The translations under genes were made by a program, and so were the position numbers. A stretch of 54,760 nucleotides of DNA, the filler included, from Sluysia triapertura (lineage: Eukaryota): NCBI GenBank assembly GCA_046118255.1. It is 4 parts of 4 records of this genome, joined end to end, with 100 filler letters (N's around TTAATTAATTAA, not from the genome) between each part and the next. Parts side by side here need not be neighbours in the genome. Positions count along the whole stretch, not along the records: positions 10,975 to 25,827 come from JBJNIA010246984.1; 3 more parts are not named here. One strand, written 5' to 3'. How positions within the stretch are numbered: the first letter of the stretch is position 1; each line of letters begins with the position of its first letter. Shown one piece after another: positions 1 to 54,760 of the stretch. A model generated the notes under the pieces. It was given only the letters and a program-made list of their open reading frames with translations. It had not been told where the DNA came from and searched no databases.

Positions 1-3000
1 GTTATATTTTATTTAAGTTATTATATGTTGGTGTGATATGTGGTGAATGTTTGTGATCGTCTGTGTTAGGGGTTTATAAATGAGCTGAACACTTCATCCT
101 GTAGAAGCTTCCAAGTTAATATTCAGTTGCTAGTTTGCGTAAATATTTTCTAGTTTCATTCTGAACACAATCAAAATGTATGTTTTTAAAATTTGTTTCT
201 CGGTGCTGGTATTGGTACCAACGATGGAGCCACAACCTATTTTATCTCAGATAATTTGTATATTGGAGAAAATAAAGTTGATCATAAAACAAATTTTTGT
301 CGTAAGATTCATAGACTCCATAGACTCTAAGCTAAGAAGATGTCACCGGCATTAATTTAAACATGTCTAAAATGTTTAATAACTATGTATGTAATTCTTT
401 AGTCATAGACATTTTTCTCATTAATCTGTTATCGCCTTTTCGTCACTACATATTTTGGTCTACGGACTTTTTTAGTTGATAGCATTAACGATCCAAGGCC
501 ACAAACCACCAACAGATTGAAATTTACACCAATATTTAATAAATTTATTTAATAAAATACGATATTTTATTTAAATCAAATAACTCGCAATTGGTTAGAA
601 AAATGTAATACAATATACTGAGAAAAATTATCGTTAAAACTCGAAAATAATATACTACAGAAAAAACTGCAGTAAAATTAAAGTTGTGTAAAAATTTTGA
701 GACCACGTTGGAAATTACTTTTTCCTGTCACACATTCAGAGAAATGATTTTGGATCGACCATCGGATCTCGCACATTACGATATCGAAATGCTAACCATA
801 CTCCAATTATCTTAATATTATAATTATATTAGTTATCGTATCAAATTGTCAGTATATATTAAATCAATAATTTAAAAATATTTCTAAAAATAGTTTAATA
901 GATAAGAATATAGTTAAGAAATAATTGAAAAACCTTCAATATTAATAAAAATCAAATTATTTTAATATTAATTCTAAAATAGTTAAAAAATAAATTAATT
1001 AAATATTTTCGTTTCAAAAATTTAAATACTAATTAAACATTATTTTGTTTTAAGTACACAAGAGACCTTAGGTGAAAAAAGTATGAATAGATGACTATCT
1101 TAAGTTACAATTTCAATAAATCTTATACAAGTTAAACATTTTAACATTCGAACACAAGTTATGATAACCTTATACCAGATAACAATTTTTATCTATTTGA
1201 TCAATTGATTCAAACACTTATTTTTTGAGGAAATCTTTCATCTACTCGAAAAGGAATCATTTAGTTGTAAAATGATTCGTTAGTTCGATTCTTTATAAGA
1301 TTAACAAATTTTATTTTTGTTGTATTTGACTTAAAATCTATATTAATTTTTACTCAATCATTTAAAAAGGTTGTTGAAAAATCTTAGTAAACTGATTTTA
1401 ACTTAGATTAATTACTTACAAGTTCTTAATCTTGAAAAATTTTATTTATACATTTATAAATATCCTGTAGATTGTAAAAATTTTTTGTTTGATATAAATT
1501 AGTTTATTATATCACGTTAATTGTTCCAGTTCTTTCGTAATATTAATTAATATAGCTTTAAAATATCCCTAAAATAAATTGTTTTAGCTGATTCAATAAT
1601 AAAATTTTCTTTTAAAGATCCTGTTTAATTGGGATCTTAAGTAAAATCTGTCACTGAAATAAGACAGAAATTAAACCATTGACACTACACCAGCAGATCT
1701 TTTAGGGGACTTTTGACTTTGTATAAACCTCCAGATAACAATTTATTCTTGATATTATTTTATTCGTCACTTACGTGTCGGCCCTTAAGTAAGTCTAACA
1801 TCGTAAGAAACTTACAAAGATAAAATTCAAATTATTCATCCAAGTTAAAATAAAATTGATACATTTACGTAGGGTAGTATAATATGTTCTCTGGATTTTC
1901 AAAATAAAGTATATAAATTACACTAAATAAATCAGGGTTTTATATTTACAGTGTTTAGAATGAAATTATCATGTTTAATTATTAATAAAAATGCAAAATA
2001 AATCAAGATATTAATCAACCCTAGCAAATATTAATATTGTAAATTATGATGTGTGTAAATTAATAGATGTGACTTTGATTATGTACAGGGTGTAGACTTT
2101 GATTTATTGATTTTTATTGATAATTCATTTTATTTTAAATTTTATTTCGGACTAAATTTATTATCATATGTAAGTGATATTTAATTTTAATTATTTGTTA
2201 ATTTAATTTTTTTAATTATTTGTTAAATTATTGTTTGTTTTATTAAATTAGTACTTCTTTTAATGAATTTAACAAGATCAAGCCAAAATTAATCTAAATA
2301 CGACATCCAAAATCTTATAACTCACAAAAAATTAATTTTTTTCAATCTTTTTCAAACAAATTCCTTGGACAGAAGACTGATTATCGTTAGTTTATTTTGT
2401 TTAGGTTTGCGTACGCTTTAAGTACAAGGTAAAATCCTACTTAATATAACTTTAATTTATTTCAGAACCATTTAAAAGGTTCTTTGTAAAATCGTTAAAT
2501 AAAAATTTTATTTTTGAGATTAAAGCTACTTAAGTTAATCTAAGTAACTTTCAGAGAAAAACGGTTTGATCGTGATTTTACATTTCGTAGAGAACTTTTT
2601 GTCTATTTTATAATAAACTTTATTTATTCCTTAGAGTTATTAATTTAAATCTAAAATCTTTGTATCAATGTTTTCAAGAAACTGATTTTTAATATCAGTA
2701 CGTAAAATTTTGTTTGATTCAGTTTAATTGAATCAAAGTAAATTCCCTCACACATATATAATTAACGATCCTTTTAAGAAGGATCATCGTAAATTACACA
2801 GATTCAAATTTTATAAATTACAATACCTGATAAAATATTTCTTTTAAAAATTTTCCGAAATTTTTATCGTATATCGCAAACTATTAAATTCTAAAGATCC
2901 TATTTAAGAAAGGATCCATCGTAAAATTTGAAAATAAATTGAACAACTAATAATTTATAACGATTTTAAATCCCATTATCTTTTGACCACAAAATTCGTG

Positions 3001-3099
3001 ATACTCTCAGTTGAAATAATTGCTTACCACTTAAAGTTAATAATAAGGCACTTGAGACTAATTTTAAACTCCAATAATTAGACGTTATTATTTATTTTT

Positions 3100-3152
3100 A
3101 AATCCAACGGTCTAGCCCTAAGCCGTAAGCCTAGATAAGTTGGCGAACTCAC
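3100..3152 (+). ncRNA. Conserved structured motif (hairpin with GTAAG in loop), copy A, in LTR-like repeat
   Basis: AAATCCAACGGTCTAGCCCTAAGCCGTAAGCCTAGATAAGTTGGCGAACTCAC; homologous copies at 18596-18646 (-) and 24284-24334 (+); stems CCAAC/GTTGG and TCTAG/CTAGA. Confidence 0.5.
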
Positions 3153-4360
3153 TGTCATACTTTTTTTCTGTAGGTTACTTTAATCACTTCTTACATTACT
3201 TTACTTTCTCACAATATTAATTAATAATTCAGTACGTAAAATATTAACAAGAAAATATGATTCACACAATTGAAAGCAAAGCATACAAAAGGTATGAAAA
3301 TAGATACAAATGGAGACAAATTATATTCTCATTGTTTTTTCGCCAACTAAAAAATGTATGCTTCATTTCATTTCATGTCCAGAAAAAAATATTTTTTATT
3401 AAAGAAATTACCGAAAAATTCCAAACATAACTTTTGAAAAAGGCAAAATTATTACTAAAATTAATTACAAAGATGCACAAACTTTAGAAACATGTAGTCA
3501 AAAATAATTAAGGAACTTGCTTGGAAAAAGTATATCTTGAAAAGTAAATTAACTTATTAGATAAAAGTATCTGGATGATAGAACCAATCATAACTATTCG
3601 TCGTGGAATTTAAATAGAAAATAAAAATTCATAATTATAGATAAGAAAATATCTAATATGTTGCTTATCGTATTTTAGCAATTGCAAATTGAAAAAATAT
3701 TTTAAATTATGATGCCATATTTATAAAAATTAAATACCATATGTACAACTGACTGCTTGTACATCTGTTTTACATCTACAAGAAAATTTTGGAAACTTGC
3801 GCTACAATTACAAAATGGTATAATTATAAAATGCTTGCCGAAAATATTATATTATGTAATTTTGTAATTATATAATTATATAATTATATAAGTAATTATA
3901 TAAGTAATTATGTAATTTTCAATGTGAAAAATAATTTTGATAAATTTTTGATAAAAGAGTATTTGATAAAGAATATTTAGTGAAAAGTAATCATGATTTC
4001 AATATTATTAATATAAAAACCATCGATAAATATGATAATATAGCACGAAAATTAAAATTCAGCATAACAACCTACGTAAAATCTGCAATACCTAATGGTC
4101 GTTATATGAAGTAAAAGTAGCATATGAAGCCGAACTAGTATAAAAGACGTTTCTATAACTTCACAATAATCATGTTTAGAGCTAACCTTGAATTAATTGT
4201 GTATTGCGAACACAAAAAAAATAAAAAAGTTGCCAACCTAATTTTGCAAATTAAAAAATATTAAAGTAATTAATAGTTTGCACGAAAATTAGTCAAGCAA
4301 ACCATAAAAACATAATTACAAGATCTTAATAATTTATTTACTAAAATAGCTAGACATATT

Positions 4361-5112
4361 TGTTAAGTTGTCATTACAAGCCTTTAAAATCCTAAAAAAA
4401 CACAAAAAATAAATTAATTTTCGAAAAGATAAAATAACATTTTCTAAAAAAGAAAGAATTTTCTAGAATGTTTCCACAGAATGATTAAATTAATTACTTT
4501 ACAGTTTTCGACTCCCTAGTATTGGTAAGTTATTTTTGTTAAGATAATTTGAACTTGGAGTTAAAATTTTAAAATCCACGAAAAATATTTTAAAATTGAA
4601 TTTTGATCCCTGATTTATGAGGACTAAATCATTTTTCATATATTTGTTTATTATAAAAATAAGTCTTAATAAGGTTTTAATTATAGAATATAATTTGATT
4701 ATCTCAATTTTAGTTTACCCTTTACTTATTAGAATTTTTTATATTGATTTTTTAAATTTTTTGTAATAAATTAAAAGAATCAACGTACAAGAAATTATAG
4801 AGTTTAAGGGTAAAGTTATTTTCTATTGATTATTACAAACTTTTAGTTACACATACGCCCACTTCGCGTCATAAGTCGTATACAGTAGGATAAGAGTTAA
4901 CACCTTCTACCAAAGGTGTCAAAATTTAACATTTTAATTTGAAATTATTTTCTAGGTTTAATCATTTTTTCTTACTTCATGTTTTGACTTGATTATAAAT
5001 TTATTTAGCGATATAATTTTCCTTCAGCTCATCCTAGATCTAAATATATGTACCCGGTATACAAATAGGTATACACAAAATCATGGTAGAAAGTGTTAAT
5101 AAAACCACAGCT
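4361..5112. mobile_element. Solo LTR, TGTTAGG family (degenerate), interrupted by a piggyBac-type MITE
   Basis: Starts TGTTAAGTTGTCATTAC like 11155; with the MITE removed the end reads GTAGGATAAGAGTTAATAAAACCACAGC vs GTAGGTTAAGTGTTAGTAAAACTACAGC in the 11155 copy; flanks TATT/TATG (imperfect 4-bp TSD). Confidence 0.6.
4901..5095. mobile_element. piggyBac-type MITE (195 bp)
   Basis: TIRs CACCTTCTACCA / TGGTAGAAAGTG (11/12), TTAA on both sides (4897-4900, 5096-5099); paralogous LTR at ~11887-11914 lacks the insert. Confidence 0.85.
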
Positions 5113-6068
5113 TATGGAAATGAATGTAATTTTTATAACTCAAAATCAGTTTCATCAAAATTATAATCATCTGACTAGAAATTTAAAAGTTTTATATTTA
5201 AAAACCTAGAGAACAAATTGTAATTGCTATGTAACACAATCATTTCAACATAAAGAATTACTTTAGTAAACACAGAAACAGTAGATTTTGCACAATCGTA
5301 TTCTGATGTGCTGCTATCCATGGAAATTTTTAATCAAAAAGGCATTATCTACTATAAACAATATACTATGAAATTTCAAATTCAATATGTCATACTTAAA
5401 ATCACATTTCATAACATTTCAAATTTTACATTTGCAGATTCATTAAAATTTTAGATACTTTAAAACATTTTAAATTCACAATTTCATAAAATTAAAATCA
5501 TAATCAACATCGAAAATTATCAAATGTACATTTCAAAGTTAATTCAAAACATTTCAAGTTCTCAATTCTTCAACATTCAAATCATTAATATCATTGAAAA
5601 GCATTAATTTACATTTCAAAGTTATTGTAAAACATCATTATAATCAAAATGGAATTACTTTTAACATCCTTAACTACGTCGTTACTTTTTTAGTTATTAC
5701 TTGATAAATTCCTTTCTAAAAGATAATAAGAATTTAATGAAAAGAAAAGAATTTTAAAAGTAATAGAAATGTTATGTAAAGAAAGAATTATTCTTTTACA
5801 TTTTCCTTTTTTATAAAGAAGTCAAGAAAGAATTTTATGTTTTAAAAGTATTTAAAGATTTTTTGTAAAATAAAAGAAATATGAATTTATGCATTTTATT
5901 TGTATTAATCTATATTAGTTATTATTATTTATTTCCAATTTTATTATTGTAGTACTATTATTATTACCATTATTATTAATTATACTACTATTATTAATTA
6001 ATTATTGTATTCTCATTATTCATTATCATAATCATATCACATTATTCTTCATAACTAACATCATTTGT

Positions 6069-6160
6069 ACTGTCAGTAATGACAGTCTTTTAATTGACAT
6101 AGGTTATTTACTGTCATTACTGACAGTCACTATTAAGCAAAATCAAAGCTATTGGCTGTG
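6069..6160 (+). promoter_or_regulatory. Putative promoter module: two ACTGTCA-N4-TGACAGT palindromes plus ATTGG (CCAAT) box
   Basis: Perfect palindromes at 6069-6086 and 6110-6127; ATTGG near 6151; ~620 nt upstream of the CCCH gene ATG; same module at 22665, 31824 and (degenerate) 21343. Confidence 0.55.
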
Positions 6161-6745
6161 AATAGTAGGTGTATTATTTCACAGGTGATTAGTGTACAGC
6201 AATTAATTGTTAGATAATAAATAGAAAATAATTAAAGTTTATTAAAATTAACAGTAGTCACATTTTGCTTTTTTATATTTTATTACTGAAGATTTATTCG
6301 TCAAATTTGTGTTAAATAGAAAACAAATTTTTCGACAATTACTAATTATTGTTTTGAAGTAACTTTTTAATATAGCAAAGTAAAATTTTTATAATTACTC
6401 AGAAATCATGTTATTAAATCAATTTAACTGTTAATTCATTAATGAGTCGTATGTATTAGATTTGGCTCTCTTAGTCAGTTAAACTTTGATGTGGCACCAG
6501 AATACCGATTTGATTAGAGCCTAGTGAAGATTATATTGCAGTAAAGATGTATGATAAATTTAGTGATAACTGTTCACGAAATAATAATTTTAATGAAATA
6601 CATTTCTCTAGAGAACATTTAGACTTCTGTCGACAACAATTAGTACCATTTCAATCAATTATGTCACGTAAATCACGAAGTAAGAAATGCTTATCATTAA
6701 GTGTATATTATCATAACATATATATTATAACATAATTTTAAAGCA

Positions 6746-8250
6746 ATGAAAAGTGTCAGTATACCAAATGGTCATGATTCGAATATTCCATTATCCATCA
6801 AAGATATATCAAATGATCAGAACAAAGTCTTTTCAAACGTGCTTAATCCTAAACGCGATACATCGTATGATTTTAGTCTTCAATTGATTTGACATATTGT
6901 CCAATTGATACGGAAAACAGTTACAAAATAAGTCAATTTGATGATAAATTTAAACTTTCAAAATGTGCACTTTGCCCATTTCGAGTCACAACATCGGGAC
7001 AATGTACGAAATATGGCGATCTATGTCCTTATGCCCATGGGTAGAAAAAACTAGTATCAATTTCTGAAAATGAAAGTTCAATTTGAATATCCTGCTTTCT
7101 TGTTAAAAACTTTAATAAGGTAAATTTAATTTCTTTCAAACATTTGCTCATTTTTGATTTTATGATGATTATGATAACTTTATAATTTCAATTTTCGAGC
7201 GCTCGAGAAATAAAAGAAAAAATTTTTATATAAATTTTAGATATGTCTTAAATAAATGTTTGGTAATCCATTTTATGTTTTATATTAACGAATTTAATAA
7301 AGCTTTATATATAAATTCGATAACATGTTAAATTTTAATAAGATCTGATAAATTTTTCGTTTATAACAAAATCTTAATAGAATATAAATATCTTAAAGCA
7401 ACTATAACACCAAAATATAATTTATTTAAAATGAAAGAATGTGAAGAGCGAGAAAATTATTTACATCGTTAAGAGTTACTTCGTGATTCTAGTAATTTAC
7501 AGCACGAAGAATTAGAATTAAAAAAGAAAAAGATCGAATACAACGCGAAGTACAAATTTTACGTGATCAATATCGTTTAAAAATGGATTCATTGGAAGCT
7601 AAAAAACCTAAGTTGCTTGAAGTTGAAATGAGTATCCAATTTAAAAACTGAGGAACAAATTAATAGAAGAAAAGAAATCAATAACGAAATAAGAAAACCA
7701 CAGATCAAAGTATTGCAGCTCAAAATGAAATAAATAAAGGACAACAAGTTAAGGAAAAAGACGAACAAGTTTTAACAGAGCTAGAAATATTCAATCAAGT
7801 CAAAACAATTAATCAATAAAACTAGCACAGTCGCTCTGGATGTCATTAAAATCTGAAAACATTGATTATAACGAATATTTGCATCGATTGATTATAGTAG
7901 CATTAAATGCGTTTAAATGTGAAAACTTATTTAAAATTTTATGGAATTCTAGTTTCAGCAACGATTATGAAGTCTGTGTTGCCAAACAGGGTGTTACAGA
8001 AGTTTATACAGAGTCCTTATGTAGGATACCTTTTAATTAATAAAACACCACGTCTTGCGAATTGAGAGTGAATTAGGTAATACTGATATTATCGATCTTT
8101 TTTTATGTTAAAAGATTGCAAGTTTATAATTTTTGTTTAATTTTTGTACTATATTAAGTGTATGAAATTAACGAAGTAGAATTTTATAAAGCAGAATGTT
8201 GGAAGTCGCATTTCTTTAAATCATCTAAGAGAGATTATACTGCATAAAGA
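6746..8250 (+). pseudogene. CCCH zinc-finger protein pseudogene (paralog of 30484-31228)
   Basis: 6961-7043 reads KCALCPFRVTTSGQCTKYGDLCPYAHG* (C-x9-C-x6-C-x3-H, TIS11-like context); start MKSVSIP matches MKSMSLP of the paralog; GT donor after FNK at the same position; several stops. 3' extent approximate. Confidence 0.7.
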
Positions 8251-9124
8251 ACTCATGCGATTATTCTTAAAATAACAATTAATTAATTATAATAATTAAT
8301 TTCTCTTTGTTAATTTACGGCTATGTAGGATGTTGCCAATTATTTTGCTATAAATTCAGTACTAAAATTAGTAGTTGGACACAAAATTTATGACATAATT
8401 AAATACGAAATTTACCTAAGCAAATATCAAATTCATGGCCGAGACAATTTATGTAGAACTGATTATCAATAAAGTTAACACAAATGCAGCCGCGACAACT
8501 TATGTAGAAGAGGTTATCAGTAAAGTAATCAAGAATGCAGCGAGATAACTATTAAAGAAAAAGCAGTCATTTCACGGTATCATCATTTATGATAATCGAC
8601 AAAATCAGAATAGTCAAAGAGGATTTGTTGGCTGCTAATCTTCACAATATCCCATTATCGCAGGAAATAACCAGCGATGAATAACGTTTCTCGTTGGTCA
8701 AATGGCCAATTTAGAAGTAAGGTATTTTGATGTTCTTTCATCTTTGATCGATCTTCTTGAATTCTATATCCCAATTATAGTAAAATAATCTCGATATTCT
8801 ATTTTAGCTTTTTAGATTTTGATCTAAATTTAAAAAATCTGTTTGAAATTTGTCATTTATAATTATTACATTATCGATAATAAGAATAAAATTCATTTTG
8901 CAATTAATAATTTAAATCTTGTAAATATATTTCAATTTCCAGTATCTATGATTTCCAGTGATCATGATTAAAGGTCATATACATGTTTCTATATTATTTA
9001 CCACATTTTGCAGTATTAATAAGTGTTATGAAAGATAAAAGTAACAGTAAAATTAAGTGTATTCAAAAAGAAATTTTTGTGTAATGTTTAACTTTCTCCC
9101 CATTTTTATAAACATCAAAATACT

Positions 9125-9640
9125 ATGAGTCTCTTAACCTATTCCAAACGAATTTGAGAGTGCGACAGATGATATTATTGAATCAGTAGATGATTCTGGT
9201 AACATATTCGAGAAATGAAGTGAAGGTAACTCAGGATTGGCAACCATTGAATCTGGTAATGGAGTTACAGATTCAAAAAATGTGCAGTGGAGTAAGAGAT
9301 TGGTGTTGTGTGGAACAATAATTTGTGGTATTATCATTTACGCTTCTTGTGAGAGTTTTATAAAACCGTATTTGCTATTAATCACTATGTCATTCAATTT
9401 GTCAATTCAATACGTTTATAGTTACACTAATGCAGTGGTCTAAAATAGTTACGGCATGATAATATTCTATTAATATTTATAGGTGTTCGGTTTGCATTGC
9501 AAATTATTGTCTTTGGCTGATCCATAATTATAATCTCCCATGTGGTTAGAAGAAAACTATGATGCACAATTGATATGCTAGCACTCGTATCGATAATAGC
9601 TCGAATCCATCTACCGTTTAAGCAAACGTTTTGAAATGTG
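9125..9640 (+). pseudogene. Decayed two-exon membrane protein fragment, possibly MFS sugar transporter
   Basis: Hydrophobic segment LVLCGTIICGIIIYAS followed by GTGAG; after TTTATAG (~9482) reads VRFALQIIVFG*SIIIISHVVRRKL*, resembling the GRR-x-L loop of sugar porters; in-frame stops. Confidence 0.3.
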
Positions 9641-10146
9641 TGAGTTTGTATTCAAAATGAGATATATTTAAGTCCTGACAGGAATACTGGGATATTATTA
9701 TTATCATTAAGCGTGCCTAAAGACTTGAATGCCCAAGAGAATATCTTAACTATACTTACCTTTTAAAATTTAAGTTATCCGAACTGTTTTAAGAAGTCAA
9801 ATTATCCATTAAATGAAAAGTATAATTTTATTCAATGTATTAAAAATGTGTATGTTTCTACGTGGTTGGATATTCCCAACATTTGTAATATTCAAATTTA
9901 TTGGGTTTTTGTCTTAACTTATCCTGATCAATAAATAACTTTATGTTATGAGTTCTACGATCCTAGGCTTACAAGAACGGTTAGTCCGTAAGATTTTTAA
10001 GAATCTAATTTGATAGAGGTCATTTAATTACATTTATGCTATGCAAGTACTTACGATTTTGTTAAAGTTGTACTGAAGAGTACAATTATAATGTTTTAAA
10101 CTGGATTATTGTTTCCACTTTATGGTGAGATTATTATTTGAGATTC

Positions 10147-10287
10147 TGTTACTTCATAAAATGGACTAACCGGGAATAGAATCTCGTACCTCTCGCTTAA
10201 CAACTGTGAAGTTCGATACTGTGATCACTAAGATAACAGCCCCGTCTAACAATTTTGTTTGTTATACTATCATTATTCTATAGTACA
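10147..10287 (-). mobile_element. tRNA-containing mini-LTR, degenerate copy
   Basis: Reverse complement contains TGTTAGACGGGGCTG...TTCCCGGTTAGTCCATTTTATGAAGTAACA; possible ATTC/ATTC TSD (10143-10146, 10288-10291); 5' part decayed. Confidence 0.6.
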
Positions 10288-10874
10288 ATTCTATTTAAAT
10301 AGAACCCATTGTAAATGATTTTCTAAATCGGTATTATATACCGAAAATGCTTGAGAACAATGCGATTTTAGATTTTTGTTAAAACAATGTAAATTAAATT
10401 CATATATTGTTAGTCGTTAAAAATTATTGACTATGATAAATCAATATTAATTCAATTAGCTTAAACGGAATCTCAATTGTCCAAGTACTGACTAAATCAA
10501 GTATAAGTTTTCAAACAATTCTCCTATTTAATATTAATATTTATTCACCCCAAATTTAAGCTCTTGAAATCAAATCAAAAATAATACAATAATTCATTAT
10601 TGAACGAAAATCAAAATGTAATTTATTATTATAAATCTCTACTAAGCAATATTCAAACTGGCTAAAAGGTCAAGATTAATAATAATTTTTATAATAATAT
10701 GAAGGACACTACAATATAACTAAAGAAACCAGGAGTGACGCAACAAACAAAAAAGTAAATTGCAAAGGAAGTCTCCCACTAAATGATATCAAAATACTGT
10801 TGGGATTGCCCAACTTTAGATTAAGAGACGAGTAAAGAATATATATAGAATTACAAATGAAGAAAGAATTGATG

Positions 10875-10974
10875 NNNNNNNNNNNNNNNNNNNNNNNNNN
10901 NNNNNNNNNNNNNNNNNNTTAATTAATTAANNNNNNNNNNNNNNNNNNNNNNNNNNNNNNNNNNNNNNNNNNNN
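10875..10974. other. Assembly gap with artificial six-frame stop linker (44N-TTAATTAATTAA-44N)
   Basis: Same 100-nt construct at 25828-25927 and 43463-43562. Confidence 0.97.
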
Positions 10975-11154
10975 GTGTATTATTGTTTTATGAAATGAAT
11001 TGAGTAATGTTTATGTTTGAAAGGTATGGTTGTGATTAAGGTTATTTTAATAAAGTTATTTTTAATTTTAAATTATGGGGTTGGCCACTACAATAATAAT
11101 AATAAATAGCAGCAATAATAATTTATTAACCTTTAATTATTTATATCTTATAAG

Positions 11155-11915
11155 TGTTAGGTTGTCATCATAACCCTTTAAAATCACAAAAATACATTAA
11201 AATTATTTAAAAATCAATTAAAGTGCTTTGGAAATCTTTAAAATTACTTTAAAATAATTATTTCCGAAAGAAATTTATTTCCAAAAAAGAAAATAAAATT
11301 TCTAAAAAAGAAAATAAAATAGAAGCTTCTAGAATGTTCTAGAACATTCCATCGATTTTCATTGGCTGATAACTGGTAGATATCGCCATTACGGATAATG
11401 GACTGTTTTACAATTCATCTAGTGGACAATGTTCGAATTATATACAATTCCATGTTTAAAGTAATTTACTTTTATTAAGTAGATATTAATTTTGTATAAA
11501 AAAATTAATACCATAAAATCTACTCAAAATAAAAATCTATTTAATCAAGTGTGAGGTTTCCCCAATGTATTGAGGGGCAAAATACAGGATAAACTATCAT
11601 TTATAAGTTAAATACTAGTCAACAAATTTTTATTAAAATTCGATCTTTATTTAAACCCTTTCATTTCTTGATCTTATAAGCAATTTATATTATTTAATTT
11701 TTGTAATAAGTCTTTGGATTCACATTTTTGGTTTCATTTATTGTGTAATAATTTGAGCCCTTAATCATTAAGTTTTTTAGACCCTCTATTATTAAATTTG
11801 TTAAATAGAGTCATTACTTTGTAGGTAATTGTTAACTTTTTGTTACAGAATCACCATCTTTACGACTTATGACATTTACTGTAACCGTAGGTTAAGTGTT
11901 AGTAAAACTACAGCA
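11155..11915. mobile_element. Solo LTR (761 bp), TGTTAGG family
   Basis: Termini TGTTAGGTTGTCATCA ... AAACTACAGCA with perfect 4-bp TSD TAAG (11151-11154, 11916-11919); 5' ~240 bp shared with 4361, 17834, 28804 and 41996 (-). Confidence 0.8.
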
Positions 11916-12046
11916 TAAGTTATTTAATTAGAATAAATGTAAAAAACCGAAAATAATATATTTAATATAATATATTTACATTTCCAAAATCCATTTTAAC
12001 TTAATTCTATGTAACTAATTTAATTAATAAAAAGAAAATGACTAAC

Positions 12047-12239
12047 TTGTGAAGCGGTTTGTCCAATGTCGTGATATTCTGTAAGAAATAAATGGCGCTG
12101 TTGATTAAGCCAATCTGACATACGACCTATATCATCTTCAAATAATCGTAACTGATAAATCTGTTCCAAACGACTTCGACCAGATTCCCATTTATGTTGA
12201 AGATGTGCACGATATTCGTATAATTGTTGGACGGTCTTT
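12047..12239 (-). CDS. TRIO: Internal exon of Trio/Kalirin (UNC-73) family RhoGEF, spectrin-repeat region
   Basis: Open frame KTVQQLYEYRAHLQHKWESGRSRLEQIYQLRLFEDDIGRMSDWLNQQRHLFLTEYHDIGQTASQ matches the Trio/Kalirin pattern HLHQMW...LDQCFQLRLFEQD..KMFDWI....LFL..Y.EIG; ends at a GTTAGT donor; 5' part lost in the N gap. Missed by the ORF track. Confidence 0.85.
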
Positions 12240-13837
12240 NNNNNNNNNNNNNNNNNNNNNNNNNNNNNNNNNNNNNNNNNNNNNNNNNNNNNNNNNNNNN
12301 NNNNNNNNNNNNNNNNNNNNNNNNNNNNNNNNNNNNNNNNNNNNNNNNNNNNNNNNNNNNNNNNNNNNNNNNNNNNNTACTTTCATTTGTTATGACTACT
12401 TGGATTATATTTTATATTATACTCAATAGTATAACTTTATTTGCTTTAGTAAAATTGGATACATTATAGAAAATGTTTATAAGTATGATATACAAGAATC
12501 AACATTGTAAATTTTTTGTAAAAAACAATACTGTAAGTTTTGTGAAAAAAATTAAAAATAAAAACATTTTAAATAAATTGCGAATACAAAAATATTAATA
12601 TTGCACTTATTTTTTTATAATATCTAAATATCCTCGAATGTTTATTATAACCCGAAAAACGATTTTAAAAACACTGACAATATATTTATAGGCATACAAA
12701 GCATTCAGAAGAACATCTCAACAACAAATCAGAAGCCAGAAATCAATAAACAAATGTGAAGAACGTAAATGTCAATAAAACTTGAAAAGTCCGCTGAATA
12801 CTAATAGGTACAAACAAATACCAACTAACAAGGTGGATATAAATGAATAAAATACATGGAATCGAAAATAATATACAGTGATATTACATATAGTAATTAA
12901 CTAGCATATAGATAGAAATTGACTATAGAGTCATAATATAAGATCCACTTTACAAACGTTATTATGGAATTTAATGGACTGGAGGGAGATTAATTATAGA
13001 AAAATCTTATAGGATGAAAATTAGACATTTATTGGCTATAAATTTGAACAAGGAAAAATAGATTTTTCAGTATCATTATAAATTTGGTTTCGAACTTTAG
13101 TCTCGATTCTTCAAAGTTGTTTCGGTTATTTACCATACAAATTACATTGATTCCACCAAGTAGGTGCAGTATTGGTCTAAATAATCATAATGAGAAATTA
13201 AGAAATATATACTCTTTTAATTGTTCATGCTTTTGGGGCGAGAATTAGGACTCTTTAAATGTGATTATCAATTGTATTCAGTTGTAACATATTTGGATAC
13301 AATGAAATTTAATATTTAAGTTTGATTTTATTTTTTCCTAGGGGTTTTGATTTAAAGCTCTTACGCAAAATCACACTTCCATATTTAAAATTCATAGAGA
13401 CAAGTTAAGAGTAATCAAGATAGATAATTAGGATTATTATCAGTAACCGATAATTAGGATAGATGTGTTTTAAAGTAATAAAACACATTATATTTTTATA
13501 AAACTAATAATAATAATTATAATTATAAAAATAAATAATAATTTTTATCGATATTTTAGTAATCGGTTTGTAATATTTTGTTGAGTTTCATTTTATGTTT
13601 AAATTTTATTGTTGACTTTAATTTTAATTATTTTCGTAATAATCATAATTGTAACTTTTATCACAATATAAATAATTTTAAGTTTTACAAGAACCTTAAG
13701 TCCATTTTGAATTTTAATTTAAATTTTAAACCCGTTAACGACTTAATATTAACTCGGCCGTCACAATAGTATCAAGCCAGAAAGTGTTGTTGAAACTAAA
13801 AATGAGTCTGCATGAATTGTAGTTGTTTTGAAATTAA

Positions 13838-14210
13838 CCCTTTCAGCCCCGGGACCGCCATATGGCGAAAATGGCGATTTTTTCTCTTACACAACTGCTA
13901 TGCAAGATCCTACTAAAGTAACACGAAGAGCATAATCTTTATATCTGGAGGAAGCTAAAATTATTACATAATTAAAAAATACAAAATTGTAAATTTTGTA
14001 ATACATTAAGTAATTGTAACTCAAATTATAAAAACTGAAATAAAAGGATCTCTGGAAATAGTGGTCCAAATTATATAAGGTATTACATCAATGAAAACAC
14101 TACCAATTCGTTTGATTCTTCATTTAAAAGTTTATCTCATTGTCATGATTTCGTTTTAAAATTTTGGATCAAAATATCAACGAAACCAGCATTAATATAA
14201 ATCTAAAGGG
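13838..14210. mobile_element. Possible piggyBac-type MITE
   Basis: TTAA-CCCTTTCAGCCCC left end; candidate right end AAAGGG-TTGA; only a 6-bp TIR match. Confidence 0.35.
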
Positions 14211-16057
14211 TTGAATGTTTATATTGTGTTGTGTTTGTTTTAATATTGCACTATTGATGAAAGTTTTGAAAGTTTTGAAAGTTTTTTACAAAGGCAGAAA
14301 AGAATTTAAAGTTATTACACTTGTTAAAAAATTTGTAAATTTCCAAGCAGGTTTTAATAAATATTAAAAAGATTTCAAAGCATTAAGGTTTCAATACGAT
14401 TACAATGCAAATAAGAAAACGCATGGATTGTTTGCTTTTAGGATTATTAGTTCCAGCCCTCTGATAAATAATGATTCGCATTCAAAGTCGCTCGAGAAAA
14501 TTAAGTTTGGCAGGAAATCTAAGGCCTGTCATCTCATATAAATTTCGGTCGAAAACTATTTCTAATGCGTGTTTGTTTCTATTTTAACTTCTGCAATGCG
14601 GCAGAATTCAGTATGATAATGTATGATAATCGAAACTGGTGCGATTTGTTACCTCAATCAGCACGAAATCAGTTTCAGTTTTCCGTATTTACGGTCATCT
14701 TATCTCATTGTGATTATATATATTTAGTTAGACAATTTAGAGATGTAAATATGAAATTAGGCTTTATTCATCATGGTTTATTGTGGTTGAATGAATACAT
14801 AGGACTTTTATTTTATTTTTTCTTTGAATTTTTGCTTTTTCTAAATTATAAAAGTAATTTTCAAATCAGTGTCTTAAGCACTGTAATAAAGTAAATAATT
14901 TGAATAAATTAGAAAGATCCATAAATTGTTAATTGTTGATTTAATAAGACCTCACGGTCGTTTGTTACTTAAATTAAACTCAGCAACAAGAATAATTTAC
15001 GCATAATTACTTAAATTTAATCTTAATACCACCAAGTTATTCTTATTATTCATCCGAATATATATTGTTTTCTGTAGCATTTTCTTTTTCGCTATATACG
15101 GTCGCATTTCTTATTTCTATATCCAATAACAATTTCATACGTTTAGTCCTTTTACAAAAAATTGTGATTTTGTTAAATTTTCGTACTTGTAAAGTCAATA
15201 CTTAGTTATAAATTCTTATAAAATGCTGTACAAATTGCTTAGTTCACTCACGAAACACAGCTAATCTATAAGTTACATATATTAACACAAGTATTATGCA
15301 ACATAGCGTAGAATAAATTCATATCTCAAGTACGAAACTTTAAGTTTAGGCTCACTGAAACAATTACTATAAGAATAAAAAAACAGTAACCAATAATAAT
15401 ACATATATTAGTGATTAAATAATAAAAGTGTAATAAAATGCATTTGTACTTAAAATTAAAGTTAATATTTTTGAACAAATTTAAAATATTAATATTATAT
15501 ATTGATTTTATAAATAAATAAATCAATGTTTATTAAAAAAGGGAAGGCTGTCAAAATTTTAATTCAAAAATGTTACAATCTGAATAACTTTACATAAAAT
15601 TAAAATTGATATTCAGCAATGTTATTAAAAATTACAGTTTCTATTTAATATTTTATTCACGTTTAAACTTAAAGCAAGAATTTTAAATAAAAAATTTATA
15701 AAAAAAAGAAATTTTGTCAGTTCGCATTGAAATAGAGTTCAAATTATTTAAATTTATTTCAATATTTTTAATTATATATCTTATCTTTGTCTACATCATT
15801 ATATATTTTAGTAATTTAAAAATGACTCATCTGTATTTTGCCATTATTTATTTACGATCGAAACGATTACCAAAGCATAATTGATACAAATAATAGTAAT
15901 AATATGATTTTATATAAATTCATATTTACATGTTCAAAATTGATTATTTGATTATCTTAATTTTAACTGACAAGATTGGTTTATCTCAACATTCTAAATT
16001 TTATTCTTATTACAGAATTATTAAATATTTTCCCTTTATCGAGAGTACTTTTTACTT

Positions 16058-16385
16058 TTCGTCTTTTAATCCCAATGAATCATAAAAGAATTTAGGTGCA
16101 ATTACAGAACCTGTAATTGGCATTCCTTCTGCTCGTTTTTGATTAAACCATTTAAGTATAGCTGTATCTAAAACTTCTTATGACATTTTCATACTTTTCC
16201 GAGTTGAAGGACCTGCATTACTATCACAATCTCTAGGAAACTCCAACTTTCTGTTTTGCTTAATTATATCAGGAACTGTTGAACACAAACTACGTATTCT
16301 TCCGAAAGTTTCGATGTGAATTTACCCTTTTTCACTCATTTCAATTAACTGAAGTTTTTGTTTCACAGTCAGTAAAATACATTAT
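16058..16385 (-). mobile_element. Tigger/pogo (CENP-B/Jerky-like) transposase remnant, N-terminal HTH domains
   Basis: Reads LTVKQKLQLIEMSEKG* ... TVPDIIKQ ... GPSTRKSMKMS*EVLDTAILKWFNQKRAEGMPITGSVI ... FYDSLGL, typical psq-HTH plus CENP-B HTH; stops and frameshifts. Confidence 0.85.
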
Positions 16386-18136
16386 CTAAACGATAACTAG
16401 TACATAGAGAAAACTGGTTATACAGCAAGTATAAGATCTATTACATATAAACCATTACCGAATTAAATTAGTTAGAAAATGTAATATTGATTCGTGAGAA
16501 GCTTATTCGAGAGAAGATTTTGTACGATAAAAACGGAATAGTTATTGATCATAAATTCATAAATATATAAACATTAGAATTTTATAGATTATGTAAATAT
16601 TATATCCATATTATTTATGTTCATATATTAGTAAAAAAGTTATATTATTTATTTATGTTCATTTATTAGTAAAAATTATATTATTATCTGTAAATATTAT
16701 TTTTATATTATTTGTAAATATTAAAGAGTTTTACAATTAATAGTTAATTAATAATTGATGTTTAAAGGTTAATTGATAATTAATGTTTATCAAAATATCA
16801 ATGTTTATCTAAAACTTTACTAATTTCCGCTGAATTTAAACAATAATCTTACAAATATTCAAAATTTTATAAATAAAACTTTGTAATTTTACAATTGATT
16901 GACAAATATTAGTCATCAACTGGTAAACAAGAGTAGGTTTATAAAAAGGTATTAAACAAAATTCTAATGGCACAATTTAATTATTAGTTTAGTCGAGAGT
17001 AATCTTTTATTTTGGTTTTTCGCCATTTAAAAAATACGATCCGTTGATATGTGGAAAGTTCGAAACTTGTTTGACAAGGACTACCAAGGAATCTACGACA
17101 ATCGATTATGAGAGGACATATATATCTCTAATTATTGAAAAAATACATTTGAGTAAGCTTATTCTTATTAAGTTTTAGACATAGTTATATTGTCTTAATA
17201 TCCTACTCAAAATCATGTATTTGTTACACCCAAAGATTATCTCTGGATTAAATTAATTTTAAAATTATTCTTTATATTATATAAAATATTTTGTTTACAT
17301 TATATACATATTATTTGTTAATATTGTTTTTATGTTTTTCTTTTTAATAAATTCATCTGTATTTGCTATAAAGACTTGTTTTGTTATTTAGAGTTAATAA
17401 AAGGGGTTTACAATATAAAGTAAAGTTAGAAAGTTTCGTAAAACTTAATATAAAATTAAAATCAATTTTGAAGATTAAGAGATTAAACGAATTGAGATTC
17501 TTAGAGCATTTACATGATAATTTCATAGAATAAAATTCGATAGCATTTGACATAGTGACCCTCCGCATTAAATTTTCTTTTAAAAAATCTTACGTACGCG
17601 TCCTTATTAACAATAAATGAAATAAGGATTTATAAAATCTAGTAATTATAACAAAATTGAAATAAAGTCAGAAACCCTGTATTATACAATTTATGATTCT
17701 GAATATAAATTTTGGTAAGACAACGATTCAATTTTGAGTAAACAGTTTCTGAAAAATAAAGAAAATTTCAATTTATTGCAGTATTTTCATTTAAATTTTC
17801 CATGCACTTATCGGTAAGTTATTTAAGTTATTTTGTTAGGATGTCATCACGACCCTCTAAAGTCATACATAAAGCTTTAAAACTATTTATAAATCTCTAA
17901 AAACACTTTAAAAATATTTACTTTCCGAAAAAGAAAATAAATTTTCTAAAAAAGAAAATTCGCTTCTACATATAGAATAGAAGCTTCTAGAACATTCCAT
18001 CGATTCTCATTGGCTAATAACTAGTATGTAAACTTGTATTAGTTTAATAAGAATCGCCATTTTGAAAACATAATTCAAATTATTAGTAAGTTTTTAGCAG
18101 CCATCTTGTCAAGTGCTTCACGCAGTCAATTTTTTA

Positions 18137-18345
18137 CACTAGAAGGGCCAGAATTTTTAATACCTAGAAGGCCCACGTGCGTCAATCGATGCAAATGCTT
18201 GCAATTGGCTGAAACTTTCAGAATTGTGTTGGAATTAAGATTATGACATCATCGTAATTTTTTCATAATTTTCCCATGTAAACTCCGGTGATGGCATTAC
18301 TCAAATATAACATTTGTGTCATTGACGCACTTGGTCCTTATAGTG
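18137..18345. mobile_element. piggyBac-type MITE
   Basis: TIRs CACTAGAAGGGCCA / TGGTCCTTATAGTG (12/14), flanks TTTA / TTAA; subterminal inverted GTGCGTCAAT / ATTGACGCAC. Confidence 0.75.
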
Positions 18346-18595
18346 TTAAAAATTTGGAATTTTTAGTTAATTAGTATTTAATCAATATTTTAATCAATAT
18401 TTTAATATACTTACTGTTGGTCAATTTTCTTATTGTGTTAGATAAAATTTAATTAGGACCTTTTAGAAGTTTCTAAGTTAGAAACTTATTAAACGTGTTT
18501 TTTCGATTAAATATAGTGAGATTATTAACTTTAAGATTACAGGAACGCCAACTATACGTTGTGTGAGAGAATGTGCAGAATAAAGATTAAAAAGC

Positions 18596-18646
18596 GTGAG
18601 TTCACCAACGTACTGGACTTACCAGCTTGGGCCAGCCGTTGGATTT
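18596..18646 (-). ncRNA. Conserved structured motif, copy C
   Basis: Reverse complement AAATCCAACGGCTGGCCCAAGCTGGTAAGTCCAGTACGTTGGTGAACTCAC; inner stem CTGG/CCAG is a compensatory variant of CTAG/CTAG. Confidence 0.5.
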
Positions 18647-19473
18647 ATGAAGTGAAAGTATAAGAGGTTTAACAAAATTCAGAAATTTTAATGTTATGTT
18701 AGATATTTGGAGGTATTTGTACTCGTTTACGAAATTTGTTTAATAGTTTAAATGAAAATTTTTGAGGATCCTTTGAAATAGTATCAAGAATAATTAATTT
18801 ACGATGTTAGATTTATACTCTAACAAAATCTATTACTGTAAAAATTACTGTAAATCAAAAAACAATAAATTTAACTTAAAGGTATATTAATCTCAAAAAT
18901 TTTAGATGTGGGAAACAAATTATAAAATAACAATATTTATATTACATTAGAATTAATCAATTCTCATAAGTCGTATACTGTAACCGCACCTTGCTAAAAT
19001 TTATTTTTGCTGTAGGTTAGAGTTAGAAATAACGGACGATTATCCTCAAATAAGGTTACTCTAATTTAGCATCTAGATTTCTGCTGAATATCGTTAGACG
19101 AAATGCAATTCGGGGTTTACAGTCCCAATAATTTTATAGTTGTGAAATAAGAAACTAAATCAGTAAATCACTTACCAAGTAAACTTTTAATCATATTTAT
19201 TTCTATAATCTATAATTAACAAGCATCACCAAATCCACATACTCTCATTTCCGATGGTCTTTACTCAAACTAAATCTTCTAAAAATATTTAATTTGACTA
19301 ATTAACTTAACATTATATGTTACTTTATATTATTCAATAAACACATATCATTTTAAAATAACATTTTATAACATTGCACACGTTTATAAGTGAAAATTAA
19401 TGTTTTCACGTTAAGAATCATTTTTAACTTTTTATAACAAAATAAAATTAAAAGAACATAAAAGATAAAAAAT

Positions 19474-20875
19474 TTAATTATTACAACTAAATAAAAATTT
19501 AAGAATGTCAAATGTCATTTTGTGGCTATGCCACACACCAAAAATGCCAATTTTACTAAGTAGATAAAAAAATACTGATAAATTAAAATCAATTAAATAG
19601 TAAGTAAAATTTACATTTATATAGTCTGATCTCTCGAATTGATGAGCTTTAATGTTCTCGAGCATACAGCATTGCTTCACATAAAATTCGTAGGATGGAA
19701 ACTTGTCTGAGCTTGACTGTATCTTTTCAATTACATGAAATACGAAGGCAGACACAGAAATTGATCTAACATGTCTTGCAGTTGGACAAATTCCATAATG
19801 ATAAGGATCTACATCTTTTAAAACGTTGAGGTTGGCGACCAAAATGATACTTCAATGGACAATTCAAAAGTAAGCTTAGCTTGTGTATCATAATGTTTGA
19901 TAGAATTTCTGTTTTGTTCTCGTTTTTATGAGCATTCTCGGATCTGAGCATGATGTTGAAATCACTATAACACTCATTTTACTTATACTGGATTCATAAT
20001 TCCATGCATCAGAATCATCACTAACAAAGGCTAAAACTTTAAATATATACGTATTATCCACATCATGCATTAATGTTTCACATATTATTTTAAAAATGAT
20101 TATGTCTTCCGTATTATATGACATAGTCCAAACATCAAGTTTCAACTGTGTTGGGAAATTATTTTTAACCGAGATATCAACAAGTTTTAAATCATTAAAT
20201 AGAAACTGATAATCATTTTCAACATCACCATAACATGTTGCTGGATGGAATTTCATTCGTTTAAACATCTTTTTATTTCTGTTATATATTTTATTACTTG
20301 ATTTCAGTAGTATTTGTAAAACTCTTTGGATCTCTTCTTCTAATTTATAACACATCATTTAATCTATCTCCTCAATTACCAAATTTCGTATAGAATAAAA
20401 AGTTTCTTTAATTTGATTTGTATGATAAAGAATCATTGAAATTCGACCAGGGGATGCTACTAAAATGTGCACATCTTAAATAGTAAGTTCCGTTAATTGA
20501 TCGGTCATATCTATATCTCTAGTTGAATGAATTACTTTTAGATTTAATCCTTTATTCATTCTTATTAGTTGAACATAATTTTGCACTACTAACGGAACGG
20601 TGGGAATCAAAATAGTTACATAAATTAATGATCGATTGTTGATCAGACATTGTTGGACAAAAGGAATACAGTAAGGAAAATTTTTTCGCCACCGGTTTGG
20701 GATAAACGAATATGATCTTTACGTTTCAATAATAATGGCATGACATGTTGTTGGGCATGAGCCGGTTTTAACCATTTTAATTTAGAAATATAGTCCAAGA
20801 TTTCTGATATTTTAACTGCCTTTGTTATAATGGTGGATTAGACTTTTATCAGTGCTATAAAAATTTTTAAACTAT
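19474..20875 (-). pseudogene. DEAD-box RNA helicase N-terminal domain (degenerate) joined to an unrecognised C-terminal region
   Basis: In order on the minus strand: KNFY; Q-motif WLKPAHAQQHVMPLLLKRKD; motif I SQTGGEK; YCIP; Ia ILIPTVPLVVQ; Ib HILVASPGR; II LVIEEID*MM..KLEEEIQRVL. Continues into ORFs 19888-20358 and 19474-19842 with no motifs III-VI seen. Confidence 0.8.
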
Positions 20876-21199
20876 GACGATTTTTAATTATTTTCTGTTT
20901 TAGAAATTCAAATTCTGTTTTTTGATAAATTCTTTCTTTAAAGATTATTTTTAATTTTTTAACTTTTTGCCAAAAATATTAATTGTTATCTTATGTTCAA
21001 TTATAATCTTTATATTTTTGTACGTCGTGTATCAATGCACTGTGTGTCTCACTATAAAAATTTTGTTCTCGTCTATAAATAGCACAAGGACGTACTGTGA
21101 CTGCTATTTTTCATCACCATGCTGATTGTGTGACACTTACATATGACGAAGTACAAAAGCAATGAGGCTAATTGGATGAGTAGCAATATAAAAATAGGA

Positions 21200-21361
21200 T
21201 TGACTGTTTGCGATTAAAAGAATAATGACGCTGATTGGATGTCCAATCAGGTCCGAATTAATGCATGGTTTAACTTTGATGTTTTTCGTGTTCATTGGAA
21301 AGATGTATAAATGTCATCAATTGAAGTAAATATTTAATTAAAACCGTCAATTGTTGGCAGT
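21200..21361 (-). promoter_or_regulatory. Degenerate palindrome + CCAAT promoter module upstream of the DEAD-box pseudogene
   Basis: ACCGTCA-N5-TGGCAGT at 21343-21361; CTGATTGGATGTCCAATCAG inverted CCAAT pair at ~21231-21250. Confidence 0.4.
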
Positions 21362-21402
21362 TACGTTATAAATTACATGAAATTAAAATTAAATAGGAAT
21401 AA

Positions 21403-21442
<40 letters not shown>

Positions 21443-21499
21443 GATTAGTTCAAAAACATAAATCTCTTTCTCAACATAATTAAATTTCTTTGTTTACTA

Positions 21500-22206
21500 T
21501 AATTGTTAAATGTTAAAAGATTGTAGGCTTGCTGTGATTTGGATTGAATTTAAGATGTAAATTTGATAGTTTGAGACGTGCTTGTGATTAAATAATGTCA
21601 TTAAATAATGCGTAAAAATGTTTTAGTTGAGTTTTAAAATGTGAATTGACGGTTTTAACTCAAGGTAAAGTTTGAATGTCAAAAACTTGTGAATTACAAT
21701 GTTTTGAGATATGAAAAATGATTTTAGTGAATCTGAAAAAATAAAATATAGCAACGGTTTTGACATATTCTAAAAGGTAGTTAACAAATGTACTTATGAT
21801 TATACCGTTATGTAATTATGAATAAAATATTTTAATAACTTTTTAATTTATGTTATAAATTCTGAAAGTGACTGTAATTTTAATATTATGAAGTATGAAA
21901 TAGAGATGTTTTGAGAAGGTTATGATAAAGTTTTAGTGAAAGTAGAAAAAATAAAATGTAAAAAGGTTTAGCTATAGGAATGGTTAAAATGTTATTGAGT
22001 GTAGTTTTATGTAAAGTGTGTTTTATAAATTTTGCAGTATTTTGGATAAACTTTTTTTGTAAATTGTTGATGATTTTGGTATTAAATTTGAATTTAATGT
22101 TACGTAATTTTACGTTTGGAATGTTTGAAAATATTATGAATTATGAAATGTTTTGAAGGGTATGTATTATATTATAAAATTTCAAATTATTGAGTCGGTC
22201 ACCACA
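21500..22206 (-). mobile_element. LTR-like terminal block starting TGTGGTGACC on the minus strand
   Basis: Terminus GGTCACCACA (22206) resembles GGCCACTACA (11092), GGTCACTACA (35480), GACACCACA (45636); body similar to 5380-5640 (CAGATTCA.TAAAAT...AAAACATT..AATTCACAA). Confidence 0.45.
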
Positions 22207-22664
22207 ATTAAAATAGTAATTCAAATTCAAATATAATAGTGTTGTAAATGGAATTTCTTTTAACATCTTTAACTACCTTTTTACTTTCTTTTAATTCTCT
22301 TTCACAATCTTCATGACATTTTTATTTTACCTTTCAAATGAGAAGAGATTTGTAAAGTAACCAAAACATTCACAGAAATGTAATAATTGAAAGAGAATTA
22401 AGTTTTAAAGAAATACGTTTTAAAGTTACTAAATTCTAAGAAAAGACAATAAGAATTAAAAGAATATTTAAAAAGAACACGTTTTCAAAGTATTTATGGT
22501 TTTATTATTCTTATTTTGTTGTTATTTATTTTATTAATTAATTATTATTATTACTTTTATCCAATTTTTTTATAATTATTAATAGCATTATTATTATCAT
22601 TATTTTAATTATTATTTCAATTTCGTTACTGCCTACCTGCTTTAGTATAAAAATTTGATTTGTA

Positions 22665-22745
22665 ACTGTCACCATTGACAGTTCTTTTTGATTTAATTTA
22701 ACACTAATAATTTAATCCAACAACTTCATTGGCCAACCAATCATA
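22665..22745 (+). promoter_or_regulatory. Palindrome + CCAAT promoter module
   Basis: ACTGTCA-CCAT-TGACAGT then CATTGGCCAACCAATCA; upstream 22247-22277 matches 5648-5677 (AATGGAATT.CTTTTAACATC.TTAACTAC). Confidence 0.55.
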
Positions 22746-23211
22746 TTTAAGTGTATGTCTCAATTCAATTAGTTTAGCCTCAATACAGTTTGAACATTCT
22801 CAATTGTTTTAGAGTACACAGTATAATTTTAAAAAATTATACAATCATTTTAGTCAAAAATTTTATTAAAAGTATTTGTTATTGTCAAATTCAAAGTTCT
22901 GAGAAAATTTATGACAATTTTGATATCTTAAAGTTTATTGTTACAAATATTAGCTTTTTGAGATTTTTGGAATTTTTCTAAAGAAAATGAAGGTGATAAT
23001 GAATCAAGACAGCTTTCCAAAAGATCATATCGAAAATATATCAATTTAGACGCTAATCAAGACATGAATTATATAAAATTTGATATCATTTATAATATAA
23101 ACGAATATCATCCTAATTCGCAATTCGATTTAGTTAGTCCATTTGATCGAATCAATCAATTTTACGTTTTATTCCTGAAGAATTAACAACTATATCGAAT
23201 TCTATTATTAG

Positions 23212-24700
23212 TGTAAACATGATAATGATAAACTTTATTTGTATGTATTTGAAAATAGAAGAACTATGACTCTATGATTAATATTATACATTAGTGATTT
23301 ATTTATTTTTAGTTAATTTGTATTTCATATTTGTAAGTTATTTTTATTGATTTTTAATCCATATTTCAATTAATTAAATTATTTGGAGTAATATCATAAA
23401 ACCTTGGATTTTTAATTGAATTATTTGCGTAAGTGATTTTTAAATTATTAATTAAATATAAATTTTAATATTTTTTAAATTAATATTTTAAAGTAATATT
23501 TTAAATTAATATTTTAATCTGGCCAAGGCCAGCTAAGTCGACTATAAATAGTCACAAGATTTACCAAGCATCACACAGTTTTTAATACAGGTTTATGAAA
23601 ACAAATTTTGTAAATTTGTACGAAGTGGTCAAGAAGATTTCAATTCGATTTCTGCTAAATCTGCTTGATAAATCTTGGTTTAATAATAATACGTTAGTTT
23701 ATTGTATTAAGTTACGGATATATAACACATTCATGTAAAATCTACATAAATTTATTTTGTAAGTATTTTTAAAAGATCTTATAATAGATCTTGCGCAAAA
23801 TCCTCATTAAAGTATTGTCGTTTTTAGGAATTAAATTGATTAAATTAATTCCTCGCAAATTAGTTATTGTATCACTTTAATATTTCCATTTGTAATTTCG
23901 TTTACCCATTATTTAATAAATTTTTTCTTTTAAGTAATTATTTTTTGTTAAATTTCATAGTTTCTATTATAAAATATTCAGTAAATTAAAGATTTCAACT
24001 ATTAGAATTTAACTCTAATCACATAAAATCATTTTTACAGATCCTTTTCATAGGATCTTCGTAAAATACTTTATAAATTATTTCTATTTCCACAGTTAAA
24101 TAATTGCCTTAATTATTCAGAAACTTAATATTAGAAATAAGTTATATTGATATTATACCTCCAGGACTTAGCCTAAATTACTAAATTTGAAAATTAACAG
24201 TAAAGTTGTTAAGCTAAGAATATTAAAACCATGCACGTTCTAGAAAATCATTCTAAACTTTACTTCAAAAATCTATTACCTACAAATCCAACGGCTAGCC
24301 CTAACCGGTAAGCCTAGTACGTTGGTGGACTCACGTTAAAATCCTAATTTATTCTAAGAATTGTCACAATATTATACTATTCTAAATCATGACTTTAAGA
24401 TAAGTCCAATCGGATTTAATGTTCTTAAAATTTGATTTCGTATCACTATTATTATTAAAATGATTGTCGACTATAGCAATAAGGTTTGATCTTTATAAAT
24501 TTTGAAACATTATTATTAGAAATATTTCATGTTTTCCCTGTTATCATTTTTGCAGTTTTAAGAGTATATAAATAAATGAAGGAAGATGTTATCGGTTATC
24601 AGTTGTCAAATTATAATTTTTTCAAGTTATTAAATTAGCATTGGACCTTATGTCCTTAATCAATAACAACTTTACTAAACATGCAATATCAAACATTGGC
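23212..24700 (+). mobile_element. Long LTR/leader-like block upstream of the envelope glycoprotein
   Basis: Shares GATCC-loop-GGATC..CGTAAAAT hairpins and the conserved 51-nt motif (24284-24334) with ~1600-3150 and ~18590-18790 (-); boundaries uncertain. Confidence 0.45.
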
Positions 24701-24758
24701 CAGCCATTTCAACCCAAAATAATATTGTAAATGAAATTGTCCATAATTTGGAACTTCA

Positions 24759-25827
24759 ATAAATAATTTGTTATTCATAATTGTTTTGTTGGCATTATTT
24801 GGAATTCAAAACTAAAAGTTTTTGATTGTAGCCAACCTCAAATTGGAAGAAAGTTCTCTTTATTGGATACGGAAGACTGTCCGGAATCAAGACCAAATAG
24901 AGTCAAAATAAAAGATATGAAAATATTAAATGTGTACCAAGAAGGAAATCTGGTTACGACTTTAGTTAGAGAATGTTTAGTTAAAAGATCAGTAGTAATA
25001 TGGTATTGTGGACATCACAGTCACTCTTCAATTATTGACATATCTAATATATTAAAACCTTTCAAAATTTCGCCTAATAATTGTCGTGATTCATTCGAAA
25101 CTGGATACATAAGCTTAAACAAAGGAGATAAATTAAGAATTAAAAATAATGAGAAAATAATTTGTAATATTAGAACAGCTAGTAACGTATTAATTGACAG
25201 TACTTGTGAAAGAGGATCAATAGAATATGAAGGGAAAATTTATCATAATGTTGTAGCTCAAAAAACATACTTGGTAAGTTTGAAATCTTTTAATGAAAGT
25301 TTCAATTTAGAAAAAGGCACTATGATGTCCAGACCTTTTTGCAGAAGCGACCAAACAAGTTGTGACACTGGCTAATCTATATTAATAAACGAATTAGAAA
25401 AATACCAGTGTCCATTAATATTCTTAAAATAAATTAAGTTTAATTTAATTTCAAGATTTATGTATCAAAATGACGATGAGTTAGCAGTAGAAGAAATATA
25501 TAAAAAACAAATTTATAAGGATAGTTTAGATAAACCTGAAAGAAAAAGACTTCATGAAATTGAAACTCCGACAATTTTGATGGCAAATAAAGAAGAAGAT
25601 GGATTATTATTTGTTTCAAAGAAATTAGTAATTAGATGTGGACAAAAAATGACGGAAACTAACTACCAAGGAATATATTTATCAGAAAAGACGATAATTC
25701 AGGCAAAAAAAGGAATAGACACAAAGAATCTACAATTAAACACATACTTCAATAACAAAATTGACTTTTATTATCACTTAGGACTTATGTCATTAGAAAA
25801 AGTTTATCAAGCCATGATAGCTAGAGA
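24759..25827 (+). pseudogene. Chuvirus (Jingchuvirales)-type class III envelope glycoprotein, endogenous and disabled; cut by contig end
   Basis: Signal peptide LLFIIVLLALFGIQ, then a frameshift to LKVFDCSQPQIGRKFSLLDTEDCP...VYQ...VRECLVKRSVVIWYCGHHSHSSI...CRDSFETG...TCERG...HNVV; matches the YDC..SLLD..C and CG(M/H)HSH(T/S)S signatures. ORFs 24863-25375 and 25460-25879 are one frame split by two TAA stops. Confidence 0.8.
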
Positions 25828-26162
25828 NNNNNNNNNNNNNNNNNNNNNNNNNNNNNNNNNNNNNNNNNNNNTTAATTAATTAANNNNNNNNNNNNNNNNN
25901 NNNNNNNNNNNNNNNNNNNNNNNNNNNTTATTGATAATAAATTATATTACGATTTTTTGTTTAATAGTACATCATTGTCTTAGTTTTGATTTGATTTTCA
26001 AGAAGTTAAATTTGGCATGATAGTTATTAATATTATCAAAGAAGATTACGACAAAACTAAATTTGATATATTAACTACTGAAATTATTAAGACTATTTTA
26101 AGCTAAACGAGATAAGATTGAGTTCTAATAAATAATAAGTATTAAAGACGCAACATTATTAT

Positions 26163-26299
26163 TATTGGGGTAAAAGGCCCAAGTGATATTTGGTGGGATT
26201 GACGGGCTGATAGCTCAGTAGTAGAGCATCGAACTGCGCAGCTAGAGTTTCGGGTTTGATCCCCGGTCAATCCATTTTAATCCATTATGAATTCTAACA
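26163..26299 (+). mobile_element. tRNA-containing mini-LTR
   Basis: TATTGGGG...GGGCTGATAGCTCAGTAGTAGAGC...GGGTTTGATCCCCGGTCAATCCATTTT...TTCTAACA; TSD TTAT/TTAT. Confidence 0.75.
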
Positions 26300-26694
26300 T
26301 TATTTTTTTATTATTATTATCATTTTAACAACAATTTAATCAATGTTTTATAATGGTTACTTTGAATAAATAGATCTAGTTACATTATATTTAAATTAGA
26401 TGCGTTAAAATAATAAGAACATCATCCATACACAATTTTTTTAATTTTAACATAGAGAATGTCTTATGTAAAAGGTATCACAATAAATAGTCATCTAAAA
26501 ACCAAATTTGAAATCAAAGTAGTGAATGTTTTATTGTAACATAAATCACAGCAACAAGATCATCTCGATTACGAGAATGTCTGACAATAAAAACAAATTT
26601 CACAAATACGACCAAAAATGAAACAAAACAGTTAAATCAAAGATTACACATCGAGAAATGAAGAAGCAGCAATTATAAAACAAGCTTTTTAAAA

Positions 26695-26803
26695 CAGTAG
26701 TAGTAGTAGCAGCAGTTTCAGTTGCATTAGCAGTAGTAGTAGTAGTAGTACCAGTAGCAGCAGCATTAATAGTAGTAGTAGTAGTAATAGTAGTGATAAT
26801 AGT
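26695..26803. repeat. (AGT/AGC)n trinucleotide microsatellite
   Basis: Visible tandem AGTAGTAGT/AGCAGC; explains the poly-Thr and poly-Leu ORFs. Confidence 0.9.
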
Positions 26804-27168
26804 AAGAAAATAAAAATATTGAAATCCAAAAAAGTGAAATGAACAATAAGAAAAAATAAAATTGCACATAAAATGAAAATTAGATAAACCAGAACAACTA
26901 CCATAATTTATCATGATTCAGATACGAAACAGAAACATTAAGAACTCAGTACTGACAAAGGCGTAACAAGAAAAGAAAATAGTCACTGAAAACAAAACCT
27001 ACAAAAAGGTATGGAAATAGATAAAGCTGGAACAAATTATAATCATAATTTCTGATTAAATTACATTTGATATTCATTTGATGTTAAAAAGTGAATAATT
27101 GTTATTAATAATCACAAAATTAATATTCAAACTGATAAGAGATGCACATAAATTTTAAAATTACTTAA

Positions 27169-27314
27169 TGTTGGGATACACGCCTAAAGTGTCATGTAGT
27201 ATAACTGAATATAATAAAAATGAAATTGTTAGACGGGGCTGATAGCTCAGTGGCAGAGCAATCAAACTGCGCAGCGATGGTCCCGGGTTCGATTCCCGGT
27301 CAGTTCATTTTATG
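27169..27314 (+). mobile_element. tRNA-containing mini-LTR, 3'-truncated
   Basis: TGTTGGGATACACGCCTAAAGTG...TGTTAGACGGGGCTGATAGCTCAGTGGCAGAGC...CCGGGTTCGATTCCCGGTCAGTTCATTTTATG; intact A and B boxes. Confidence 0.8.
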
Positions 27315-28803
27315 TAAAGAATAAAACCACCATCTTGAAAGAAAACCCATTTTTACATGGCCTTGTTCAACAATCGACACTTCATGAAATTGTTTCATTT
27401 TCATGTGCAATATCAAATAAAAGTTATTGTGGATATCCAATGTAATAAAATGTTTTTTTCCTTTGAAAATTACATAACATAAATCATATTAAAATTTATT
27501 TTTAAATTTATTAAGCTCAATTTTGAAACATTTTATTTTTTATTTTTGTGTTCATTCAAAATAAATTATAATAATTAATAATTTTATATTTGATATAAAT
27601 AGACTACAATTTTTTGTAATAGTAAATGTTTGTTTAAATATGATATGTTAATTTTAAAAATTCAAGTACCTTTTTTAAAGTACTTTATTATAATTTATCC
27701 AATTTTGGACAATGAATCTATTTTAAAATATTAAACATTGTTATAAAAATAGTTCAAGTATTGAAAATAGTAAATTAAATTTGAAAAATTAAACTTTGTT
27801 ATATATAATATTAAATTTAAATTTACTTGTTTATATTATTCGTTTTCGGTTAATGAAGCTTTCTATATGAATTTTTTATGTACGTAACTCAAAGTTATTG
27901 TCATTGCATAATTGTGATTGATAGTGGTCGTTAATTAATAAATGTTTTGTACTTTTGGATATTATTAGTAAATAAGAATGGAAACATCTTTTATGCAATT
28001 CTTTGTGACATTTTAAACTGCTTATACGATTGATAAACGAGGGTGGATTATTATTTTAAGAAGTTTAATCAAAACTAGATCTTGTCCTTGAATGGGCATG
28101 TCCAAATAGATCTCAAATTATATAATTATTATGCACTGTTAGAATTTAAGACAAGGAATTTATAGAAATAGATGTATACATTTATATCGTCACTTATTAG
28201 TAACCTAGTTTATTATCATATTAAGTGAATAATAATAATTGCTAAAAATTCATTTTATTTTGAGTATTTGAGAAATTACTTTTAATAAAACAATTTAACT
28301 TAGTTAAACATATTAAGTTAAAGTATTATGAAGACAGTCGTGTATTATAAATAATTATTTTTAGTGTAGGAACAAATCCAACAATACGAACTTTTTTAGA
28401 GAACTTAATACTGATGAATTAGTGTCATTTTGGATGTTAAAAGAATTAAATAAGTTATTTATACATAAAAATTTATACTAATATCAAAAAAATTGATGGT
28501 TATTTAGTTCTATCACATGATAGGTTGTCATCACAACCATATCAACGGACAAAACATTTGAAATCTTAAATTCTTAAGAACCTTATTTTCTAAACTTTTT
28601 TTAAAATGGAAACATTTCTTTTTAAATTAGACCTCCAATGTCGACTTGGATAGTTCCGGAGATGATACACTTTAGATTTAGACAAACATCAGGATGACAC
28701 TTGATTCATAATAAATATTGTGATTGTATATTATTGTATATATTTATAATTGTTAATGTATTTTATTTTAATTTGTAGTCAAATTTTGTAGACGGAAAAG
28801 TGA

Positions 28804-29400
28804 TGTTAGGTTGTCATTCAAACAACCTAATCAATGGTCATAAAACATTTGAAATCTTTAATTCTTGAGAAAAGAACCTTATTTTCTAAAAAAACTTACT
28901 TTATCTAAGAGGAACTTATTTTCTGAAAAAGAAAATTCCTTACTAAAAATAGAAAACAATGTTCTAGAACATTCTAGAATTCTGCTCTTCTGTGATAGGC
29001 TGTTTTATTTTTGTATTTAATGATTTTATTTTTAGTACTTTATTAATTAGGTTTAATTTATGAAAATAATTATTAAATTTATAAATATTAAATCACTTAT
29101 CTTTACAAAAGTGGACTTAAGGTCATTAATCATATAAATTGAACAAGAAAACACAAGAAGTCCTTATATTATACGAAATGTCAAAGTAACAATAAAACGA
29201 AAATAATAGATAAGATAACAAACAATGTTCATCTGATTATGTAAGAGACCATATCCAACATATAAATGAGCGACATTTCCGGCAACACAACATATAGGTT
29301 TTGATACATTTTCCGAGAGATTTTCTTGCCTCATGAACAACCTAGTTACCAATTCTTCGATACTATCAAACGCATCTATACTAAAGCTCAATAATAAAAA
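28804..29400. mobile_element. TGTTAGG-family LTR; 3' part homologous to 50100-50620 (-)
   Basis: TGTTAGGTTGTCATTCA start (partial duplicate at 28518); GTTCTAGAACATTC motif; GTGGACTTAAGG, ATTATGTAAGAGACCAT and GAACAACCTAGTTACCAA recur inverted at 50131-50493. Confidence 0.6.
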
Positions 29401-30483
29401 AGACTCTAAATAAAACATAACCATATGTCGTCCTCTAATTGACATAATGAACCTTCCAAAGGCTTGTTTCATTAATATACTTGTCTTTTTTGCAAAACAT
29501 CACAAGAATATTCTCTTTAGCCTTTAATTCATGTGAATTCAAACTTAAAATTCTAACTAATCTTGGTGTTTCATTTTTTGATAGTATACCGTAGGACTAT
29601 TTAATTTAATATTACACGATGTGCTTAGTGTTGCCCATGTGGTTACACGTTTCACAAATGTGCAACGGACTTTACGCATTTTGCTCTATAACTCTTTATC
29701 TGACACTTTCGAAAAAAGAAACGAGGAAATTCAATAAATAATACACTTTGAGAACGTTCATAATAATATTTTAAATTAACACAATGTCTTAAACTATCTT
29801 GCAAATTAAGCAACTTGCTGCGTACAATTTGATTATTTAACGTATAACAAATATAATCAACAGTTTTGCAAACACTCCTCTATCTGGTTGAGAACAATTT
29901 TCAAAATTACTGATATCTCTAATAATATTTTGAATTCCTCTAAAATCCTTTATATGTTCCATTCTGAAAAATGTTTCGTCTCTGTCATCGTTAATTCTGA
30001 TAAATGTTCATATCTAATATCGTCGTAATATATTGTAAATTTATTTAAAACTTGCATATGAAAACTCTTAATATATGAAATTAAAGTCTTATTAGCTTTC
30101 ACGTGAAAATGCATCATCTGAGAAGTAATCCGAATATTTGGCTATTTTTAAAATACTCAAAAATATAATTAAAAAATGTATAATATTAAAATTAAATTGG
30201 ATAATTTTTTTCATAATAAAAATTAAAATTAAAAATAAATTATAATAAAAATAATAAAAGAAAATTAGGACTATATTGTAATACTGAAGTAATCACACAT
30301 TCAAACAAAAAAGATGCGTAATTTATTTTTTTAATTAACGTATAATTTTTAATTAAAATAGAATTTTTTATTTTTAATTAATATCTAATTTCTAGTAAAA
30401 ACGTATTTGGTGTAATGTATTTTTATTACGAAAATTTGAATTATATAATTTTATAAAATAATCAAATATTATTGGGTTTATCT

Positions 30484-31228
30484 CTAGGATTTTATAAAGG
30501 TGACTAATATTAAATTTAACATAATTATTAGACATTTATTAATAAATTCTACATCAAATACATAAAGATTTTCTTTTTTATGTTTTGAACATGCTATACA
30601 AGTTCCTTCTTCACATCCTGTAATTAAAATTAAGAAAATTTTAAAATCAGTAATGAGAATAATAAAATTCTTACAACAAAGAAAGCTTACTTTATTGAAG
30701 TCATTTATGAGATGAGATGAATACCAATTTGTATTTTCTTTAGACAATCCGCAGATTGGTACCAGTTCGTTGAGTCCATGCGCGTAAGAACACTGTTCTG
30801 TGTATCTGGAACATTTACCTGAAGACGTCGATGGGTACGAACACAGTACACATTTAAGAAAACTTGATTTTTCTTTTACATATCTTTTTACATAATTACT
30901 TTTGATATCATTTGGATAATATAGCGTATGACCTTTTGTCATTTGGATGTCTAAATAATTCGAGGAATTAAAATGGGAATGGATTACATTTTGAAAATTA
31001 TTACAATGAATTATATCTTTCTTCATGAAATTTTGAAGCAATTTAACTTAGATTTGACTGATTTCGTGTTCATTCGAATCTTTTAATGAATCTTCATACT
31101 TAAATTGATTATAATTATTTGTTGTCTTTGGTGTACACTTTAATTTCACCATGATCATTTAGCGTGAATTTAATAGACGTAAATAAATCTGATGATTTGT
31201 CTAAATCTGGAAGACTCATACTTTTCAT
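30484..31228 (-). pseudogene. CCCH zinc-finger protein, probably disabled; paralog of 6746
   Basis: ORF contains FLKCVLCSYPSTSSGKCSRYTEQCSYAHGLNEL (C-x9-C-x6-C-x3-H + G..EL); MKSMSLP start at 31228; GTAAGC donor at 30690 and TTACAG acceptor at 30618. Confidence 0.7.
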
Positions 31229-31659
31229 TACTTTTAAGAACATACACTTTACAGATGGTTAAATTTTATTAAAAAATAAAAATAACAAAAATCATCAAAT
31301 TCATATCAGTAATAAGTTGTTTGTTTAATGATTTCCAATCTAGCTCAGGTAAATGTATCATTGTAGCACAAGAAAATAAATTACAATTGTTGTGATATAA
31401 TGTTACAAATAAGGAATAAATTCTAGATTGCCAAATAGTTGAATAAATACTAAACAATAATATAATTGAAAATTAGAAATCCGAAATAATAAATAGCAAA
31501 TGTAACTTCGCAAAACAAATACAGTGTAATATATAATTATATTTTGACTATTATTTTCTGAGATTAAATTTTTAATTCTAAAATTTTCTGTACGTTTTTC
31601 TGGTTTTATATTTTCTGTTTTATTTATTTAACTTATTGTATTAAAATTGCTAAATAATC

Positions 31660-31841
31660 ACATTTCATTGGTTATTCTGTTATCAAATTTTAACAAATCA
31701 ACAAAATTGGTTAACAAGCATGCTTTGCTGTCACATTATTTCTCGTTTCAAACTGAATTACACACAACAAGCAGCGAACACAAATGCCGAGCGGTACTAT
31801 TTTGATCCAGAAAATTGAGATCAACTGTCAGAGATGACAGT
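31660..31841 (-). promoter_or_regulatory. Palindrome + CCAAT promoter module
   Basis: ACTGTCA-GAGA-TGACAGT at 31824-31841; ATTGGTT at ~31668 and ~31706; ~600 nt upstream of the ATG at 31228. Confidence 0.55.
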
Positions 31842-32108
31842 ATTAAAATTGATTTTTGCAGGAGCTGTATAGTCAGAGAAACAACACAATTGAATGACGA
31901 CAAAATGTGATCAGAAATAACAATAATTAATAATAATAATAATAGATTTAATAAAAATAATTAAAATACGTAAAAATTCCTTTCTTTTACAATTGTTCTT
32001 TTCTTTTAATATAAAATCCCTTCTCTTAACATTCCCTGATTTCTTTGATATAGAAATATAAATAATGATAAATAATAGTGCATAAATTAAAAATGATAAT
32101 AAAATTTG

Positions 32109-32165
<57 letters not shown>
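32109..32165. repeat. (AAT)n microsatellite
   Basis: Perfect tandem AAT; others at ~21404-21441, ~38947-38983, ~42986-43015, ~54694-54760. Confidence 0.95.
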
Positions 32166-35100
32166 GTTTTTATAAGTAAAAGGAAACTATTTTATGTCGA
32201 ACAATTTTTGATAAAAAGTTAATAAGATTCAGTTATGTCAAATACTATCACAATCAAGCTTTTGTTAAAGTTGCATGACAACAATTTCACGAAAATAAGA
32301 TAATGTTATTTATTTTACTGGAAACAGTTATTGAAAATTGCATTCTGATAAATTCGAAAGTATATTCAGTCATATCAAACATTGCAAATGTTAAACTTCC
32401 CATAAATCATTGAAAGAACAACTTCATATTCTTAAATAAGTCGTCATAAATATCACTATAACTTTTTGACTAACGATTTTTAAATTTATTTTTTAATAAT
32501 TCATTTTTATTGATAATTACTTGATTTTGTCAGATTTATCATTTAAAAGTGTATAACAATATAAAATCTAAATTAATCGTACATTTTTCATCTTTAGATG
32601 GATTTGCTAAATATTTAACTCATGATAAAACATTATTTTTTTAATCACTGAGTAGATTATAACTATCGATTAAGTAATACTAATAATGCAAAATTTTAAA
32701 CACAAGAATGAAAATGAAACTTGTAAAAAATATAAATAAAAAAATATCGAAATGAATACAACTCAAAATTGCAATAATGCATAAAAAAACTAATATTATA
32801 ATTTAATTGCATTTCAGTGTAATGGATATATAAAAAATTAAAACATAAAATGATTAAAGTCATTAAATAAAAACATAGAGTTAAGTAAAATGAATATGAC
32901 TTATTTTTTATACATTGTATTTCAATTGCGTGATAATGATTATTTACATAAAAATGTTTAACTGAAAGAAGAAAAAGTAGATAATTGTGATTTTTAATAA
33001 CAAGACCTTTATACAGCTTTAATAATAATGTATGAACTCCGTACCCATAAACATTGTAAGTATTAAAAAGAAAAATTTGCGAAATAAATTTTCAATATAA
33101 TAATATTGTTAAAGTATAAAATATTCACGAATATTCACGTGACAACTTAAAAGACGATTAAAAACAAAAACGATTAATAATAGAACGCAAACCAAAACTA
33201 AGGAAGAAGGTACTAAATGAGTATTAAGAAAATATTACAGATAAAACATAAACATCAATGAAATATAAAAAAAACGTTTCATTTAAAATCTAAAATTAAT
33301 GATCAATTTCAAATTATTGTAAATAATAAATTACAAAACAAATTTAATAAAAGTGGTGATAGTGAACAAGTTTAACACAAATAAAATTTTGTAAGTTAAA
33401 GTCTTTAACGAAATTTGATAATAATTGGTTAGTGGGATTATAAAAATATAATCATCGATGAAGCTAATCATCACGACAATTTTAATAATTTATAAATATT
33501 GTAAGATATTATAAAGTAAATTTAATTTTTACTGATCCAAATCTTTTAAACCTAGGTGGTACTCATCGCGTACAACGTTTCTTTTTGTTGTGCAACCAAA
33601 CTGTCACATTGATTTGGATTTTTAAAAGTTATACAAGCATTTCAGGATGACGTGTGAATTATAATTATATTTATAATATATTTATTTAATTCTCAAAGTT
33701 AGCTTAATAAAAATTACCTAGTTATTTTAACCTTTTAAGTACGGGTCACATCAATAAACATTGTTGAATAACTCTGCGACAAAGGGGTAGCATCAGCAAG
33801 CGTCCTGATGAATTTACTTGTTTACTGCCGCTGCATAAATGTTGAGTATGCGTTGTTTACTGATTTTAGCATTTGGCTGTATCAGTTGTGTATAGTATGA
33901 TAGGATATTTTAGATTTGCTTGAATCATGACTCCTGCCTACTTAGAATTATGAAAGTCCTAAACTATGATTATGGATAAATAATTTACTAGTCTCGTCAC
34001 TTCATTATTTTCATTCGGATTTCTGTATTTTTTGATTCAGGCAATGATGATATAAGAATACTTGAGTGAAATAGAAAGTAGTGACTGCAGTTGTCTTGAA
34101 TTTTAAAGATTTTAAGTACTTATTACACAAATTAAAATTATCTTGAACAAATCACTAATTTTTCTTGACATTAAGGAATTTATTTAACTTTAACCAATTT
34201 AATTTCGGCTTAAGGTCTTTTACAAAATATCAAAATTCAAAATAAAACTGAAATCTTATATTAAACACAAAACAATAAACACAGATGACGAGAACAGTTG
34301 AATAATATAAAATTTGTTACTCACAATAAACAACAGGTTCAGTACTGTCCAATTTATTTTTGAAACCATTAATTCTGCACGGGTACCTGTTGGTGACGGT
34401 TGATGTAAATCATGTTTTGCACTGAAATCGCAATCTACTAGTAGTTTTGTGAAATTGCGTCAATAATTCTAAAACAGTATGTCTAACAGAACTATTTCCT
34501 TCAACTGAATATTGTACACTCTCGTTGTTGTACTTGAACTGTGAATGGTCCAGTGATTGATTAAACCTTTTCGATCATTGTAATCGTGATTTCAATCAAG
34601 AAAACCTTACAGTTTATATATATAAAACCAAATATAAAACACATAAAGATTTAAGATTACAATATAAAATTAATATTAGCAGCACATGAAAAATTCTGAT
34701 AAATGACTCTAGAGAGCATAAAACTTAAATTTACGAATAAAATAAATATTAACTGATTTTATAAGTTTGTGTTAGAATGATTAACATTAAATTGCTAAGC
34801 ACGATTATTAAAATAAACTTGCTAATGAACTAGTTAACTGTACATCATTAATTACAAAAGAGTTATAGTAATATATAAATTTAAGCATAGATCTCCATTT
34901 GAATCAGAGTCGTAATCCAAGTTCATTTCTTTTAATATTTTTAAATTATCAATTGGCAAAAACGTAGTAATAATTATAAGTATCTATTGATTATTTTTAA
35001 TACTTTTAAAACTTTTAAATTTTTATAATTATGAATTTAATATTTCATAATTTCATAATTTTAATATGTTAAATTACATAAAGATTATGAAGTATCTAAA

Positions 35101-38100
35101 AAGGCAAATTTGTTCCTGTTTCCGAAATAGTATGTTGAGTACTTATGTTGAATAATATAACGAAATAGGTAAGTGGTATTAGTAAAAATAACAATAATAA
35201 TAGTGATAAAAATACTAGTAACAATACTAAGATATAAACACACATACATAGAGAAACACTCAGGCATATGTGAAAACAAAATTACAAAATTTTGCAACTA
35301 CGATAATAATATAAGAGATTTAAACAATTACGATATTACTCGAACTGTGTTTATATATTTTATGTATTGTGTGGTGGTTTCATATGTTGTAGTTTACTTA
35401 ATAATTTGTTTACGTAAGATATGTTGATCAGTGTGAATGTTTACCTGTGATTATTATAAGTTGATCTAGAGGTCACTACAATAGTGATACTAGCCATGAC
35501 AATGATGAAGAAACAGTAATTGGCAGTTTTATTTGGTGAAATTTGAAAAATTATGTTTGTTTATAATTATCTGAGAGTAGGAGAAAGTCTTGTGAATGAA
35601 AATAAACTGAAGAGTCATTATCTCTCAAAGTTAAAATCGTTACTTCATTTGCTAGGGAAACCGTGCTTTGGTTGTATATTACTTGATTTTGTAGAAAAGG
35701 TCAAATAATAAATTCTGTCTAATAACAAACACTACTGATAATGAGAAGAAAATATTGATCGAATAATTAGAACTGAATTAAGACATCCGTCATATAATCC
35801 TAACTTGGTTTTTCGTGAAATAAATTCTTGAAACATTCACGTGAAATTTGAAATATATCAAATAATCGAAATAAAGTACGTAAAATGATGCTTATATATG
35901 TTTAGTTATGTATTTGTGAAATATTGTATTAGTATTTACATTTTTTCCAGGTTTATAATTATCGCGTATATAATTATAATAATTTTTAATTAAATAAAGC
36001 ACTTAAACTTTATGTAGTAATTATTATAATTTTATATTTTATTGTTTAAATTTGCAAAAATTACTTAAAATATTAAACTATTAAAGTTAACTTAATCATT
36101 TAAATATTGTTTATGAATTCTTTTTAAAAATTCTATAATAATTTAACATCACTAGAATATTTTAGTTGTGTTTTATTATTATTATTATTATTACATAATT
36201 GATTGTTATAATAATAATAATAATTGATATTATTAAATAATTTAAATAAATCACGTTTTCGCTTTTACACGGTTCAAAAAACATTGAAAATTAAATAATG
36301 AAAATAAACTGTCTTTGATCAAAAGGAACAAAGGTGTAAATCTTATTAAAATATAATTAATATATTATTTATCGATGTACAAACTCTGAAGCAGTTGAAA
36401 ACTGCTTCGCATAAGTGCCTTACATTTTATAAATGTTTCTTCAATCAAACCTGATGTACATTTTTTTAAAAATGATATATATATAGTTAGTAAAATACCA
36501 TTTTATTATAATTATTTTATTGCATAAAACGTTTATTACCTCAGATTTAACTCAAGCAAATTGATACTTGAGAAAAAGAATATTTAACTATTCGAAAAAT
36601 ACTCAGCAGTCTTATAAACAATATTAAACATAACAGTTTAAATAAAAAATTAGTATTAAAAATTAAAATGTAGATGTGAAACACATTAATAATATTTAAT
36701 ACGTTGGATGCCGATCGACACAAACCTCTACCTACGAGACAAATAGTAGCTGACAGCAAGCATGTTAAGTTAATTTAAAAGCAATATTTCCAAAACCATT
36801 GTCAAAACCAATTGTGAATATAAAAAATGTTTAACTAATTTTCATTTTTTTGTTTTAATTTTATATTATTCTTATTTACTGATAAATTTTGCTTTGTTGT
36901 TTAACTGTACGATTTAAATCGTTATATTTATTTATAACAATAAACTACCTAAATCCCTTAAGAATTATAAATTAAGTTTTCTATATTCATACTGTACTCT
37001 TGTATACTCTCATTTTTAATCACAATCACTTAATTAATATATATACTATTAGGTTTCGTTAAAACAACACAAACTTGTTTAAAATATTTTCATATATTAC
37101 GTGAATGTATAGTAAATACTTGTGAGATATTATATATGCTATTTATTGTAGAGTGGATTCAACAACTCGCACATATTATTTTCCGCATTGCTTTATTGTA
37201 GAAAACAACTGAAGACTTTACAAGCAATAGATCATATTTAACCGAACTATTCTCTAGAGCAGCGATTTATAACTATGAATTATAACAATGTACGATTTAT
37301 GATTTACTATTATCAATTTAGCATTAATATTAAAGAATATTTTATAATAATCTATAATAAATTTTGTTTAATTTATATTTGAAATAATAAAAATTATTTT
37401 GAATTTTATATATATTTTTTTTACTTTAGTGACCAATTATTATTTTTATTTTATCATAGTAGTCAAAGCATTAAGCATAATATTCTTGTTTTAAGACTAC
37501 TTTTATATTTCTGAACCTGGTAACATTATATTTCTATTGGTAATTGAATAGACATTTTTATGTAAATACTAACAGATTTAATAAATTTAATTTTTATGTG
37601 CTACATTATGAAATTGTTCTAAATTTTTGAGTTTTTCATTTCAATTTCATTTATAATAATATATTCTCTTGAATTTATTTCAATATACATAAAAATTCCT
37701 AATGTAAATTCTGCTTTATTTTTCAGCTTTTACTAGCTATTATTTTTATTCGTAAACACTTAATAAAATAGTTTATTTGAGGATGAGCCCACCTATAGAA
37801 GCCGATTTATATTCCTTAGGACAAGATTTTATTTACAGGATTTTGCCTCACAAATCAAAGAAGAAAGGTTATACCTTTTGCAAACTTTAAGATTAGATTC
37901 ACAAAATACGAGACAATTGATATTTAATGAAAGTTAAGTTATGATTCTTATACTAAAATCAAATTACTACGTCTGTAAAGTCTATTAAAAAAAACTAAAA
38001 CTGATACCCTAATGATGATTTTATTGATAGTTTGAAGCTACCATTAAAATAGCTATAAAAATTTAAGTCATATATTAAACTTTCCCTTAAAAATGCATGA

Positions 38101-38953
38101 AAACCTAATAAAGTAAGCTTACGTATTTCTCATGAAGAAATTGTTTTTTGAAAATATATATTCTGAGATTCTCTGAAACCAAATAGTATTAATTGAAGCT
38201 ATAAACGGCAATCGATCGATAAGATAGTTTCTGAAATCTTCGGTTATTATTATTAAGTTGATAAATCCAAATTATATCTTTTAACTCTGCAAATCTTGCC
38301 TCCTCTTATACTTTTTTTTGGCAATAAGAAATTAAAGCGATTTCCAAACAATTAATTTTCAAAGAACAATTATTCAAATAAGATAATTAATTATTTTCTA
38401 TAAAAATAAAACAATTATTTAGAATATAATTACAATTACAAAATATTATTATCATGTACAAAATTAATAATAATATTATTATTATATTACTTTACAGGTT
38501 ATAAAAATTATTATTATTATGGTATAAATAAATTTACGGATATTTTAAATATATTTATTCTATTCAATAAGCATTTATTTAAAAACAACTTGATTTATAT
38601 ATTCTATAAGAAAACTATATTGTGTTTTATAATAGTGATGTTTTAATTCTTAAAAGACACTTTAGTCTTTATCCATTTATATACTAGATTGCGTGAATGT
38701 ACAATAGGCTCCATGGTACACATATAATGATTCTTGGCAATTCACATTTAATTAGTGCTCTGGTATCAAATTAAGTCGTTTTTTAAATTCAATGTAACTA
38801 TGTTATTTTTAGTCAAATTAATTCTGGCCTTATGTAATATTGCAAAATTCTGTTCGATAAAGGTTAAATATAGCATTTTCTTTAAGTTCTATCACAATAA
38901 ACTGGTAAAATAACATTCTAATATATCAAATTTTAAATATTTTCCATAATAAT

Positions 38954-38984
<31 letters not shown>

Positions 38985-40029
38985 TTACGCATTATTTGAA
39001 TTAATTCGTAATTTTCAACTAAAGTTATTTCAGTTACATATTTTAATAATTTATTTTAGTTTATTTATTAGTTTTTCCTTGATTAATCGACTTTTAGTAT
39101 TTGTAAATTTCACTGCAGAAGCGTAGTGATATTTTAAATAAATCGATTTAGTAATTTAAATCTTGTTATCACTTTCATATCGCCATCTTAAAAATTATTT
39201 TATTGAAATTTAAAACAGGCGTAGCACTTATAACAACGTATTAAGTATTATTATAATAATTAAAAATTAAGTATTATTATTTTTAATAATAATTGTAACG
39301 TTTAAAGGGTTTACAAAATAATTTATTTTCACAGATTTTCAATTTAATTAATAAATAAATATTTACTTTGAAAAATTGTTCAAAAAAATAATTAGAAATA
39401 CAATATAACTTTAAAAAAGCAAATATTTATAATAAAAATTTTATAAAAAATTAAGCAATTTGTGAACAACATTTATGTTGATAAAAATATAAACAAACTT
39501 TATCGATTAAGCTATTAATTATCAGATTTTAATTAATCTTTCTAAATAACTCATAATTTATTTACATAATTTAATTGCATTAGCGTTATTTAATATTAGT
39601 TATAAAATTTTTTTCCACAATTTATATTTATTACAATGAAGCCTATCGTGTTACTTATTCTATTAAATTTATATTTGGAGAGTACATTTATATTATATTG
39701 TACAAAGTATGATTTTATATTTTTTGCAGCACAGGAGTTCACATTATCTAATTGGAAGTAAATAGTTCTATTGCATACTTATTTTATTTCGTTTCTTTGA
39801 GTCCATCGATTTTGGGTATTAAAGATCATGTGGCTCTTCGTGGCATTATTCCGTGTGATAACCAAACATTCTTAGGTTGTTTAAAACGTTCACTTTTCCC
39901 GTACAACTTTTACAAAATTCATTATAAATAAATGTCAGTTGAAACAACCTAACCTTTAGTTTACCGAAAAAAGTAAATATGCATTATGTACCATGCGGGT
40001 CCATATGAAATGTTAATTATAATAGAATA

Positions 40030-41090
40030 CTCTCCGAAGACACGTTTTACATTTCATACATTTTGTTCGTGAATTTCGGTCTCTTTCAAATGGACACATA
40101 CTATACCTAGACCATTTTCTTGGCAACTTAGATATCGAAGATGAAACTGATTTTGTAAAGCCCATAATTTCGTCTCTATGAGGAAATGTCTTCCCTTGCA
40201 ATATTAATCATTCATAGCTCTAATGTCAATCATTCGTTTTACGCTGTAAGTTCTTACCATTTTGTCCATTCTCATTTAGTTTGATTATAACTCAAAATTA
40301 TCTCTGGATTTTACGATTAAGCAGTGTACTAAGTAAAATAACAGTGCTACCTTTTCATGGAGACTGGGAGATAATAGCATCTTTTCCTGATAACCAAATA
40401 AAGTTGAATAAAAGATGCGTTTTTTGTGTTAATTTTTCGAATTGTATAAATGATAGATAATTTCTATTTTTTCGAGTATACATTTCTAATTTCTATGCTT
40501 GGGATGTCACGTTGTTGAAAATAGATCAAGATTTAATCGCGTATTTTCAGATTTACTTGGAATATACTGCCTGAAAAACACTTTCTTCGAAATGCAACTA
40601 AATGTTCATCAGCGGTCATAGATCAGTTAGTAACATAAGCATCTTGCACAAAACTGTACCTTAATTCGAGACATTATACTTTTGTGTCTTTCGGTAGCAT
40701 TATCAAATCTAATAACGCGCAGTATACTTGTAAATCTATTACAATTCATTATATCATTAATAAATTTTCTTCTATTTTTTGAGTTTCATAATTCAGATAT
40801 TTCTTCATTTTTTGATTTACATCTCCAATCAATAAATTTTTGTTATGTTTACCGGTTTCCACTTTTTTATCGCCTATTCTATTATCTTCTGCATGTAATA
40901 ATTTTCTTGTAATAATTTCTAAGTGTTTTACGAATATAAATTAAAAATGAACGTAATGCGGAATCAACTTCACGGATAAAAAATTATATAGGTCCTACTT
41001 TTAACGCATCTTCACATTGGCTTGGCAACTTCAGTGGTACTCCATATAATCATATTGTTTGTCGAAATAAATGTCAATTGTGTCTTATTT
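40030..41090 (-). mobile_element. piggyBac transposase pseudogene
   Basis: Minus-strand fragments in order: IMNCNRFTSILRVIRFDN; TADEHLVAFRRKC/FRQYIPSK; VILLST; PEIILSYNQTK; DKMVRTYSVKR; IDIRAMN; Cys-rich tail RYSMCPFERDRNSRTKCMKCKTC. Many stops and deletions. Confidence 0.9.
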
Positions 41091-41740
41091 GTTTCCACAT
41101 TAGTATTGCTGTGATTCTTCTTAATATTAAACCAACGGCAAAATAAAATTGAGCAGGGTCCGGCTATAGTAAGCGTCTTACAACTAATATTTGGCACCTC
41201 TGTAACTTATAAGTGAAAAATCTTACTTAACTTGCTTAAAAATATCACTCTTAACACGTTTAGAGGGTCTTAAAATATCACAATGAATAAAACTCAATTA
41301 AATCCGTGAAATTAAATCCGTGATTAGTGTTTTATTAATCCGTGATTAATCCGATAATTATATAAATGTTTTATTACAAGTTGAGATAGAATAAAGGACA
41401 AAAAGTGAAATGTAATGGAACGATCATATCCTCTTGGAATATTCGATCTAATGGTATATATAAATTAAATATAAAATTTCCGCTCATTATATCGGGCTCC
41501 TTAAATCAATTGATAAAAAATTGATTTTAATAAATCAAAATCACCTTAATAATAAAATAATTTATTATTTCATGGATCTGATGATAAAATTCTTTGATGA
41601 AGCTGTTGGATTGTGATCTCACTTATCCAAAAATTTTCCGAAAATGGTTGTCTAATTGAAATAATTACCAAGATACTTAAATAGCTGAATTGAATGCCTG
41701 CTATTTGAACTGACTAACTAATTAAATGGCTTAATAAAGT

Positions 41741-41996
41741 AAATGGCGATTTTCATTAAACTGATGCTAGTTTATATACTAGTCACCAGCCATTGAAAAT
41801 CGATGGAATGTTCTCTTCTATTTATAGAATCAAATTTTCTTTTTTAAAATTTCTATTTCCGTTTTTGGAAAATAAATTTCTTTTTTGGAAAATAATTTCC
41901 TTTCTGGAAAATTAATATTTTTAGGTGTTTTTTGACACATAAATAATTTTAAAACATTTTGTGAGATTTTGAAGGGTCTGGATGGCAGACCTAACA
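41741..41996 (-). mobile_element. TGTTAGG-family LTR 5' fragment
   Basis: Reverse complement TGTTAGGTCTGCCATCCAGACCCTTC...GAACATTCCATCGATTTTCAATGGCT...ATCGCCATTT, collinear with 17834-18062. Confidence 0.7.
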
Positions 41997-42984
41997 GTAT
42001 CAAGAGATACTATTTAAAAGTCAGTTTCTACATTGCATAATTTAACTTCTCCGAGCCCCTTTTTCTATTCATTCGTTTCTTTACTAAAGTAAAATAAAAG
42101 TCAATATATTATACTAAACCTTACCAATATGAAAACAAAACTTTACACATGTTATTAAATATACTGATAAATATGAACTGAACTAATTCTATGAGCAAGC
42201 AAGTGTAAGGTTTGTAGTTCCTATTTGGGGTATATCTCACTCAACTCATGCGTGATTTTATTGTTATTATATTAATATGGGCCCTAAACTCACCGAATAA
42301 CGTCAATATCCGCAGATATTTAAATTTGTTTTATCCCACTTTTATAACTTTTTGTAGCACTAAACTGTTTTATAACAGACTAATAAATGTAAATATATAA
42401 ATAAAAATTTCGCACTCAATGTGTTTAAAATAATCGAGTTCCTCTATTGAATGCATAAATAAATAATAAAATATGTAAGTAATTATTATTTATAATTTTT
42501 AAGCAACTGATATAAAAAATTAAAATATTTAAACCAATCAACTACTATATAAAAAGTTATGAAGTCAAAACAATTTTCATGTTAACAGATCACTAGAAAA
42601 CAACTAATGAAATTTACACTGGGGTTCACTGGACCCCACTGGTAGATGGAAGGTTCTTAAATCTAAACATCTAAGTACAAAGTTGATTTAATTTTTGATT
42701 GTTAAAATATATTAGAAGTGAAATTAATTATAAATTATTATCAACTAAAATTATTAGTTTTTTGTCATTTCTTTTGCCAAATTTTTATAATTTGTTATTA
42801 TTTTTTATTATTCTAATTATTTTTGTTAATATCATTACAAAAAAAGATTATATCTTTTTTATTAATATATTTATTTGTATATTTGTTTTTTCGCATTATG
42901 CTATTTTTGATTTTCGAGGTTATTTCAATATTTTATTTTTATATGACGATATTTTATTTTTCAGAATTTTCTGGAATTATTTTC

Positions 42985-43017
<33 letters not shown>

Positions 43018-43562
43018 TTCTTCAAGAAGTAGACAAAATACTTGAATGTTACAATCTGAAAATGCAGTAGAACTAATAATACGACGGTTGCATTAGTAAT
43101 AAAGCAAGAATCAGAATCTGATATAAATATTCAAAACACAATGATGTCTTTTGGTTGTATTAATTTCTCAGTGATATATTGAGCAACATAATTATTTAAA
43201 ATCAATTAAAAAATAGCTATTCCGGGTTTATCTTGATGCAGTACGAAACAGAACTAAGTGCCGATAGTAATGTTGAGAAAATAGTTGGATTATTGTATTG
43301 CTGATTCAAATGTAAAAAGCAGAAAAAGACATTCACTGTGGATTAGTGTGATTACGATTTAAATATATTAAGTATTTTTTAAATGTTTTCAAATATGTTT
43401 TAAGAGTTTTAATTACAATGAGATACGTATCTGATTGTGATTTTAATTGTAATACTATATATNNNNNNNNNNNNNNNNNNNNNNNNNNNNNNNNNNNNNN
43501 NNNNNNTTAATTAATTAANNNNNNNNNNNNNNNNNNNNNNNNNNNNNNNNNNNNNNNNNNNN

Positions 43563-44125
43563 ACCTCTTTGCGGATCATTGTTTCATTTTTATAATTTGA
43601 ATTATTAGCGTACCTTAGTTTTCCATTAGACCTAAATTTAAACTCTAAAATTTCATGATCTGAATCAATATCTGACGATGATGAAATTGCTTCATCTGCA
43701 ATTTGATTGTCAATATGTTTAATGACAGAATTTTCATTACGATATACATACCAGAAAGTATCATATAACCACGATTCATGGCAAGACACGTATGGATGTT
43801 GTGATAAAATACCAACAGCTTTAAACGCGTACAACTTTTCATCCTCACTCCAAAAATCCCGACTAGCACCAAAACTAAAATGTCCAACATCGTCTGTTTT
43901 TATAACTTCCGCTCCATCTTCATCTCCGTATTCATAAGATGATGAATGTTGAATTTTAGATATACTAATATTATTACCCATTTTGTACATGTTTTGCAAA
44001 TCCGTTACAGCTAATTTTATTTCATCATTAGTAACTTCTTCCAAAAACAATAATGACATACCGTAGATTCTACGCGCACCTAAATTTTTGTTTTGAAATC
44101 TACAAAGCAATTTTTTCATGAACAA
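43563..44125 (-). CDS. Chimeric ORF: ~155 aa unknown N-terminus fused to a Mago nashi fragment (cut by gap)
   Basis: C-terminus [32 protein letters not shown] matches Mago [31 protein letters not shown]; the conserved FYLRYYVGHKGKF that should precede it is absent. Confidence 0.75.
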
Positions 44126-44696
44126 AATTTTTTAAAGTTAAGTTTTTAAAACTGTGCTATAAAGCACATCATTAAAACACACATGAAAATGTCTATTTAA
44201 ATAATAAAAATAAAATAATAATAAAATAATAAAAATAAAATTAATAATAAAAATAATAGTAATGAAATAATAGTAAAATATATTATGAATAAAAATTCAG
44301 TAAAATAATGCAGCTTTTAGATATAAGAATAAAATGGAAATATGGCAATAAATCTATTATCAATAAATTTCTTAATAATGTTAGACTAGTCGCATAAAAC
44401 TGCCTTAGTGCGTGAAATAACTTGAATAATTTTATGTAAATGACATTTTCCTTTTGTTCAGAAATGAATATGAATCTCTTATCATAGAAATATAGTTAAT
44501 ATCGGATAAAGCAAATTATTTAACTACCAAAATTAATATGTATACTGTGATAGCAAATTGAAACGAGGCAAAATCAAAATTGATGACAATGTTTACATCA
44601 ATGTAATACGTTAGTAGGAGTCGAAACTAGTATAACTAAATGTTAACAATCAAATAAATATTAAAATGTATTAAAAGTAAAAATGAAATAAGAAAT

Positions 44697-45344
44697 CTAT
44701 GTTTTCCATATAAAAAAATTTAAATCTTTATAACTGAACGTTATACAATGATCGATTACACAAGTTCCATTAATCCAACAATCACCATCGATAATAAATA
44801 CATGCCAAGAATATCCAAAATATAAATTAAGTTTAGTTTTAATTTTCTGCGTCAATTCAAGTATATATTCGTCAGATATACCTTTTGAAAATTGAATAGC
44901 TGTATTTTTAATAAAACTATAACGATATTCTGGATCACAAGTATATTCTATTTCATGATAATCTAAGTGGTCATGTCTGCTTAAAAGAGTTTCCCTATTA
45001 ATATTATTTTCCTTTAAAAGATTGCTCGTATCAATTGCGTAATCTTTCTTAACATTTCCATATGTAGTTACATCATCAACAAATCTAACGTTATTTTCAT
45101 TAACATTCGAATCTATCGAACCAATTACACGCTTATTTGATACTTCTAATAGATCGCGTTTGGACATCTGTTCATTTCCATTCGAATCTATTGGAAGATT
45201 TACATTTTGACCTGATTTATCCTTAGTCGACACCTCTACTAACAAATCATCTTTCGAAATCTGTTCATTGGCATTCAAATCTATAGAATAGTTTTGAGCA
45301 TGATTATATGATGAGAGTGAATCGGTGAATATTTCCGGTGGCAT
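44697..45344 (-). CDS. Tegument-allergen-like (TAL) protein: EF-hand-like loops + dynein-light-chain-like domain
   Basis: Intact 215-aa ATG ORF; DLNANEQISKDDL and DSNGNEQMSKRDL fit the EF-hand loop pattern; C-terminal KIKTKLNLYFGYSWHVFIIDGDCW...FFIWKT is the DLC-like signature of flatworm TALs. Confidence 0.75.
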   Translation of the reverse strand: MPPEIFTDSLSSYNHAQNYSIDLNANEQISKDDLLVEVSTKDKSGQNVNLPIDSNGNEQMSKRDLLEVSNKRVIGSIDSNVNENNVRFVDDVTTYGNVKKDYAIDTSNLLKENNINRETLLSRHDHLDYHEIEYTCDPEYRYSFIKNTAIQFSKGISDEYILELTQKIKTKLNLYFGYSWHVFIIDGDCWINGTCVIDHCITFSYKDLNFFIWKT

Positions 45345-45636
45345 AATATTTTAATATAAACTTTAATATTTGGCGAGCAAAAACTTTTCGTAACGTAAAG
45401 TGAAACTCCTTCGTAACATAATTTATGAAATAGAATATGTACAGTGAAAATATAATAAAAGGTAGTGCCTTAGTGATGATGAAATGGCAACAAGCGTTAC
45501 ATTTAACAAAGTATTACTAAAATGATTTCAATAAAGAGATTTTATTATGCGTTTGTGATTTGTTTGTGATGAGTTTTATGTAGTCGGTGGTGATAGTGAA
45601 TGTGATGTAAGATATATGTTGAAGTGTGACACCACA

Positions 45637-46966
45637 CCATGTTTAATTTTCTGTAACCTGCGCAAAATCGAAATTTTCCATCTCTCTTTTGCACCATCGT
45701 TATTGAAGAAGCCCACAGTGAAAAACTACGACGTATTACTTTTTCTGTTTCATACTTTCAATTTGTTTAATAACTTCATCCGTAAGACTATAGGCTAATC
45801 TATACGGTTTTTGCTTTATACTCTTTTCATCAATAAGTGGTATATGGTGTTTTATAATACTTGTTCTTTCTAATAGAGTTTCATTTTTAGCAAACACTGT
45901 TTGAAATTTTATAAATAATTTTGTCAGTGTTCTGTTTTCCTCAACCGTTAAATCATCAAACTGAGTTTCCATTTAGTTAACGGACTGAATAGCATTAACA
46001 GGATTCTGAACTAATTCTACGGATGATAAAAATCCAGTTTTTGTTCCTTTTCTTTATAATACATTAGAGTTAGAGTAATTTAAAACTCTCAATGGGATAG
46101 TTTCATTATTTGTATCATTATTAATTCAATATTAATTCATTAGAAAAAATTAGTATATTATTTGTCGTTTGATACGATTTAATGGGTTCAAAAGTAAAAT
46201 ATCTTGCTAAGCATATTCTATATTAATTGGTATTAATACTTCACTCCATATAATGTGTATATTATCTATTGATTTATTATCTAATGATTGTAATTTATTT
46301 ATTGAAGGATCGAAAACTATATCTTTTAACTGAGACAATGTATTCATTCTCGCAATACATGGATAAGACAAATTTTTTGCAACCAATACATTTTGAGTAA
46401 TATTTTGTTCCCCTATAGTTATATTACAATTTAAGATCCCTACTGGTGTGATAGGATTTCCAGACATCATAATTATTTTTATATTCGTTTGCTCAATATT
46501 TCGCATTTGGTAAAGTTTAAGTTCTCAGTAATCTAAAAGAGTAGTTGACATGCCCGTATCAATTAAAGCCAACTTGCATTTATTATTTACTTGAATTGCA
46601 ATAGTTCTATTTTCAGTCAACCCATCTGAAGCATGTAACATTCTAACAAAAGGAGCAGTCACGTCATTATGTATAATTTTGGAATTCAAATTTTCTTGTT
46701 TTTTTCTGTACTATAGTGGTTTCCTGATTATAAACTGGTACTTTCTCTTTATATTTATCCATACATATTTTTGGGACTCGTGATTTATATGACTTCTCTT
46801 GATGTTTTGTTTGCTGTTTAATTTTTTTATCTATTTCTTCATCTTCACTAGTGGTTGGATATACTTTAAAATCTCTTTGATCTTGTTCCAACTTTATTAT
46901 TTTATCATGAAAATGCTTAGATACAAATGGTCTCACTAAACATGGTGTGTTGAGGGCAATAAACAA
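45637..46966 (-). mobile_element. Ty3/gypsy gag-pol remnant (aspartic protease and start of RT)
   Basis: IQVNNKCKLALIDTGMSTTLL (DTG protease site, ~46540-46600); KHHIPLIDEKSIKQKPYRL...EVIKQIESM; SLWASSITMVQKRDGKFRFCAGYRKLN (RT N-terminus), cut off at 45636 by an LTR-like end. Confidence 0.9.
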
Positions 46967-47680
46967 TTTATATTAAACAAATTATTAACATTTTTATTGT
47001 TTTTAAATCTTTTATTAAGAAAAATTAAAACGTTAAGTAAAAACAATTTAACTTTAATTTTAAGATTATCAATGAAATAGGCTTAAGGCCTGTAAAAATT
47101 AACGAATTTAAAATAGTAACAAAGTGTGATATTTAATTACAAATGAAATATAACAAGTGAAGAACGGATATAAACGAAGTCAAATATAAAACTATCGGTA
47201 CCACAAAGGACATTTCCGTTTCTATTTTTCAGAAGTATTAAAATTCGGTAGTATAAGTGGTGATGTAAACTTTATTAAACACACCGTTTCTTTGATTAAT
47301 TGTTTATTTTGCAGTAAACGATAAAGTAAAATTATACTGTTTAACAAAAGAGAAATAGCGAAAAATGTAATCATAATCGTTATACATTGTCTAGTGTTTA
47401 TAATAATATTCAAAGACTACGATAATTTTTCTTTATTGAAAAATTATTAAATGTTAAACTTTTCTTTATTCTTATTAACATAATTATTAATTATATCATT
47501 TTCAATTAAAATACACGAAAAATAGTCGAGAATTTTGTAACAACTAGTTTCAAGTGATGAATCCATCGATGTATCCAGTAAATTTCGAAAAATTTACTTT
47601 TAATAATTCGAATTAGTGTTATAATAAAACAAAGTGTAAGACGTATTATTTGTAATTGAATAATAATAAATTTCATATAT

Positions 47681-48317
47681 TCATTCAAAAATACGAATTG
47701 TCGATAGCGGATAGTTATTAATTAACATCCACTCAAGTAAAGACCAAATCATTATGAATCCACTAAATATTAATACAATAATTCCATTAAAATGATATTT
47801 ATTTATAAGATTGATTATTACATGAAAACATTCACTAATTCTATACTGATTTTTTACAACCGTGCCGAAATAATCCTGATTCCAATTTTCAAATATTAAT
47901 CTCTGTAAAACTTTAACCTTATAATTTTTGTTTCTAACATCTTTCAACCAATTTTCATCAATACCATATTCTCCTCCCAAAACACAATGATCAGATTGAT
48001 AGTACAGTTGGAGCCAAACCGGAGAAATAACATCAAATTTTATAGTTGAAAATTCTGCAACATCATACCCAAAACCATTCCAAGGAGTAACATAACCTAA
48101 TGTTATATCATCAAAATTTTCAACTAACTTGTCTTCTAAGATATCCGATTCGTTAATAAAATTTTTTTACTTCGACAAGGCAATCATCGTAATAGTTAAT
48201 CCAATGATTTTTTGACTGTTCTGTTTTTAATTTTTTGTCTGATTTTGATAATGTGCAATTCGCAGCATTAACTAAAATTGATATAATGAAAACGGATATT
48301 AAAAGCTGTAGGGTCAT
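47681..48317 (-). pseudogene. CHID1: Chitinase domain-containing protein 1 (CHID1/SI-CLP) pseudogene, N-terminal half
   Basis: MTLQLLISVFIISILVNAANCTLSKSDKK (signal + TLSKSD); after a frameshift TLGYVTPWNGFGYDVAEFSTIKFDVISPVWLQ...IDENWLKDVR...RLIFENW...KYHFNG; no intron seen. Confidence 0.85.
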
Positions 48318-48781
48318 TTTACAGGATTTAGTGTTAAATATAATTAATCAAAATAATTAAATTAAATTAGTTTCATAAATTAATTTAGTACTTGTAACAT
48401 ACGATAAATAACATGTATTGATTTCTTTATTATTAAATTATTTTTTATTTATTTATTATTAAATTATTTTTTGGCAATTATTAGATACAAAGAGAGCAAA
48501 CAAAGTACTGAATGATAGTTTGTACGTATTTAATTTGGAGTAAATTGTGTATAAATAAGTGCTCTTTGACTCTACATCAGCGTCTTTTCTTGTAATTGCT
48601 TCTTTAAGCTATTATTTTGTGACTATAATTCGTTGATTTTCATTTCCAGTTCTTTAATTCGAGCATCACTAAATTTGTTTAATTTTTCGGTATTGTCTAC
48701 TGGTAGCAGCAATATAAGATGTCGAATAATCTCTTCTATGTCGATTGTCGTTGTGATGTGATGACCTTTTAGATTATCATG

Positions 48782-49140
48782 TTAAACTTTGTTATAATTA
48801 TTCATATAAGATGAATTTCCACTTTCAATATTTTGATCATTGCTTCGGTTACATTCGCTATTAGAATCTGAACTGTCACTTCGACTTGATTCGTAACTAC
48901 TTGTACTGTGGTAATGACGGTTGCTGCTTTTGTTCGAACGGTTGTAACGATGATTAATGATGTTCTCATGACGTGAAAATTTTTGAATGAATAGATGTCT
49001 TAATGAATCAAACATAATTATTCGTTTTTGTGGATTATATTCAAGCATTTCATAGATCAAATTAAATAAATCTAATCCTTTCTGTCTTCAGGGTGAGTTA
49101 TCCATCGTCTTAATGGTTTTACTTTTGATCTGACATATTA
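48782..49140 (-). pseudogene. CLK/LAMMER kinase C-terminal fragment with Ser/Arg-rich tail
   Basis: YVRSKVKPLRRW...(frameshift) DLFNLIYEMLEYNPQKRIIMFDSLRHLF matches CLK/Doa YV...KPLRRY...LFDLI..MLEY.P..RI....L.HPF. Confidence 0.75.
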
Positions 49141-50242
49141 GAATTGTATCAATCATAAATTATACTTCAAAATAAGATTTTAAATGGATCAATGTCTCAA
49201 GAATGAAAATAATTTACCAAACAAAGCAGATAATATTCAAAAATAATAAAGTCGATCGTGATAATAGTAATTATGTTATAAACTATATTTAATACATCGA
49301 AATATGACTTCAGTTTTAAGAATCCCACACAACACCTTTTCCATCACGAAAACTATTGGATCGATTAGACAAAATTTTTGTATTGCGTTAAATTGATATC
49401 CGTTATTTTAATAACAGTGTATATTAACAATAGTAATAAGTAATGAGTTGTGTCTTGACGAAATTTTGATAATATTATTTCATTATAATAATTTTTTAGA
49501 AGTCTAAAATTGGTAAAACGATTGTTTGATAACTTGGATGGTTTTGATATAATGGACTTTCCCAAATATACTAAAATATCAGTAGCATATTTCATAATTT
49601 CTGTTTGCTAAATTATGGTTATTAATTGTATTTCGATTATATCTAATAGTTACTGCAATTTTATTTGGGATGAATAGTATGAATCGAGATCAAATATCAT
49701 GTGTAGTATTGGGGAAAAACATTGAGGAAAAAAATAGAAAGATAGATTGATAATAAGGATAAAAGGAATAATAATAATAATGATAACAATAACGTGGTTA
49801 TTATGTTTATTAATACTACCATTGTTGATGTTGATATAGAATTTATTATAAAATTTGTTATAAAAGCTATTGTAAAAGTTATTAATTGATAATCATATTA
49901 TATAACAATAATGAGAATAATTATTATATATGTTGTTTAATACGATTTGAATTGTAATAATAATAGCTGTAGTTCAAGATAATTAGATGCGATGATTATG
50001 TTTCTTTTTTGAATGAGTTTAGTAGTTTGTTTAATAATCTGTGTACACGTAAAGTGTTCTTATGTGATGAAGTGTGATGAATTTTGTGTGATTTCTCTAT
50101 AGTATGGATGCGTTCAACAGTATCGAAGAGTTGGTAACTAGGTTGTTCAAAATATATCAAAACCTATATGTTGTGATGACGGAGACATCGCTGATTGCCG
50201 AAGCTTGATTTTCCATGTTGGAAATGGTCTCTTGCATAATCA

Positions 50243-50397
50243 CGTTGGGATACTGACCTAAAGTGCCTTTTGGTAATAATGGACTATAATAATCTAAAAT
50301 TGTTAGACGGGGCTGATAGCTCATTCTAGAGTGTCGAACTGCGCAGCGAGAAATTCCAGGTTCGATCCCCGATCAGTCCATTTTATGAAGTCTAACA
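50243..50397 (+). mobile_element. tRNA-containing mini-LTR (155 bp) with a paralogous empty site
   Basis: CGTTGGGATACTGACCTAAAGTGCC...TGTTAGACGGGGCTGATAGCTC...GGTTCGATCCCCGATCAGTCCATTTTATGAAGTCTAACA; TSD ATCA/ACCA; uninterrupted flank GGTCTCTTACATAATCAGATGAACA at ~29226-29250 (-). Confidence 0.85.
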
Positions 50398-53300
50398 ACC
50401 AAATGAACAGTAATGTTTGTTATTTTATCGTTGTTATTTTGCCAATTTTTGTTTTTGTTGTTCGATTTATATGATTAAGAACCTTAAGTCCACCTTTAGA
50501 AAGATAAATAGTTTATAAATAGTTTTAATAGTTTATAAATTTAATAATGCTTTTCATAAATTAATGTTTTATAATCAAATTAATAAAGTACCAAACATAA
50601 AAACATTAAAGTATGTTCTTTTTGTAATTACTTAATGAATACTATTACACCTACTTTATTAAAAATATTAATTATGATTAGTTTTGACGTTTAAAGTATC
50701 TTACGCTCTTAAACAACAGCACCATTTTCAAACCTCATCAGAAATACAGGTGCAAAATCCAGAGCATTAGAATATATTAAATTAGAAATTTATAAATTCA
50801 AATCGTTTTTAACTCTCATTTTAAACAGAGGCGTAAGTAATATCATTTTCAGATTTTAAGATATTTATAAGCATTGAATATTATAGACAATTCTATTCTT
50901 TTTGTAAGATATTAGTTGTAGAGACCTGCAGACAAACCATTTTGTATGCCTTGGATAACAGGCAACCTCATTAAATTATTTCCCATTTATGATAGTAGGT
51001 TTCTTAATTTAATATAATTCCATCTTATTTTTCTTATTTGTTTTAAAATTTTCTTTTGAATCAAATTATTAATTATACCGAATTATTTCTATTTTAATTT
51101 TGTGATTATTGAAAAAGATTCATATAAAGACCCTCGTCATATCATTAGGCAAAACATCATTATGTACAATATTAATAGTGACATTAAGTTAAACTTCTAA
51201 CGCACCGGCAAAATTAGGAAAAAAATTATAGAATAGATTGACAACACAGACCTTAAGAATAGAAGCATTTCTGACAGCATATATGTTGCATAAACACGCC
51301 TACTGTACGATTTAAGTTATGGATTGTAGCCGAATCATTAAATTAACTCATGTTTGTAGCGTCTTCAGTTTAAGAAAATCTCAGCAGAAAGTAGAAATGG
51401 CATTCATTGTGAATCGAGTTATTTTGATTAAAGCATTTTCTATAGAGAGTTGCATATAAAGCCAATAAAAAGAATGTCGAAAATACTGAAGAATTCAAAT
51501 AAATAATTCTGCTTTGTAAATAAATGTATTGTAGTATTTGTTGCGTCTTTAATATTTGCTAGTAAAAATAAATTCAATATTGGATAGATGCACTCAATAA
51601 ATCACGAAATTAAATATAAATTATCACAAATTATCTTACTCTAAACAATGATATTTATTTAGTCAAAATACTACGCTTTTCGATTTAAAATTAATAATAG
51701 CTCAATAATTCAGAAACTACAAAATCAAATACCAGTCATTATTATAATTTATTCTTTAATAATAATACAAATGAATTAAATCAAAATGACTAGATCTCAA
51801 AGCTAGCAATAATATATATGACAATATCAGAAAAGCAATATTCTATATCTATGGAAACATTATTGTTGAAATGTTAAAATGTTTATTGAATAACGACGTG
51901 AATTTATTGTGATGATTGTGTAATACAGAATGTATAAAGGGCTATTAAATAATTAATGAATATGATTTACATTGGGAATTTTATTAACTATGTTCTGAGT
52001 TAAAGATTTATTATGTATTGTAATGAAATCAGACATTATGAGCTGAGCCACCACCACAGGTTGTTATTTGTTTATTATTGGCCTTTATTTGTTAATATAG
52101 TTTTATTTAATAATGATCTTAATGATTGTTTCATGGGTTAAAGAGAATTTTTATTATTTTTATATTTTCTTTATGTTCAGTTTTGTAATTTCTCAGTTTA
52201 AAAATTGTAAATTTTTTTATAATTTTTTTACGCATGATTTTGTCAACAATTAATAAATGAGTATTAAAAATTTTGATTGCTGGATTTGGAATAGGTGCTT
52301 TGTAAGAGTTATATGTAAAAAAGATAAGAAATGTTTCAAAGAAACTTGTTATGATATACACGTTTTAAGAACTGAAATTAATGATTTGAACATATGGTGA
52401 TATGGATTTAGATAATGAAATAGAAGGCACAGTGTCATTTTATTCTTACTGAGAACTCTTCGAACTCTTGGATCTGATTACAAGTGGATCAAATAAACAA
52501 GTGAAGTTTGAACGTGGTCTATCATAATTTAGAGCATTACTAAAAACACAAAATATCGTAAAACAATTATTTTAAAAATGATGATGTATTTGAAATTTTA
52601 ATTAAAATGATTATTGGTTAAGTTAATTATCAAAAATATCAAAAAATGTTAATTATACATTAAATACATTAATTGATTAAAATATCCAAAATATAGAGGT
52701 CAAGCAATTTCAAATAAAATTAATAGTGTATTACTTCCTATTGTTACATATGGGATAAATAAAGCACGTCGTGAGCAAGAGAATTATGAATAATTCCTTA
52801 TCAAAAGAAGACGTCGAGAAAAATATGGTAGGATACAAAAGTTTCTCTTGACTGCTATTGGTAGAAAAAAAGGAGATATTTCAATTGAGTGAGAAATCAC
52901 AGGGATAATTATTTTATATTCTAATATTTATGATAAATGCAAATATATTTTAAATTGTGTTGATGTTTTTTTGATGATTTACAGAGTAGTAGAGATATTT
53001 AAATACATTTTAAACCGGATTTAAATAAAGTTGTGGAAAGAGTATTAGAAAAGTATGAAATTAATTATTCAGTTTAATTTAATCGTTCTTTAAAAAGAAA
53101 GAAATATAATTAACACATAATGATATACATACACGAGACTTAATAGTCTTACATTAGTTGATATAGATTAATTAATTTTCGTAAATATTTGGCAAGAAAG
53201 AAATGTAAAACAAATAAAAATAAACCAAAATATGACTATTGTGTGCGAATATCATATATTTCAACTACTCCATTCATTAATAACATTCATAATCATTGTA

Positions 53301-53899
53301 ATGAACAAAATATATAAATGATTTATGAAGTTTGTACAAGGTACATTCCAATAATACCTGTTTTAAAAGGTAGTTAGACGGTATGAAAAGAAAATTTTAT
53401 CGTGAAGAATTATTATACTGAATCTATAGTTAAAAAATAAAGGAAAAATACAAAAAAAATACTAATTAAATGTGTTGTATACAAACCTGAATTAATATTT
53501 AAATCACAGTTGGTAATGTAAACAATAATAAGATTAATTTTCTTTAACTTACAAAATAAACAGTGAAAGCTTTTATTTGAATTTAGTAAGCAATAATTAT
53601 TCATATGGTGGCTCCTCACTACGCAACTTCCAATTTTGTATACAAAGTTATTCAAAACCATTCAAAACTGTGTATACAAAGTTGTACACAGATCATACAA
53701 CTTTTCATTCCATATCCTTCATTCCCTTTTACACTTTGTGAATTCACATTATACTTTTCTTTAACGTGAATAGAACAAGTAAACAATACAAATTCATATT
53801 TTACACTCAGGAAAATCAGAACTTAGACAAAATATAAACATATTTTACTTTAATGACTCGAAACAGCTTAAATTAAAACATTTCTAAAGTAGGACGAAC

Positions 53900-54029
53900 T
53901 TTTAGACTTCGTAAAATGGACTGACTGGGAATCGAACCCGAGATCTCTCGTTGCGCAATTCGATGCTCTACCACTGAGCTATATTATAGTCAATATTTAT
54001 ACAAGGCACTTTAGGTCGTTATCCCAACA
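53900..54029 (-). mobile_element. tRNA-containing mini-LTR (internal deletion)
   Basis: Reverse complement TGTTGGGATAACGACCTAAAGTGCC...ATAGCTCAGTGGTAGAGC...CGGGTTCGATTCCCAGTCAGTCCATTTTACGAAGTCTAAAA; perfect TSD GAAC/GAAC (53896-53899, 54030-54033). Confidence 0.85.
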
Positions 54030-54691
54030 GAACTTCACAATTTTCTTAAATATACTAATCTCATTGTAAGCAATTCTTTATTCATTTCATTTCTCTTTGA
54101 CGTCAGAATATTTAAAATCAGCAAAAAATTATTCTTATAATGAAAATATTATTATAGGTTTTAATTATTACAAAATTTCTCCTTCAAACGTTACTTATTT
54201 ATATTTCTCATGCGGATTCTGTCATAAAGCAGGACTCAAACTATTAGACAAAACAATTATTTTAGCAGAACCAAACCATACACGGAAGCAATGAAGAACG
54301 CATACAAGATAGTGCATAACATAAGCATTCACTGATATTTGTTATGTACTCTGTAGCCAATTGGAACTACTCATTTCAACAACTCTATTTATTGCTTTAT
54401 TTTCAACAAACAATAGAGCAAATAAGTTTATAAATAATGCAAATGTAATGCACTTATATCCATATAAAAATCTTCAACTTTTTCTGAAGCAAATAATAGT
54501 TCAATACGTTTTTTTATAACAAATAAAGTTGATATTTGAGTAACAATTGTAGTAAATACTACAACTACTTCGTTTCTTTTGTAACTAAAAAATTTATCAT
54601 CTGGCTTTATTGCTTCATTTTTAGTGTAAAATGTCAACAAAACGAAATGTAATATAATAACTTTGAAATAACAGTAATGATAGTAATTATA

Positions 54692-54693
<2 letters not shown>

Positions 54694-54760
<67 letters not shown>
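54694..54760. repeat. (AAT)n microsatellite at window end
   Basis: Tandem AAT. Confidence 0.95.

Follow-up and report, generated by a model that had tools for sequence, protein, structure and literature searches.

A decayed class III fusogen gene in Sluysia triapertura, probably the env domain of an old Burro-like Ty3/gypsy retroelement

Introduction

Burro/GYPSM1 elements are giant gypsy-like LTR retrotransposons of planarians. According to the available portion of a 2019 description (PMC6431247), their env lies in frame between gag and pol, behind a BCL2-like domain. The same portion reports that Burro env hits mononegavirus fusion glycoproteins, that copies number in the thousands and that decayed fragments bearing stops and frameshifts occur in Dugesia japonica. 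GAG-ENV-POL Ty3/gypsy errantiviruses with an ENV of the HSV/gB type have since been described from nematodes, bryozoans and flatworms (PMC13524379, eLife 2026). In the accessible parts of that paper, the supplement holds nine flatworm elements, one of them with 215 copies. Schmidtea has six elements (1–215 copies), Macrostomum and Prostheceraeus are also represented, and ENV-POL counts are given for Dugesia and Girardia. How such elements enter cells is described there as unknown. The glycoprotein family to which the gene described below belongs has also been captured by another LTR retroelement, the mosquito BEL/Pao element Anakin, which carries a chuvirus G in the account at hand (PMC7642597).

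In the present study, we analyzed a 54,760-nucleotide stretch of Sluysia triapertura DNA (hereafter the window), which consists of four parts joined end to end. A first-pass annotation of the window had placed a chuvirus-type envelope glycoprotein fossil directly behind an LTR-like leader, in a host group for which few such cases were thought to exist. The supposed rarity does not hold because the layout has been published for planarians, as far as the available texts go (PMC6431247; PMC13524379, with nine flatworm elements). We propose, with a probability of about 0.88, that the broken class III fusogen gene is the env domain of an old Burro-like Ty3/gypsy gag-env-pol copy in what is probably a planarian genome.

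Results

Sequence and bounds of the env fossil

The fossil is the decayed N-terminal half of a gB-type (class III) env ectodomain. Its frame spans 339 codons at 24809–25825 on the plus strand, contains two in-frame TAA stops (25373 and 25430) and is truncated by an assembly gap. The contig ends at 25827, as had been annotated, and meets a 100-nt padded gap, beyond which the scaffold continues. Because the gap hides the 3′ side of the env copy, including its C-terminal half and any membrane anchor, no in-line pol is visible. The ectodomain frame carries the motifs FDC..SLLD..C and CGHHSHSS and is preceded at 24759–24809 (+) by a hydrophobic signal-like segment, whose best 11-residue stretch has a mean Kyte-Doolittle value of 3.6. 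The hydrophobic stretch is read in a different frame, and thus a single frameshift separates this segment from the ectodomain. The frameshift, both stops and both motifs of the first-pass annotation are all present in 24759–25825.

The annotated signal peptide stands only as a hydrophobic signal-like segment; it has no ATG and is thus not a start-bearing signal peptide. In the window sequence, the frame of the segment has no ATG downstream of its last upstream stop, and translation from the ATG at 24731 reaches a stop after 11 codons. In all eight relatives displayed, a hydrophobic segment is located upstream of the (Y/F)DC motif and inside the ORF. The 24759–24809 segment is likely to be the internal signal of a polyprotein, a reading that explains the absent ATG. 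No start-codon-bearing ORF exists for the env copy, which cannot yield protein because it has no start codon, one frameshift, two stops and no gag.

Class III fusogen identity

When translated with X in place of each stop, the env sequence matches Pfam family PF24664 (Monjiviricetes fusion glycoprotein) with an E value of 2.7e-25 and 88.9 bits (cut-off, 27 bits). The match covers profile positions 20–333 of 653, that is, the first half only. An AlphaFold model of the fragment, for which a 22-row alignment served as input, has a mean pLDDT of 82 and displays gB-like elements, including a fusion domain, a PH-like domain and the start of a central helix. The best viral Foldseek matches of the model are chu-like G proteins (E 1e-18, TM 0.64–0.69), at an identity of just 14–18%. 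The best PDB match is herpes gB (E 8.8e-6), and the next solved structures after herpesvirus gB are GP64 and rhabdovirus G. Comparison with HCMV gB by VIA-align gave a Z score of 9.5 and an rmsd of 6.0, with 236 aligned. By sequence, a PDB search with the env protein returned no real match, and a word-index homologue search with it was empty. The profile match and the predicted fold confirm that the fossil is the N-terminal half of a fusion protein of class III, the herpes gB/chuvirus G type. The chuvirus-type class III fusogen claimed at first is thereby borne out, and structure prediction with Foldseek recovered the fusion protein class that had been expected beforehand.

Relatives and phylogeny

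A search of 1.84 billion representatives with the env protein yielded 164 matches at E ≤ 0.001. The best env relatives are long ORFs and not free viral G proteins. In a Pfam scan of 25 of these 164 matches, plus later additions, env is followed by protease, reverse transcriptase (RT), RNase H and integrase, with a zinc knuckle or gag ahead in some relatives. Four metagenome loci (L001–L004) have the same env-before-pol order at the DNA level; no LTRs were seen in them, and none matches the window at the DNA level. Env follows a zinc knuckle, a ubiquitin-like domain and a weak Bcl-2-like domain in L003 and a weak Bcl-2-like domain in P0001, with the Bcl-2 matches in relatives lying under the Pfam cut-off (E 0.00096 and 0.063). 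Additional ORFs are located downstream of pol in two gag-env-pol relatives (L001:10617–12104 and L002:11375–13470), and the former ORF matches an RNase T-like exonuclease, albeit with an E value (1.4e-5) below the cut-off margin. Another relative, P0004 (HBK71150.1), is a gypsy gag-env-pol polyprotein deposited under a Flavobacteriaceae MAG and is likely to be animal DNA misplaced in a bacterial bin. No related locus was found in the genome-contig collection with P0004 as the query.

The window env shares 32–36% identity over ~340 aa with the env of gypsy polyproteins, 26–29% over ~155 aa with two named chuvirus G proteins and 23% with a wasp protein. A quick tree of 99 rows retained 98 of 172 candidate proteins, after the exclusion of 70 that were too short or late-starting and 4 without a match. 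In this tree, the window env falls within a 13-row clade (SH-aLRT 96), and 10 of the other 12 rows bear gag/pol domains in the same or an adjoining ORF. A careful 31-row tree places it in a 16-row clade (support 95/91) that is separate from the chuviruses. Two viral contigs in which the L polymerase is present are real chuviruses and were used as controls. Set against both chuvirus G and retrotransposon-borne env, a comparison foreseen in the first-pass annotation, the fossil thus sits in the polyprotein-env clade. Its terminal branch is long (0.86–0.89), and a close sister is absent.

The leader block and the primer-binding-like site

Upstream of the fossil lies an LTR-like repeat block at 23400–24283 (+; borders approximate), in which a TATA-like site (23542) precedes twin GATC hairpins (near 23774 and 24040) and the read depth is intermediate. 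The block is followed by a conserved 52-nt repeat core (24284–24335, +), a stem-loop that ends in a part resembling a primer-binding site (PBS) at 24323–24334. The core recurs at 3100–3152 (+), where twin hairpins are found at 2767 and 2896, and at 18595–18646 (−). No Pfam family was matched in the 1.35 kb behind the 3100–3152 copy. In comparisons of the three leader copies, only the core and the hairpins were trusted, as long alignments were swamped by AT-rich chance matches. The GATC hairpin at 24040 folds better than shuffles (z −4.9), and the plus strand of the core folds no better than shuffles (z −0.3 to −1.0). A search of the viral-contig collection with the core pattern found no related locus. 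No Rfam family was matched by the leader, and the idea that it contains a ribozyme was dropped for this reason.

The TGG 12-mer at 24323–24334 was compared with a tRNA-like repeat of the window, and 11 of its 12 positions match the 3′ terminus of that repeat plus CCA. A match of 10/12 is reached by 4 of 738 TGG sites, three of which are core copies. Because the target was picked post hoc and the core copies count as one event, the PBS-like match is suggestive only. The tRNA-like repeat family has shared flanks and a G3:U70 pair, with copies at 26204–26274, 27236–27307 and 50310–50380 (+) and further copies at 53917–53985 and ~10150–10240 (−). We take the G3:U70 pair to indicate an Ala-type tRNA.

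A 424-nt spacer (24335–24758) without a trace of gag or pol separates the core from the signal-like segment. Seventeen gag-side segments from relatives found no match in 23–24.8 kb, Pfam detected no domain in the three plus frames of 23400–24760, and neither the segment search nor Pfam gave a Bcl-2 or gag trace upstream of the env copy. The annotated absence of gag and pol between the leader and the ORF is therefore upheld. The claim of an LTR-like block is upheld in part, given that the block is a repeat with a recurring 52-nt core, whereas a paired LTR, a TG..CA end and a target-site duplication were not seen in the window. The upstream block is likely to be the end of an LTR, followed by a primer-binding site for a tRNA, although the retention of the PBS-like site in all three core copies and the lack of these three LTR features run counter to a plain LTR end. 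The odds that this block is the 5′ LTR of the env element itself are about even.

Read depth and copy abundance

Read depth was assessed in run X1, which may be the assembly source, as summed contig depth, which is not equivalent to copy number. The depth is 1.0e5–3.2e5 over the env region (G) and 87–90 over the 5′ flank, and by this rough measure G exceeds the flank by more than 1,000-fold. The depth amounts to 1,380–17,080 over 23406–24213, to ~1e5 in the two bins containing the 52-nt core and to 17–25, a single-copy-like value, over 24517–24718. An exact 458-nt contig with a depth of 13.8 spans 24317–24774 and thereby bridges the spacer; other exact contigs have depths of 11–15. The bridging contig establishes the leader-env junction as genuine, at roughly single-copy depth, and the G region is clearly a very abundant repeat. 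Paralogous G contigs diverge from the window by ~15–20% and extend past the gap. Two runs labelled as other organisms also contain G, at lower depth.

Discussion

The env fossil of the window is best explained as a remnant of a gag-env-pol retroelement. The first-pass annotation had raised an env-bearing retroelement as one of its readings, and this reading gains support from the kinship of the fossil with the env domains of gypsy polyproteins and from the deep repetition of G. The Burro-like copy is likely to have been internally deleted or rearranged and to persist as a truncated fragment rather than as a whole element. In intact members of the family, one long ORF would encode Gag followed by accessory domains, then an internal signal segment and a gB-like ectodomain with a membrane anchor, and the same ORF would continue into protease, RT, RNase H and integrase. 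Env would be released by signal peptidase and element proteases, and the released Env may trimerize and allow particles to fuse with other cells. Copies would spread via retrotransposition. The window copy would be a dead member of this family, with its gag side lost or separated.

The Bcl-2-like-to-env order described for Burro, in the portion of its description available, is matched by L003 and P0001. In comparison with Burro, which is represented here by its description, the window copy displays neither gag nor BCL2, and neither an LTR pair nor the size of the element is visible in it. A second fossil in the window matches best to P0004, which is a compact polyprotein of 2,627 aa, in contrast to the giant Burro elements as described. 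The window env shares a gB-type fold, and its relatives share an env located before pol, with the Platyhelminthes C1a errantiviruses, as these are presented in the accessible parts of PMC13524379. In the supplement file consulted from that paper, CGHHSH occurs only in Smed_errantivirus_6, and the window env carries CGHHSH as well. The elements of that paper are presented as intact, whereas the window copy is dead, and the window env has one extra cysteine (codon 119) relative to the Schmidtea C1a rows displayed. The comparison with Pao-type Anakin made in the first-pass annotation is not supported. Anakin belongs to BEL/Pao according to the available account (PMC7642597), whereas the relatives of the window env are Ty3/gypsy-type polyproteins by domain content, with env upstream of protease and thus before pol.

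A direct endogenous glycoprotein of a chuvirus (Jingchuvirales), or arthropod contamination, would account for the chu-like G proteins being the best structural matches among viral proteins and for the similar CGHHSH motif. Chuviridae G proteins, including that of Tacheng Tick Virus 4 (P0053, to which L005 is identical in the tree) and P0052, indeed have the same Pfam family and fold as the window env. However, they form a separate clade, and their identity to the window env is limited to 26–29% over ~155 aa. The trees group the fossil with polyprotein env, and the AU test rejected a clade of the window env and three confirmed chuvirus G proteins with a p value of 2e-80, under a constraint that was easy to reject because other insect-type G rows were excluded. 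Moreover, a search of the viral-contig collection with the window env protein found no related locus, and run X1, which contains the exact flanks, also holds G as a deep repeat. A direct chuvirus insertion, one of the readings first put forward, and arthropod contamination are both largely refuted and are highly improbable.

The position of the env piece behind the leader admits two further explanations. The leader and the fossil may constitute an amplified, non-autonomous env-only element (LTR-PBS-env-LTR) that is mobilized in trans, given that the PBS-like site lies 424 nt upstream of the signal-like segment and that gag is absent between them. We consider this arrangement, which had also been suggested at first, very unlikely. 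The single-copy depth of the leader-env junction argues against an amplified env-only family: the depth is 17–25 over 24517–24718 compared with at least 1e5 over G, and the bridging contig, at 13.8, is like the other exact contigs (11–15). This depth contrast carries the caveat that the G contigs are ~15–20% divergent, and a diverged spacer could miss the 80% cut. Furthermore, the signal segment has no ATG. Alternatively, the leader may belong to a family of gene-capturing cassettes in this genome and the env piece may be the cargo that follows it, such that the leader and env derive from different sources or represent internally replaced Burro-like derivatives. The 52-nt core occurs three times, each time with different neighbours, decayed host-type genes (DEAD-box helicase and Unkempt finger) are found nearby, and the leader-env junction is single-copy, all of which would fit cargo capture. 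However, no recognized cargo lies directly behind the other two cores, and the core and G have depths of the same order, as expected of parts of one family. Cargo capture is therefore an explanation that we find possible but improbable, and the preferred reading is an old Burro-like gag-env-pol copy.

As it stands, the Burro-like fossil adds one more dead copy to the planarian-type enveloped retroelements already described, from a lineage that is only ~35% identical to its closest database relatives. Its addition is a candidate primer-binding site, a feature that is missing for the six Schmidtea elements in the eLife table, as far as the consulted part of PMC13524379 lists it. It is conceivable, though in our judgment doubtful, that the hairpin leader with its tRNA-Ala-type PBS is the 5′ LTR of the enveloped Burro-like family and also heads host-gene cargo cassettes. 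If this were true, the env fossil would be the missing link, in the form of an enveloped retroelement that uses its LTR to copy host genes into chimeric cassettes by the thousands. If the leader is an LTR that drives gene-capturing cassettes, the element that mobilizes them would gain a name.

The host is likely to be a planarian flatworm. By eye, eight cysteines of domains I–II and several motifs of the env agree with the six Schmidtea sequences in the eLife supplement, and the nematode, bryozoan and insect rows displayed do not match (PMC13524379, selected supplement rows). The GC content of the window is ~24%. Searches with three host-type ORFs (word-index for two and PDB for a spectrin-like exon) returned no named relative.

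Other fossils and host-type pieces in the window

A second fossil, at 45629–46972 (−) on a different contig, comprises a weak env-tail match, an aspartyl protease, a linker and the start of RT, with seven stops in the protease frame and additional frame changes. It is collinear with P0004 from the env tail through the protease to RT (linked E 3e-65). The identity to P0004 is 37% over 333 aa for the protease and linker, 69% over 36 aa for the RT start and 42% over 48 aa for the env tail, for which 36 bits is weak when taken alone. The env tail matched one of the four relatives tried, and a profile comparison gave a probability of 0.4%. Two weaker scraps lie elsewhere in the window. One, at 198–308 (−), matches the C-terminal half of the P0004 env (37 aa, 46%, E 0.001), and the other, at 9137–9651 (−; match, 9430–9651), is aspartyl-protease-like and adjoins an unexplained short frame.

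Host-type genes are also represented by remnants. A decayed, frameshifted and apparently intronless DEAD-box helicase occupies 20837–19474 (−), with weak Pfam DEAD matches (E 0.02), and ends ~0.8 kb short of the third 52-nt core copy. Scraps of an Unkempt-like CCCH finger (PF25427) are located at 6877–7041 (+) and 30484–31047 (−), with E values of 9e-7 and 2e-6, respectively. The 43563–49087 region (−) contains host-gene pieces that include a Mago nashi fragment and a dynein light chain whose N-terminus is repetitive, along with pieces that we take to be chitinase-like and kinase-tail-like. A presumed spectrin-repeat-like exon with a resemblance to Trio/Kalirin is found at 12023–12238 (−); the PDB search with it was empty. 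A further dispersed repeat family is present at 11129–11382, 17910–18062, 28887–28974 and 41741–42021.
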